From positions 11,386-75,385 of the forward strand of contig NZ_JBEVDL010000094.1 in the NCBI RefSeq assembly GCF_040514055.1: a stretch of 64,000 nt of DNA, written 5' to 3'. This DNA is from Pseudomonas sp. (GTDB taxonomy: Bacteria; Pseudomonadota; Gammaproteobacteria; Pseudomonadales; Pseudomonadaceae). The translations under genes and the position numbers were made by a program. Every line of letters starts with the position of its first letter. The stretch's first letter is position 1. This document shows, in pieces, positions 1 to 64,000 of the stretch. Under the pieces are notes generated by a model. The model did not search any database. It worked only from the letters and a program-made list of their open reading frames with translations, and was not told where the DNA came from.

Positions 1-393
1 GGCCTTGGGCTTGTAGGCGCAGAAGCCCGGGCGTGGGCCGATCTTGGGGTGGTTGCGGCACGTGTCCGGGCGCAGGTCGTATACGGTGCACAGGCGACTC
101 TTGCGGTCCAGGTACAGGCAGTCGTTATTGCCCATGCGCACCAGGGTGAAGATTTCGCTCTTCTGGTGGAAACGTTCGACCACCCCTTCCTTCATCAGGC
201 GCTTGGCGATCTGCTTGCGCGGCTCGCCGCGCTCGAACTCCTGGACCAGGCCGAGGCGCAGCAGGTCGTTGAAGCGCACTTCCACCGGCAGGGTGCAGCA
301 ACTGGAGTTGCAGCTGCTGCACATGGTCTTTTCGTACTTGATCCAGGTATCCGTCCGATCGAGTTCGGCACCGACGATCAACAACTTGTTCAT
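1..393 (-). CDS. YkgJ-family cysteine-cluster protein (3' end runs off window)
   Basis: Manual translation from ATG at 393: MNKLLIVGAELDRTDTWIKYEKTMCSSCNSSCC...DCLYLDRKSRLCTVYDLRPDTCR; CxxCxxxCC plus C-x-Y-L..C-x-x-Y-x-x-R-P-x-x-C-R motifs. Absent from the ORF track because there is no stop in the window. Confidence 0.85.
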   Translation of the reverse strand, partial: MNKLLIVGAELDRTDTWIKYEKTMCSSCNSSCCTLPVEVRFNDLLRLGLVQEFERGEPRKQIAKRLMKEGVVERFHQKSEIFTLVRMGNNDCLYLDRKSRLCTVYDLRPDTCRNHPKIGPRPGFCAYKPKA

Positions 394-622
394 TTTCCAC
401 ACCTGTAGCGGGGCGTTCTGGGCGCGGCATGATAGCGGTGTTGGTGAATTTGTGAACAAAGATCTGCTGGCTGGTCGTGATCAGGCCGGTGAATGGTGGC
501 GAAATGTGCCTGCTTCTCAGAGTACGGGCGTCTCAGTGGTACCAGTGCAGGGGTTGTTATAGGCTCGTCGGCGGTTACCGAGGCGCTACGCCCCCACTAC
601 TTCTCCCTTAGAGGCGCACTGC

Positions 623-3600
623 ATGCAATGGCTGTTCATGCTGGTCGGTTTGCTGTGCGGTGGGCTGGTCAGCCAGTCCACCTCGGGGGCGATACTGGGC
701 TTTCTGCTCGGCTTGGGGCTGGCGCAGGCGCTGCGCCTGGAAACGCTGGCGCGGGAAAACGCGCGCCTGACCCTGCAGCTGAAAACCTTTGCCGCGCGTT
801 TCGATGACGGCACCGAGGCGCTGCACGAACGACTGCGGCGGCTCGAGCAGGCGCCCGTCGAGCCGCCGGTCCAGGCCACAGAGCCCTCCGTGGTCGCGCC
901 GGCCGAGGTCGAAGTGCCTGCGCCCCCGGTGCGGGTAGCGGTTCCTCATGCGCCGCTGCCAGCGTCGCCGGAGCTGATCTGGGAACTGCCGGCCGACCTG
1001 CCCTTCGAGGCGCCGCGCCAGTCTGCCAGCGCGGATGCAACTCGGCAGGAGCCCTCGCCTTGGGTCGCCGAAGCGGTTGAATCGCCTGCGCCGCCGCCAC
1101 GCCCGCCCGCCCAGGCGCCTGAACCGCGCCAGCCCTCCATCGTCGAGCATGGCTTCGAGCTGGCCAAGGCCTGGCTGTTCGGCGGCAATACGGTGCTGCG
1201 CATTGGCGTGGTGCTGTTGTTTCTCGGCCTGGCGTTTTTGCTGCGTTATGCCACCGAAGGCATGGTGGTGCCCCTGGAAGCGCGTTACGCCGGGGTGGCC
1301 GCCAGCGCCATGGCCTTGCTGGGGCTGGGCTGGTGGCTACGGCTGCGCAACCCCAACTACGGCCTGATGCTGCAGGGCGCCGGGATCGCGGTGATGTACC
1401 TGACAGTGTTCGCCGCCATGCGCCTGCACCCACTGCTCGATCCGAAGGCAGCGCTCGGCCTGCTGGTGTTGGTGACCCTATGTTCGGCGATCCTGGCGGT
1501 GACCCAGAATGCCCTCGGGTTGGCGGTCGCGGCGGCGCTCGGCGGTTTTGCCGCGCCGATCCTGACGTCCACCGGCAGCGGCAACCATGTGGCGCTGTTT
1601 TCCTACTTTATCCTGCTCAATGGCGGCATTTTCGCCATCGCCTGGTTCAAAGCCTGGCGACTGCTCAACCTGGTCGGTTTTGTCGGCACCTTTGGCATCG
1701 GTTTCGCCTGGGGGCTGAAGAACTATGCGCCAGAGTTGTTAGGGAGCACCGAGCCATTCCTGCTGCTGTTTTTCCTGATGTACGTGGCCATCGGCCTGTT
1801 GTTCGCCCGGCGCAAGCTGCGCGAGGCGGCAGCGGCGGGAGAGGCGCCGCTCGAGCGCGACGCCTTGCTGCGCTGGTCGGCGCGCCAGGGCGACTATGTC
1901 GATGGCACCGTGCTGTTCGGCCCGCCGCTGGTGGGGTTTGGTCTGCAGGTCGCGCTGGTGCGCCACCTGGAGTTCGGCGCCGCGTTCAGCGCCCTGGGCC
2001 TGGGCCTGTTCTACCTGACCCTGGCGACCCTGTTGGCTCGGCGCACGGCCGGGCGCGCCTCGCTGCTGGTGGAAACCTGCCTGGCCCTGGGTGTGGTATT
2101 CGCCAGCCTGGCGATTCCCCTGGGCCTGGACGCCAGCTGGACCTCCGCCGCCTGGGCGGTGGAAGGGGCGGGTATCTACTGGCTGGGCTTGCGCCAGGGT
2201 CGCCGGCTGGCGCGCGCCTTTGCCCTGTTGCTGCAGGCCGGTGCCGCCCTGGCCTTTCTCCCGGGGCTGCGGGTCGGCATGGACAGCCTGCTGCAGGGCT
2301 CGCCCTTGGGCGCCTTGATGCTCGGCCTGGCGCTGTCGTTCAGCTATTGGCAACTGCGCCAGCGGGCTACTGCCCCCGCAGTGCTCAGTGACCGGCAGGG
2401 TCGGCTATTACCGTGGCTGGCGGTGGCCGGCCTGGGGTTCCTGTACCTGATCGCGCCGCTGCTGTTCGGCGCCGAGGCCACTGCCATCAGTTGGGCGCTG
2501 GCGGGCCTGGCAACGCTCTGGCTGGGCCTGCGCCTGCAGGCGCGGGTCTTTCTGTTCTGCGCCTTTGCCGTGCAGTTGCTCGGTGGCCTGGTGTTCCTGC
2601 TGCAGCTCGACGCGGGTCAGGGGGCGGCGGGCGGCGTACTGGACGACGGCTGGCGCGGCTTGCTGACGGCATCGCTGATCGGCCTGACGCTGATCGGCGG
2701 CATGCTGTTGGCGGTGCGCGACCCACTGGTGCAGTGCGACCGCCGGTTACTGCGCGGCATGTCGGTGCTGCTGTTGCTTGGCCTGGTCTTTCTTAACCTG
2801 GCAGTGTTGTTCGTATTGCCCTGGCAGAGCGCCAGCGCGGTCTGGGGTGGCAGCGGCTTGTTGATCGTCTGGCTCAGTTTGCAGCTGCAACAGCGCGCCA
2901 GTTTCGTTTTCGGCCTGGCGTTGCAAGTCCTGGGCGGGCTGGCGTTCCTGGCCGCCAGCCCGCTGCTGCTGGGCCGTCTCAGTGGCGAAGGCTTGAGCCC
3001 GCTGGCCCATGCCGGTTTCTGGACTCCGGCGGTGCTGGCCCTGGCCGCCCTGGTCGGTGCCTGGCGCCTGCAGCAGGCTCGCCCCGCCGATCAGGCGCTC
3101 AGCGCGATCAGCCTGGCCCAGCTGTCCCAGTTGCTGCTGGTCTGGGGCGGCGCCTGGTGGGTACTGGCCGGGGTCAGCGAGGTGCTGCGTTTCTGCATCC
3201 CTGAGCGGCACGCGGCGGCGCTGCTGCTGGTGGCGGCCGTCACCGCCGCGCTCTGGGCCCTGGTCGCCGTGCGCAGTCAATGGCGTGGCCTGGCCGCCCT
3301 GTGTGCCTTGCTGGTTCCCGCCGGGGCACTGGTGCTGCTGTACGCCTGGCACAGCCGGTATCACCCGGCGGCGGAGTTCGGTTGGCTCGGCTGGGGGCTG
3401 GTGTTCGCCGTGCACCTGCTGAGTCTGCGGCGCCTGGCCCCCTTGCTGCCCGCGGGGCCGCTGAGTGCCAGCCATGTACTGGGCTGCTGGTTGATCCTCG
3501 GCGTGTTGTCGCTGGAGCTGCGCTACCTGCTGTACGCCTTGTCCGAGCAATACAACGCCTGGCGCTGGCTGGGCTGGGCGCTGTTGCCCAGCGCCTACCT

Positions 3601-4279
3601 GTGGTGGACCGTGCAACCGGCCGGGTCCAGTTGGACCGCGCCGGCGCGTGGCCCATGGCCGTTGTCCGCCTTCCCCCGGGAATACCGGCTGTGGGCGGCG
3701 GCGCCCCTGGCCGGCCTGATGCTGGCGTGGTTCTGGCTGGCCACCTTGTTCAGCGACGGCAACGCCGACCCCTTGCCCTACCTGCCGTTGCTCAATCCCC
3801 TGGAACTGGGATTGGCGATCAGCCTGCTCTGCCTGTATCGCTGGTTGGCTTTCGGCCTGGTGCCCTTGGGTATCGCCGAGCCCCAGGCCACCCGGCTGCC
3901 GCTGCTGCTGGCCGGCGCGTCGCTGTTCGCCCTGCTCAGCACCGCGGTGCTGCGCGCGGTACATCAGTGGGGCGGGGTACCTTACCGTATTGGGCCGCTG
4001 CTCGAGTCGATGCAGGTGCAAGCCGGCTGGTCGCTGGTCTGGACCCTGATCGCGTTGCCGCTGATGATCCTCGGCCATCGCCGCGGACGTCGCGAACTGT
4101 GGCTGTTGGGCGCCGCCTTGATCGGAGTCGTGGTGGCCAAGCTGTTTTTCGTCGAGCTGGGCAATCGTGGCGGCCTGGAACGCATCGTGTCCTTTATCGG
4201 AGTGGGCGTGCTGTTGCTGGTGGTGGGTTACTTCGCCCCCCTGCCGCCCCGTCAAACCCAACCGGAGACCGAGCGTTGA
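623..4279 (+). CDS. DUF2339-family large polytopic membrane protein (1218 aa)
   Basis: Pro-rich N-terminal linker, then WLFGGNTVLRIGVVLLFLGLAFLLRY and a C-terminal RIVSFIGVGVLLLVVGYFAP; many hydrophobic segments. Confidence 0.85.
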   Translation: MQWLFMLVGLLCGGLVSQSTSGAILGFLLGLGLAQALRLETLARENARLTLQLKTFAARFDDGTEALHERLRRLEQAPVEPPVQATEPSVVAPAEVEVPAPPVRVAVPHAPLPASPELIWELPADLPFEAPRQSASADATRQEPSPWVAEAVESPAPPPRPPAQAPEPRQPSIVEHGFELAKAWLFGGNTVLRIGVVLLFLGLAFLLRYATEGMVVPLEARYAGVAASAMALLGLGWWLRLRNPNYGLMLQGAGIAVMYLTVFAAMRLHPLLDPKAALGLLVLVTLCSAILAVTQNALGLAVAAALGGFAAPILTSTGSGNHVALFSYFILLNGGIFAIAWFKAWRLLNLVGFVGTFGIGFAWGLKNYAPELLGSTEPFLLLFFLMYVAIGLLFARRKLREAAAAGEAPLERDALLRWSARQGDYVDGTVLFGPPLVGFGLQVALVRHLEFGAAFSALGLGLFYLTLATLLARRTAGRASLLVETCLALGVVFASLAIPLGLDASWTSAAWAVEGAGIYWLGLRQGRRLARAFALLLQAGAALAFLPGLRVGMDSLLQGSPLGALMLGLALSFSYWQLRQRATAPAVLSDRQGRLLPWLAVAGLGFLYLIAPLLFGAEATAISWALAGLATLWLGLRLQARVFLFCAFAVQLLGGLVFLLQLDAGQGAAGGVLDDGWRGLLTASLIGLTLIGGMLLAVRDPLVQCDRRLLRGMSVLLLLGLVFLNLAVLFVLPWQSASAVWGGSGLLIVWLSLQLQQRASFVFGLALQVLGGLAFLAASPLLLGRLSGEGLSPLAHAGFWTPAVLALAALVGAWRLQQARPADQALSAISLAQLSQLLLVWGGAWWVLAGVSEVLRFCIPERHAAALLLVAAVTAALWALVAVRSQWRGLAALCALLVPAGALVLLYAWHSRYHPAAEFGWLGWGLVFAVHLLSLRRLAPLLPAGPLSASHVLGCWLILGVLSLELRYLLYALSEQYNAWRWLGWALLPSAYLWWTVQPAGSSWTAPARGPWPLSAFPREYRLWAAAPLAGLMLAWFWLATLFSDGNADPLPYLPLLNPLELGLAISLLCLYRWLAFGLVPLGIAEPQATRLPLLLAGASLFALLSTAVLRAVHQWGGVPYRIGPLLESMQVQAGWSLVWTLIALPLMILGHRRGRRELWLLGAALIGVVVAKLFFVELGNRGGLERIVSFIGVGVLLLVVGYFAPLPPRQTQPETER

Positions 4280-5667
4280 AGACCTCTCGCCCCACGCTGT
4301 TTCACCTCTTGGGCGCTGCCGCGCTGCTGGCCTGCGCCGACCTGAACATGGCGCTTGAGGCGCCGGCGGGCCCGGCCGCGGTCACGGACTTCGCCAGCCA
4401 CGGCGACTTGACCCTGAGCGGGGAAGGGCCCTGGTACCGGCTGGAGTTGCCCATGGCGTTGCGCTTCGCCGCCGGGCACGCCGACCTTCGCGACCTGCGG
4501 GTGTTCGATGCTCAGGGCCAGGCCCAGGCCTACGCTCTGACCCGGGAGCGTTCCGAGACCGCAACCACGGCTCAGGAGATCCAGGCGCGGCGTTTCCCCC
4601 TCTACGGCGCGGCGGATGCCACCCCCGATCTGTCGAGCATCCGCGTGCAGCGCGGTACCGACGGGACCCTGATCGAGGTGCTGCCCGAGGCGCCGCCGCT
4701 GGCCCAGGGTCAGGTGCTGCGCGGTTGGCTGCTGGACGGCGGTGCCCTCGACCTGCCGCTGCAACGGCTGATTCTCGACTGGAGTGCCGAGTCCGAAGGC
4801 TTTCAGCGGTTCTCCATCGAGGCCAGCGACGACCTGCAACAGTGGCAGCCCTGGGGTGAGGGACAGATTGCCCGGCTGACGTTCGCCGCCGAGCGTATCG
4901 AGCAGCCCGAGGTCGAGCTGCCGGGGCAGTCCGCGCGCTACCTGCGCCTGCTCTGGCAGGCCCCCACCCAGGCGCCGCAGTTGCAGGGCGCCCGCTTGAT
5001 CGGCGCCAGCCGCGCCGAGCAGGCCCCGCCGTTGAGCTGGTCGGAGCCCTTGCCCGGTCGGCGCCTGGAGAGCGGTGAATATCAATGGGAGTTGCCCCTG
5101 GCGCTGCCGCTGCAGCGCCTGCGGCTCGACCTGCAACAGCCCAATACCCTGGCCCCGGTGATCGTCAGTGGGCGCACGCCGCCGGCGTCCGCCTGGCAAC
5201 CGCTGGCCCGTGGCCTGCTCTACCGCCTGCCCGAAGGCGGACGTCAAGCCCGCCAGGACGAGCTGGAGCTGCCGGGTTGGCCCGTGCAGCAACTGAACCT
5301 GCGAGTCGATGCCCGGGGCGGGGGGCTGGGTGCCGAGGTACCGCAGGCCCGGGTGGCGGTGCACGCCACCGAGCTGGTCTTCCTCGCTCGTGGCAATGGG
5401 CCCTATACCCTGGCACTGGGCAACGTCTCGGCACGGGCGGCGGACCTGCCACTGGAGACGCTGATCCCCGGTTACAGCGCCGCTCGTTTGAGCGGGCTGG
5501 GCGTCGCGTCGGTGGCCAATGTGCGCCGACACGAAGCGCCAGTGGTCGTGGTGTCCTCGCCGGGGATCGACTGGAAGCGCATCGGCCTGTGGGCAGTGTT
5601 GCTGGCGGGCGTGGCGTTGCTGGCGGGCATGGCGTTCAGCCTGCTGCGCGCGCAACGCAGTCCTTAG
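4276..5667 (+). CDS. DUF3999-family exported protein with C-terminal membrane anchor
   Basis: TTG start at 4276 overlaps the upstream TGA, with GGAG upstream; signal-like N-terminus, DLRDLRVFDAQG motif, C-terminal WKRIGLWAVLLAGVALLAGMAFSLLR. Confidence 0.8.
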   Translation: MKTSRPTLFHLLGAAALLACADLNMALEAPAGPAAVTDFASHGDLTLSGEGPWYRLELPMALRFAAGHADLRDLRVFDAQGQAQAYALTRERSETATTAQEIQARRFPLYGAADATPDLSSIRVQRGTDGTLIEVLPEAPPLAQGQVLRGWLLDGGALDLPLQRLILDWSAESEGFQRFSIEASDDLQQWQPWGEGQIARLTFAAERIEQPEVELPGQSARYLRLLWQAPTQAPQLQGARLIGASRAEQAPPLSWSEPLPGRRLESGEYQWELPLALPLQRLRLDLQQPNTLAPVIVSGRTPPASAWQPLARGLLYRLPEGGRQARQDELELPGWPVQQLNLRVDARGGGLGAEVPQARVAVHATELVFLARGNGPYTLALGNVSARAADLPLETLIPGYSAARLSGLGVASVANVRRHEAPVVVVSSPGIDWKRIGLWAVLLAGVALLAGMAFSLLRAQRSP

Positions 5668-5832
5668 TCGCGAGAGGTCCGGGCGGTGTTTCGCTTCGGT
5701 GGCGGGGCGTTGCTCCTGGTCATGCCGGGTGCGGCCGCCGCCGAGGCCTGCCTGCGGGTGGAAAGCCTGTGCCGGGCGCTGCCCGCTGCGACATTGCCGG
5801 CTCGCAGCGGCGCTCAGCCGATCACCCTCTAG
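5668..5832 (+). pseudogene. Degenerate GGDEF (diguanylate cyclase) domain fragment
   Basis: Manual translation: SREVRAVFRFGGGALLLVMPGAAAAEACLRVESLCRALPAATLPARSGAQPITL*. Spacing matches the GGDEF stretch from R-x-GG(D/E)EF..LP to (I/V)T(L/V)SIG; the TAG stop is the CTAG at the MITE boundary. Confidence 0.65.
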
Positions 5833-6115
5833 GGCCTGCTCAGGCTCGCCACCCGCGCCGCGTTGCCGCGGAAAATGGCCCCAGGCCAGGCCAGGCCAAG
5901 CCGGGCGCGGGACGCTGGGGCAAGGGTCATTCCCTTGCCCAGTTTCGCAACGCCGTATGCGCTCTTATTCGCGCCACCCGCAGGGCCGGGCCTGTTTTGA
6001 TGGGATAAACGATTACGCATTGTTCGTTCGTCGGCCCTCGACGGCGCGTTGCATGCCGGGCCTGGTTTCAAAACCAGGTTCGCGCGGCCGTGCGGATAGT
6101 GTCCACAGGCCCTAG
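5829..6115 (+). mobile_element. MITE-like non-autonomous element, copy 1 (287 bp including both CTAG)
   Basis: Ends CTAGGGCCTG...CAGGCCCTAG; shares conserved blocks along its length with the reverse complement of 10833-11105; no transposase ORF. Confidence 0.75.
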
Positions 6116-6163
6116 TGCATTTGCTCTAGAAACTGGCTAGATTCACTGTCCTGTAAGTCCCAT

Positions 6164-6171
6164 AACAATAA
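6164..6171 (+). promoter_or_regulatory. Catabolite-activity (AANAANAA) motif, candidate Hfq/Crc site upstream of estA
   Basis: AACAATAA just upstream of the GAGGAG RBS and ATG at 6188. Confidence 0.55.
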
Positions 6172-6187
6172 TGTCGAGGAGTACCCC

Positions 6188-8104
6188 ATGAAACGAGTGT
6201 TGACGCCCCTGGCCGCCGCTTGCCTGCTGGCCCTGGCTCCCGCGGTACAGGCTTCGCCCTACAGCGGATTCGTGGTGTTCGGCGACAGCCTCAGCGATGC
6301 CGGGCAGTTTCCCGACACCGCGGGCCCGGACGGGGCGACCCGGCGTTTCACCAACCGGGTGGGCCCGACGTTCCAGGGCGGCTCCGGCGAAATCTACGCG
6401 CCCAATGCCACCATGCTGATCAGCGAGCAACTGGGCCTGGGGCCCTCGATTGGCTCGACCTCGCCGGTCAACGAAGCCCTGGGCCAGGCTGACGGGCGTA
6501 ACTATGCCGTGGGCGGCAATATCACGGCGCAGGTCTACGACTCGATCACCGGCAGCGGCGAAGGCTCGGTGGTCGAGACCACCGACGGCACCAACCTGCG
6601 GGTCCGCGAGGCCTATCTGGTGGAACTGGCCAACCGTGGCCTGGCCGTGGACCCGAACACCCTGTTTTATGTCAGCGCCGGCGGCAACGACTTTCTCGAC
6701 GGGCTGATTCTCAGCCAGCCCCAGGCGGTGGCCTCGGCCGGTCGTGTGGCGGACAGCGTGCGCGCCCTGCAGGCGGCGGGCGCGCGCTATATCGTGGTGC
6801 CATTGCTCGGCGATGTCAGCCAGACGCCTTTCGCCCTGAACGCCGGGGTCTCGGATTTTATCGCGCCGCTGGCGGCGGGTTTCAACCAGGAGCTGGCCCA
6901 CCAGCTGGCTGGCATCGACGCCGAAATCATCCCCTTGAATGTGCCGCTGTTGGTCAAGGAGGCCGTGGCCAATCCCGGCCAGTTCGGCCTGGCCACGGAC
7001 CAGAACCTGACCCTGACCTGCTTCGACGGCTGTGCCAACGTCAACCCGGTCTACGGGATCAACGGCACCACCCCGGATCCGACCCGCCTGCTGTTCAATG
7101 ACGGCGTGCACCCGACCATCACCGGCCAGCGCATCGTCGCCGACTACACCGTCTCGCTGCTTAGCGCACCCTACGAATTGACCCTGCTGCCGGAGATGGC
7201 CCACGGTACGTTGCGGGCCCACCAGGACCAGCTGCGCAGCCAATGGCAGGCCGATTGGCAGGCCTGGCAACCGGCCGGCCAACTGCGCACCTTTGTCAGT
7301 GGCTCGGGGCAGCAGCAGGATTTCGACCGTCAAGCGGCCTCGGTGGATGCCGACAGCGACGGATACGCCTTGAACCTGGGCGCCAGCTACCGGCTGGACG
7401 ACGCCTGGCGGGTTGGGTTGGCGCTGGGCCTGGACGAGCAGGAGCTGGATGCCGAGGCCTCGGATTACCAACTGCGCAGCTACCTGCTGACGGCCTTCGC
7501 CCAGTACCAGCACAACCGCTGGTGGGCCGACCTGAGCGCCACCGGGGGCAAGCTGGACTATGACGACCTGCAGCGTGGTTTCGACCTGGGCGTCGGCCAG
7601 CGCACGGAAAAAGGCGACACCGAGGGGGATCTGTGGGCCTTCGGCGGACGCCTGGGTTACGACATCGCGGAGGAGGGCAGCGTCTGGCACCTGAGCCCCT
7701 TTGTCAGCGGCGACTACGCCCGGGTCGAGGTCGACGGCTATTCCGAGAGCGGCGCACGCTCCACGGCGCTGGCCTTCGGCGACCAGGAACGCACGTCCAA
7801 GCGCCTCGGCGTGGGCCTGCAAGGGCGTTACGCCTTGAGCGCCGACACCCAGCTGTTCGGCGAAGTGGCCCATGAGCGTGAGTACGAGGACGACGCCAGC
7901 GAGCTCGACCTGTCCCTCAACAGCCTGCCAAGCCTGGGCTTCAGCCTGCAGGGCTACACCCCGGAGGACAAGATGAACCGCGTCAGCCTGGGCTTCAACC
8001 AGCAACTGGGCAGCGGCCTGGCCTTGCGCGGCGGCTACAGCCTGCGCCAGGGCGAAGACGACACCCAACAGGGCGTCAACCTGTCGCTGGTGCTCGACCT
8101 CTAA
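6188..8104 (+). CDS. estA: Autotransporter GDSL esterase
   Basis: Signal peptide, VFGDSLSDAG block I, YAVGG, GGNDF, LFNDGVHPT block V, and a C-terminal autotransporter beta-barrel. Confidence 0.93.
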   Translation: MKRVLTPLAAACLLALAPAVQASPYSGFVVFGDSLSDAGQFPDTAGPDGATRRFTNRVGPTFQGGSGEIYAPNATMLISEQLGLGPSIGSTSPVNEALGQADGRNYAVGGNITAQVYDSITGSGEGSVVETTDGTNLRVREAYLVELANRGLAVDPNTLFYVSAGGNDFLDGLILSQPQAVASAGRVADSVRALQAAGARYIVVPLLGDVSQTPFALNAGVSDFIAPLAAGFNQELAHQLAGIDAEIIPLNVPLLVKEAVANPGQFGLATDQNLTLTCFDGCANVNPVYGINGTTPDPTRLLFNDGVHPTITGQRIVADYTVSLLSAPYELTLLPEMAHGTLRAHQDQLRSQWQADWQAWQPAGQLRTFVSGSGQQQDFDRQAASVDADSDGYALNLGASYRLDDAWRVGLALGLDEQELDAEASDYQLRSYLLTAFAQYQHNRWWADLSATGGKLDYDDLQRGFDLGVGQRTEKGDTEGDLWAFGGRLGYDIAEEGSVWHLSPFVSGDYARVEVDGYSESGARSTALAFGDQERTSKRLGVGLQGRYALSADTQLFGEVAHEREYEDDASELDLSLNSLPSLGFSLQGYTPEDKMNRVSLGFNQQLGSGLALRGGYSLRQGEDDTQQGVNLSLVLDL

Positions 8105-8112
8105 CGGCCTGC

Positions 8113-8142
8113 GGGCCACGCCGGAGGCGTCCGGCGTGGCCC
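8113..8142 (+). terminator. 13-bp perfect hairpin after estA (terminator or stability element)
   Basis: GGGCCACGCCGGA-GGCG-TCCGGCGTGGCCC; no clear U tract. Confidence 0.5.
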
Positions 8143-8295
8143 CGGATGGTCACTGCCCCCCCTTTCCACCGGTCCGGACTGTGCGGCAAGTCCGGCTTGT
8201 CGGGCTGTGCTCACTGAACTCTGCATAACGCCGCTCTGTCTGAGGCAAGGCACTCGCGCTAAACTGCGCGGGTTTTCCTTCCCCCGGAGCCTTCC

Positions 8296-9303
8296 ATGTC
8301 CCGCGTTACCCTCAGCCGCTACTTGATCGAGCAGACCCGCAGCAACAACACCCCGGCCGACCTGCGGTTCCTAATCGAGGTGGTGGCCCGCGCGTGCAAG
8401 GAGATCAGCCATGCGGTGTCCAAGGGCGCCCTGGGTGGTGTGCTCGGCAGCATGGAAACCGAAAACGTCCAGGGCGAGGTGCAGAAAAAGCTCGACGTGC
8501 TGTCCAACGAAATCCTCCTGGAGGCCAACGAGTGGGGCGGTCACCTGGCCGGCATGGCGTCCGAAGAAATGGACAATGCCTACCAGATCCCTGGCCAGTA
8601 CCCCAAGGGTGCCTATCTGTTGGTGTTCGACCCGCTGGACGGCTCGTCCAATATCGATGTGAACGTCTCGGTCGGCACGATTTTCTCGGTGCTGCGCTGT
8701 CCCGAGCGCAATGGCGAGAGCGGTGACCTGGGCGAGGACGCGTTCCTGCAGCCGGGCACCGAGCAGGTTGCGGCCGGTTATGCCATCTATGGTCCCCAGA
8801 CGATGCTGATGCTGACCCTTGGCGACGGCGTCAAGGGCTTTACCCTGGACCGCGAGCTGGGCAGTTTCGTCATGACCCACGACAACATCCGCATCCCGGC
8901 CACCACCCAGGAATTCGCCATCAACATGTCCAACCAGCGCCACTGGGAAGCGCCGGTGACGCGTTATGTCGAAGAGCTGCTGGCCGGCAAGAGCGGTCCC
9001 CTGGGCAAGGACTACAACATGCGTTGGGTCGCGGCCATGGTGGCCGACGTGCACCGCATCCTGACCCGCGGCGGCCTGTTCATGTACCCGCGCGACAGCC
9101 GCGAACCGCAAAAGCCCGGCAAGCTGCGTCTGATGTACGAAGCCAACCCGATGTCCTTTATCGTCGAACAGGCCGGCGGCGCCGCGACCAATGGCCTGCA
9201 ACGCATCCTCGATATCCAGCCGACCTCCCTGCACCAGCGGGTAGCGGTCTTCCTCGGCTCCAAGGAAGAAGTCGAGCGCGTCAGCGCCTATCACCAGGCC
9301 TGA
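8296..9303 (+). CDS. fbp: Class 1 fructose-1,6-bisphosphatase
   Basis: [23 protein letters not shown] and [11 protein letters not shown] motifs. Confidence 0.97.
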
Positions 9304-9306
9304 AGT

Positions 9307-9909
9307 GTGACCGCGCCCTGGCAGCCGCTGCTGGACTGGTGGTTCGGGCCGCCGGCCACGGCGCTGGAGGTGGCGAGCGTGCGTCAGGGCCTGTGGTTCG
9401 GCAAACGAGCGGAGCAGGACCGCGAGGCGCGCGAGCGCTTTGGCGCGTTGCTCGAGCAGGCGCTGAAGGGTGGGCTGGAGGACTGGGCGCACAGCCCACC
9501 GGGCTGGCTGGCGTTGATCCTGCTGCTGGACCAGCTGCCGCGCATGGTGTTGCGCGACAGCGGCCGCGCCTATGCCGGCGACCTGCGGGCCCAGGCGCTG
9601 GTCGAGCGCGGCCTGGCCCAGGGCTGGGATCGGCAGGTGCCGGCCATCGCGCGGGTCTTTGTCTACCTGGTCTTCGAGCATGCCGAGGACTTGGCGCTGC
9701 AGGTGCGGGCCGTGCAGCTGTTTCGTGACCTGCGGGCCGAAGCCCCTGCCGCGGAGCAGTCATTGTTCGACGGTTACCTCGACTATGCCGAGCGGCACCG
9801 CCAGGTGATTGCCCGTTTCGGGCGTTTTCCCCATCGCAATGCCCTGCTCGACCGCCGGTCAACGGCCGAAGAACTGGGCTTCCTGCAGGAACCGGGCTCA
9901 GGCTTCTGA
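9307..9909 (+). CDS. DUF924-family protein
   Basis: GTG start; LALILLLDQLPR, FEHAED, RFGRFPHRNALL motifs. Confidence 0.88.
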   Translation: MTAPWQPLLDWWFGPPATALEVASVRQGLWFGKRAEQDREARERFGALLEQALKGGLEDWAHSPPGWLALILLLDQLPRMVLRDSGRAYAGDLRAQALVERGLAQGWDRQVPAIARVFVYLVFEHAEDLALQVRAVQLFRDLRAEAPAAEQSLFDGYLDYAERHRQVIARFGRFPHRNALLDRRSTAEELGFLQEPGSGF

Positions 9910-9974
9910 CGTCCAATACGTCACGCCGAGCCGTTTCGTTGCGTTTTCTATCGTCACCCCTAGGAATCACTGTC

Positions 9975-10229
9975 ATGCCTTTGCGTTCGATCGCCTTGCT
10001 GAGCCTGTGCCTGCTGTTGGCCGCCTGTAACAAACTGACCCAGGAGAACTATGCCCAACTGACGGCGGGAATGGATCGAACCGAGGTGCAGGCGTTGCTC
10101 GGTGACCCCACCGAGTGTTCCGGTGCCCTGGGCCTTTCCAGCTGCACCTGGGGTGACGAGCAGCGGTTTATCAGCGTGCAGTACGCCGGCGACAAGGTAC
10201 TGCTGTTCTCCGGCCAGGGCCTCAAATAG
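9975..10229 (+). CDS. Small lipoprotein (BamE/DUF3862-like)
   Basis: Lipobox LAAC; GMDRTEVQALLG motif; start placed at ATG 9975. Confidence 0.7.
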   Translation: MPLRSIALLSLCLLLAACNKLTQENYAQLTAGMDRTEVQALLGDPTECSGALGLSSCTWGDEQRFISVQYAGDKVLLFSGQGLK

Positions 10230-10272
10230 CGGGCTGGCCCGGCGCTTTATCCCTTTGTCGAGGACCGAGCTT

Positions 10273-10821
10273 ATGCGCTCACTCTTGATTGTCGCGATGC
10301 TGGTAGTGACGGGCTGCGCCAGCGATCTGGCGCCGCCGCAAACGGTGGGAGCGGTCGACCTGCGGCGTTACCAGGGAACCTGGTACGAGCAGGCGCGGCT
10401 GCCGATGTTTTTTCAGCGTAACTGCCTGCAGTCCGAAGCCCTGTACCGGCTGCGTGACGATGGCAGCGTGGCGGTGACCAACCGTTGCACCACCGAGGGC
10501 GGTGGCTCGCAGCAGGTGGAAGGCACGGCGGTGCCCCAGGTAGCGGGTCAAACGGACAAGCTCTGGGTGCAGTTCGACACCTGGTTCAGCCGCCTGTTTC
10601 CCGGGCTGACCCGGGGCGAGTACTGGATCCTGGCCCTGGATGATGACTACCGCAGCGCCTTGGTCGGGCATCCCAACCGCAAGTACCTGTGGCTGCTGAC
10701 CCGCGAGCCCAGGGCCAGCGACGCGCTGCGCGAGCGCTTGCTCGAGGTCGCCCGGCAGCAGGGTTACGACACCGAGCGCTTGATCTGGCGTCCCGCCGAC
10801 CCGGCGCTGGCTGGGCAGTGA
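10273..10821 (+). CDS. blc: Outer-membrane lipoprotein lipocalin
   Basis: Lipobox VTGC; DLRRYQGTWYEQARLP and YWILALDDDY...KYLWLLTR lipocalin motifs. Confidence 0.9.
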   Translation: MRSLLIVAMLVVTGCASDLAPPQTVGAVDLRRYQGTWYEQARLPMFFQRNCLQSEALYRLRDDGSVAVTNRCTTEGGGSQQVEGTAVPQVAGQTDKLWVQFDTWFSRLFPGLTRGEYWILALDDDYRSALVGHPNRKYLWLLTREPRASDALRERLLEVARQQGYDTERLIWRPADPALAGQ

Positions 10822-10832
10822 CAGGCGGTGCG

Positions 10833-11105
10833 CTAGGGCCTGTGGGCACTACCCGCACGGCCGCGCCGACCCTGGTTTTGAAACCCTACCCAGCATGAAA
10901 CGAGCCGTCGGGGGCGTCAGAACGAACCACGCGTCATCCCCTGTCGCATCAAAACAGGGCCTGCCCTGCGGGTTGCGCGAACAAGTGCCCCATGCCGCGT
11001 TGCGAAACTGGGCAAGGGAATGACCATTGCCGGCGTTTCGCGCCTTGCCTGGACCCCTTCTTCGCGGCAACGCGCCTCGCGATGCTTAATGTCCACAGGC
11101 CCTAG
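10833..11105 (-). mobile_element. MITE-like non-autonomous element, copy 2 (273 bp including both CTAG)
   Basis: TIRs CTAGGGCCTGTGGGCA and TGTCCACAGGCCCTAG (15/16 match); homologous to copy 1 in inverted orientation. Confidence 0.78.
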
Positions 11106-11593
11106 TGCGCCGGTTGTGCCGCGGGCACTGGCGGCGGGGCGGCCGCTGGCCGGCGCGGCTGGCGCAGCACGATGTTGAGCTGGCTGGGGGCGCTGCCGTG
11201 CTCGAACACGGCGCTGGCCAGGGCGGGTTTGCCCCGTAGCTGAGCGGGGTTGCCGGAAAAACCGGTGGGTTCCTGGGGGATGCCGCGCGGGCTGAGGTCG
11301 AGCTGGCCGTTGCCGTTGCTGTCCTGGTACAGCTGCACCGCGTACCGCCCCGGCGGCACCTCATCGAAGCGCAGAGCTGCCGTCTGGCTTTCCACCAGGC
11401 GCAGGGGGCGCTCCGGCCAGTCCGCCTGGTCGGCGGCCACCAGCGCGGCCCGCAGGGTTCCAAGTGGGGCCCAGCCGGCGACCTGCACCTCGATGTCGGC
11501 GGCCACGACGGCGCCCCCGAACAGCCCGATCGTCAGGGCCAACAGCCCAGTCTGGGCGCGGATCGTTACAAGTTTACGCAGGCTATATGGCAT
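11102..11593 (-). CDS. DUF2141-family exported protein
   Basis: Hydrophobic signal-like N-terminus; PPGRYAVQLYQDSNGNGQLD...GIPQEPTGFSGN motif; its TAG stop lies in the MITE CTAG. Confidence 0.8.
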   Translation of the reverse strand: MPYSLRKLVTIRAQTGLLALTIGLFGGAVVAADIEVQVAGWAPLGTLRAALVAADQADWPERPLRLVESQTAALRFDEVPPGRYAVQLYQDSNGNGQLDLSPRGIPQEPTGFSGNPAQLRGKPALASAVFEHGSAPSQLNIVLRQPRRPAAAPPPVPAAQPAH

Positions 11594-11627
11594 AATTCGG
11601 GCCGTTTTGGCGGCGTGAATGATTGGA

Positions 11628-12545
11628 ATGCGGCGGATTCTGGTGGTGCACTACTCGCAAACGGGCCAGCTGGATCGCCTGGTCCAATCGGTCTGCGCGC
11701 CCCTGTTGCGCCAGGAAGGCATTCGGCTGGACTTCCTGGCCCTGCAGCCGGCACGACCTTACCCCTTTCCCTGGCCGTTTTTCAGCTTTTTCGGCATTTT
11801 TCCGGAAACCGTGCTGATGCGCCCGCCGCCCTTGCTGCCACTGGCGGTGGACGCAGAGACCCGCTACGACCTGGTGATCCTGGCCTATCAGGTGTGGTTT
11901 CTGTCGCCCTCGCTGCCGCTCACCGGTTTCCTTGCAACCCCCGAAGCGGCGCGGCTGCTGCGGGGCACACCCGTGCTGACCCTGATTGGTTGCCGCAATA
12001 TGTGGCTGATGGCCCAGGAAAAGGTCAAGGCCCGGCTCGCCACCCTGGGCGCGCGCCTGGTGGACAATGTCGCGGTGATCGACGAGTGTGGCAGTGCCTG
12101 GAGTTTCCTCACCACCCCCTTATGGATGTTCACCGGCGATCGCCAGCGCTGGTCCTGGTTGCCCAAGGCCGGCATCAGCGATGGGCAGATCGCCGCCGCC
12201 AGTCGTTTCGGCGAAGCCATAGGCGCGCGCCTGGTGCGTGATCCGCTGCCGATCGAGGCGCCGATGCTGCGCGGTCTGGGGGCGGTGCGGGTGAATGAGA
12301 AACTGATCGCCAGCGAGCGAGTTGGTGCCCGCAGTTTTCGCCTGTGGAGCCTGCTGCTGGCGGCATTGGGACCCCAGGGTAGCCGGGCGCGCAAGGCCGG
12401 GATCCTGCTGTATTTCGTCTTCCTGTTCTGTTTGATCCTCACCGTGGTCCCTGTCACCGCGTTGCTGAAAAAATTGCTGGGCCCGCTGGTGCGTAAGAAA
12501 ACCCAGCGTGAAAAGGCCTATTTCGCCGCGCCATCCGGCGAGTAG
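11628..12545 (+). CDS. darA: DarA-type dialkylresorcinol aromatase/condensing enzyme
   Basis: Flavodoxin-like N-terminus ILVVHYSQTGQL, PYPFPW, YQVWFLSPSLP and CRNMW motifs; directly upstream of a DarB-type KS. Confidence 0.85.
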   Translation: MRRILVVHYSQTGQLDRLVQSVCAPLLRQEGIRLDFLALQPARPYPFPWPFFSFFGIFPETVLMRPPPLLPLAVDAETRYDLVILAYQVWFLSPSLPLTGFLATPEAARLLRGTPVLTLIGCRNMWLMAQEKVKARLATLGARLVDNVAVIDECGSAWSFLTTPLWMFTGDRQRWSWLPKAGISDGQIAAASRFGEAIGARLVRDPLPIEAPMLRGLGAVRVNEKLIASERVGARSFRLWSLLLAALGPQGSRARKAGILLYFVFLFCLILTVVPVTALLKKLLGPLVRKKTQREKAYFAAPSGE

Positions 12546-12548
12546 TCG

Positions 12549-13727
12549 ATGTCTTTTGAGGATTGCACCGTGCCCCACCCCGTGTTTATCAACCGCGTCA
12601 GCGCGTACCTGCCCCACGCGCCGGTCGACAACGACCAGATGGAAACACGCCTGGGCCAGGTCGGCGGCCGTCCCTCGCGGGCCCGCAACCTGGTGCTGCG
12701 CAGCAACGGCATCACCCAGCGGCATTATGCAATCGACCCGCAGTCGGGCTTGCCGAGCCTGACCAACGCGCAAATGAGTGCCGAGGCCATCCGCGGCCTG
12801 GAAGGTCCCGGCTTCGACCTGCGGCGCCTCGAATGCCTGGTGGCCAGCAGCGCCTCGCCGGATCAGGTGATGCCCAACCATGCGGTGATGGTGCATGGCG
12901 AACTGGGCAACCCGGTCTGCGAGGTGGTGTCCACCGCCGGCATCTGCCTGTGCGGCGTCACCGCGCTGAAATACGCCTACCTCAGCGTGGCCAGCGGCGA
13001 GACCGCCAATGCGGTCGCCTGCGGTTCGGAGCTGGCCTCCAGCCTGATGCATGCGCGCAATTTCGAAGCCGAACTGGACAGCCGGGTCGATGCGCTGGAA
13101 CAGAATCCCGAGATCGCCTTCGAGAAGGACTTTCTGCGCTGGATGCTCTCCGACGGGGCCGGCGCCGTCTGGCTGGAAGCGGCGCCCAATGCCCAGGGAC
13201 TGAGCCTGCGCATCGACTGGATCGATATTCTCTCCTTCGCCGACAGCATGCCGCCCTGCATGTACGCGGGCGCCGAGCGCGAGGGCGAGCGCCTGATCGG
13301 CTGGAGCCGCTTCGATGGCGAGGCGCGCAATCGCCACTCGGTGATGGCGATCAAGCAGGACGTCAAATTGCTCAACGACAATATCGTGCGGGTCACGGTC
13401 GAGCAGGCCCTGGAGCGTATCCTGGCGCGACGTCCGTTGAGCGCCGAGGCCATCGATTATTTCCTGCCGCACTACTCCTCGGAGTTCTTTCGCCAGCGCC
13501 TGGCGGTCGGCCTGGCCAACGCCGGCCTGCCGATTCCCCAGGAGCGCTGGTTCACCAATCTGACGCGCAAGGGCAATACCGGCGCGGCCTCGTTTTTTAT
13601 CATGCTTGAAGAGCTGTTCAATGGCGGCACGCTGCGCCCCGGGCAGACGCTGCTGGGCTACGTGCCGGAAAGCGGACGCTTCTCCAGCGCCTTCCTGCAC
13701 CTGACCGTGGTAGGGAACCAGCCATGA
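12549..13727 (+). CDS. darB: StlD/DarB-family KAS III-type ketosynthase (cyclohexanedione synthase)
   Basis: Catalytic Cys (STAGIC), His (FLPHYSS) and Asn (GNTGAAS); FEKDFLRWMLSDGAGA and VPESGRFS motifs. Start may be GTG near 12570. Confidence 0.88.
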   Translation: MSFEDCTVPHPVFINRVSAYLPHAPVDNDQMETRLGQVGGRPSRARNLVLRSNGITQRHYAIDPQSGLPSLTNAQMSAEAIRGLEGPGFDLRRLECLVASSASPDQVMPNHAVMVHGELGNPVCEVVSTAGICLCGVTALKYAYLSVASGETANAVACGSELASSLMHARNFEAELDSRVDALEQNPEIAFEKDFLRWMLSDGAGAVWLEAAPNAQGLSLRIDWIDILSFADSMPPCMYAGAEREGERLIGWSRFDGEARNRHSVMAIKQDVKLLNDNIVRVTVEQALERILARRPLSAEAIDYFLPHYSSEFFRQRLAVGLANAGLPIPQERWFTNLTRKGNTGAASFFIMLEELFNGGTLRPGQTLLGYVPESGRFSSAFLHLTVVGNQP

Positions 13728-14131
13728 AACTCGACGAGGTGCCCCAGGACCACAGCAGTACCTATGGTGGGCACAGCAAGCTGGTCTACGCCCTGGACGC
13801 CGGTGGCCGTTATCAGTCGGCGCAGAGCGATGGCTGGGAGCCGGAAGCCTATGCCACCCAGCTGGCGGTCGCCGAGCTCCAGGCCCAGGAACAGGCCGCG
13901 CTGAGCGATTGGCAGGCCGGCCGTGCTTCGCCCTTGAAGTACCTGATGTGCCAGTGCCGCATGGATGAACCGGCGCTGGCGCAGATTTCCGGCCTGTGGC
14001 GCTGGCGCATCCGCCGCCACTTCCAGCCCCACCATTACGCCCGTCTGCCACGACGGGTCCTGGCGCGTTATGCCGAGGCCTTGGGCCTGGATGTCGCGCA
14101 GTTGATCCGCTATCAGCGAGAGTCCGCATGA
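13724..14131 (+). CDS. Conserved hypothetical protein with possible C-terminal XRE-like HTH
   Basis: ATGA-coupled to darB and to the next gene; C-terminus LAQISGLWRWRIRRHF...VLARYAEALGLDVAQL. Confidence 0.7.
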   Translation: MKLDEVPQDHSSTYGGHSKLVYALDAGGRYQSAQSDGWEPEAYATQLAVAELQAQEQAALSDWQAGRASPLKYLMCQCRMDEPALAQISGLWRWRIRRHFQPHHYARLPRRVLARYAEALGLDVAQLIRYQRESA

Positions 14132-15129
14132 CGGTTTTCCAGCACCAGCAGAGTGCCCACTGCGAAAGCGGGGTCATGGCCAGCCTGCTGACCCACAGCG
14201 GCCTGCCCATGAGCGAGCCGATGGCCTTTGGCCTGGCCTCGGGGCTGGCCTTCGCCTACCTGCCGATCGTCAAGCTGGGTGGCATGCCGCTGATCGCCTA
14301 CCGCATGCCGCCCCGGCACCTGATCAAGACCCTGAGCAAGCGCCTTGGCGCCCACCTGCACACCGCTACCTTCGCCGGCCCGGCCCAGGGCCAGGCGGCG
14401 CTGGATGGCGCGCTGGCCGCGGGACGCCTGGTGGGGCTGCAGAGTTCGGTGTACTGGTTGCCGTATTTCCCCGAAGAGATGCGCTTTCATTTCAATGCCC
14501 ACAACCTGTTGGCCTACGGCAAGGACGGCGATCAGTACCTGCTCAGCGATCCGGTCTTCGAAGACGTGGTGCGCTGCAGCGAGGCGGACCTCAACAAGGC
14601 GCGCTTCGCCAAGGGCGCGCTGGCCGCCAAGGGGTTGCTGTACTGGCTTGACCAGGTCCCGGTCGAGCAGGATTGGGCCACGCTGATCCGCCAGAGCATC
14701 CTGTCCACCAGCCGTATTCTCGATGGCCTGCCGTTGCCCTGGATCGGCATTCGCGGTATCCGCCATCTGGCCGGGCGGGTGCGCAAGCTCGACCCCGCGG
14801 CGCTGAAATACAACCGCCTGTACCTGACCCATATCGTGCGCATGCAGGAAGAGATCGGTACCGGCGGCGCGGGGTTTCGCTTTATGTACGCCTCCTTTCT
14901 GCAGGAGGCGGGGCTCAAACTTGGCGATGCGCGCCTGGCCGAGGCGGCGCTGGAAATGACCCGTATCGGCGACGACTGGCGGCAATTCGCCGCGGCCTGC
15001 GTGCGCTACAGCCGCAACAAGCAGGGCCACAGCGACTTCGAACCCATTGCCCTGGCGCTGGAAGGCATCGCCGAGCAGGAGCGGGCCCTGATGCGCCAGC
15101 TGGCGGCCTGGGCCAAGGCCAAGTCTTAA
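14128..15129 (+). CDS. BtrH N-terminal domain / DUF4872 protein (papain/C39-like fold)
   Basis: HQQSAHCESG (Cys), FHFNAHN (His), YLLSDP (Asp); RMQEEIGTGGAGFRFMYASFL motif. Confidence 0.8.
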   Translation: MTVFQHQQSAHCESGVMASLLTHSGLPMSEPMAFGLASGLAFAYLPIVKLGGMPLIAYRMPPRHLIKTLSKRLGAHLHTATFAGPAQGQAALDGALAAGRLVGLQSSVYWLPYFPEEMRFHFNAHNLLAYGKDGDQYLLSDPVFEDVVRCSEADLNKARFAKGALAAKGLLYWLDQVPVEQDWATLIRQSILSTSRILDGLPLPWIGIRGIRHLAGRVRKLDPAALKYNRLYLTHIVRMQEEIGTGGAGFRFMYASFLQEAGLKLGDARLAEAALEMTRIGDDWRQFAAACVRYSRNKQGHSDFEPIALALEGIAEQERALMRQLAAWAKAKS

Positions 15130-15145
15130 GGGGGCAGGCCTGTTT

Positions 15146-15715
15146 TCAGCCGGTGCGTAGGTCCAGCCGTGTCACGCGGACGCCGGCCGTCAGGCTGGCG
15201 AAGTCCGTGCCCGCCAGCGGGCCGCCGTCGCCCGGTTCGAGCAGCAGCGCCTGGACCTGGAAACCGTCGCGTTCGTCGCAGAGCACCAGCAGCGCCTGGC
15301 CGATCACGCCCTCGGCCAGGTCCAGGCCGGCCAGACGAGTCAGGTCGGACCAGACGTCCGGCCCCGCACCGATAAACAGGTTGGGGCCGTTCAACCGCAA
15401 CTGCTGGGCGACGTGAAAGCCGGCGGCATTACTCACGCTGTTGACGAACTCGAAGGGTTTGGGCAGTTTTCCGTGCACGCAAACCGCTTCCAGCAGGGCC
15501 TGCATGGTCGGCCTGGCGGGATAGCTCGAGGCCAGGTACAGGCCGCTTTCCGCGCGCGGGCGTGACTGCAGCACGGCGGCGCCGAGCAGGGCCTGCAGGA
15601 TCAGGCGGTCGACCCGCCGCGGGGGGTGGTCGAGGTAGCAGCTCAAGTGCGCCTTGAGGGCCTTGTCGTCGACCGCGGCGTTGCCGTCGATCTGGCTGGC
15701 GGCGATCACCTTCAT
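15146..15715 (-). CDS. Short ketosynthase-like protein with no visible catalytic Cys (chain-length-factor-like)
   Basis: PFEFVNSVSNAAGFHVAQQLRLNGPN resembles the KS N-terminal domain; coupled to the KS gene by a 4-nt overlap. Confidence 0.6.
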   Translation of the reverse strand: MKVIAASQIDGNAAVDDKALKAHLSCYLDHPPRRVDRLILQALLGAAVLQSRPRAESGLYLASSYPARPTMQALLEAVCVHGKLPKPFEFVNSVSNAAGFHVAQQLRLNGPNLFIGAGPDVWSDLTRLAGLDLAEGVIGQALLVLCDERDGFQVQALLLEPGDGGPLAGTDFASLTAGVRVTRLDLRTG

Positions 15716-16818
15716 AAGCCCATTCCCTGCAGTACCAGGCTGGCGTTGTTGCCGCCAAAGCCGAAAAAATTCGCCAGCAGCAGCCCATCCACCGGTGCTC
15801 GCCAGGCCGCGCCCGGCAGCGCCAGCAGCGCCTGGTCGGCATAGTCCACGCCGGGCAGGCTGCCCTGGCGCAGGGCCTCCAGCAACAGCAGGCTTTCGCT
15901 GAGTCCGCAGGCGCCCAGGGTATGGCCCAGGTAGGGTTTGAGCAGCACGGCCGGCGGCAGGTGTCGGCCGAACAAGCGTTGCATGCCATTGCCTTCGGCG
16001 TGGTCGTTGGCCGCGGTTGCCGTGCCATGCAGCTTGACCAGGTCGATCTGGCCGGCAGTGATGCCCGCGCTGTCCAGGGCCCGGCGCATCACCCAGTCGA
16101 CGTGGCTGCCGTCCTCCAGGGTGGTGGTCAGGCTGCTGGTATCACAGGCACTGAAGCCGCCAAGCAGGCGGGCCAACGGTGCCGGGCCGGGCTCCGCGCT
16201 CAGCAGCACGCTGGCATAACACTCGCCGAGGATCAGGCCGTCGCGCTCAGGGTGAAAGGGCCGATAACGGGCGCTGGGGCTGACCAGTTCAAGGGCGGCA
16301 AAACCCTGCATGGCGACGCGACTGGGGGTCTCGAAACTCAGCACCAGGGCACGGCGCAATGGCCCCTGGCCCAACAGGCGCGCGCCGTAGAGCAGGGCGT
16401 TGGCGGCGCTGCTGCAGGCGGTGTTGAGGGTAAAGGCGGCGGCGAAGCCCCAGGCCCCGCGCAGTCGCTGGGCGAGTCGATCGAGCGGGGTGACCAGGCT
16501 GTCGTCGAACGGCTGGCCCGCGACCATCTGCGGCTCGATGTCGGCGATATCCAGGGTGGTGGTGGCAATGATCAGCAGGCAGTCGGTCAGGGGGGCCGGG
16601 TGCTCGCCGAGGCTGCTGCGCAACAGTGCATCGAGGCGTTCGAGCAAGGGCAGGGGGCTGCCCGTGGCGTGAAAATACGGGCACTGCTGGGGCAGCTCCA
16701 ACCGCTGGTAGTGACTTGCCAGCGGGCGTCGATCGGCGCGGTAGGCGCTGGCGGCGCTGCCCAGGTCAGGCCCCAGGGCGCTGTGCAGCTGGGCGCGTTG
16801 CAGGTAGACCGGCGTCAC
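15712..16818 (-). CDS. Beta-ketoacyl-ACP synthase (FabF/FabB type)
   Basis: TACSSA (Cys), KLHGTAT (His), KPYLGHTLGACG (His), NFFGFGGNNASL. Confidence 0.9.
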   Translation of the reverse strand: MTPVYLQRAQLHSALGPDLGSAASAYRADRRPLASHYQRLELPQQCPYFHATGSPLPLLERLDALLRSSLGEHPAPLTDCLLIIATTTLDIADIEPQMVAGQPFDDSLVTPLDRLAQRLRGAWGFAAAFTLNTACSSAANALLYGARLLGQGPLRRALVLSFETPSRVAMQGFAALELVSPSARYRPFHPERDGLILGECYASVLLSAEPGPAPLARLLGGFSACDTSSLTTTLEDGSHVDWVMRRALDSAGITAGQIDLVKLHGTATAANDHAEGNGMQRLFGRHLPPAVLLKPYLGHTLGACGLSESLLLLEALRQGSLPGVDYADQALLALPGAAWRAPVDGLLLANFFGFGGNNASLVLQGMGL

Positions 16819-17081
16819 TGCCCGTGCCTGATAAAGGCGGCGATGCTGTCGATGCTGGCCAGGATCCGGCGGCCTTCCTTGGCCCCCTCGATGCGTACGC
16901 CGTAGTGCTGCTGCACCGCCAGCGACAACTGCAGGGCGTCCAGGCTGTCCATCTGGATCCGGCTCTGGCGGCCGAAGAGCGGCTCGTCATCGGCGATGCC
17001 CTGCCAGTCGAGTTCGTCTTCCTTGTCGCATTCGCGCACCAGGAGTTGCTTGAGTTGTTGCTTCAGTAGTGCGTCGTCCAT
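16815..17081 (-). CDS. Acyl carrier protein (DarC-like role)
   Basis: 88 aa, acidic, with MDSLDAL phosphopantetheine motif. Confidence 0.9.
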   Translation of the reverse strand: MDDALLKQQLKQLLVRECDKEDELDWQGIADDEPLFGRQSRIQMDSLDALQLSLAVQQHYGVRIEGAKEGRRILASIDSIAAFIRHGQ

Positions 17082-18253
17082 TGGGTTTCACTTAGTCGGC
17101 GTTGAAACAGCGCCAGCCCCAGGCTACCGGTCAGGGCGGCGAACAGCAGCAGGCGGATACAGTAGGGCAGCAGGTCAGCGAGGTCGCCCTGGCCCACCAG
17201 CAAGGTCAGAAAACCATCCAGCGCCCAGCTCATGGGTGACAGCTCCGCCACCTGGCGCATGGCTTCGGGCATCACGCTCTTGGGCACCATGATGCCGCCG
17301 ATGGCGGCCAACACCAGGTTGAGTCCGCCGCTGAGCAGCAAGGCCTGTTCGGTGCTGCGCGCCAGGGCGGCGATGGCCAGGCCCAGGCAACAGGCGGCGC
17401 AGGCCAGGCTGCTGGCCAGCAGCAGATAGGCCCAGGGGCTGCCCGGCAGGTTCAGGGCGCTCAAGCCTAACAGCGGTAAGCCCCAGACACCCAGGGCCAG
17501 CAGCACGCAGAACTGCAGCAGGTTGACCCCCAGGTAGGGCAGCAGTTTGCTCAAGGCCAGTTGCGCCAGGCTCAGGCGCAGGCAGCGAAAGCGCAGCAGG
17601 GTGCCGCTCTGTTGTTCGCGCTGGAAACTGTTGGCCATGGGCAACATGACGAAAAACATGCCGAAGATCAGCCAGGCGGGCACGCTGTGCTGGCTGGCAT
17701 TGGCCTGCAGGGCGAGATCTCCACTGGCCAGCACTTCCTGTTCGACAATGGCGTTATGGGTGCGTTGGCGGATCAGCGCCAGACGTTCCTGCAGGGGGAG
17801 CTCGGCGGCCAGCTCGCCACTGTCGACCAGCAGCGCCATCAGTCGGGTCTGGGCCAGGCTGACCTCGACGGCAGCCCGCAGGCGTTGGCGCGAGAGGGCG
17901 TCGGTACGGGCGGGAAAAACCAGTCGGGTGGCGGCGGCGCCTTGGTCCTGCAGCAGGGTGTCGGCGAAATCGGCCGGCAGATAGATGCGCGAGCGGCTCG
18001 CCGCAGGCTCGGACTGCAGCGGACTGTCGGGCAACTGGGCCGCCAGGGCGGCGGCGAAAAAGGCGCTTTCGTCGCTGCTGACCGGTATTTCCAGCCCCAG
18101 GTGCAGCGGTGGCAGGCGGTTCTGATTGACCTCGGCCAGGGCAAAGGCCATCAGCAGCAAGAACAGCGCCGGCATGATAAAGAGCACTGCCAGGGCATGC
18201 AGGTCGCGGCGCAGCAACAGGCCTTCCTTGCGCACCAGGGCCCAGAGCCTCAT
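17063..18253 (-). CDS. ABC-2 type transporter permease
   Basis: Start MRLWALVRKEGLLLRRD at 18253; REQQSGTLLRF, GGIMVPKSVMP and LSPMSWALDGF motifs; the last 19 nt overlap the ACP start. Confidence 0.85.
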   Translation of the reverse strand: MRLWALVRKEGLLLRRDLHALAVLFIMPALFLLLMAFALAEVNQNRLPPLHLGLEIPVSSDESAFFAAALAAQLPDSPLQSEPAASRSRIYLPADFADTLLQDQGAAATRLVFPARTDALSRQRLRAAVEVSLAQTRLMALLVDSGELAAELPLQERLALIRQRTHNAIVEQEVLASGDLALQANASQHSVPAWLIFGMFFVMLPMANSFQREQQSGTLLRFRCLRLSLAQLALSKLLPYLGVNLLQFCVLLALGVWGLPLLGLSALNLPGSPWAYLLLASSLACAACCLGLAIAALARSTEQALLLSGGLNLVLAAIGGIMVPKSVMPEAMRQVAELSPMSWALDGFLTLLVGQGDLADLLPYCIRLLLFAALTGSLGLALFQRRLSETQWTTHY

Positions 18254-19146
18254 AGCTGCCCACCGCTGAAATGCAGGTACAGCTGTTCCAGGGACGGACG
18301 GCCGAAACGCAGCAGGCTGGGCAGCGGCGCCTGGGTGCCGACGAACTCGGCGATGCGCGCCAGCGCGGCGGCGTCCAGTTGCTCGATCCAGCAGCCGTTG
18401 GGCAGCCATTCGACGTCCAGTCGCAGCGCCTCGAGCAAGGCCCGCACGCCGGCCGGCGGCGGCCCCGGCCATTCCAGCAGCAGGCCATGACGGTCGCCCA
18501 GCAACTGCTGCTTGTCCAGGTCGAGGCGTACCTGCCCCTGTTGCAGTAACAAGATGCGTTGCGCCACCCGCTCGACCTCGTCGAGGTAGTGGCTGGTGTA
18601 GATCACCGCCTTGCCGGCGGCGGTCAAGGCCTGGATCGCGTCCAGCAGCAGCAGCCGCGACTGCGCGTCCACACCCACGGTGGCTTCGTCGAACAGGTAG
18701 AGCGGGGCGGGTTGCAGCAGGCCCAGGGCGAAGTTGAGCCGGCGTTGCTCGCCGCCGGAAAGGCGGTCGGCGCGCCGCGACAGTTTGTCTTCCAGGGCGG
18801 TGCTGTGGATCACCCACTCCAGGCGGGTACGCCGCTCGGCGTCACGCAACCGATAGAGGTCGGCGAACAGCCCGAGGTTCTCGCGCACGCTCAGGGCCGC
18901 GTAAAAGCCCAGTTGCTGCGGGACTATGCCCAGTAGTGGCCGCTCGGCCTGTTCGCCGCACCAGCGCAGCTCGCCCTGGTCCGGCCGCAGCAGACCACTG
19001 ATCAGCGACAGCAGGGTGGTCTTGCCCGCCCCGTTGGGGCCCAGCAGGCCCAGGCATTCGCCCGCGCCCAGGCGCAGGTCGATCTGTTGCAAGGCCGGCG
19101 CGCTGGCGCCGGGGTAGCTGAATCCGACGGCACGCAGCTCAAGCAC
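18250..19146 (-). CDS. ABC transporter ATP-binding protein
   Basis: Walker A GPNGAGKTT, signature LSGGEQRR, Walker B LYLFDE, H-loop YTSHYLDE. Confidence 0.93.
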   Translation of the reverse strand: MLELRAVGFSYPGASAPALQQIDLRLGAGECLGLLGPNGAGKTTLLSLISGLLRPDQGELRWCGEQAERPLLGIVPQQLGFYAALSVRENLGLFADLYRLRDAERRTRLEWVIHSTALEDKLSRRADRLSGGEQRRLNFALGLLQPAPLYLFDEATVGVDAQSRLLLLDAIQALTAAGKAVIYTSHYLDEVERVAQRILLLQQGQVRLDLDKQQLLGDRHGLLLEWPGPPPAGVRALLEALRLDVEWLPNGCWIEQLDAAALARIAEFVGTQAPLPSLLRFGRPSLEQLYLHFSGGQL

Positions 19147-19546
19147 TGACCAGCACCAGCAGCAACTTGCCGTCCAGTAACAGGCGTTCGTGGGTGCTGA
19201 TGCTAAAGCGGTAGCTGGCGCCGGCTGGGCTCAGGCTTTCCTGGGCGGCCTGGACCAGCAAAGCGCCGCTGCGGCACTCGGGCTCCTGGTGCAGGCGCAG
19301 CTGGCTGACCTTGCCGACCAAGGCCATGTCGACCGCGCCGCGGTCGCCGTAGAGCGCCCCGTGGGCCGCGCAGAGCTGCGCGGCGGCTTCGAACAACAGA
19401 CAGGGCGAGGCATCCTCGGCCAGATTCGCCAGATGGCTCCAGTCGCTCAGGCCGCTGATTCCTTGCGCATCATGGGCCAGCAGCCGGTCCAGCCAGAGGG
19501 CGGCGCCCTGGTGCGGCAGCAGGCGGTGCAAGTGCGTTCGGTCCAT
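19139..19546 (-). CDS. Hotdog-fold 3-hydroxyacyl-ACP dehydratase-like protein
   Basis: LLPHQG...LLFEAAAQ resembles FabZ/ApeP LPH and EAxAQ motifs; start placed at ATG 19546. Confidence 0.7.
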   Translation of the reverse strand: MDRTHLHRLLPHQGAALWLDRLLAHDAQGISGLSDWSHLANLAEDASPCLLFEAAAQLCAAHGALYGDRGAVDMALVGKVSQLRLHQEPECRSGALLVQAAQESLSPAGASYRFSISTHERLLLDGKLLLVLVSA

Positions 19547-19624
19547 GGTATCCGGTCGCCGGGGTTGAACGCGCAGTGTACCAGTTAGGCGCTGCCGCGC
19601 GACCCGGCTGCCGGGGGCCATGCA

Positions 19625-20056
19625 TCATTGCCAGTTCAGGCGCGCCAGTTTCCATTCGCCGTCCTCCAGCCACCACTCCAGGTCGACCTGGTACTGGCGC
19701 GCGCTGTCGGGAATCAGCCCCTCGGCGCCGGTGAGCGCCACGCGCGCCTGGGTGTGGGCCTTCTGCGAATAGGTGGGGTCCAGCTGACTGTCTTCAGACA
19801 GCACCAGCACCCGGATATTCTTGTATCGCAGAAAAACCAGGGCCATGCTTCGTTTGGCCCAGTCACGGTCCAAGCTCTGTTGTTGGGCGCTAAATTGCGG
19901 ATGCAACTGATCGAGCACCGCCGTCGTCTGCTTGGCCTCTAGGGTGTTTTGCAAGCGCGCCACGGCCGCCTCGAGTGCGGCCTGGGGGGCGTCGTGGCCG
20001 CAGCCGGCGAGCAGGGTCAACAGCGCCAGCAGCGCAACAAAAAACCTGGGTGACAT
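19625..20056 (-). CDS. Conserved lipoprotein (NTF2/DUF4440-like)
   Basis: Lipobox LAGC; C-terminal WWLEDGEWKLARLNW typical of NTF2-like folds. Confidence 0.7.
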   Translation of the reverse strand: MSPRFFVALLALLTLLAGCGHDAPQAALEAAVARLQNTLEAKQTTAVLDQLHPQFSAQQQSLDRDWAKRSMALVFLRYKNIRVLVLSEDSQLDPTYSQKAHTQARVALTGAEGLIPDSARQYQVDLEWWLEDGEWKLARLNWQ

Positions 20057-20292
20057 GCTCGATTCCTGTTTCGTGGTTATGATGCCCGGCACGGCCGCCG
20101 CACCCTACTGTAGAACAGGGGTAGGTCGGGGTGAACCCGGCGCATTTACACGCGCCCACTGGCGCGCGCGCAGGTCGCCGGCCAAGGCACGCAAGACCAG
20201 GATCCGCCATGACTTGACGGTTCGTGGATTTCAGGATGAATTGAGCGGTGCTCTTATCGAGGGGCACCCCTGTAACGACTCGGGAGCGCACT

Positions 20293-21264
20293 ATGCAGAC
20301 TTTGTATCCGGAGATTAAACCCTACGCCCGCCACGAGCTGGCGGTGGACGCGCCACATGTCCTGTATGTGGACGAAAGCGGCACGCCAGCGGGTTTGCCG
20401 GTGGTATTTATTCATGGCGGCCCGGGTGCCGGGTGCGACGCCTTGAGCCGGCGCTTCTTCGATCCCAATCTGTACCGTATCGTGACGTTCGACCAGCGTG
20501 GCTGCGGACGCTCCACGCCCCATGCGAGCCTGGAAAACAACAGCACCTGGGACCTGGTCGCCGACCTGGAACGTATCCGCGAGCACCTGGGTATCGATAA
20601 ATGGGTGCTGTTCGGTGGCTCCTGGGGCTCGACCCTGTCGCTGGCCTACGCGCAAACCCACCCCGAGCGGGTCCATGCGCTGATTCTGCGCGGCATCTTC
20701 CTCTGCCGTCCGCAGGATGTCCGCTGGTTCTATCAGGAAGGCGCGAGCCGGCTGTTCCCCGACTATTGGCAGGATTACCTGGCACCCATTCCCGCGGAGG
20801 AGCGGGGTGACCTGATCCAGGCTTTTTACAAGCGCCTGACCGGCGCCGACCAGATCGCTCAGATGCATGCGGCCAAGGCCTGGTCGACCTGGGAAGGGCG
20901 GACCCTGACCCTGCGCCCTAACCCGCAGGTGGTGGAACGTTTCTCCGACGCCCATCGGGCGCTGTCGATCGCCCGCATCGAGTGCCACTACTTCGTCAAC
21001 AACGCCTTTCTCGAGCCCGATCAGCTGATTCGCGACATGGGCAAGATCGCCCATCTGCCGGGCGTCATCGTCCATGGCCGCTACGACGTGGTCTGCCCGC
21101 TGGATAATGCCTGGGAACTGCATCAGGCCTGGCCCAACAGCGAGCTGCAGATCATCCGCGAAGCCGGTCATGCGGCCTCGGAAACCGGTATCACCGATGC
21201 CCTGGTGCGCGCGGCCGATCAGGTGGCCCAGCGTCTGCTCGACCTGCCCCCTGAGGAAGCATGA
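20293..21264 (+). CDS. pip: Proline iminopeptidase
   Basis: [35 protein letters not shown] motifs. Confidence 0.96.
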
Positions 21265-21698
21265 AGGGACTGATCCAGCGCGTCAGCCAGGCGCGGGTGG
21301 AGGTCGCCGGTGAAACCGTCGGCGCGATCGCTCAGGGCTTGCTGGTGCTGGTGGGGGTCGAGCCCCAGGACAGCCCGGCCAGAGTCGACAAGCTGCTGCA
21401 CAAGCTGCTCAACTACCGGGTGTTCGCCGATGCCCAGGGCAAGATGAACCTGTCGCTGCGCGATGTCGGTGGCGGCCTGCTGCTGGTCTCGCAGTTCACC
21501 CTGGCCGCCGATACCAAGAGCGGCTTGCGCCCGAGTTTTTCCAGTGCCGCCACCCCGGCCCTGGGCGCCGAACTGTTCGAGTTGCTGGTCGAGCGGGCCC
21601 GCCGGGCCCATCCCCAGGTCGCGACCGGGCGCTTTGGCGCCGACATGCAGGTGCACCTGGTGAACGATGGGCCGGTGACCTTTCTGCTGGACAGCTAG
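21261..21698 (+). CDS. dtd: D-aminoacyl-tRNA deacylase
   Basis: SQFTL and [12 protein letters not shown] motifs. Confidence 0.96.
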
Positions 21699-21704
21699 GC
21701 GACC

Positions 21705-22292
21705 CTAACGCGCCAGGGCTTCGGCGACGAAGTCCAGGCGATCCTGGCCGAAATGCAGTTCGTCGCCGACGAAAAAACTCGGCGCGCCGAACACTCCCCT
21801 GCGCACCGCCTCCTCGGTATTGGCCTTGAGCCGCTCCTTGACCCCCTCGTCAGCGACCAGGCGTTCGAACTCGGCCGGGTCCAGGCCCGCCTCGAGCAAC
21901 ACCTGGGTCACCACTTCGGCTTTGCCCAGGTGCTGCCGGTGCACCCAAAGCGCTTCAAAGATCGCGCGTACGTAGATCCCGAACTGCGGGCTGTCCAGAT
22001 AGCCTGCCGCGCCGCGCATCAGGGTCAGGGTGTTGATCGGGAAATGCGGGTTGAAGGCCATGGGAACGCCGTAGCGGCTGGCGAAGCGCGCCAGGTCCTG
22101 CAGCATGTAGCGGCCCTTGCTGGGGATGCTGACCGGCGACTGGTTGCCGGTGGCCTTGAACACCCCACCCAGCAACATCGGCCGCCAATGGATCTCGGCG
22201 CCCGCGGCGGCGGCAATCGTCGGCAGTTGGGTCCAGGCCAGGTAGGTGGTGGGGCTGCCGAAATCGAAAAAGAACTCCAGGGTCTTACTCAT
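21705..22292 (-). CDS. 2-hydroxychromene-2-carboxylate isomerase / GST-kappa family protein
   Basis: FFFDFGSPTTYLA, RPMLLGGVFK, GVFGAPSF, FGQDRL motifs. Confidence 0.88.
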   Translation of the reverse strand: MSKTLEFFFDFGSPTTYLAWTQLPTIAAAAGAEIHWRPMLLGGVFKATGNQSPVSIPSKGRYMLQDLARFASRYGVPMAFNPHFPINTLTLMRGAAGYLDSPQFGIYVRAIFEALWVHRQHLGKAEVVTQVLLEAGLDPAEFERLVADEGVKERLKANTEEAVRRGVFGAPSFFVGDELHFGQDRLDFVAEALAR

Positions 22293-22344
22293 CTGATTGT
22301 GTCCTGTAAGGGTGGCCAGCAGGTGCCGCGAGCGACGGAATCTC

Positions 22345-23073
22345 TCAGAAGGTTTCGGACCAGGGCCGCAGGTCCAGTTCATGCACCCAGCAGTCGCGGG
22401 GCTGGTTGTGGATCTGCCAGTAGGTCTCGGCGATGTGGTTGGGGTCAAGGATGCCGTCCTGCTCCTTGAGGCGATAGAGGTCGGGGAAGGTCTCGCGGAT
22501 AAAGGCGGTGTCGATGGCGCCATCGATGATCGGATGGGCCACGTGGATGCCCTTGGGCCCCAGCTCCCGGGCCATGCTCTGGGCCAGTGCGCGCAGGGCG
22601 AACTTGGCGCTGGCGAAGGCGGAGAAATTGGCCCGGCCGCGCAAGGAGGCGGTGGCGCCGGTAAAGATGATGCTGCCACGGGCGCGTGGCAACATCACCC
22701 GCGCGGCTTCCCGGCCGGTCAGGAAGCCGGCCAGGGCCGCCATCTCCCAGACCTTGCGGTAGACCCGTTCGGTGGTTTCGGTGATGGAAAACTGCACGTT
22801 GGCGCCGATATTGAACACCACCACTTCAAGGGGGCCGATTTCACGCTCAATGGTCGCGAACAACTGCTGTACCTGCTCTTCCACTCGCGCATCGCAGGCG
22901 AAGGCCCGGGCCGCGCCACCTTCGGCTTCGATGGCCTCCACCAGCGGCACCAGCTTGTCCGCCGTGCGGCGGGCCACGCAGGCGACATAGCCCTCGCGGG
23001 CAAAACGTTTGGCGATCGCGCCGCCAGTGGCGTCGCCTGCCCCTACCACCAGTATTGCCTTGCGCTCAGTCAT
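22345..23073 (-). CDS. SDR-family oxidoreductase
   Basis: GAGDATGGAIA Rossmann motif, NIGAN, TGATASLRG, FASAKFALRALAQSMARELGP. Confidence 0.9.
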   Translation of the reverse strand: MTERKAILVVGAGDATGGAIAKRFAREGYVACVARRTADKLVPLVEAIEAEGGAARAFACDARVEEQVQQLFATIEREIGPLEVVVFNIGANVQFSITETTERVYRKVWEMAALAGFLTGREAARVMLPRARGSIIFTGATASLRGRANFSAFASAKFALRALAQSMARELGPKGIHVAHPIIDGAIDTAFIRETFPDLYRLKEQDGILDPNHIAETYWQIHNQPRDCWVHELDLRPWSETF

Positions 23074-23087
23074 GTCGAATCTCCTTG

Positions 23088-23131
23088 GTTCTGTTTTGGA
23101 ACTAACTAAATACTCAGTTCCTTTTTGGAAC
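23088..23131. promoter_or_regulatory. Two copies of a palindromic operator GTTC-N7-GAAC between the divergent SDR and HxlR genes
   Basis: GTTCTGTTTTGGAAC (23088-23102) and GTTCCTTTTTGGAAC (23117-23131). Confidence 0.65.
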
Positions 23132-23177
23132 CTGTCAAGTTAGGCTGTTGCACTGTCCTTGATTTTCGGGAGTCCTT

Positions 23178-23672
23178 ATGCGCTGGGAAGAGCTCGATCA
23201 GCAGCCCTGTTCGCTGTCGCGCACGCTGTCGGTGGTCGGTGATCGCTGGACCCTGCTGGTGCTGCGTGAATGCTTTATGGGCGTGCGCCGTTTCGAGGAA
23301 TTCGAAAGGCGTCTGGGCGTCACCCGTCATGTGCTGGCCGATCGTCTGAAAAAGCTGACCGCTGCCGCGGTGCTGACCAAGGTGGCCTATCAGGAACGAC
23401 CGCGCCGCGAGGAGTACCGTCTGACGGAAAAGGGCCTCGAGCTGTACCCCGCCGTGTTGGCCCTGGTCAACTGGGGTGACCGTCATATGAGCGGTGTCGA
23501 GGGGCCGCCGATCCGCCACCGACACAGGACCTGTGGGCAGCCCATGCACGGCGTGCTGGTGTGTTCCGACTGCGGCGAGCCGTTGGCCGCCCGCGACGTG
23601 GTGCTGAGCGAGGCGCCGGGCCTGGAAGGGCAGCTGCTACCTCAACATTGGCGTGCCGACGCCCAGGCATGA
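23178..23672 (+). CDS. HxlR/DUF24 (MarR-type) winged-helix regulator
   Basis: CSLSRTLSVVGDRWTLLVLRE...RRFEEF...LADRLKKL...YRLTEKG; C-terminal HRTCG/CSDCG. Confidence 0.9.
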   Translation: MRWEELDQQPCSLSRTLSVVGDRWTLLVLRECFMGVRRFEEFERRLGVTRHVLADRLKKLTAAAVLTKVAYQERPRREEYRLTEKGLELYPAVLALVNWGDRHMSGVEGPPIRHRHRTCGQPMHGVLVCSDCGEPLAARDVVLSEAPGLEGQLLPQHWRADAQA

Positions 23673-23834
23673 TCCGGGATGGCGCATAGGGTGAATGACG
23701 CTCTCGCGGGGGGGACAGGAAAACCGTTATCCAGACTACGGGCTACGCGGCTCGGCCCCCGAGAAGTCGCTCGCAATGAAAAAACCGCTTCGCCCGAGGT
23801 CGGGGCTCCGACACTCCAAGTGGGTGACTCGTGT

Positions 23835-24257
23835 TCAACGCCCGGGAGCGGCGTCCAGACCATTGACCTGCAGCCATTCCAGGGCCAGGTCATGCAGGTG
23901 CTCGACCTGGTAGGCCAGCCAGGCCTGCCGAACAGCGGGCCAGCGCTCCAGCGCGTAATCAAAGTTGCGCAGGGCCTTGCGCCCGTCGAGTGCCTGGCGC
24001 AGCGCCGCATGGGCCAGCGGGTCGGCCACCTCGTACAAAAAACCTTCGCGCACGGCCAGGGTTTGCGCTGGCGGCAGTCGGTCGATCGGCAGGTAGCGGT
24101 CGGCCTCTACCTGGTACTTCTCCAGGGCGCCGGGTGCCGGTTCCCCCGGGGCCGTGGCCAGCACGCTACCGGTCTGCAGATCCAGGTAGTACGCGTCAGC
24201 GTCGATGCTGGCCAGGGCGGCGGCCAGTGCCGCGAGATCGATTATCAGGGGACGCAT
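23835..24257 (-). CDS. UPF0158-family protein
   Basis: YYLDLQTGSV, RYLPI, LRQALDGRKALRNF, W..Y...L..LALEWL pattern. Confidence 0.75.
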   Translation of the reverse strand: MRPLIIDLAALAAALASIDADAYYLDLQTGSVLATAPGEPAPGALEKYQVEADRYLPIDRLPPAQTLAVREGFLYEVADPLAHAALRQALDGRKALRNFDYALERWPAVRQAWLAYQVEHLHDLALEWLQVNGLDAAPGR

Positions 24258-24323
24258 AGGCTCGAGTGATTCAGTGGGGGTGAGGAGTTCGACTGGCGTG
24301 CAGCGCTACGGTTCGCCGGGCGA

Positions 24324-25031
24324 CTAAAACAAGCGCGCCAGCAGCGCCGTGACCGCCGTTTCCACCCGCAGGATCCGCGCGCCCAACTGCACCGGTTGCA
24401 ATCCGGCCTCTTGCAGTCTTTCCACCTCGTAGGGGATCCAGCCGCCCTCCGGTCCTATGGCCAGGGTCACCTGCTGCATCACCGCCCGTGGACACGCGGG
24501 GAAATCGCCGGGGTGGCCGACCAAGCCGAGGCTGCCGGCGGCCAGGTGCGGCAGGCGATCCTCGACGAACGGTTTGAAGCGTTTTTCGATCAAGACCTCC
24601 GGCAGCCGGGTGTCGCGGGCCTGCTCCAGGCCCAGCAGCAGCTGCTCGCGAATCGCCGCCGGATCGAGGAACGGTGTCTGCCAGAAGCTTTTTTCCACCC
24701 GGTAGCTGTTGAGCAGCACCAGCCGCGGTACGCCCATGCTGGCCACGGTCTGCAGTACCCGGCGCAGCATCTTCGGCCGCGGCAGGGCGAGCAGCAGGGT
24801 CAAGGGCAGCTTGTCGGGCGGCGGCTGGTCGAACTGCACCTGCAGCTCGGCTTCCCCGGCGTCCAGGCGCAGAACCTGGCCGTGCCCCATGGCGCCCTCC
24901 AGGCGGCCGACGCGCAGGCTGTCGCCCACTGCGGCGCGGTGCACCTCCTGCAGGTGCTTGAGACGCCGGTCACGTAGCAACACCCGGTCGGCCGCGACGA
25001 AGTCGGCCTCTTCCAGCAACAGCAGGTTCAT
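24324..25031 (-). CDS. rsmE: 16S rRNA m3U1498 methyltransferase
   Basis: [40 protein letters not shown]. Confidence 0.93.
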
Positions 25032-25819
25032 GGCTGCGCGGCGGGCGGTTGGTCGGCCGACGGGGTGTCCGCTTCGTCGTGCTCGCTGCGCTTGCGGATC
25101 AGGCTGCCGGCGATGACGCCCAGTTCGAACAGCAGCCACATGGGCACGGCCAGCAGGGTCTGGGAAAAAATATCCGGTGGGGTCAGCACCATGCCGACGA
25201 CAAAGCAGCCGATGATCACATAGGGCCGTATGCGCCGCAGGTAGGCCACGTCGACCACACCGATCCAGATCAGCAACACCACGGCCACCGGGATCTCGAA
25301 GGCCACGCCGAAGGCGAAAAACAGGGTCATCACGAAATCGAGGTAGCTGCTGATGTCGGTCATCATCGACACCCCTTCGGGGGTCACGCTGGCGAAAAAG
25401 TGGAAAATGATCGGAAACACCAGGAAATAGGCGAAGGCCATGCCGCCGTAGAACAGCAGGATGCTCGACACCAGCAGGGGCACGGCGATGCGCTTTTCAT
25501 GCCTGTACAGCCCCGGCGCGATAAAACCCCAGATCTGATGCAGGATCACCGGCATGGCGAGAAACAGCGCCACCACCATGGTCAACTTGAAGGGCGTCAG
25601 GAAGGGCGAGGCGACGTCGGTGGCGATCATCGTCGCGCCTTCGGGCAGGTAGGCCCTGAGCGGTGCCGAGACCAGGGTGTAGATCTTCTGGGCGAAGTAG
25701 AAAAGCCCGGCGAAGATCAGGAAAATGGCCACCACACAGCGCAGCAGGCGGGTGCGCAATTCGGTCAGGTGCGAAACCAGGGGCATTTCCGGGTCGTGAT
25801 TCGGGGTCTGGACGCTCAT
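25028..25819 (-). CDS. tatC: Twin-arginine translocase subunit C
   Basis: [40 protein letters not shown]. Confidence 0.97.
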
Positions 25820-26211
25820 GGGACTCGCGGAGGTTGTTGCGCAGGGGAGACGGCCAGTGGCGCGCCGCCTTTGGCCAGGTTGACCGCGGTTGCGGGCGCT
25901 GTTTCGGCTGCTGGCGCGGGTACTTCGACAGGCGCCGGCACGTCTGGCTCGACTGCGGACGGCTGCAACGGCGACAGCAGGCTGCGCGCTTCTTGCTCCA
26001 GTGACAGGATATGTTCGTTGTGCAGTTGCCGGCGGATTTCGTCGGCGCCGATTTCGCGCTCCACTTCCTGCTTGATGGCATTGAAGCTGCGTTTCAATCG
26101 GCCGATCCACAGACCCGCCGTGCGCGCGGCGCCCGGCAGGCGTTCCGGGCCGAGCACCAGCAGGGCGATCAGGCCGATCAGCAGCAGTTCACCGAAGCTG
26201 ATTCCGAACAT
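25816..26211 (-). CDS. tatB: Twin-arginine translocase subunit B
   Basis: [26 protein letters not shown]. Confidence 0.96.
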
Positions 26212-26459
26212 CAGTCTTTCCTGGCCGGCTCTTCGACCTTCTGTGCCTGCACGTCGATGGTCTGCGGCTGGCTCAGCGGCTGTGCTGGCGCACCCTGGGG
26301 TTCGCCGGCCTTGCCGTCTTCCTCGGTGTTCATGGCCTTGCGAAAGCCCTTGATCGACTCACCGATATCGGTACCCAGCCCCTTGAGTTTCTTGGTGCCG
26401 AAGACCAGCACGACCACGATCAAGATAACGATCCAGTGTTTCCAGTCAAAAATACCCAT
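26211..26459 (-). CDS. tatA: Twin-arginine translocase subunit A
   Basis: [25 protein letters not shown]...GFRKAM. Confidence 0.96.
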
Positions 26460-26484
26460 GCAACGGTTCCTCCAAAAGAATGCG

Positions 26485-26820
26485 TTAGGCCGAGGGCGCG
26501 CGTGCGGCCTTTTCAGCGTGGCCGGAGAGGCCGAAACGGCGGTCCAGCTCATCCAATACCGCCTGCGGGTGCTGGCCGAGGGCCGCGAGCATCACCAGGC
26601 TGTGAAACCACAGGTCGGCCGTCTCGTAGACCAGATCGCTGCAGTCGCCGCTGAGCGCGGCGTCCTTGGCGGCAAGTATGGTTTCCACCGATTCTTCGCC
26701 GACCTTTTCCAGAATCTTGTTCAGCCCCTTGTGGTACAGGCTGGCCACGTAGGAGCTGTCCGCGGGCGCGCCCTTGCGCGACTCGAGCACTTCAGCGAGG
26801 CGGGTCAGGGTGTCACTCAT
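26485..26820 (-). CDS. hisE: Phosphoribosyl-ATP pyrophosphatase
   Basis: [19 protein letters not shown]. Confidence 0.96.
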
Positions 26821-27214
26821 GGGAATGTCCTGCGGCGTAGATGGCATGCGGATCCTTGAGTACGGCCTCGACGGTCTTCCAGGCGCCGTTTTCATGGACC
26901 CGATAAAAGCAACTTTCCCGTCCGGTGTGGCAGGCGATACCGCCCAATTGCTCGACCTTGAGGACAATCACGTCGGCGTCGCAGTCCAGGCGCACCTCGT
27001 GCAAACGCTGCACATGGCCCGACTCTTCGCCCTTACGCCACAGTTTGCCACGGGAACGTGACCAATAGATGGCACGGTTTTCCGCCACGGTCAGGCTCAA
27101 CGCTTCGCGGTTCATCCAGGCCATCATCAGGATCCGACCGCTTTGGTGGTCCTGGGCGATGGCCGGGACCAGGCCATCGGCGTTCCAGTTGATCTCGTCC
27201 AGCCAGTCGTTCAT
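26813..27214 (-). CDS. hisI: Phosphoribosyl-AMP cyclohydrolase
   Basis: [31 protein letters not shown]. Confidence 0.96.
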
Positions 27215-27298
27215 GGAAGGTCCGTTGCAAGTGGGGCCAGACGGCACAGCGGTGTGCCGTCGGAAAAACGCTAGTGTGCCAGCCAGGAACCGGGCTGG

Positions 27299-28906
27299 CT
27301 ATCGATGCAGGACCAGGTACAGCCCGCTGGCGGCCATCACCCAGGCGGGCCAGACGACCAGCAGCTCGAGACTGCCGGCGGCGGCGCCGAAGGCGCTGCC
27401 CGCGGCCAACAGGGACGCGCCGACCAGGCGCAGACCGACCCAGGAACGCTCCGCGCGCCAGGGCGGCGGTGGGTCCTGGGCGTGCGGCTGGGCCATGCGC
27501 TCGAGCAGATCGCGGGTCATCTGCGCCAGGTGCGGCACCTGCTCGACCTGGGTCTGCAGGTTGTGCAGCAGGCTTTTGGGGCTGATCCGCTCGCGCATCC
27601 AGCGCTCCAGAAATGGCTGGGCGGTGGCCCACAGGTCCAGGTCGGGATAGAGCTGGCGGCCAAGCCCCTCGATATTGAGCAGGGTCTTTTGCAGCAATAC
27701 CAGTTGCGGCTGGATTTCCATATTGAAGCGCCGCGCGGTCTGGAACAGGCGCATCAGCAGCAGGCCGAAGGAGATGTCCTTGAGCGGTCGTTCGAAGATC
27801 GGTTCGCAGACGGTGCGGATCGCCGCTTCGAAGTCGTTGACCTTGGTTTGCGCCGGTACCCAGCCCGAATCGATGTGCAGCTGCGCCACCTTGCGGTAGT
27901 CACGTTTGAAAAAGGCCACCAGGTTGCGCGCCAGGTAGTCCTGGTCCTCGGGGGTCAGGCTGCCGATGATGCCGCAGTCGACCGCAATGTACTGCGGGCT
28001 CCAGGGCTGGCGGGTGCTGACAAAGATATTGCCCGGGTGCATGTCGGCATGGAAAAAACTGTGGCTGAAGACCTGGGTAAAGAAGATCTCCACGCCACGT
28101 TCCGCCAGCAGTTTCATATTGGTGCGCTGGTCGGCCAGGGTGGCCAGGTCGGTCACCTGGATGCCGTAGATGCGCTCCATCACCAACACTTTTGGCCGGC
28201 ACCAGTCCCAATACACCTGGGGCACGTAGAGCAGCGGCGAGCCTTCGAAGTTGCGCCGCAGCTGGCTGGCATTGGCGGCTTCGCGGAGCAGGTCGAGTTC
28301 GTCGTAGATGGTCTTTTCGTAGTCGCTGACCACTTCGACCGGATGCAGGCGGCGGGCCTCGTTGGAGCTGTATTCGGCGAGACGGGCCAGCAGAAACAGC
28401 CAGGCCAGGTCCTGTCGGATAATGGGCTTGAGGCCCGGGCGGATCACCTTGACCACCACGTCTTCGCCGCTTTTCAGCTGGGCGGCATGCACCTGGGCCA
28501 CCGAGGCCGATGCCAGTGGCTGGGTGTCAAAACGGGCGAACACCTCGCTCACCCGGGCGCCGAGCTGCTCCTCGATCAACGCCACCGCCTGCTGCGGATC
28601 GAACGGCGGTACACGGTCCTGCAGGTGCGCCAGCTCGTCGGCGACATCCGTCGGCAGCAGGTCGCGGCGGGTGGACAGCAATTGCCCGAACTTGATGAAG
28701 ATTGGCCCCAGTTCCTCCAGGGCCAGGCGCAGCCGCTCGCCGCGGCTCAGCTCGAGCGTCTTGCGCGGCAGCCAGCGCCAGGGCAACAAGGGTTTGATCA
28801 GGCGCAGCCACCAAGGCAGCGGCAGGGCGAACAGCAGGTCGTCGAGGCGGTAGCGAACGACCACGCGCTGAATACGAAACAGGCGGCGAAGGGCAAGCAC
28901 ACTCAT
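27299..28906 (-). CDS. ubiB: Ubiquinone biosynthesis atypical kinase
   Basis: [32 protein letters not shown]. Confidence 0.97.
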
Positions 28907-29526
28907 GGGGTTTCGCCGGAGGAGGGGATGGCTTCGAGGCGCTGAACGCGGGCATCGAGCCGGTCCAGGGCCAGTTTAAGGTGGTCCAGTTCGGCGAAGC
29001 GCGCTTGCGCCTCGCGTTGCCCGACCAGGGCGCGGGACTCTTCACTGAGGTAGTCGGCCAGGTCCAGGCGCAGGCTGTCGAGGCCTTCACGACCCCAGCG
29101 GGTGCGACTGCGCAGGTGCTCACCGAACCAGTGGCTGGCAACCGGCCCGAGCCAGAGGGACAGTTCATATTCCCAGTCCAGCTCCAGGTCCTGGAGAATC
29201 TCCGCCAGCTCCATCAGCACTGCGCTGTCGCCTTGCAGGTCGACGTCGGCGCGGTGCAACACGGCGCTTTTGTCGCGGCCGGTGGCCAGGCGCAACAGGC
29301 TGCTCAGGGGCGCACGCAGGCGACAATCGGCCGGTGCTTCCCAGTGCGACGCCAGGCGCAGGCCGTCCGGCCCCGGCAGCACCACGATCTGCAGCGCCGG
29401 TGCGGTGCAGTCGAAGGCAATGACCTTGCCACTCAGGCGGCCCAGGCGCGGCAGGGCGGTGCTGTCCAACGCCAGGACGCGATTGATGCCCCGTTCCACG
29501 CCCGCCAGCAGGGCCTGCGTCAGCAT
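28903..29526 (-). CDS. ubiJ: Ubiquinone biosynthesis accessory factor (SCP2 domain)
   Basis: Lies between ubiE and ubiB; LDWEYEL motif. Confidence 0.92.
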
Positions 29527-30296
29527 CAGGGTTTGATGCCGCGGTGCAGGGCGACTATGCCCCCGGTCATGTTGTGGTAGGTGGTGCGTTCGAAACCGGC
29601 CTCGACCATCATGGCCTTGAGGGTTTCCTGATCGGGGTGCATGCGGATCGACTCGGCGAGGTAGCGGTAACTCTCCGAATCGTTGGTGATCAGCTTGCCC
29701 ATCATCGGCAGCAAGCTGAAGGAATAGGTGTCATAGGCCTTGGACAGCAGGCTGTTGGTGGGCTTGGAAAACTCCAGCACCAGCAGTCGACCGCCTGGCT
29801 TGAGCACACGCAGCATCGAGCGCAGCGCGTCTTCCTTGTGGGTGACGTTGCGCAGGCCAAAGGCGATGGTTACGCAGTCGAAGTGGTTGTCCGGAAAGGG
29901 CAGTTTTTCCGCGTCGGCCTGGACGAACTTGACGTTGCCGGCCACGCCCAGGTCGAGCAGGCGGTCGCGCCCGACCTTGAGCATCGAGGCATTGATGTCG
30001 GCCAGTACCACTTCGCCGCTGGGGCCGACCAAGCGCGCGAATTGCTTGGTCAGGTCACCGGTGCCGCCGGCGATATCCAGCACCCGGTTGCCACTGCGAA
30101 CACCCGACAGTTCGATGGTGAAGCGCTTCCACAGGCGGTGCACGCCAGCGGACATCAGGTCGTTCATCAGGTCGTATTTGGCGGCGACGGAGTGAAATAC
30201 CTCGGCCACTTTTTCGGCCTTCTGGCTTTCCGGCACGCTTTTGTAGCCGAAATGGGTAGTCGGTTCGGCATCGCTGCCTTTGCGTGGATCGTTCAT
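29526..30296 (-). CDS. ubiE: Ubiquinone/menaquinone C-methyltransferase
   Basis: [37 protein letters not shown]. Confidence 0.97.
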
Positions 30297-30421
30297 GTCA
30301 CTGTCACCCGGAGAAAGTGCCGGCCATTCTAATCCCCGCTGGGCGGCTTTGTCTTGGCCGCTGCCGCGGCGGTCCGGCGGGCTGGTATATAGTGGGGAAA
30401 ATTCCTCTCTTGGAGCCAGCC

Positions 30422-30700
30422 ATGGCGAAGATCGTTGTCGAACGTCCTCACACCCTGGGTCGGGAGGTGGCGCGCGCGCGCGCCGAGCAACTGGCCGAGC
30501 GCCTGGCCAGTCAGTACGACCTGCGTTATCAGTGGCAGGGAGATGTCCTGGAATTCAAACGCAAAGGCGCCGACGGCAGCATCCAGGTCGGTGACGATCA
30601 GGTGCGCGTGGAGTTGAGCCTGGGCCTGTTGTTGTCGGCGCTGGGGGGAACGATCAAGCGTGAAATTGAAAAAGGCCTCGACGAGTCGCTGCGAGGCTGA
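30422..30700 (+). CDS. Polyhydroxyalkanoic acid system protein
   Basis: [10 protein letters not shown]...AERLASQY...FKRKGADG; conserved position beside phaI. Confidence 0.85.
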
Positions 30701-30716
30701 GGAGAATTTTTCCAAC

Positions 30717-30736
30717 CTAGTATGTGGATTCTAATT
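30717..30736 (-). promoter_or_regulatory. Candidate PhaD operator upstream of phaI
   Basis: AATTAGAAT-CCACATA-CTAG on the minus strand; the same pattern occurs upstream of phaC1. Confidence 0.5.
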
Positions 30737-30807
30737 TTCCTCGATACCTTGGTCCTATGCCTGCACCCGTGGGCGTTTCCTCCACCAGCGCCAATGTGAG
30801 GTCCACC

Positions 30808-31269
30808 ATGTCCAAAGTAGCCGCAGTGAAAGCCAGCGCCGTCAAGGCGAAAAATAAAGTCCAGCGTGAAGCCAACGAAAACAAAACCAAACTGCTGAGT
30901 GAGGTCAAACACTACGGTCGGCAGATCTGGTTGGCCGGTTTGGGGGTGTACTTCAAGGCCGGTCATGAGGGCGTCGAGTACCTCAAGGAGCTGGTCAAGG
31001 CCGGTGAAGGCGTCGAGAAGCAGGGCAAGGCCCTGGTCGCCGAGCAGGTCGAAGCCGCCGGTGAAGAACTGGACGCCGTGCGCCAGAACCTGTCCAGCGT
31101 CAAGGGCAAGGTCGAGCTGCAGTTCGACAAGATCGAGCAGGCGTTCGACAGCCGGGTGGCCCGTGGTTTGAACCGTATCGGTATCCCTTCGCGCCAGGAC
31201 CTGGACACACTGTCTGCTAAGCTGGACGTGCTGAATGCGATGCTCGAACGCGTCGCCAAGACTCAATAA
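30808..31269 (+). CDS. phaI: Phasin PhaI
   Basis: RQIWLAGLGVY, FDSRVARGLNRIGIPSRQD. Confidence 0.9.
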   Translation: MSKVAAVKASAVKAKNKVQREANENKTKLLSEVKHYGRQIWLAGLGVYFKAGHEGVEYLKELVKAGEGVEKQGKALVAEQVEAAGEELDAVRQNLSSVKGKVELQFDKIEQAFDSRVARGLNRIGIPSRQDLDTLSAKLDVLNAMLERVAKTQ

Positions 31270-31279
31270 GGAGAACGGA

Positions 31280-32095
31280 ATGGCTGGTAAAAAGAAAGTC
31301 GAAAAAGAAAGCAGTTCCTGGATCGGCGAAGTAGAAAAATATTCCCGGCAAATCTGGCTGGCCGGTCTGGGCGCCTATTCGAAAATCAGCAAGGACGGCA
31401 ACAAGCTGTTCGACAACCTGGTCCAGGACGGTGAAAAAGCCGAGACCCTGGTCAAGGGTGAAGTCGACAAGCAAGTCGATGCCGTGAAGTCCTCCGCGCA
31501 GTCGGCCAAGTCCCGTGTCGAAGAGGTCAAGGACAAGGCGCTGGGCAAGTGGAGCGAGTTGGAAGAAGCGTTCGACAAGCGTCTGAACAGTGCGATTTCC
31601 CGTCTGGGCGTACCGAGCCGCAATGAAGTGAAAGAGCTGCACGGCAAGGTTGAAACCCTGACCCGGCAGTTGGAAAAGCTCACCGGTGTCTCGGCCGCCT
31701 CGGTCAAGCCAGCGGTCAAAACTGCCGCCAAGCCCGCTGCCAAGGCAACCGTGAAACCGGCCGCCAAGGCTGCTGCCTCTGCGGCAAAAAGCGCCACTTC
31801 GTCGGTAAAGTCGGCGGTCAAATCCACAGCTAAAGCAGCGGTCAAACCGGCGGCCAAGGCAGTCGAGAAAGTGGCGGCCAAACCGGCGGTCAAGGCCGCT
31901 GCAGCCGCCAAGCCTGCGGCTAAACCCGCAGTGAAAGCGGCGGCAAAACCTGCTCCGAAAGCGGCGCCGGCCAAGCCTGCGGCGGTAAAACCCGCCGTGG
32001 CCAAGCCCAAGGCAGCGGATACCGCGGCGACCCCTGCGGCCCCGGCTACGGCCCCGGCGGCCGCTCCTGCGCCGACGCCCGCCAGCCAGTCCTGA
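31280..32095 (+). CDS. phaF: Phasin PhaF with histone-like AKP-rich C-terminus
   Basis: EKYSRQIWLAGLGAY, LEEAFDKRLNSAISRLGVPSR, many AAKP repeats. Confidence 0.96.
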   Translation: MAGKKKVEKESSSWIGEVEKYSRQIWLAGLGAYSKISKDGNKLFDNLVQDGEKAETLVKGEVDKQVDAVKSSAQSAKSRVEEVKDKALGKWSELEEAFDKRLNSAISRLGVPSRNEVKELHGKVETLTRQLEKLTGVSAASVKPAVKTAAKPAAKATVKPAAKAAASAAKSATSSVKSAVKSTAKAAVKPAAKAVEKVAAKPAVKAAAAAKPAAKPAVKAAAKPAPKAAPAKPAAVKPAVAKPKAADTAATPAAPATAPAAAPAPTPASQS

Positions 32096-32112
32096 GTTAG
32101 TCCGTACGACCC

Positions 32113-32145
32113 ACGCCCGGCCCAGTGCCGGGCGTTTTCGTTTCT
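32113..32145 (+). terminator. Rho-independent terminator after phaF
   Basis: ACGCCCGGC-CCAGT-GCCGGGCGT followed by TTTCGTTTC. Confidence 0.75.
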
Positions 32146-32162
32146 GCAGGGTTCACTTCGCC

Positions 32163-32182
32163 CTAGAACCCACAGGCCCTAG
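32163..32182. repeat. Solo MITE end at the phaD stop codon
   Basis: CTAG-AACCCACAGGCC-CTAG; CCACAGGCCCTAG is identical to the TIRs at 6103-6115 and 11093-11105. Confidence 0.5.
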
Positions 32183-32805
32183 TCTTGATCCTCTTGCTCC
32201 AGGTAGCGTCGGGCCAGGTGCTCGGCGGTATGCCGCGGCTCTTGGGCCAGGTGCGGGGTGACCAGCATCATGACTTGGAATACGACCAGGCGGACTTCGC
32301 CGCGGCTGCCGAGGATGCGCTGGTAATCCAGGGAGAACAGCAGGGTCAGGGTGATCTGCTCCACCAGCAGGCCCAGCGCCTGGGTATCGCTGACCAGCTG
32401 GCCGTTGCTTTTGAGTTGGGCCAACAGCGTGGCCAGGGTGCGCTTGAGAGTATTGAGCCACTGACGAATGCCGCGCGCCAGCTTAGGCAAACGGCCGGAC
32501 AGGTTGGACAGGTCCTGGAACAGGAAGCGGTAGTGGGCCAGGCGTTCGACGATCAGGTGCAGGAACAGCCAATAGTCCTCCACGTCCAGCCGGGCTTCCG
32601 CGGGCGGATCAAGCAGCGGCGCCAGCTCGTTCTGGAAACGCTCCAGCAATTCCATCACCAGCGGTTCCTTGCCATGGAAGTGGTAATACAGGTTGCCTGG
32701 GCTGATGCCCAGCTCGTTGGCGATCTCCAGGGTGGAGACGTTGGGTTCTCCCTGCTGATTGAACAGTATCAGGGCACACTCGAGGATGCGGTCGCGGGTT
32801 TTCAT
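32179..32805 (-). CDS. phaD: TetR-family PHA regulator
   Basis: MKTRDRILECALILFNQQGEPNVSTLEIANELGISPGNLYYHFHGK. Confidence 0.96.
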   Translation of the reverse strand: MKTRDRILECALILFNQQGEPNVSTLEIANELGISPGNLYYHFHGKEPLVMELLERFQNELAPLLDPPAEARLDVEDYWLFLHLIVERLAHYRFLFQDLSNLSGRLPKLARGIRQWLNTLKRTLATLLAQLKSNGQLVSDTQALGLLVEQITLTLLFSLDYQRILGSRGEVRLVVFQVMMLVTPHLAQEPRHTAEHLARRYLEQEDQD

Positions 32806-32878
32806 GGGCTCTTCTTGTTCTGTTCACCACGGGCGGCTGGGGACAGACCGGGCGTTGCCCGGCCAGTCGTATCAGCCG

Positions 32879-34558
32879 TTAACCTTCATGTACATACAGG
32901 CCGGGGGCGGGCTCCATGGGTGGATACTGCTCGCTGCCCAGCTGGGTCACGGCGTCGCGCAGCTCACCTGAGCGTTCCTGCAGCCAGCTGGTCCACAGCG
33001 TCCACCAGCTGCCCTTGACGTGTTGGGCCTGAGTGAACCAGCGCTTGGGGTCCGTGGGGAATTCATCATGAGTGAAATAGTTGGCTTTCGGGTTGCCGGG
33101 CGGGTTGAGGATGGCCTGGATATGGCCGCTGTTGGACAGCACGAACTGCCGTTTGCCGCCGAGCAGTAAGGTGGAACGATAGACCGCTTCCCAGGGGGTG
33201 ATGTGATCATTGGTGCCGGCCACGGTGAAACTGTCCACTGTCACCTTGCGCAAATCGATGGGACTGTCGCACACCCGCAGTGCACCGGGTCGGCGCAGCG
33301 GGTTGTGCTTGAAAAAGTCCAACAGGTCGGCATGGAACGCCGCGGGCAGCCGAGTGCTGTCGTTGTTCCAATAGAGCACGTCGAATGCGGGCGGCTCCTT
33401 GCCCAGCAGGTAATTATTGACCCAGTAATTCCAGATCAGGTCGTTGGGTCTTAGCCAGGCAAATACCTTGGCCATGTCGCTGCCTTCGAGTACCCCGTGT
33501 TTACGGGTGCGGCGTTTGACGAAGTCCAGGGTCTTCTCGTCGGCGAACAGGGCGATGGGCGTGTCCAGTTGGCTGTCGAGCAAGCTGACGAAATAACTGG
33601 CGCTGTTGATCTTGCGCAATTGGCGTTTGCTCTGCAGGTAGCCTTGAAGCACACCGATGGTCAGGCCGGCGGAACAAACCCCGACCAGGTTGAGGTCCTT
33701 GCAGTTGTTGATGGCCAGGCAGACGTCGATGGTTTCATCGATCGCTTGGACATAGGTCGACAGGCTCCAGTCGCTGTGGCGGGCGTCGGGGTTGCGCCAG
33801 CTGATCATAAACACCGGCAGGTCATTTTTGAGCATGTGCTGGACAAAGCTCTTTTCCGGGCTGAGGTCGAACACATAGTATTTATTAATCTGCGGCGGCA
33901 CGATCAGCAAGGGCCGGCTGTACTGCTTCTCGCCCTGGGGCTGGTAGTGGATCAACTCCAGCAGCTCGTTGCGATAGACGACCGATCCAGGGGTGGTGGC
34001 GATATTGCCGCCCACCTCGAAGGCCTGTTTGTCGACCTGAGCGGGCATGCCACCGTTGTGCCGCAGATCGCCGACAAAATGGCGCAAGCCGTTGAGCACG
34101 CTCGCTCCGCCACTGTTGAGCAGCTCCTTGAGTGCCAGTGGATTGAGCGGATGGTTGGACGGGGCCAGCGCGTCGCTGACCAGGGCGGCAATAAAACGTG
34201 CCCGCTCGCGGTCATCGGCATACAGGTCGCTGTCATCGATCCAGGCGTTGAGCTCTTTTTGCCAGGCCTTGTACGCCAGCAAACTGCGGCGATAGAAGGG
34301 GTTCAGTTTCCAGGTCGGATCCGCAAAGCGGGCGTCCGCAGTGGCCTCATCCTGGCTGGTGTCGCCGAGCAGGATTCGGCCCAGTTGCCCGCCAAGGGCC
34401 AGGGCATGTTTGGCGCTGTGCAACGGCCGCCGCACGCTGTGGCGGCCCAGCATGCGCAAGGTCGAGAGGAAATCCCGGCCGCGCAGGCTGACGGTTCCAT
34501 TGGGGTGTACAAAAGTGGCGGGTGCGGGCGATGAGCCCGACGCGAGGGTGGTTGGCAT
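32879..34558 (-). CDS. phaC2: Class II PHA synthase 2 (divergent lipase box)
   Basis: PPQINKYYVFDL, GVCSAG box, WNNDSTRLP, SGHIQ; canonical position between phaZ and phaD. Confidence 0.93.
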   Translation of the reverse strand: MPTTLASGSSPAPATFVHPNGTVSLRGRDFLSTLRMLGRHSVRRPLHSAKHALALGGQLGRILLGDTSQDEATADARFADPTWKLNPFYRRSLLAYKAWQKELNAWIDDSDLYADDRERARFIAALVSDALAPSNHPLNPLALKELLNSGGASVLNGLRHFVGDLRHNGGMPAQVDKQAFEVGGNIATTPGSVVYRNELLELIHYQPQGEKQYSRPLLIVPPQINKYYVFDLSPEKSFVQHMLKNDLPVFMISWRNPDARHSDWSLSTYVQAIDETIDVCLAINNCKDLNLVGVCSAGLTIGVLQGYLQSKRQLRKINSASYFVSLLDSQLDTPIALFADEKTLDFVKRRTRKHGVLEGSDMAKVFAWLRPNDLIWNYWVNNYLLGKEPPAFDVLYWNNDSTRLPAAFHADLLDFFKHNPLRRPGALRVCDSPIDLRKVTVDSFTVAGTNDHITPWEAVYRSTLLLGGKRQFVLSNSGHIQAILNPPGNPKANYFTHDEFPTDPKRWFTQAQHVKGSWWTLWTSWLQERSGELRDAVTQLGSEQYPPMEPAPGLYVHEG

Positions 34559-34708
34559 GGGGTAAACACTCCGTTGTTAACCGTCATGGTTTGCAAACAA
34601 GCCGGCAAGGCTTGGTCCCTGGCGCGCCGGAGGTTCCTTCCAGACAGCCACGCACAGACTGGACTTGTTACACCAGGCACCTGAGTGGGTCAAGGTTTTC
34701 TCGGGGGT

Positions 34709-35566
34709 TCAATGACCGCGCAGGGGAGTGGGCAGCGGGTGCATGACCGCGCGTTGGCGCTCTTCCTGGAGGAACTTCATGATGATCGGTGCCACCGCCT
34801 CGGCGCGGGTGATCAGGAACAGGTGGCCGTCGTCGATCACGTGCAGCTCGGAATTGGGAATGCGCCAGGCCAACATGCGCATGTTCACCAGCGGAATCAG
34901 CGGGTCGTCGTCGCCGGCCAATACCAGGGTCGGCTGATGGATCTTGTGCAGCCAGTGGATGCTGGTCCAGCCGAGCCCGGCGAACAACTGCCAGTAGTAC
35001 CCGACCTTGCCCGACGAGCGAACCTTGCTGGCGTGGGCCATGGCCAGGTTCGGGTCGCGGCGGAAGGCGCCGCCGTAGATGTCCGGGGCGATCTGTACGC
35101 CATAGGACGGCTGTACATAGCGCCGCGGACTGGCCATTAACCACAGCACCTTGGGTTTGCCCGGGAGCATGACTGCACCGGCGGAGGTGGCTGCCAGTAC
35201 CAGTTTTTTACAGCGTTCGGGGTAGTCGTGGGCGAATTGCTGGGCCAGCGCCCCGCCCCAGGACACACCGATGGCATTGACCTGCCCGTAGTTCAGATAA
35301 TCGAGCATGCGGGAGGCCAACTTGGCCAGCCCGGGGAACCGGTAGGGCCGGTTGGGGGTGGAGGAGCCGCCCACGCCCGGCACGTCGAAGGCGATCACCT
35401 CCAGGTCCGGGTCGAGCGCTTGCACAAAAGGAAACACCAACTCCAGGTTGGCCCCGATGCCATTGAAGATCAGCAGGGGCGTCAGGTGGTCTTTGCCTGG
35501 GCGAACGGCGGTACGGATCGTCTGTCCGTCCAGGTCGATGGTGCGAAAAACAAAAGGTAACGGCAT
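34709..35566 (-). CDS. phaZ: mcl-PHA depolymerase
   Basis: FNGIGANLEL, GVSWGG lipase box, GDDDP, DDGHLF. Confidence 0.97.
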   Translation of the reverse strand: MPLPFVFRTIDLDGQTIRTAVRPGKDHLTPLLIFNGIGANLELVFPFVQALDPDLEVIAFDVPGVGGSSTPNRPYRFPGLAKLASRMLDYLNYGQVNAIGVSWGGALAQQFAHDYPERCKKLVLAATSAGAVMLPGKPKVLWLMASPRRYVQPSYGVQIAPDIYGGAFRRDPNLAMAHASKVRSSGKVGYYWQLFAGLGWTSIHWLHKIHQPTLVLAGDDDPLIPLVNMRMLAWRIPNSELHVIDDGHLFLITRAEAVAPIIMKFLQEERQRAVMHPLPTPLRGH

Positions 35567-35656
35567 GCGCAAAGCCCTATGGGTTTAATCGCTGGGAAAG
35601 CCGTCCAGCGCTTTTCCAGAATGGCGAAGCCGGCCTCCGGCAAGGACTTCATGGGT

Positions 35657-35681
35657 GCCCCTCCAGCCAGGCTGGAGGGGC
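35657..35681. terminator. 11-bp perfect hairpin between phaC1 and phaZ
   Basis: GCCCCTCCAGC-CAG-GCTGGAGGGGC; no U tract. Confidence 0.45.
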
Positions 35682-35765
35682 GAGCGGCACTTCCCGGTGC
35701 CGCCAGCAGCGATTGCGCAGGCAGTGACCTTTTAGTTCCGTGGCGCTGGGCCGTATCGCAATCGG

Positions 35766-37445
35766 TTAACGTTCATGGACATAGGTCCCGGGTGCGGCTT
35801 CGGCAGCCGGGTAGGCCTTGTTGCCCAGCACGGTGGGTGCCTTTTTCAGTTTGCCAGAGCGCTCCGCTTGCCAGGCCTGCCAGTACAGCCACCAGGAATC
35901 GGCATGTTTGGTGGAGTCCTGCTGCCAGGTCTTGGGACTGGGTGGCAACTTGTCGCTGGTCATAAACCGCGCCTTGGGATTGCCCGGCGGGTTGAGGATG
36001 CTCTGAATATGCCCACTGTTGGACAGCACGAACTCAATTTTGCCGCCGAACAGCAGCGCCGACTTGTAGCAGGACTCCCACGGGGTGATGTGGTCATTGG
36101 TGCCCGCCAGGCTGAAAATGTCGCAGGTCACCTGCTTGAGGTCGATCGGCGTGCCGCAGACCTCCATGGCGTTGGCGCGGGTCAGCGGATTGGTCTTGAA
36201 CAGTTCGATCAGGTCGCCATGGAAGGCCGCGGGCAAACGAGTGGTGTCGTTGTTCCAGTACAGAATGTCGAACACCGGCGGTTCGTTGCCCAGCAGGTAA
36301 TTGTTGACCCAGTAGTTCCAGATCAGGTCGTTGGGACGCATCCAGGCGAACACCTTCGCCATATCCCGTCCTTCCAGTACCCCCGACTGGTAGGAGCGTC
36401 GTTTCGCCGCCTCCAGGGTCTGCTCGTCGACGAACAGCGCGACCTGGGTGTCGAGTTTGGTGTCCAGCACACTCACCAGCAGGCTCAGGGCCTTGACCTT
36501 CTGTTCGCCGATGGCGGCGTAGTGCCCCAGCAGCGCAGCGGTGGTAATGCCACCTGAGCAGGCGCCGAGCATGGTGACATCGGGGCTGCCGGTGATGGCG
36601 ATAATGACGTCGATGGCTTCCTTGAGCGCCTCGATGTAGGTCGACAGGCCCCATTCGCGTTGGGCCTTGGTCGGGTTGCGCCAGCTGACGATAAAGGTTT
36701 GCAGGCCATTGCGCAGGCAGAAGCGGGCCAGGCTTTTTTCCTGGGACAGGTCGAATACGTAGAATTTATTGATCTGCGGCGGCACCACCAGCATGGGCCG
36801 CTCATGCACCTGCTCGGTCGTGGGCTTGTACTGGATCAGCTCCAGCAGGTTATTGCGAAACACCACGGCACCTTCGGTGGTGGCCAGGTTCTTGCCCACC
36901 TCGAAGGCATCCATATTGACCTGGCTGGGCATGCCACCGTTGTGCACCAAGTCTTTGGCCAGGTGGGACAGGCCGTCGAGCAGGCTTTTTCCGCCGGTTT
37001 CGAAGAAACGCTTAATCGCCGCCGGGTTGGCCATGGTGTTGGTCGGGGCCATGGCCTCGGTCAGCAGATTGATCACAAAATGTCCGCGGCTGGTGTCGAC
37101 ATCCGACAAACTGCTGTCCTCGACCCAGTCATGCATCTCCTTGCGCCAAGCCAGGTAGGCCTGCAGATAACGTTTATACAGCGGATTTTGGCTCCAGGCC
37201 GGGTCGACGAAACGGCGGTCGCCTTCCTCGGGCTGCAGGTCGGACTGACCGAACAGAACGCTTTTCAGTTCCAGGATAAAATGGGTGACGTGTTTGGCGC
37301 TGTGCACCGGTTGCTTGACCGCCTGGGTCAGCACCATGCGCGCCGAGGTCAGGATGTTCTTGCCGCGCAAACCAATGACAGGGTTCAGCGCCAGGGTATT
37401 TTCCGAGGCTTGGTGCTTCAGGTCTTCATTATTCTTGTTGCTCAT
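35766..37445 (-). CDS. phaC1: Class II PHA synthase 1
   Basis: MSNKNNEDLK start, GACSGG box, WNNDTTRLP, SGHIQS, PGTYVHER. Confidence 0.98.
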   Translation of the reverse strand: MSNKNNEDLKHQASENTLALNPVIGLRGKNILTSARMVLTQAVKQPVHSAKHVTHFILELKSVLFGQSDLQPEEGDRRFVDPAWSQNPLYKRYLQAYLAWRKEMHDWVEDSSLSDVDTSRGHFVINLLTEAMAPTNTMANPAAIKRFFETGGKSLLDGLSHLAKDLVHNGGMPSQVNMDAFEVGKNLATTEGAVVFRNNLLELIQYKPTTEQVHERPMLVVPPQINKFYVFDLSQEKSLARFCLRNGLQTFIVSWRNPTKAQREWGLSTYIEALKEAIDVIIAITGSPDVTMLGACSGGITTAALLGHYAAIGEQKVKALSLLVSVLDTKLDTQVALFVDEQTLEAAKRRSYQSGVLEGRDMAKVFAWMRPNDLIWNYWVNNYLLGNEPPVFDILYWNNDTTRLPAAFHGDLIELFKTNPLTRANAMEVCGTPIDLKQVTCDIFSLAGTNDHITPWESCYKSALLFGGKIEFVLSNSGHIQSILNPPGNPKARFMTSDKLPPSPKTWQQDSTKHADSWWLYWQAWQAERSGKLKKAPTVLGNKAYPAAEAAPGTYVHER

Positions 37446-37470
37446 CTACGACGCTCCATTGTCCTGAGAC
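37446..37470 (-). promoter_or_regulatory. GGA motifs over the phaC1 RBS (candidate RsmA/E site)
   Basis: Leader reads CAGGACAATGGAGCGTCGTAGATG. Confidence 0.5.
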
Positions 37471-37579
37471 GAATACCGGCATGCTGCTGTGTTCGTCCAC
37501 ACAGGGCGAAGGGCCTAGTACTGCTCGGGGTAACCGGGTTAGCTGATTGCAGAAGTGTGCACCGGGTCATTCATTGCGC

Positions 37580-37598
37580 TTGGCACCGTCTATGCCAA
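37580..37598. promoter_or_regulatory. Sigma54-type -24/-12 motif upstream of phaC1 (palindromic)
   Basis: TTGGCA-CCGTCTA-TGCCAA gives GG-N10-GC on both strands. Confidence 0.55.
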
Positions 37599-37695
37599 TG
37601 CAGGGAATCTGCCAGGTACTTGGTTACCCGAGTTTGTGACTTTGCGCAAGCGAGCCGAGCATTCAGCCATGCGCGCTGATGAGTATGCCCAGCAG

Positions 37696-37715
37696 AATTA
37701 GAATGTGCGCCCTAA
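37696..37715 (+). promoter_or_regulatory. Candidate PhaD operator upstream of phaC1
   Basis: AATTAGAAT-GTGCGCC-CTAA, matching the phaI upstream site. Confidence 0.5.
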
Positions 37716-37751
37716 CCTGCAGCGGGCCTTGAGGCGCGTTATCCGTGGGTC

Positions 37752-38123
37752 CTAGAGCATCAACCGCACGACCGACTCGCTGGGGTCGCGGGTTTTGCCC
37801 GCCGCGTCAAGGGCTTGCAGGTAATCGGCCCAGAGTGCGTCCTGGCGTTGCGCCAGTTCGTAGAGGTAGTCCCAAGTGAACAGGCCGCTGTCGTGGCCAT
37901 CGTCGAAGCACAGTTTCAGTGCATAGTTGCCGGCCGGCTCGATGCGTTCGAGAGCCACGCCGAGCTTGCCGGTCTGCAGGATCGGCTGGCCATGGCCCTG
38001 CACCTCGGCGGAGGGCGAGTGTACGCGCAGGAATTCGGCGGGCAGGCGAAACTCCTGGCCCTCGTAGGTCAATACCAGGGCCTTGGAGGCCTTGTGCAGC
38101 GTGATGGCGCTGGGGATGTGCAT
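37752..38123 (-). CDS. DUF971 (gamma-butyrobetaine hydroxylase N-terminal-like) protein
   Basis: LPAEFLRVHSPSAEVQGHG, AGNYALKLCFDDGHDSGLFTWDYLY. Confidence 0.92.
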   Translation of the reverse strand: MHIPSAITLHKASKALVLTYEGQEFRLPAEFLRVHSPSAEVQGHGQPILQTGKLGVALERIEPAGNYALKLCFDDGHDSGLFTWDYLYELAQRQDALWADYLQALDAAGKTRDPSESVVRLML

Positions 38124-38134
38124 AAAACTAGCCT

Positions 38135-38234
38135 CAAGCTACAAGCTACAAGCTACAAGCTACAAGCTACAAGCTACAAGCCAAGCAGTGGGCTTTGGAT
38201 CGTCTTACCGCTTGAAGCTTGCAGCTTGGCTGCT
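38135..38234. repeat. Heptamer tandem/inverted repeat array
   Basis: (CAAGCTA)x6 at 38135-38176, then CAAGC twice, a spacer, and inverted units GCTTGAA GCTTGCA GCTTGGC at 38210-38230. Confidence 0.85.
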
Positions 38235-38238
38235 GCCA

Positions 38239-39579
38239 TTAAAGAATATAGCGCGACAGGTCTTCGTCCTGCGCCAGCTCGCCCAGGTGGCCGTTGACAT
38301 AGGCTTCATCGATCAGGATCGGCGCGCCGTCCTGCTTACCCGCCAGGTCGCCAGCGCTGAACGAGACCTCCTCCAGCAGGCGTTCGAGCAGGGTGTGCAG
38401 CCGTCGTGCGCCAATGTTTTCGGTCTTCTCATTGACCTGCCAGGCGATTTCGGCCAGGCGTTTGATGCCGTCGGCGGCGAATTCAATCCGCAGCCCCTCG
38501 GTCTTGAGCAGCTCACGGTATTGCTCGGTCAGGGATGCATGGGGCTCGGTAAGAATGCGCTCGAAGTCGTTGGGACTCAGGGCTTTGAGTTCCACCCGGA
38601 TCGGCAGGCGGCCTTGCAACTCGGGCACCAGGTCGCTGGGCTTGCTCAAGTGGAACGCGCCCGAGGCGATAAACAGGATATGGTCGGTCTTGACCATGCC
38701 CAGCTTGGTGTTGACCGTGCAGCCTTCGATCAGGGGCAGCAAATCCCGTTGCACGCCCTCGCGCGAGACATCGGCCCCACCGACATTGCCGCGTTTGGCG
38801 ACCTTGTCGATTTCGTCGATAAAAACGATGCCGTTCTGTTCGACCGCTTCCAGGGCGCGGGCCTTGAGCTCTTCCTCGTTGACCAGGCGCCCGGCTTCCT
38901 CGTCGCGCACCAGTTTCAGCGCGTCCTTGACCTTGAGCTTGCGGCTTTTTTTCTTGCCCTTGCCCATGTTGGAAAACAGGTTCTGCAGCTGGCTGGTCAT
39001 TTCCTCCATGCCCGGGGGGGCCATGATCTCCACGCCGGCCGGGTTTTCGGCGACCTCGATCTCGATGTCCTTATCGTCCAGTTGGCCTTCGCGCAGGCGT
39101 TTACGAAACAGCTGGCGGGTGTTGCTGTCGGTGCTCGGCTGGGCTTCCTCCTGGAAGCCGCTGCGGGCGGGAGGCAGCAAGGCATCTAGGATTCGCTCCT
39201 CGGCGGCATCCTCGGCACGGTGGCGGACCTTGACGATTTCCTGCTCGCGCAGCAGCTTGATCGCCGCATCGGCCAGGTCGCGGATGATCGATTCGACATC
39301 GCGGCCGACATAACCAACCTCGGTGAACTTGGTCGCTTCCACCTTGATAAAGGGTGCGTTGGCCAGCTTGGCCAGGCGCCGGGCGATTTCAGTCTTGCCG
39401 ACGCCGGTCGGGCCGATCATCAGGATATTCTTGGGCGTGACTTCGGCACGCAAATCCAGCGGCAGCTGCATGCGCCGCCAGCGGTTGCGCAAAGCGATGG
39501 CAACGGCACGTTTGGCATCGTCCTGGCCGATGATGTGACGGTTAAGTTCGTGGACGATTTCGCGGGGCGTCATGGACAT
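38239..39579 (-). CDS. hslU: HslUV protease ATPase subunit
   Basis: [37 protein letters not shown]. Confidence 0.98.
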
Positions 39580-39594
39580 AGGGATTCATCGACC

Positions 39595-40125
39595 TCAGAC
39601 AGCGAGGTCCAGCTCCTCGATGGTCTGGTTGTGGTTGGTGAAGACGCAGATGTCGCCGGCAATATTCAGCGCGGTTTCCGCGACTTCACGGGCGGACAAG
39701 CTGGTGTGCAGCAGCAGGGCGCGCGCGGCGGCCTGGGCAAAGGGGCCGCCGGAGCCCATGGCGATCAACCCATCCTCGGGCTCGACCACGTCGCCATTGC
39801 CGGTGATGATCAGCGAGGCGTCCTTGTTGGCGACCGCCAGCATGGCTTCCAGGCGGCTCAGGGAGCGGTCGGTGCGCCAGTCCTTGGCCAGCTCGACGGC
39901 GGCGCGGACCAGATGCCCTTGGTGTTTTTCCAGCTTGCCCTCGAAACGTTCGAACAGCGTAAAGGCATCCGCCGTGGCGCCGGCGAAACCGGCCAGCACC
40001 TGGCCGTGGTAGAGGCGCCGGACTTTTTTCGCATTGCCTTTCATCACGGTATTGCCAAGGGACACCTGGCCGTCGCCGGCCATGACGACTTTGCCTTGGC
40101 GGCGCACTGAAACGATGGTGGTCAA
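39595..40125 (-). CDS. hslV: HslUV protease peptidase subunit
   Basis: TTG start; N-terminal TTIVSVRR (Thr nucleophile), [13 protein letters not shown]. Confidence 0.97.
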
Positions 40126-40169
40126 GGGAAGGATCTCCACACGAGGGCGAAATGCCCAGATGGAGACAG

Positions 40170-40198
40170 ATATGGGGGAGCCTGCGGCGCATTTCAAC
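40170..40198 (-). promoter_or_regulatory. Sigma32 (RpoH) promoter of hslVU
   Basis: Minus strand GTTGAAA-N14-CCCCATAT. Confidence 0.8.
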
Positions 40199-40284
40199 CG
40201 GTCGCGCCACCTGTTCGGATCGCGCTGTGAACCCGCCCGCGCGGTTTGCCCCCCAGGCCCGACGGCGTGGGCTTGGGGGTGCGG

Positions 40285-40962
40285 TCAGCGGCCCTGGCGC
40301 TGTTGTAACAGCAGGTTGCTGAAGCCGCTGCCGGCCAGCTGTTTCTGTGCCTGGCTGAGTTGCTCGCGACTGGCGAACGGGCCCACCAGCACCCGGTACC
40401 AGACTTCCTCGCGGACTTTGCCGGATTCCACTTGCACGTTTTGCCCCAGCAATATGATCTGCGCCCTGACCTTGTCCGCATCGCCCTGTTTGCGGAAGGA
40501 GCCGGCCTGGAGGAAAAACTGCGTGGTGACCGGCGCCTTGGCGATCACCACCGGGGCCGGTGGCGGTGTTTGGCCGTTGAGCGCCGCCTGGGCACGGGCG
40601 GCATCGATTTTCGCGGCCTCCTCGGGTGTCACCACCGGCGGGGTTTTTTCCGCGGCAGCGTCGGGCGGCACTATGACTTCGGACTCGGGCAGCAGGGTGT
40701 AGAAATCGTACTTGGGTTTGACCGGTTGGGTCGGCGACGGCGTCGTGGGCTTGTCTGGCACTTGGCTGGTCGTAGGGCGCGGGGTATCGAGCCGCGGGCG
40801 CTTGACGTCGTCGCGGCCGGGTTCGAGTTTCATCAGGAAGACCACGAAGGCGCCGATCGCCAGGCCGGCGACCAGCCACACCCAGCCGGGCACCGATTGC
40901 CGTTGTGCGGCCTGGTAGCGGCTGGCGCCGCGCTTGGCGGCGGGTTTCTTCGCGGCGGCCAT
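40285..40962 (-). CDS. ftsN: SPOR-domain cell division protein (FtsN-like)
   Basis: Basic N-terminus, single TM, KYDFYTLLPE E-domain-like motif, C-terminal LQAGSF...WYRVLVGPF SPOR; lies between argS and hslV. Confidence 0.8.
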   Translation of the reverse strand: MAAAKKPAAKRGASRYQAAQRQSVPGWVWLVAGLAIGAFVVFLMKLEPGRDDVKRPRLDTPRPTTSQVPDKPTTPSPTQPVKPKYDFYTLLPESEVIVPPDAAAEKTPPVVTPEEAAKIDAARAQAALNGQTPPPAPVVIAKAPVTTQFFLQAGSFRKQGDADKVRAQIILLGQNVQVESGKVREEVWYRVLVGPFASREQLSQAQKQLAGSGFSNLLLQQRQGR

Positions 40963-40963
40963 C

Positions 40964-42703
40964 TTACATGCGCTCCAGGGTTTCCAGACCCAGCAGCTCC
41001 AGGCCTTGCTTGAGGGTGCGTCCGGTCAGCGCGGCCAGACGCAACCTGCTTTGTTGCTGTTCGGCTCGCTCCGCCGTCAGGATCGGGCAGTGTTCGTAGA
41101 AGCTGGAGAACAGTCCCGCCACTTCGTAGAGGTAGGTGCACAGGCTGTGGGGTGTGCCTTTTTCCGCGACGTTGTTCAGCACCTCGGCGAACTGCGCCAG
41201 TTTGGTCGCCAGTTCCTGTTCCTGCGGTGCCTGCAGCTCGATCTGGCCGGCCAGCTCGGTGTAGGTCTTGCCCAGTTTGCGGAACACGCTGGCCACCCGG
41301 GTGTAGGCGTACAGCAGGTAGGGCGCGGTGTTGCCCTCGAAGCTCAACATCTGCTCGAAGTTAAAGCTGTAATCGCTGGTGCGGTGTTTGGACAGGTCGG
41401 CGTATTTCACCGAGCCGATGCCCACCACCCTGGCGATATTGCGCAGTTCGGCGTCGTCGAGCTGCGGATTCTTTGCCTTGACCAGGTCATAGGCACGCTG
41501 CTCGGCCTCGTCGAGCAGGTCGATCAGCTTGACCGTGCCGCCATCGCGGGTCTTGAACGGTCGCCCGTCGGCTCCGTTCATGGTGCCAAAGCCCATGTGC
41601 TCGAGCTGCAGACCGTCGTGCACGAAGCCGGCGCGACGGGCCACCTCGAACACCTGCTGGAAATGCAGGGCCTGGCGCTGGTCGACAAAGTACAGCACGC
41701 GGTCGGCGTGCAGGGTCTGACTGCGGTAGCGCATGGCGGCCAGGTCGGTGGTGGCGTACAGGTAGCCGCCACCGGCTTTTTGCACGATGACCGGCAACGG
41801 TTCGCCGTCGGCGTTTTTGTAGGCCTCGAGAAATACGCACTGAGCGCCGTTGCTTTCGACCAGCAGACCGGCTGTTTGCAGGTCGCTTACCACCTGCGCC
41901 AGGTCGTCGTTGTAGGCGCTTTCGCCCTTGACGTCGGCCGGACTCAGTCGGACATTCAGGCGCTCATAGGCGGCCTGGCAATGGGACAGCGAGATGGCGT
42001 TGAAACGGTTCCACAGGCGCAGGCATTCTGGCGCTCCCGCCTGCAGTTGCACCACCAGGGCGCGGGCGCGGTCGGCGAAATCGCTGGACTCGTCGAAGCG
42101 CCGTTTGGCCGCGCGGTAGAACACTTCCAGGTCGGCGAGTTCGGTTTCGCTGGTCTCCGGGTTTTCCTGCAGGTAAGCCAGCAGCATGCCGAACTGGGTA
42201 CCCCAGTCACCCACATGGTTTTGCCGGATCACCGTGTCGCCGAGAAACTCCAGTACCCGCGCCACGCTGTCGCCGATGATGGTCGAGCGCAGGTGGCCGA
42301 CGTGCATTTCCTTGGCCAGGTTCGGCGAAGACAGGTCGACCACCACCCGCTGCGGCGGGCCGGCCTTGCGTACGCCCAGGTCCGCCTCGCCCAGGGCGGC
42401 ATCGAGGCGACCGGCCAGGGCGGCGCTGTTCTGGTAGAAATTGAGGAAGCCGGGGCCGGCGATCTCGACCTTGCTGACCTGCGGATCGCTCGGCAGGGCG
42501 GCGATCAGTTTTTCGGCCAGCTCGCGTGGCTTCAGCGCCGCCGGCTTGGCCAGCATCAGGGCGATGTTGCTGGCGAAGTCCCCATGGCTCTTGTCCTTGG
42601 TGTTCTCGACTTGAATGGCCGGGGTCAGGCCGTCGGGCAACAGGCCGTCCTCGACGAGGCGGGTCAGGGCGTGCTGGATCAACTGGCGGATGCGGTCTTT
42701 CAT
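40964..42703 (-). CDS. argS: Arginyl-tRNA synthetase
   Basis: [42 protein letters not shown]. Confidence 0.98.
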
Positions 42704-42785
42704 GGTCTGCTCGTTCGGCCCTTCGGGCGGCGCCGCCTGGGCGCGGGTTGAAAACTGCGTATTATCAGCGCCCTTCGGGCGCCGC

Positions 42786-42913
42786 TTCAAGCGGCAAGGG
42801 TAAAGGGCTGTTAATAAGTGGCGGCAAGCGCCAAGGAACCGCCGGTGGCTGATGGGCTATCGCACAGCGCCCGAGCCTTGCCGCTTGCCTGTGGCTTAAC
42901 GCTTGCGGCTGCT
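42786..42913. repeat. Degenerate heptamer inverted-repeat array
   Basis: Left units TTCAAGC, GGCAAGG, GGCAAGC, GCCAAGG; right units CCTTGCC, GCTTGCC, GCTTAAC, GCTTGCG, then GCTGCT; same pattern as 38135-38234. Confidence 0.6.
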
Positions 42914-42916
42914 CCC

Positions 42917-45130
42917 CTAATACAGATCGATCGGGTCCACATCCAGCGACCAGCGCACCTGTCGTGCGCCCGGAAGGCGCTCGAGGATCGGCAGCCAGGC
43001 GCCGAGCAGGCGGTGCAGCGGGGCGCGCGCATTGGCTTGCAACAGCAATTGCGCGCGATAACGCCCGGCGCGGCGCTCCATGGGGGCCGGGACTGGCCCC
43101 AGCAGTTCGATGCCGCTTAGGGCGAAAGTGCCCAGCAGGTGCTCGGCCTCGCCACAGGCGTCGTCGAGGAATGCCTCGGCCTGGCCCGGCCGATGGGCTT
43201 CGGCGCGCAACAACGCCAGGTGGCAGAAGGGCGGCAGTCCCGCCGCGCGACGCTCGCTCAAGGCCTGCTCGGCAAAGGCGAAGTACCCCTGTTCGGTCAA
43301 CTGGATCAGCAGCGGGTGATCGGCCAGGTGCGTCTGGATAATGACCCGTCCTGGTTCCTCTTCGCGGCCGGCGCGGCCGGCCACCTGGACGATCAACTGG
43401 GCCATGCGTTCGCTGGCGCGAAAGTCCGCGGAAAACAGGCCGCCATCGGCATCGAGGATGGCGACCAGGGTCACTCGCGGGAAGTGATGGCCCTTGGCGA
43501 GCATTTGCGTGCCGACCAGGATGCAGGGTTCGCCGCGCTGGATGGTGTTGAACAGGGTGGTCATGGCCTCCTTGCGTGAGGTGCTGTCGCGATCGACCCG
43601 CAGCACCGGGTACTCGGGGAACAGGATTTCCAGGCGTTCTTCGGCGCGCTCGGTGCCCGCCCCCACGGGGCGCAGGTCGACCTTGCCGCACTGCGGGCAC
43701 TGGTGGGGTCGACGTTCGGCGTGGCCGCAATGGTGGCAGCGCAGCTCCGCGGAGCGTTGATGCACCGTCATGCGCGCATCGCAGCGCGGGCACTCGGACA
43801 ACCAGCCGCAGTCGTGGCAGAGCAGGGTGGGCGCGAACCCCCGGCGATTGAGAAACACCAGCACCTGCTGCCCGGCCGCCAGCGTCTGGCCGATGGCCTG
43901 TTGCATGGGGCCGGAAATGCCGCTGTCCAGTGGCCGACTCTTGATGTCCAGGCGCAGGAAGCGCGGCTGCTGGGCGCCCCCGGCACGCTGGGTCAGGCGT
44001 AGCATGGCGAAGCGGCCGGCATGGGCGTTTTGCAGGCTTTCCAGGGACGGTGTGGCCGAGCCCAGCACGATCGGGATGTTCTCTTGGCGCGCGCGCACCA
44101 AGGCCAGGTCGCGGGCGTGATAGCGCAGGCCTTCCTGCTGTTTGTAGGAGGCGTCATGTTCCTCGTCGATAATGATCAGGCCCGGGCATTTCATCGGGGT
44201 GAACAGCGCCGAGCGGGTGCCGATAATGATGTCGGCCTCGCCGTCGCGGGCCGCCAGCCAGGCATCCAGGCGCTCACGGTCATTGACCGCCGAGTGCAGC
44301 AGGGCGATGCGGGCGTTGAAGCGGCGCTCGAAACGCGCCAGGGTTTGCGGCCCCAGGTTGATCTCGGGAATCAGCACCAGTGCCTGTTTGCCCGCTTCCA
44401 GGGTCTGGCGAATCAGTTGCAGGTAGACCTCGGTCTTGCCGCTGCCCGTGACGCCGGCCAGCAAAAAGGCCTTGAACTCACCGAAGCCGGAGCAGATCGC
44501 CTCGGTGGCGGCGCGTTGCTCGGGGTTGAGCGGCAGCTCCGGCTGGGCGAGCCACTTGGCGTGCCGCTCGGCCACGGCATGGCGACGCACCTCGATTTGC
44601 AGCAGGCCCTTTTCCCGCAGCAATTCCAGGCTGTCCCTGTTGAGTTGCAACTGGCCGAGCAGCTTGTGGGCCACGCCGTGGGGGTGTTGCGCGATGGTCC
44701 GCAGGGCCTCGCGCTGGCGCGGTGCCCTGGCCAGGCGTGGGTCGTCCAGGCGCGCGCCCTCGCTCAGGTGCCAGAAGCGCTCCTGGCGGGCTTCGGCCGG
44801 CTCGCCTTGACGCAGCAGCACCGGCAGTGCCCAGCTCAGGGTGTCGCCCAGGCTGTGCTGGTAATATTGGGCGGTCCATAGGCACAGCTTGAACAGGGGG
44901 GCTGGCAGCGGCGATTGTGGGTCGAGCAATTCCAGCGCCGGCTTGAGTTTATCGAGGGGTACCTCGCTCTCGCTGCACACCTCGATCAGGATGCCAATCA
45001 CTTCGCGGGATCCGAACGGTACGCGCAGGCGCATCCCGGGTTGCCAGGCGACATTTGCCGTGCCGGCCGGGGCGCGGTAGTCGAACAGCCGGCGCAGCGG
45101 CGAGGGCAGGGCGAGGCGCAGGATGGGCAC
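42917..45130 (-). CDS. priA: Primosomal protein N'
   Basis: GVTGSGKTEVY, DEEH, two CxxC-pair Zn sites, QVAGRAGR; start placed at GTG 45130. Confidence 0.97.
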   Translation of the reverse strand: MPILRLALPSPLRRLFDYRAPAGTANVAWQPGMRLRVPFGSREVIGILIEVCSESEVPLDKLKPALELLDPQSPLPAPLFKLCLWTAQYYQHSLGDTLSWALPVLLRQGEPAEARQERFWHLSEGARLDDPRLARAPRQREALRTIAQHPHGVAHKLLGQLQLNRDSLELLREKGLLQIEVRRHAVAERHAKWLAQPELPLNPEQRAATEAICSGFGEFKAFLLAGVTGSGKTEVYLQLIRQTLEAGKQALVLIPEINLGPQTLARFERRFNARIALLHSAVNDRERLDAWLAARDGEADIIIGTRSALFTPMKCPGLIIIDEEHDASYKQQEGLRYHARDLALVRARQENIPIVLGSATPSLESLQNAHAGRFAMLRLTQRAGGAQQPRFLRLDIKSRPLDSGISGPMQQAIGQTLAAGQQVLVFLNRRGFAPTLLCHDCGWLSECPRCDARMTVHQRSAELRCHHCGHAERRPHQCPQCGKVDLRPVGAGTERAEERLEILFPEYPVLRVDRDSTSRKEAMTTLFNTIQRGEPCILVGTQMLAKGHHFPRVTLVAILDADGGLFSADFRASERMAQLIVQVAGRAGREEEPGRVIIQTHLADHPLLIQLTEQGYFAFAEQALSERRAAGLPPFCHLALLRAEAHRPGQAEAFLDDACGEAEHLLGTFALSGIELLGPVPAPMERRAGRYRAQLLLQANARAPLHRLLGAWLPILERLPGARQVRWSLDVDPIDLY

Positions 45131-45297
45131 GCGAGAACTCCGCAGATGGGAGGCCGAGCTTAACACGGCCCCCTGCGACGATCGGCATGCCGCGCGCCTT
45201 GCATCACGGTAGGGCTCTGGTATTATCCGCGGCCTAATTCCGTGCGGTACTCGATAATAATGTCGGGTGGCGGCACGGCAGCCCCGAGGAATACGCC

Positions 45298-45513
45298 ATG
45301 AAAGCTGATATCCATCCGACGTACGAAGCCATCACCGCGACCTGCAGCTGTGGCAACGTGATCCAGACCCGTTCCACCCTGGGCAAGCCAATGAGCCTGG
45401 ACGTGTGCAACGAATGCCACCCCTTCTACACCGGCAAGCAAAAAGTGCTGGACGTGGGCGGTCGTGTCGACAAGTTCAAGCAGCGTTTCGGCGTGTTCGG
45501 TTCCAAGGCGTAA
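45298..45513 (+). CDS. rpmE: 50S ribosomal protein L31 (Zn-binding type)
   Basis: [14 protein letters not shown]...[13 protein letters not shown]. Confidence 0.98.
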
Positions 45514-45539
45514 GCGACTCCGTCGCTTCGCCAGGCCCG

Positions 45540-46337
45540 ATGGGCTGCAGCGTGCTGTTGAAAAAGGCGTCCCTGGTGGGCGCCTTTTTTGTGTCTGTGG
45601 TGGTGACGCCGGCCGTGGCGTTCTGTCCGCTCGCCGTCGAGTTGCCGCAGGTTGACGTGCGGCGGGTGGTGGACGGCGACACCCTGGTGCTGGTCGATGG
45701 TCGCAAGGTGCGGCTGATTGGGCTCAATACCCCCGAGCTGGCCCATGACGGGCGTTCGGCCGAGGTGGGTGCCGACGCCGCCCAGCGGCGCCTGCAGGCG
45801 CTGGTCGAGGCCGGCGGTGGGCGTGTAGGGGTTCGGCTCGGCGATCAGGCCAGGGACCGTCATGGGCGCACCCTGGCCCATGCCTATGGTGTCGATGGGC
45901 GGAATCTGGAGGCCCAGCTGCTGGCCGAGGGTCTTGGTTGGCTGGTGGCGGTGGCGCCCAACGGAGCGCTGGTCGAGTGCCAGCAGGCCGCGGAGCGCCA
46001 GGCACGCGCGGCGCGGCTGGGGGTGTGGCGACAGGCGTCGGTGCAAACGCCCGAGCGACTCGAGAAAAGTGGTTTTGCCCTGCTGAGGGCGCGCGTCGCG
46101 CGGGTCGAGCGCAATCGTGGTGGTCTGTGGATCGAGTTGCAGGGTGGTCTGACGGCGCGCATCGAGCCGGCCTTGCTGGGGCTTTTCGAGCCCGAGCAGA
46201 TTAGCACCTGGGTCGGGAGGCGTGTCGAGGTGCGCGGTTGGGTGGTCGATCGTGGGCGACGTGGTGGCCTTAAGTCGGGCCAGGCCCGCTGGCTACTGCC
46301 CCTGACGCATCCGGCCATGCTCGAACTCCTGCCCTGA
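45540..46337 (+). CDS. Thermonuclease (SNase-like) family protein
   Basis: RRVVDGDTL, VRLIGLNTPE, DRHGRTLAH, LLAEGLG; start uncertain. Confidence 0.85.
   Translation: MGCSVLLKKASLVGAFFVSVVVTPAVAFCPLAVELPQVDVRRVVDGDTLVLVDGRKVRLIGLNTPELAHDGRSAEVGADAAQRRLQALVEAGGGRVGVRLGDQARDRHGRTLAHAYGVDGRNLEAQLLAEGLGWLVAVAPNGALVECQQAAERQARAARLGVWRQASVQTPERLEKSGFALLRARVARVERNRGGLWIELQGGLTARIEPALLGLFEPEQISTWVGRRVEVRGWVVDRGRRGGLKSGQARWLLPLTHPAMLELLP
45561..45590 (+). terminator. Bidirectional-type terminator after rpmE, overlapping the next CDS
   Basis: AAAAAGGCGTCC-CTGGT-GGGCGCCTTTTTT. Confidence 0.75.
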
Positions 46338-46545
46338 GGGTGCGTGCTGTGCGGCGTGCGGGTCGATCAGAAAAAAACCGCCGTCGCGCCAGCGCCCGCA
46401 GCTGCTTAGCGCTACGCTGGATTGGCTTAAAGTCGTATGCCAGGCGGCTTGACAGGGCTGACTGCCCAGTCTTGTGAGCCTTCGGCATCTTGCGTATCCT
46501 CGGCCGCCAGTCTGTTCCACAGTCCAAAAAAGCGGAAATGCCACC

Positions 46546-47814
46546 ATGTCTGATCTGAAAACCGCCGCTCTCGAGTACCACGCCCATCCTCGTCCGGGGA
46601 AACTCAGTGTGGAACTCACCAAGCCCACCGCGACCGCTCGCGACCTGTCCCTGGCCTACAGTCCGGGTGTCGCCGAGCCGGTGCGTGAAATCGCGCGTGA
46701 TCCTGAGCTGGCGTACAAGTACACCGGTAAGGGCAATCTGGTGGCGGTCATTTCCGATGGCACGGCAATTCTCGGTCTGGGAAACCTGGGTCCCCTGGCG
46801 TCCAAGCCGGTGATGGAAGGCAAGGGCGTGTTGTTCAAGCGTTTTGCCGGGATCGATGTGTTCGATATCGAGGTTGACTCGGAAAGCCCTCAGGCCTTTA
46901 TCGACACGGTCAAGCGCATTTCCATCACCTTTGGCGGCATCAACCTGGAAGACATCAAGGCGCCTGAGTGCTTCGAGATCGAACGGGCGCTGATCGAGCA
47001 ATGCGATATTCCGGTGTTCCACGACGACCAGCACGGAACCGCGATCGTGACTGCAGCCGGCATGCTCAATGCCCTGGAAATCGCCGGCAAGACCCTGCCG
47101 CAAGCCAGGATCGTCTGCCTTGGCGCTGGCGCGGCCGCCATCTCCTGCATGAAATTGCTGGTCAGCATGGGGGCCAAGGTCGAAAACATCTTTATGCTCG
47201 ACCGCAAGGGCGTGATCCATGCCGGTCGCGACGACCTGAACCAGTACAAGGCCGTGTTCGCCCACGAAACGGACAAGCGGACCATGGCTGACGCCCTGGA
47301 AGGCGCCGACGTGTTTGTCGGCCTCTCCGGCGCCAATCTGCTGGACCCGGTGGATCTCCAGCGCATGGCGCCGTCGCCCATCGTGTTCGCGTGTTCCAAC
47401 CCTGATCCGGAAATTGCCCCGGCCTTGGCTCATGCCACCCGCGACGATGTGATCATGGCGACCGGCCGGTCGGATTACCCGAATCAAGTGAACAATGTAT
47501 TGGGTTTCCCGTTTATCTTCCGTGGCGCGCTGGATGTGCGGGCGACCCGGATCAACGAGGAGATGAAAATCGCTGCGGCCTTGGCGCTGCGTGATCTGGC
47601 CAAGTTGCCGGTGCCGCAGGAGGTGTGTGACGCCTACGGCGGTATCGAATTGTCCTTCGGTCGTGAGTACATCATTCCCAAGCCGTTGGATGCGCGCCTG
47701 ATCACGGTGATCTCGGATGCCGTGGCCAAGGCCGCGATCGAGACGGGTGTGGCCACCTTGCCCTATCCCAAGCACTATCCGCTGAAGTCGGTGGACGAGG
47801 TCTTCAACGGCTGA
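46546..47814 (+). CDS. maeB: Malic enzyme (no PTA domain)
   Basis: [43 protein letters not shown]. Confidence 0.93.
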
Positions 47815-47833
47815 ATCCTGCCGCTGCTTGCAT

Positions 47834-47861
47834 AAAAAACCCCGCGTCTGCGGGGTTTTTT
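47834..47861. terminator. Bidirectional terminator between malic enzyme and mrcA
   Basis: AAAAAACCCCGC-GTCT-GCGGGGTTTTTT. Confidence 0.88.
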
Positions 47862-47899
47862 ATGCGATTTACCCGGCCTTGCGACCGGGGGGAGTTGGC

Positions 47900-50320
47900 T
47901 TAGAACAGGTCGATCGGCGCGCTTTCGTCCGCGGGTAGCGGGCTGCCCGGAATGCCGAAGCCGGGCTCCAGCTCGCTCATGGGCGGAGGCGTGTCTTCGC
48001 TCTTGAACAGCTCGAAATAGGCGTCCGGCGTTCCAGGCGAGGCGGCCCGTCCGCTCAGGGGGTCGATGCGCAAGGTCAGCAGCCCGGCCGGCTCGGCTGG
48101 TGCGTGGCTCGGTTTGTCCTTGAGTGCGATGCCCATGAAGGTCATCCAGATGGGCAGCGCCACGGTGCCGCCATACTCCGTACGGCCCAGGCTCTCGGGT
48201 TGATCGAAGCCCGCCCAGACGGTGGTGACATAGTCGGCGTTATAGCCGGAAAACCAGCTGTCCTTGGATTCGTTGGTGGTGCCAGTCTTGCCAGCCAGGT
48301 CGTCGCGGCCCAGGGCCATGGCGCGGCGGCCGGTGCCGCGCTTGATCACGTCTTGCAGCATGCTGGTCATGATATAGGCAGTGCGTTCGTCGATGATGCG
48401 CTCAGCTACGGCAGGGGGGGCGGTGGTTACGCCGTTGTCGCTGGTGACGACGACAGGCTCAGGACTTTCGGCGGGTTTCGCCGCTTCCTTGCCGGGCACG
48501 CTGGGCGGGTTGGCAGTAAACAGTGGTTTGCCTTCGCGACTGTCGATGCGCGAGATCAGGTACGGCTGCACCTTATGCCCGCCATTGGCGAAGACTACCC
48601 AGCCGCCCGCCACTTCCAGCGGGGTCAGGTTGGCGGTGCCCAGTGCCAGTGACAGGTTGGGCGGCAGGTCCTGTTTGTTAAAGCCAAAGCGGCTGACGTA
48701 GTCCAGGGTGTACTCGATGCCGATGGCCTGCAGCAGGCGGATCGAGACCAGATTGCGAGACTTGTACAGGGCTTCGCGCAGGCGGATAGGACCGAGGAAT
48801 GTGTTGTTGTCGTTCTTCGGGCGCCAGACCTTGTCCAGGTACTCGTCGACGAACACGATGGGCGCGTCGTTAACCAGGGTGGCGGCGGTATAGCCCTTGT
48901 CCAGCGCGGCGCTGTAGACGAAGGGCTTGAAGCTGGAGCCAGGTTGACGTTTGGCTTGGAGGGCGCGGTTGTAATTGCTTTGCTCGAACGAGAAGCCGCC
49001 CACCAACGCCCGAATCGCGCCGTTCTGAGGGTCCAGCGACACCAGTGCGCTCTGCGCAGCGGGAATCTGCGAGAGTTGCAGGCTGCCTTCGGTCGTATGC
49101 TGGACCCGTACCACGTCGCCTATCGCCAGCACGTCGCTGGGTTGCTTCGGGCGCGGACCGAGGCTGTTGGTGTTTAGGAAGGGGCGTGCCCATTTCATGC
49201 TGTCCCAGGGTAGCGGTGCTTCCTGTCCGTCACGGGTCAGTACCATGGCGCCACTTTTCTCGACCTGGATGACCACGGCTGGATCGAGGCCGTTCATGCC
49301 CTTGAACTTGGCCAGCTCGAGGAGCCAGGCTTCCCTGGTCATGCCTGGGAGGCGGGATTCCGGGCCGCGATAGCCGTGGCGTTGATCGTAGGCCAGCAAG
49401 CCCTCCTTTAACGCCTGGTTAGCCGCTTGTTGAAGATCGCTGGGGACCGTGGTGGTGACGTGGAAGCCTTCGGTGTACGCCTCGCTGCCATAGCGGCCGA
49501 CCATCTCGGCGCGCGCCATTTCGGCGATGTAGGGCGCATCTAGCTCGGGCGTCGGCACGTGATAACTGACGTTCACTGGCTCATCCACGGCCGCCTGGTA
49601 GCGTGCCTGATCGATACGCCCAAGCTTGTGCATGCGTCCGAGGATCCAGTCGCGGCGTTCCTGGGCGCGGGTCGGATTAATCAGGGGATTGAAGCGGGAA
49701 GGCGCCTTGGGCAGGCCGGCGATCATCGCCAGCTGGGCCAGGCTCAGCTCGCGAATGGATTTGCCGTAATAAACCTGGGAGGCCGCCTCGATACCGTACG
49801 CTCGGTTGCCGAGGTAGATTTTGTTCACGTACAGTTCGAGGATCTCATCCTTGCTGAGCTCGCGTTCGATCTGCAACGCCAGTAGGATCTCGCTGATCTT
49901 GCGCGAGAAGCTGCGCTCACTGCTGAGGAAGAAGTTCTTCGCCACCTGCATGGTGATGGTGCTGCCGCCGGACTGAATCTGCCCGCTTTTCAATAATTGC
50001 GTGGCAGCGCGCATCAGGCTGCTGAGGTCGACGCCATAATGGTTGGCGAAATTGTCATCCTCGGCTGCGAGGAGGGCGAGGATGAAATCCTTGGGAATAT
50101 CGGCGAATTTGATCGGCGAGCGGCGCATCTCGCCAAACTCGGCGATCAGCTTGGCATCGCTGCTGTAGACTCGCAGGGGGATCTGCAGCTGGATGCGGCG
50201 CAGCGACTCGACGGACGGAAGGCCGGGGCTAAGATAGAGGAAGGTGCCGCTGAAACTGAGCATCAGCCCACAAAAAACGGCAACGCAGGACCACCAGAAA
50301 AACTTCAGCAGGCGCATCAA
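47900..50320 (-). CDS. mrcA: Penicillin-binding protein 1A
   Basis: AAEDDNF, GGSTITMQ, RKISE transglycosylase motifs; QPGSSFK (SxxK), SRN, KTGTT. Confidence 0.97.
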   Translation of the reverse strand: MMRLLKFFWWSCVAVFCGLMLSFSGTFLYLSPGLPSVESLRRIQLQIPLRVYSSDAKLIAEFGEMRRSPIKFADIPKDFILALLAAEDDNFANHYGVDLSSLMRAATQLLKSGQIQSGGSTITMQVAKNFFLSSERSFSRKISEILLALQIERELSKDEILELYVNKIYLGNRAYGIEAASQVYYGKSIRELSLAQLAMIAGLPKAPSRFNPLINPTRAQERRDWILGRMHKLGRIDQARYQAAVDEPVNVSYHVPTPELDAPYIAEMARAEMVGRYGSEAYTEGFHVTTTVPSDLQQAANQALKEGLLAYDQRHGYRGPESRLPGMTREAWLLELAKFKGMNGLDPAVVIQVEKSGAMVLTRDGQEAPLPWDSMKWARPFLNTNSLGPRPKQPSDVLAIGDVVRVQHTTEGSLQLSQIPAAQSALVSLDPQNGAIRALVGGFSFEQSNYNRALQAKRQPGSSFKPFVYSAALDKGYTAATLVNDAPIVFVDEYLDKVWRPKNDNNTFLGPIRLREALYKSRNLVSIRLLQAIGIEYTLDYVSRFGFNKQDLPPNLSLALGTANLTPLEVAGGWVVFANGGHKVQPYLISRIDSREGKPLFTANPPSVPGKEAAKPAESPEPVVVTSDNGVTTAPPAVAERIIDERTAYIMTSMLQDVIKRGTGRRAMALGRDDLAGKTGTTNESKDSWFSGYNADYVTTVWAGFDQPESLGRTEYGGTVALPIWMTFMGIALKDKPSHAPAEPAGLLTLRIDPLSGRAASPGTPDAYFELFKSEDTPPPMSELEPGFGIPGSPLPADESAPIDLF

Positions 50321-50474
50321 GATTCGTGGATTTCCAGGTAAAAGAATGGGTTAAGCGCAAGGTTATGCGAAAAGGGGAAAACTGTTCACATTATAAGCGC
50401 TTTTTTTCCTGGGTAGCCATTTGCGCTTATGTCAAGACTGTTATTTAATGTGAAAAAACATAAATAGTCCGTAA

Positions 50475-51565
<1,091 letters not shown>

Positions 51566-51566
<1 letters not shown>

Positions 51567-52138
51567 TGGCACGGATTAACCTTCTCCCGTGGCGCGAGCA
51601 GCTTCGCGAAGAGCGCAAGCAGCGTTTCCTGGTCACCCTGGCGGGTGTGCTGATAGTGGCCTGTGGCGTGATCTTCCTGGGTGATCAATACCTTGGTCGA
51701 GCGATTGAGCAGCAAACGGCACGCAACGATTTCGTCCGCAAGGAGATCGCCGTGCTGGACGCACGGATCAAAGAGATCAGCGAGCTTAAGGCCAAGCGCC
51801 AGCAACTGCTTGAGCGAATGAAGATCATTCAAGACCTCCAAGGCAATCGCCCTATTATTGGGCGGATTTTCGATCAGTTCGCGCGTACCCTGCCCGACGG
51901 TGTTTATTTCAACAGCCTCAAGATGACCGGCAAGACCATTCAGGTTGACGGGGCTGCGGAGTCGAACAACCGAGTATCCAATCTGATGCGTAATTTGGAT
52001 GCGTCGGAATGGATGAATGGTTCAACGCTTAATCAAGTGAAAGCCACCACTGCTGGGGCTGTCGATCAAGCCAACGTCTTTAAGCTGACCGTGCAGCAAA
52101 CACAGCCGAGCATCGAAGCAGAAGGAGTCAAAAAATGA
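51566..52138 (+). CDS. pilN: Type IV pilus assembly protein
   Basis: ARINLLPWRE motif. Confidence 0.96.
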
Positions 52139-52758
52139 GTTTGTCTGCCTCGATGGATAGCTTTCGGAAAGTTGATTTCAGTGAGCTGGATCTCAATAAC
52201 ATTGGCTCCTGGCCGGGCGTCATAAAAGGCCTTGCTTGTATTGTCTTAATGGCCGCTGTGCTGGGGGTTGGTTATAATTTCCATCTGAAAGAAATTCAGG
52301 TGCGGCTTGAGCAATTGAAAGCTGAAGAGCAAGCGCTGAAGCAGCAGTTCACGACCAAGGCGTTTCAGGCGGCCAATCTGGAAGCTTATAAAGACCAGAT
52401 GAAGGAAATGGAAATATCTTTTGGTGCGCTGTTGCGTCAGTTGCCCAGTGACACCGAGGTTCCGGGCCTGCTCGAGGATATTACCCGTACTGGTTTGGGC
52501 AGCGGACTTGAGTTCGAAGAGATCAAGTTATTGCCTGAAGTGACCCAGCAATTTTACATCGAGCTACCCATACAGATTGCCGTGGTTGGGGCTTATCATG
52601 ATTTGGGTACCTTTGTCAGTGGTGTGGCCAGCTTGCCGCGAATCGTCACCTTGCATGATTTTGAGATTAAAGCGCTTGATCCGGAAGTCAGTACGTCGAA
52701 GCTGCGCATGACGATCTTGGCCAAGACTTATCGTTATAACGACAAGGGGGCACAGTAA
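52135..52758 (+). CDS. pilO: Type IV pilus assembly protein
   Basis: LLRQLPSDTEVPGLLEDI, LPRIVTLHD. Confidence 0.96.
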   Translation: MSLSASMDSFRKVDFSELDLNNIGSWPGVIKGLACIVLMAAVLGVGYNFHLKEIQVRLEQLKAEEQALKQQFTTKAFQAANLEAYKDQMKEMEISFGALLRQLPSDTEVPGLLEDITRTGLGSGLEFEEIKLLPEVTQQFYIELPIQIAVVGAYHDLGTFVSGVASLPRIVTLHDFEIKALDPEVSTSKLRMTILAKTYRYNDKGAQ

Positions 52759-53288
52759 TGACCTGTTCCCGTCTGCTTTTATGTGGGTTGGCCAGTTTGA
52801 TGCTTGCGGGTTGTGAGCGAGGCGGCGGTTTTAGCGACCTGCAGGCGTACATGGATGGAGTTCGTGCGCAGCCTAAGGGGTCGATTGAGCCGCTTCCTAA
52901 ATTTCAAGCTTATGAAGCCTTTACGTACAGTGCTGCTTCATTGCGAAGCCCTTTTCAGCCGCCAGTTAAAATCGATCTATTGGCCAAGCAGAAAGGCTCG
53001 CAGGACGTCAAGCCCGACGATACTCGGGTTAAACAGTTCCTCGAAGGCTTCAATATCGAGGTCTTTGAGATGGTCGGTACACTTACTAAGGAAGGTACTG
53101 TCTTTGCACTGGTCAGTGGTGCCGGTGGCGTCCACCGAATCAAAGTGGGGGATTACCTGGGGCGCAATCACGGGCGCATCTTGTCAATCAATGAAGCGGC
53201 TGTCGATGTGGTCGAAATTGTCCCCGATGGCGAGGATGGTTGGCTCGAGCGGCCTCGTAGTCTCTCTCTGAAGGAGCGCTCTGAATAG
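52758..53288 (+). CDS. pilP: Type IV pilus lipoprotein
   Basis: Lipobox LAGC, LRSPF, LEGFNIE, YLGRNHGRI. Confidence 0.95.
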   Translation: MTCSRLLLCGLASLMLAGCERGGGFSDLQAYMDGVRAQPKGSIEPLPKFQAYEAFTYSAASLRSPFQPPVKIDLLAKQKGSQDVKPDDTRVKQFLEGFNIEVFEMVGTLTKEGTVFALVSGAGGVHRIKVGDYLGRNHGRILSINEAAVDVVEIVPDGEDGWLERPRSLSLKERSE

Positions 53289-53339
53289 GGCGGGGTGGAT
53301 ATGAAGAATAATTACCGGTCTATACAACGGAACCTGAGA

Positions 53340-55490
53340 ATGAACAGCTCCTTTTCGCGCCTCGGCATTTCCATTTTGATGGCGGTCGTATCGCCAACGC
53401 TTTTTGCGGCAGATCTGAAAGCGTTGAATGTTGCCGCGCTTCCAGGCGATCGTGTTGAGCTCAAACTCTCCTTCGATGAGCCTGTTGTGGCCCCTCGCGG
53501 ATACACCATTGAGCAGCCTGCCCGCATCGCTCTCGATTTGCCGGGTGTCGCTAACAAATTAGGCGAAAAGAATCGCGAGTTGGGTGTGGGTAATGCCCGT
53601 AGCGTGACCTTGGTTGAAGCCAAGGATCGCACCCGCTTGATCATCAATCTGAACAACCTTGCGCAGTACAGCACCCGAGTCGAGGGTAATGATCTGTATG
53701 TGATCGTCGGCGAAGGCGCTGCGGTAGCGGGCGCTTCTTCGCGGCCAGCGGCTGCGCCGGTTGCCGTTCAACCGGTCAAGGCCTACGCCCCTCTCGGCAA
53801 GGCAATTAGCAATATCGATTTTCGGCGTGGCGAGCAGGGCGAGGGCAATATTGTTATTCAGTTGTCCGATCCTGCGGTAACGCCTGATATCCAGGAGCAG
53901 GGTGGCAAAATTCGTTTGGATTTTGCTAAGACCCAGTTGCCGGAAGCACTTCGCGTGCGGCTTGATGTGAAGGATTTTGCCACGCCAGTGCAATTCGTGA
54001 ATGCCAGCAGCACATCGGATAAGGCGACCATCACGATCGAGCCCACCGGGCTTTACGATTACCTGGCGTTTCAGACAGATGACAAGCTGACCATCAGCGT
54101 CAAGCCATTGACGAAAGAAGATGCTGACAAGCGCAAGGCGCAGGCCTTTGCCTACACTGGCGAAAAGCTGTCCTTGAACTTTCAGGATATCGACGTGCGT
54201 TCGGTGTTGCAGTTGATCGCTGACTTTACCGATTTGAACCTGGTTGCCAGTGATACGGTTGAAGGCAACATCACCCTGCGTCTGCAGAACGTCCCGTGGG
54301 ACCAGGCGTTGGACTTGGTATTGAAAACCAAAGGCCTGGACAAGCGTAAAATTGGCAACGTGTTGCTCGTGGCGCCGGCAGAAGAAATTGCTGCGCGGGA
54401 GCGTCAGGAGCTGGAATCGCAAAAGCAGGTTGCAGAGTTGGCACCGCTGCGTAAAGAAATTATCCAGTTGAACTACGCCAAGGCGTCTGATATCGCCAAG
54501 TTGTATGAGGACAACTCCAAGGAAGGTGAGCTGAAAGACGATATGCGTGGTTCGGTTATTTACGATGACCGCACCAACAGCCTAATCGTGACCCTAACCC
54601 AAGAGCGGATAGATGAGCTACGGCGTATCGTCACTCAGCTGGATATTCCGGTTCGTCAGGTCATGATCGAGGCGCGCATCGTCGAAGCCAACGTGGACTA
54701 CGACAAGAGCTTGGGTGTGCGTTGGGGCGGTAACCTGTTTGGCAGCGTGAACAACAACAGTCTGGCCGCTTGGGGCAAGAATGGCAACGTCGGTGTGGCC
54801 GATGACCCGTTCGCGCAGGGCAAGCCCGGTGATGATGATTATATTCCCTCCAGAAGCGTCGCAGGCTTTCCTGGTATCCCAGAATACCCGCTGAATACAC
54901 CGTTTGTTGATATGGGTGTAGAGGCTGCAACCTCGGGTATCGGCATTGGCTTTATCACGGACAATATCCTGCTTGACCTGCAATTGTCGGCCATGGAAAA
55001 AACCGGTGACGGCGAAGTGGTGTCCCAGCCCAAGGTGGTGACCTCGGACAAGGAAACCGCGAAAATCCTGAAAGGCGCTGAGATTCCTTATCAGGAGGCC
55101 AGCTCCAGCGGTGCCACCACCACTTCCTTTAAAGAGGCGGCGCTGTCTCTCGAAGTGACGCCACAAATCACGCCAGATAACCGCATTATCATGGAAGTGA
55201 AAGTCACTAAGGATGCTCCGGACTTTGGTAACGCGGTCAATGGCGTGCCGCCGATCAACAAGAACGAAGTGAATGCCAAGGTCTTGGTCAGTGATGGTGA
55301 AACCATCGTAATTGGCGGGGTGTTCTCCAACACCCAGAGCAGCTCGGTTGAGAAGGTGCCTTTCCTCGGCGATGTTCCCTACCTGGGTCGCCTGTTCAGA
55401 AAAGACATCGTGCAGGACAAGAAGTCGGAACTGCTGGTGTTTCTCACGCCGCGTATCATGAATAACCAGGCCATTGCAGTGAGTCGTTGA
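53340..55490 (+). CDS. pilQ: Type IV pilus secretin
   Basis: AMIN domains, [46 protein letters not shown]; start placed at ATG 53340. Confidence 0.97.
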
Positions 55491-55494
55491 TTCG

Positions 55495-56013
55495 GTGCGT
55501 AACCTGATTCTGGTAGGCCCGATGGGTGCGGGTAAAAGCACCATCGGGCGGTTGCTGGCCAAGGAGTTGCGGTTTCCGTTCAAGGATTCGGACAAGGAAA
55601 TCGAGCAGCGCACCGGTGCTAACATTCCCTGGATCTTCGATGTCGAAGGTGAGCAGGGTTTCCGTGAGCGCGAACAGGCAGTGATTGGTGAGCTCTGCGA
55701 GCTGCAAGGGGTGGTCTTGGCCACTGGTGGGGGGGCGGTAATGCGTCCAGAGAACCGTCAGGCGCTACGCAACGGTGGTCGGGTGGTCTACTTGCACACC
55801 TCGGTGGAGCAGCAACTGGACCGTACGTCCCGTGACCGCAATCGCCCGCTGCTGCGCACCCTGAACCCCGGCAAGGTGCTCGCCGACCTGATGGCCGTGC
55901 GTGATCCGCTGTACCGTGAAATCGCCGATGTGGTGGTCGAAACGGATGAGCGGCCGCCGCGTATGGTCGTACAGGAAATACTCGAACGCCTTGACGCGTT
56001 ACCTCCCCGTTAA
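55495..56013 (+). CDS. aroK: Shikimate kinase
   Basis: [20 protein letters not shown]. Confidence 0.97.
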
Positions 56014-56062
56014 AGCGCGGGTCGATCTGCGCTATCCTATCGCCCTTTCTTATGGGGGCCCT

Positions 56063-57169
56063 ATGCAGACTCTTCAGGTCGAACTCGGTGAACGCAGCTA
56101 TCCCATCCATATCGGCGGGGATCTGCTGACGCGCCGAGAACTCTTCGCTCCGCATATCCGTGGTCAGCAGGTGGCGATAGTCACCAACGAGACCGTAGCG
56201 CCTTTGTATCTGCAGCGCTTGTGCGAGGCCCTGGCAGCCTATCAGGTGGTCCCGATCATTTTGCCGGACGGTGAGATTTTCAAGACCTGGGAGACCCTGC
56301 AAACCATTTTCGATGGCCTGCTGACGGCTCGCCATGACCGAACGACCACTGTAATTGCCCTGGGCGGCGGTGTGGTGGGCGACATGGCCGGTTTCGCCGC
56401 CTCCTGCTACCAGCGTGGCGTCGATTTTATCCAGGTGCCGACTACGCTGTTGTCCCAGGTCGACTCCTCGGTCGGCGGCAAGACCGGCATCAACCATCCG
56501 CTGGGCAAGAACATGGTCGGGGCTTTTTATCAGCCCCAGGCCGTGATCATCGATACTTCGACGTTAAGCAGCTTGCCGGCGCGTGAGTTGTCCGCCGGCC
56601 TGGCCGAGGTGATCAAGTACGGGTTGATTTGCGATGAGCCATTCCTGGGTTGGCTGGAAGCGCACATGCCGGCATTGCGAAGCCTCGAGCCCGAGGCCGT
56701 GACGGAGGCCGTCGCGCGCTCCTGTTTGGCCAAGGCGCGGGTAGTGGGTGCCGATGAGCGCGAGTCAGGTGTGCGCGCCACCCTCAATCTGGGCCATACC
56801 TTTGGCCACGCGATCGAGACTCACATGGGCTACGGTGTTTGGCTGCACGGTGAGGCGGTGTCCGCCGGCACCGTGATGGCGCTGGAAATGTCACAGCGTC
56901 TGGGCTGGTTGAGTGCGGCCCAGCGAGACCGTGGAATACGCTTGTTACAGGCGGCCGGTTTGCCGGTGGTGCCGCCACAGGCCATGGCCCCGGACGATTT
57001 CCTCGAGCACATGGCAGTCGATAAAAAAGTCATCGCGGGTCGTTTGCGTCTGGTGCTGTTGAAGCAACTGGGCGCGGCGGTAGTGACCGGCGACTTCCCT
57101 CGCGAAATCTTGGATGCCACCCTGCGCGCGGACTACCGCGGCCTGGTGGATCAGCTAACAGAGCAATGA
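56063..57169 (+). CDS. aroB: 3-dehydroquinate synthase
   Basis: [35 protein letters not shown]. Confidence 0.97.
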
Positions 57170-57176
57170 GAACCCC

Positions 57177-58811
57177 ATGACCAGTCTGCATGCCGACGAG
57201 GCCTTCCTCGGCCACTACCAGTTCACTCACGACCCTTTCGCAGCGCGGGTCCCGGGTTTCAAGTTTTTTCCGGCTCAGCGCAAGCCGGTGCTCGGCCAGT
57301 TACATCACCTGGCCCGCTACAGCCAGTTGCTGCTGGTGGTCAGTGGTCCCGAGGGCAGCGGCAAGACACTGCTGCGCCAAGCCTTGGTGGCCAGCACCAA
57401 CAAACAGGCGGTGCATAATCTGGTGGTGTCCGCGCGCGGTGCGGCGGATCCGGCCAGCCTGCTGGCGCAGATTGCCCAGGCCCTGAGTTCCGCCCCGGCC
57501 GATGTCAGCAGTATCCTGGGCCAGGTCGCGCAGTTGGCGTTGACTGGTCAGGAGGTGTACCTGCTGGTGGATGATGCCGAGCTGCTCAGCGAGGCGGCGC
57601 TCGAGGTGCTGTTGCTGCTGACAGCAGGCAACGCCCAGGGGCGGCCCCATGTGTTCTTGTTCGGGGAGTCCTCGTTATTGCCGCGTCTGGAACTGCTGGC
57701 CGACGGTGAAGAGCGTTTTCATGCCATCGAACTGCTGCCCTATACCGAAGAGGAAACCCGCGAGTACCTGGCCCAGCGCTTGGAAGGGGCGGGACAGGGG
57801 CTGGGTATATTGTCCAGCGAGCAGGTGGCGGACATCCACCTGCAGTCGGCCGGATGGCCGGGGGCCATCAACCTGATCGCCCGCGAGACCTTGGTCGAAG
57901 CCATGCTGGCTCAGCGCGGCAGCGCCAAGCGTGGTGGCTTCAGCCTGCCGAAAAAGCACCTGCTGGCGCTGCTGGTGGTGGCGATGGGCGTGGGTGCCGC
58001 CTGGTTTATGCAGGGCGGTGACAAAACCCAGCCGGGCGTCCCCGTGGTCGCCGAGTTGCCGTTGCAGCCTGCGGCTCCGGTAGCGGTAGAGGCTGGAGCG
58101 CCGCCGGCAATCGAATTCGACGGATCGAGTCAGCCGGCGCAGGCGCCGTTGGTGGGCGAGGCGCAGCCAGTGATTCGCGAGCCCCTGGCCCAGGCCTCCG
58201 GATTGGAAGAGGGCGAGGAGGGCGCAGCGATGCCCGGTGGGCCATCTGACCCCGTAGCCCCAGCGAACGCCAGTGAGCCCGTTGCTGTAGCGCCGGTGGA
58301 GCCGGTGACGCAGCCTGTGCCCGCGCCGCCTGCGGTAGCCGCGCCGACGACACCGCTTCCCGTGGTTGTGGCGCCTGAGCCTGTGGCAAAGCCACCCGTC
58401 GTGGTAGCGCCCAAGCCGGCGGAAAAAACCCCTGTCGTGGTCGCGCCTAAGCCGGTGGAAAAGCCGCCGGTGATCAAGGCGCCTGAGAAAACGACCGCCC
58501 CCGCCGTGGCCAGTGCAGGTGCCGCTGGCGAGTGGTACCGCGGTCAGACCAGCGGGCATTTCGCGCTGCAGATCCTCGGCACCAGCTCGGAAAGCGGCGC
58601 CAAGGCCTATGTCGCTCAGCAAGGGGGGGAGTACCACTACTTCAAGAAAATGCACCAGGGCAAACCGCTCTACGTGGTGACCTATGGTAGCTTTGCCACT
58701 CGCCCGGCGGCGCAGGCGGCGATCAAGGCTCTGCCCGCCAAGGTCCAGGCCAGCAAGCCCTGGCCCCGTACCTTCGCCAGCATTCAGCAGGACGTCGCCC
58801 GGGCGCGCTAG
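57177..58811 (+). CDS. damX: AAA + SPOR cell division protein (DamX-like)
   Basis: GPEGSGKT Walker A, TM, Pro/Val-rich linker with ~12-aa repeats (PVVVAPKPAEKT), C-terminal SPOR; follows aroB. Confidence 0.85.
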   Translation: MTSLHADEAFLGHYQFTHDPFAARVPGFKFFPAQRKPVLGQLHHLARYSQLLLVVSGPEGSGKTLLRQALVASTNKQAVHNLVVSARGAADPASLLAQIAQALSSAPADVSSILGQVAQLALTGQEVYLLVDDAELLSEAALEVLLLLTAGNAQGRPHVFLFGESSLLPRLELLADGEERFHAIELLPYTEEETREYLAQRLEGAGQGLGILSSEQVADIHLQSAGWPGAINLIARETLVEAMLAQRGSAKRGGFSLPKKHLLALLVVAMGVGAAWFMQGGDKTQPGVPVVAELPLQPAAPVAVEAGAPPAIEFDGSSQPAQAPLVGEAQPVIREPLAQASGLEEGEEGAAMPGGPSDPVAPANASEPVAVAPVEPVTQPVPAPPAVAAPTTPLPVVVAPEPVAKPPVVVAPKPAEKTPVVVAPKPVEKPPVIKAPEKTTAPAVASAGAAGEWYRGQTSGHFALQILGTSSESGAKAYVAQQGGEYHYFKKMHQGKPLYVVTYGSFATRPAAQAAIKALPAKVQASKPWPRTFASIQQDVARAR

Positions 58812-59049
58812 TCGCCATGGGCACTGTCTGACCGGGTAGTCGCTAGCACGACCTCCCGGTCAAATCCTTCTATCAAAGCGACATAAATTTTCGCGCAGTC
58901 GTCACGAGAATTTGTGAGCCTTCCGGCGGCTGTGTACAATGACCTCCCTTTTGCCTGCGCAAAGCTGGCGTATCGTCCTGCGTGCATGGTAAGTGCTTGA
59001 AATGTAAAGTAAAACGCCTTGTTTTTAGGCGCCTGGTGAGAGTCTCCCT

Positions 59050-62000
59050 ATGAAAGCAGGTCTGTACCATCCTGATGAGTTCAAGGATAACTGCGGCTTC
59101 GGCCTGATCGCTCATATGCAGGGCGAGGCTAGCCATCACCTGCTGCAGACCGCCATCGAGGCGTTGACCTGCATGACCCACCGTGGCGGCATCAACGCCG
59201 ACGGCAAGACCGGGGACGGGTGCGGGTTGCTGCTGCAGAAGCCGGACATCTTCCTGCGTGCCATGGCCCGGGAACACTTTGCCGTTGACCTGCCCAAGCA
59301 GTACGCCGTGGGTATGGTGTTCTTCAACCAGGACGCGGCCAAGGCCGAGCTCGCGCGCGAGTGCATGAACCGCGAGATCCTGGCGGCGGGCCTGAGCCTG
59401 GTCGGTTGGCGCCTGGTGCCTATCGACACCAGCGTCCTGGGCCGCCTGGCCCTGGAGCGGCTGCCGCGCATCGAGCAGGTGTTCGTTTCCGGTGAAGGCC
59501 TGAGCGATCAGGACTTCGCCATCAAGCTGTTCAGCGCCCGGCGCCGTTCCTCGGTAGCCAATGCCGCCGACAGCGAGCACTACATCTGCAGCCTGTCGCA
59601 CAAGACCATCATCTACAAAGGCCTGATGATGCCGGCCGACCTGCAGCAGTTCTACCCGGACCTGGGTGACGAGCGCCTGCAGACCGCCATCTGTGTGTTC
59701 CACCAGCGTTTTTCCACCAATACCCTGCCGAAATGGCCGCTGGCCCAACCGTTCCGCTTTCTTGCCCACAACGGCGAGATCAACACCATCACCGGCAACC
59801 GCAACTGGGCCCAGGCGCGGCGTACCAAGTTTGCCAATGAACTGATCCCCGACCTGGACGAGCTGGGCCCGCTGGTCAATCGCGTGGGTTCGGACTCCTC
59901 GAGCATGGACAACATGCTTGAGCTGATGGTCACCGGAGGCATCGACCTGTTCCGCGGCGTGCGCATGCTGATTCCGCCAGCCTGGCAAAACGTCGAGACC
60001 ATGGACGCCGACTTGCGTGCCTTCTACGAATTCAACTCCATGCACATGGAGCCCTGGGACGGCCCAGCGGGCGTGGTCTTGACCGACGGTCGCCACGCGG
60101 TGTGCCTGCTCGACCGCAACGGCCTGCGCCCGGCGCGCTGGGTGACCACCACCAACGGTTACATCACCCTGGCCTCGGAGATCGGCGTCTGGGGCTACCG
60201 CCCGGACGAAGTGATCGCCAAAGGCCGCGTCGGCCCGGGGCAGATTTTCGCGGTCGACACCGAAACCGGTCAGGTGCTGAGCACCGACGATATCGACAAT
60301 CGCCTGAAGTCGCGTCACCCCTACAAGCAGTGGCTGCGCAAGAATGCCCTGCGCATTCGCGCGACCCTGGACGATAACGATCATGGCTCGGCGTTCTACG
60401 AAGTCGACCGGCTCAAGCACTACATGAAGATGTTCCAGGTCACCTTCGAGGAGCGTGATCAGGTGCTGCGCCCGTTGGCCGAGCAGGGCCAGGAAGCGGT
60501 GGGCTCCATGGGCGACGATACGCCGATGGCGGTGCTGTCGCGGCGGGTACGCTCGACCTACGACTATTTCCGCCAGCAATTCGCCCAGGTGACCAATCCG
60601 CCGATCGATCCGCTGCGTGAAGCCATCGTCATGTCCCTGGAGATCTGCCTGGGTGCCGAGCGCAATATTTTCGAGGAGTCGCCCGAGCACGCCAGCCGCG
60701 TGATCCTCAGCTCGCCAGTGATTTCGCCGGCCAAGTGGCGCGCCTTGATGGAACTGGACCGCCCGGGTTTCGAGCGCCAGCTGATCGACCTCAACTACGA
60801 TGAGTCGGTCGGGCTGGAAGCCGCCGTGCGCAACATGGCCGACCAGGCCGAAGAGGCCGTGCGCGGTGGCAAGACCCTGCTGGTGCTGAGCGACCGGGCT
60901 ATCGCCGAGGGCAAGTTGCCCGCCCACGCCTCCCTGGTGACCGGCGCGGTGCACCATCGCCTGGTGGAAAAGGGCCTGCGTTGCGACTGCAATATCCTGG
61001 TGGAAACCGCCACCGCGCGCGACCCGCACCACTACGCGGTGCTGCTGGGCTTTGGGGCGTCGGCGGTCTACCCCTTCCTCGCCTATGAAGTGCTGGGCGA
61101 CCTGATCCGTACCGGCGAAGTGCTGGGCGATCTCTACGAAGTCTTCAAGCATTACCGCAAGGGCATCTCCAAGGGGCTGCTGAAGATCCTCTCGAAGATG
61201 GGCATTTCCACCGTGGCGTCCTACCGTGGCGCGCAGCTGTTCGAGGCGGTCGGCCTGTCCGACGAGGTGGTCGAACTGTGTTTCCGTGGCGTGGCCAGCC
61301 GGATCAAGGGCGCGCGTTTCGTCGACATCGAGGCCGAGCAGAAGCTGCTGGCCCAGGAAGCCTGGAACAACCGCAAGCAGATCCAGCAGGGCGGTTTGCT
61401 CAAGTTCGTCTACGGCGGCGAGTACCACGCCTACAACCCGGACGTGGTCAACACCCTGCAGGCGGCCGTGCAGCAGGGCAGCTACGCCAAATTCAAGGAA
61501 TACACCACGCTGGTCGACACCCGCCCGGTGTCGATGATCCGCGACCTGCTGCAGGTGAAACTGGCCGAACAGCCGCTGGCGCTGGAGCAGGTCGAGCCGC
61601 TGGAGGCCATCCTCAAGCGTTTCGATTCCGCCGGGATCTCCCTCGGCGCCTTGTCGCCGGAAGCCCACGAGGCCATCGCCGAGGCGATGAACCGCCTGGG
61701 CGCGCGCTCCAACTCCGGTGAGGGCGGCGAAGACCCTGCCCGTTACGGCACGGTCAAGAGCTCGAAGATCAAGCAGGTGGCGACCGGCCGGTTCGGCGTC
61801 ACTCCGGAATACCTGGTCAACGCCGAGGTGCTGCAGATCAAGGTCGCCCAGGGCGCCAAGCCCGGCGAGGGCGGCCAGCTGCCCGGTGGCAAGGTCAACG
61901 GCCTGATCGCCCGGCTGCGCTATGCGGTGCCCGGCGTGACCCTGATCTCGCCGCCGCCGCACCACGATATCTACTCCATCGAGGACCTGGCGCAGCTGAT

Positions 62001-63498
62001 CTACGACCTCAAGCAGGTCAACCCCAAGGCGCTGGTCTCGGTCAAGCTGGTGGCCGAAGCCGGGGTCGGCACCATCGCCGCCGGGGTGGCCAAGGCCTAC
62101 GCGGACCTGATCACCATCTCCGGGTATGACGGTGGCACCGGTGCCTCGCCCATCACCTCGATCAAGTATGCCGGTGCACCCTGGGAACTGGGGCTGGCCG
62201 AGACCCACCAGACCCTGCGCGGCAACGACCTGCGCGGCAAGGTCCGGGTGCAGACCGACGGCGGCTTGAAGACCGGCCTGGACGTGATCAAGGCCGCCAT
62301 CCTCGGCGCCGAGAGTTTTGGCTTCGGCACCGCGCCGATGATCGCCCTGGGTTGCAAGTACCTGCGCATCTGTCACCTGAACAACTGCGCCACCGGCGTG
62401 GCCACGCAGAACGACAAGCTGCGCAAGGACCACTTCATCGGCACCGTCGAGATGGTGATGAATTTCTTCACCTTCGTCGCTGAGGAAACCCGCGAATGGC
62501 TGGCCAAGCTGGGTGTTGCCAGCCTGGAACAACTGATCGGACGTACCGACCTGCTGGACATCCTGCCGGGCGAAACCGCCAAGCAGAACCATCTGGACCT
62601 GACCCCGTTGCTCGGTAGCGACCATATCCCGGCCGACAAGCCACAGTTCTGTGGCGTCGAGCGCAACCCGCCCTTCGACCAGGGGCTGCTGGCCGAGCGC
62701 ATGGTGGAGTTGGCCGGTGCGGCGATCGCCAGCAAGAGCGGCGCTCAGTTCGAACTGGATATCTGCAACTGCGATCGCTCCATTGGTGCCCGGGTCTCCG
62801 GCGAAATTGCCCGGGCCCACGGTAACCAGGGCATGGCCAAGGCGCCGATCACGTTCCGCTTCAAGGGCACGGCCGGGCAGAGCTTTGGCGTCTGGAACGC
62901 CGGTGGCCTGCACCTGAACCTGGAAGGCGACGCCAACGATTACGTCGGCAAGGGCATGACCGGCGGCAAGCTGGTGATAGTTCCGCCGCTCGGCAGCCCG
63001 TTCAAGACCCAGGACAGCGCCATCATCGGCAATACCTGCCTGTACGGTGCCACCGGCGGCAAACTGTTCGCTGCCGGTACCGCCGGCGAGCGCTTCGCGG
63101 TGCGTAACTCCGGCGCCCATACGGTCGTCGAGGGCACGGGCGACCATTGCTGCGAATACATGACCGGTGGCTTCGTCTGCGTGTTGGGCCGTACCGGCTA
63201 CAACTTCGGTTCGGGTATGACCGGTGGCTTCGCCTACGTGCTGGACCTGGACAACAGCTTCGTCGACCGGGTCAACCACGAACTGGTGGAGATCCAGCGG
63301 ATCAATAACGAGTCCATGGAGTCGTACCGCAGCCACCTGGAGCGCGTGCTGATCGAATACGTGGCGGAAACCGCCAGCGAGTGGGGCCGCAACCTGCTGG
63401 AAAACCTGGACGATTACCTGCGCAAGTTCTGGCTGGTCAAGCCCAAGGCCGCGAGCCTGGGTTCGTTGCTCTCCAGCACCCGGGCCAACCCGCAATAA
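59050..63498 (+). CDS. gltB: Glutamate synthase large subunit
   Basis: NCGFG N-terminal Cys, [38 protein letters not shown]. Confidence 0.99.
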
Positions 63499-63504
63499 CG
63501 TGGC

Positions 63505-63540
63505 GGCTGGCCCTGAGCTGCTCGCAGCGCAGGGCCAGCC
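63505..63540. other. Long hairpin between gltB and gltD
   Basis: GGCTGGCCCTG-A-GCTGC-TC-GCAGC-G-CAGGGCCAGCC. Confidence 0.55.
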
Positions 63541-63594
63541 GGTCCAGCATGATTGTCCTGCGGCTCGTAGCTTATGGCTCGCCGCTGCTGTTAA

Positions 63595-64000
<406 letters not shown>

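Follow-up and report, generated by a model that had tools for sequence, protein, structure and literature searches.

In Pseudomonas chlororaphis/aurantiaca the HPR cluster consists of darABC together with darS/darR, and Photorhabdus has StlCDE. The product of these clusters is a free antibiotic or signal and not a building block of a pigment, as exemplified by HPR in P. chlororaphis and by dialkylresorcinol (DAR)/cyclohexanedione (CHD)-PauR signalling in Photorhabdus asymbiotica. In flexirubin clusters (Chitinophaga pinensis/Flavobacterium), darA and darB are accompanied by flx genes, the starter enzyme is of the TAL type and an aryl polyene (APE) is esterified to the DAR (PMC3992019). The dar locus of Azoarcus sp. 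BH72, azo0283-0293 (in order darK, J, C, I, [H, G], F, E, D, B, A), is the DAR part of arcuflavin, a xanthomonadin-DAR hybrid (Schoner et al. 2014, PMC3949708). The polyene (arc) loci of BH72 are separate from dar and no free DAR was detected in its extracts; heterologous expression of its DAR-biosynthesis proteins in E. coli gave free DAR (PMC3949708). A 2023 genome-mining report also describes hybrid APE-DAR gene cluster variants (V1-V3) from marine Pseudomonadaceae (PMC10165715). Our literature searches turned up no APE-DAR pigment of this family whose chemistry has been characterised.

The window analysed here, the whole 64-kb stretch of Pseudomonas sp. DNA, contains a dar locus that was originally predicted to be stand-alone and self-contained, with an unusual architecture. 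Our analysis shows that its gene set has already been described as the DAR part of yellow flexirubin/arcuflavin-type pigments and is not a new stand-alone system. Since this known dar gene set is matched by APE genes on the same contig, we consider the locus very probably to be the DAR module of an ordinary two-part APE/DAR pigment pathway of the flexirubin/arcuflavin kind, split by 47.6 kb.

Relation to described dar clusters

We compared the gene list with Table 1 of PMC3949708. DarA, DarB, DarD, the BtrH-like DarE, the ABC proteins DarF and DarI, the ACP DarC, the ketosynthase (KS) DarJ and DarK are all shared with Azoarcus and, as in BH72, the polyene genes are encoded away from the dar module. 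The two systems differ in host (a beta-proteobacterium as against Pseudomonadaceae), in a PilT/Phd toxin-antitoxin insertion found in the Azoarcus dar locus, and in the FabZ-like dehydratase and DUF2141 genes, which are present here and absent from the Azoarcus table. They also differ in the polyene starter, which involves a XanB2-type chorismatase (3-/4-hydroxybenzoate) in Azoarcus but an aromatic ammonia-lyase, a candidate flexirubin-type starter enzyme, here. With this gene content, and with gene order and orientation repeated in roughly 70 of the 80 loci from related species, the architecture is not an unusual one.

The flexirubin cluster (PMC3992019) has DarA, DarB, a DarG-family protein and a BtrH-related acyltransferase in common with our locus. 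Its hosts, however, are Bacteroidota, the APE half here has a proteobacterial, E. coli-type organisation, and the small protein DarD scores 117.4 bits against the flexirubin_DarG equivalog NF053545, under the cut-off of 170. The hybrids of PMC10165715 also occur in Pseudomonadaceae and combine an E. coli/Vibrio-type APE cluster with a DAR module distinct from the HPR cluster; they are connected, whereas here core genes separate the halves by 47.6 kb. With the HPR cluster and StlCDE our locus shares the StlD-like DarA/DarB chemistry leading to cyclohexanediones and resorcinols. In contrast to these, our locus lacks the AraC regulators, its DarB reaches 458.1 bits against the HPR-type resorcinol_DarB model NF053539 (cut-off 550), and it additionally carries DarD, the BtrH-like enzyme, KS/CLF, the ABC pair, the dehydratase and DUF2141.

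Organisation and enzymes of the DAR module

We confirmed 11 translationally coupled genes at 11102-19546 in window numbering. All were present where the original prediction had placed them, and the order that it gave is right once the minus-strand genes are read along transcription (Table 1). The plus-strand series DarA-DarB-DarD-BtrH-like converges on the minus-strand series FabZ-like dehydratase-ABC ATPase-ABC-2 permease-ACP-KS-CLF-like half-KS, the stop codons of the two operons being 16 bp apart, and gene junctions either overlap by 4-19 bp or are spaced by 3 bp. The open reading frames called at 13996-15129, 17063-18817 and 19139-19621 were cut back to 14128, 18253 and 19546, respectively, because of operon coupling and homologue start sites. 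The true start of the DUF2141 gene may lie ~15 codons downstream of the called one, since its homologues are ~148 aa long. A Pfam scan of flanking ORFs identified lipocalin, DUF924 and FBPase to one side of the module, with alpha/beta-hydrolase, Dtd and DsbA beyond its other end. There was no AraC-type darS/darR at the locus and no AraC HTH domain in the scanned flanking ORFs, in agreement with the predicted lack of these regulators. A gene for a 155-aa lipoprotein (19625-20092) was rejected as a cluster member because it is present in just 29 of the 80 loci and missing from fused APE-DAR clusters.

Table 1. Genes of the DAR module (window coordinates) and the evidence for each assignment
Product	Coordinates	Strand	Evidence
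DUF2141 secreted protein	11102-11593	-	PF09912, 68.9 bits; divergent from darA
DarA, CHD-to-resorcinol aromatase, 305 aa	11628-12545	+	72-75% identity to many Pseudomonas and Stutzerimonas proteins named 'dialkylresorcinol condensing enzyme' by NCBI
DarB, StlD/DarB-family KS III	12549-13727	+	NF005293 StlD/DarB, 569.3 bits (cut-off 450)
DarD, 135 aa	13724-14131	+	NF053536 DarG_fam, 168.5 bits (cut-off 70)
BtrH-like papain-fold acyltransferase	14128-15129	+	NF053550, 467.6 bits (cut-off 300); BtrH_N, 164 bits; DUF4872, 172 bits
DarK, KS-like/CLF-like (predicted), 189 aa	15146-15715	-	fold only
DarJ, elongating ketosynthase (putative)	15712-16818	-	Ketoacyl-synt_C, 65.5 bits
DarC, dedicated ACP	16815-17081	-	PP-binding, 19.7 bits, and NF006617, 41.9 bits (both under cut-off)
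DarI, ABC-2 permease	17063-18253	-	ABC2_membrane_3, 79 bits; ABC2_membrane, 75.8 bits
DarF, ABC transporter ATPase	18250-19146	-	ABC_tran, 97.2 bits
FabZ-like hotdog dehydratase (putative), 135 aa	19139-19546	-	fold only; opens minus-strand operon

DarA gave no Pfam or NCBIfam match even at E values up to 10, neither database having a curated DarA HMM; the 305-aa product of this window is itself already recorded. The protein carries a C-terminal membrane helix, and its gene occurs in 80/80 loci, directly upstream of darB with a 3-bp gap. DarB matches StlD (PDB 5gk0) with an E value of 5.7e-140 and its Cys-His-Asn triad (C133, H308, N343) is conserved (n=79 sequences). The DUF2141 protein has a signal-like hydrophobic stretch at its N-terminus; the gene adjoins darA in 77 of the 80 loci, Alteromonadales among them, and is also present in fused APE-DAR clusters.

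The darD gene overlaps both darB and the BtrH-like gene by 4 bp, and residues 72-131 of its product show a weak HTH_26 match (E 0.15). Azoarcus DarD is the 'DarG family' of NCBIfam, and the BtrH-like protein is Azoarcus DarE and NCBIfam DarH. In the BtrH-like protein the Cys-His-Asp triad (C12, H125, D141) is conserved (n=78 sequences), and the enzyme is presumed to esterify the resorcinol with the acyl chain of the APE. The original idea that the resorcinol is acylated through this enzyme is retained as a predicted step.

For DarJ, the top PDB sequence matches were ApeO (6qsp_A, 5e-33) and 7f28_B, with C135, H264 and H299 conserved (n=69 sequences), and the phosphopantetheine site of DarC (D45-S46-L47) is likewise conserved (n=67 sequences). 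The KS-like protein and the dehydratase had been named in the original prediction in spite of having no HMM support, and both identities were borne out by fold (AF2/Foldseek). DarK gave no Pfam or NCBIfam match, even at E up to 10. Its AF2 model (pLDDT 89.5) has as top Foldseek matches the small chains 7f28_C/A and ApeC (6qsp_B), no Cys or His is invariant across 23 homologues, and we predict a half-thiolase-fold, CLF-like KS partner. Marginal matches of the DarK family profile (E about 1e-3) to the FAD-dependent oxidoreductases 3m9v and 4kcf were regarded as chance, because the confident model fits half-thiolase KS/CLF chains. The dehydratase, in its 135- and 160-aa forms, gave no Pfam or NCBIfam match at E up to 10, and its alignment used as a profile gave no match to PDB sequences. 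Its AF2 model (pLDDT 86.9) superposes on FabZ structures with a TM score of 0.83 and on ApeI:P (6qsr_B) with 0.80, and H12 (LLPHQG) and E53 (FEAAAQ) are invariant among homologues.

The aryl-polyene cluster and alternative readings

Within 11.1-19.6 kb we found no ammonia-lyase, CoA-ligase or ketoreductase (KR), as originally noted. All three are, however, encoded in a complete 15-gene APE cluster on the same contig (G000:C6:78495-96772), 47.6 kb downstream of the DAR module and ~3 kb past the end of the window, the intervening DNA being filled by core genes. This cluster encodes an aromatic ammonia-lyase (PF00221 Lyase_aromatic, 523.5 bits; candidate substrates Tyr, His or Phe), a CLF (PF13723, 249.8 bits), an AMP-binding ligase, ApeI, ApeP, KR, two KS and a halogenase, with export and other genes for LolA-like, MMPL, DUF3261, GT2 and acyltransferase proteins. 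A separate APE cluster, which makes the locus the DAR half of a known type of pigment, is what the original prediction had named as telling against it. The description as self-contained is therefore withdrawn and, the module having been described and its APE half found on the same contig, so is its rank as best candidate for a new system in the window. Its classification as a DAR module of flexirubin style stands: the genes of the extended dar module are present and the genome has the APE partner.

The distribution of the two modules points the same way. Among 201 sampled Pseudomonadaceae genomes, which are related and hence not independent samples, an APE marker was present in all 21 DarB-positive genomes (these fall in 6 of the 21 genus groups sampled) and in 64 of the 180 DarB-negative ones. 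Orthologues of the DAR module and of the 15-gene APE cluster directly adjoin each other in four relatives (G122, G176, G067 and G033), 0.2-1.7 kb apart and in three different relative arrangements. In 28/80 species loci, three or more APE genes are found no further than 10 kb from DarB. The single scan of genome contigs returned close relatives only. The split arrangement, with the same flanking genes, is itself common to dozens of species, whose proteins are 60-90% identical.

These data bear on the reading in which the locus is a self-contained DAR/CHD pathway, with the ABC transporter exporting a product, either free or simply acylated, that acts as an antibiotic or diffusible signal. That KS/CLF, ACP, dehydratase and ABC exporter are all encoded within the module, that the APE genes are 47.6 kb distant and that the Azoarcus proteins gave free DAR in E. 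coli (PMC3949708) would fit such a pathway, but it is rendered very unlikely by the APE marker in every DarB-positive relative, the fusion of DAR and APE modules in many relatives, the universal retention of the BtrH-like acyltransferase with its triad intact, the score of DarB under the HPR-type cut-off (458 versus 550) and the lack of an adjoining darS/darR or LuxR-solo receptor. A decaying or silent remnant left after a split from the APE cluster, prompted solely by the thought that physical separation could relax selection, is scarcely credible, with all 11 reading frames intact, catalytic residues conserved across 67-80 orthologues, and a split layout and flanks whose sharing by dozens of species (60-90% identity) indicates long-term purifying selection.

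A proposed split pigment pathway

On the preferred reading, a two-part APE/DAR pigment pathway, DarJ-DarK (KS plus CLF-like partner) would condense a fatty acyl thioester with malonyl-DarC, and the beta-ketoacyl thioester would be kept as such because the DAR cluster has no ketoreductase. The FabZ-like dehydratase would turn a 3-hydroxyacyl-ACP into a 2-enoyl thioester. DarB would then join both substrates by Michael addition and Claisen cyclisation to a 2,5-dialkyl-cyclohexane-1,3-dione, as established for its homologues StlD and DarB, and DarA would aromatise this to the resorcinol, again as established for homologues. The BtrH-like Cys-His-Asp acyltransferase would transfer an ACP-bound aryl-polyene acid to a resorcinol hydroxyl, this acid probably being supplied by the ammonia-lyase, AMP-ligase, KS/CLF, KR, ApeI/ApeP and halogenase of the distal cluster. 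Finally, delivery of the lipid pigment to the cell envelope may involve the ABC-2 exporter and DUF2141 together with the LolA/MMPL/DUF3261 products of the APE cluster. Functions assigned to DarJ/DarK, the dehydratase, DarD and DUF2141 are putative, and we infer the ester linkage and the final pigment structure from the genes encoded.

As separate transcription units 47.6 kb apart, the DAR and APE modules may be expressed independently, and the exporter of the DAR module could also release free DAR. We consider it unlikely that an independently expressed module, besides feeding the pigment, also releases free DAR/CHD as a diffusible signal or antibiotic. Separately, DarJ, DarK, DarC and the FabZ-like enzyme may form a private, KR-less line of DarB precursors.

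The value of these results is mainly corrective: a resorcinol cluster that looks orphaned in a 64-kb window should not be declared novel until the whole genome has been checked for its polyene counterpart. In addition, the split and fused forms of one pathway in close relatives provide handy material for work on the pigment chemistry and on the accessory enzymes.

A complete aryl polyene cluster on the same contig

The dialkylresorcinol (DAR) module in the window had been taken for a stand-alone cluster and a candidate new system. The window spans C6:11386-75385 of its contig. In the genome under study (5.7 Mb, 101 contigs, ∼65% G+C), the aryl polyene (APE) marker PF13723 gave a single match, at C6:96065-96709, on the contig that also carries the dar module. 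Pfam scanning of the ORFs at this locus (L082, C6:78495-96772, corresponding to window positions 67110-85387, past the window's end) revealed a complete 15-gene APE cluster encoding two ketosynthases (KS), a ketoreductase (KR), ApeP and ApeI dehydratases, a DUF3261 protein, an FAD-dependent halogenase, MMPL-like and LolA-like proteins, an aromatic amino-acid lyase (523.5 bits), a lipid-A-type acyltransferase, a GT2 glycosyltransferase, an AMP-ligase, an ACP, an LPLAT acyltransferase and a Ketoacyl-synt_2 chain-length factor (CLF). Two of its ORFs had no Pfam match: one of ∼385 aa between the halogenase and MMPL-like genes and one of 181 aa upstream of the AMP-ligase. The APE cluster starts 47.6 kb past the dehydratase gene of the dar module and ∼3 kb past the window's end, with the core genes tatC, two phaC, priA, PBP1a and pilQ lying between. 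The presence of this cluster on the same contig refutes both the stand-alone reading and the claim to a new system.

Several features of the surrounding DNA were also recorded. At 32879-37445, a short gene is flanked by two genes for PhaC-type PHA synthases of 559 aa, the well-known class II pha locus of pseudomonads. The G+C content dips to 52-56% at 50000-56000, against ∼65% elsewhere, and this stretch holds a plus-strand operon, presumably pilMNOPQ, whose last gene encodes a PilQ-type secretin (53295-55490); the PBP1a gene (47900-50320) lies upstream and is divergent. Upstream of the dar cluster are genes for an EstA-like GDSL-lipase autotransporter (6188-8104) and a 1218-aa DUF2339 membrane protein (623-4279).

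Composition of the dar module

The ORF listing together with HMM scans bore out every gene named in the original prediction. For DarA, none of the Pfam and NCBIfam models scanned matched.

Genes of the dar module, in window coordinates (minus-strand genes in order of transcription)
Product	Position	Strand	Evidence or remark
DUF2141 protein	11102-11593		divergent from darA
DarA	11628-12545	+	72-75% identity to numerous NCBI-named 'dialkylresorcinol condensing enzyme' proteins
DarB	12549-13727	+	StlD/DarB family NF005293, 569 bits (cut-off 450)
DarD, 135 aa	13724-14131	+	NF053536 'DarG family', 168.5 bits (cut-off 70)
BtrH-related acyltransferase	14128-15129	+	NF053550, 467.6 bits (cut-off 300)
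FabZ-like dehydratase, 135 aa	19139-19546	-	first; fold match
ABC ATPase	18250-19146	-	second
ABC-2 permease	17063-18253	-	third
ACP	16815-17081	-	fourth
KS	15712-16818	-	fifth
KS-like protein, 189 aa	15146-15715	-	last; fold match

Gene junctions within the module are overlaps of 4-19 bp or 3-bp gaps, and the two operons converge with their stop codons 16 bp apart. Orthologue alignments showed that the catalytic residues of DarB (C133, H308, N343) and of the BtrH-like protein (C12, H125, D141) are kept, as is the D45-S46-L47 site of the ACP. Residues 72-131 of DarD gave a weak match to HTH_26 (Cro/C1-type; E 0.15), far below threshold.

Two minus-strand proteins, the dehydratase and the 189-aa protein, had no match in the HMM scans; for both, orthologues from related loci were aligned and structures predicted. 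The former is predicted to adopt a hotdog fold (pLDDT 86.9), its best structural matches being FabZ dehydratases (TM 0.83) and the ApeI:P dehydratase complex (6qsr_B, TM 0.80). Neither His12 (within LLPHQG) nor Glu53 (within FEAAAQ) varies in the alignment, which together with the predicted fold supports the dehydratase assignment. The 189-aa protein is modelled as half a thiolase fold (pLDDT 89.5), most similar to the small chains of 7f28 and to the chain-length factor ApeC (6qsp_B); no invariant Cys or His was found in its orthologue alignment. At the sequence level, the adjacent KS most closely resembles the corresponding partner chains, ApeO (6qsp_A, 5e-33) and 7f28_B, and it retains C135, H264 and H299. 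The pair thus looks like a KS:CLF heterodimer, and the KS-like assignment of the 189-aa protein is supported.

A gene for a 155-aa predicted lipoprotein (LLAGC lipobox; 19625-20092) adjoins the dehydratase gene. It was rejected as a cluster member since it is kept in only 29/80 species loci, all split variants, and is missing from fused APE-DAR clusters; it is probably flank.

Relation to known systems and linkage in relatives

The closest system is the dar locus of Azoarcus sp. BH72, which comprises darK (hypothetical), darJ (KS), darC (ACP), darI (ABC permease), a toxin-antitoxin insertion, darF (ABC ATPase), darE (BtrH-like), darD (conserved hypothetical), darB and darA (Schoner et al. 2014, Table 1; PMC3949708), and whose gene content equals that of the window cluster. 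A gene-order map built by tblastn of the window proteins against 80 species loci showed all eleven genes in identical order and orientation in ∼70 of them, in Pseudomonas, Ectopseudomonas, Phytopseudomonas, Stutzerimonas, Aquipseudomonas and Thiopseudomonas, with rearranged versions in Pseudoalteromonas, Paraglaciecola and Colwellia. Contrary to the earlier proposal, the architecture is therefore not unusual; what stands of the earlier interpretation is the gene identities and the flexirubin-style nature of the module. DarB itself shares 89% identity with its counterpart in a Pseudomonadota MAG and 73-80% with the DarB proteins of numerous species in Pseudomonas, Ectopseudomonas, Phytopseudomonas and Stutzerimonas, which places the host in the Pseudomonadaceae. 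Four loci (L006, L036, L042 and L059) have DUF2141, DarA, DarB, DarD and BtrH genes, yet a search of the 10-kb flank did not find the convergent KS/ACP/ABC/dehydratase operon; an insertion could account for this, or the module may have split further.

Assignment to the Pseudomonas HPR-type cluster is excluded, as DarB scores 458 against the NF053539 cut-off of 550 and the flanking ORFs scanned include no darS or darR. The module also differs from the Bacteroidota flexirubin cluster in that DarD misses the flexirubin equivalog cut-off (117 against 170). By sequence, the window cluster belongs to an already known kind of module, the Azoarcus dar type. Variants of a hybrid APE-DAR BGC had already been described from marine Pseudomonadaceae by Girard et al. 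2023 (PMC10165715), who noted their chemistry as undone; our literature search for chemical characterization of the Pseudomonadaceae APE-DAR pigment found none.

When DarB was scored against its family cut-off in 201 Pseudomonadaceae genomes from 21 genus groups, 21 genomes, from six of the groups, were positive. All 21 carry the APE marker, compared with 64/180 genomes without DarB, a consistent pattern rather than a statistic because related genomes are not independent. One in-frame TGA in the APE CLF gene of a DarB-positive relative (G108:C78:17683-18327) could mark a pseudogene or a sequencing error. We retrieved the regions from four relatives (G122, G176, G067 and G033) and mapped both protein sets; in each, the orthologous DAR module abuts the orthologous 15-gene APE cluster with a gap of 0.2-1.7 kb, the modules occurring in three differing relative arrangements. 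In 28/80 species loci, three or more APE genes are found no further than 10 kb from DarB. The split arrangement, with a lipocalin gene on one side and alpha/beta-hydrolase and Dtd genes on the other, is common to a group that includes P. kuykendallii, P. peli, P. anguilliseptica, A. alcaligenes and S. stutzeri.

Proposed pathway and product

In characterized homologues (StlD/DarB), DarB condenses a beta-ketoacyl thioester with a 2-enoyl thioester to a 2,5-dialkyl-cyclohexanedione, which DarA aromatizes. The KS and the 189-aa protein (DarJ and DarK in Azoarcus nomenclature), acting with the ACP (DarC), would supply the beta-ketoacyl thioester, a role consistent with the module having no KR, since the keto group has to be preserved, and the FabZ-like enzyme would supply the 2-enoyl partner. 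The BtrH-like acyltransferase may then esterify the resorcinol with an ACP-bound aryl-polyene acid. Free DAR went undetected in Azoarcus even though the DAR-biosynthesis proteins made it when expressed heterologously in E. coli (PMC3949708), an observation that speaks against its being the main product. For the APE half, the ammonia-lyase gene suggests that the starter is of the flexirubin type (coumarate) and differs from the XanB2 starter used for arcuflavin, and the halogenase gene suggests that the aryl ring is halogenated. The resulting pigment would be placed in the envelope by the ABC-2 exporter and the DUF2141 protein, together with the LolA, MMPL and DUF3261 proteins of the APE cluster.
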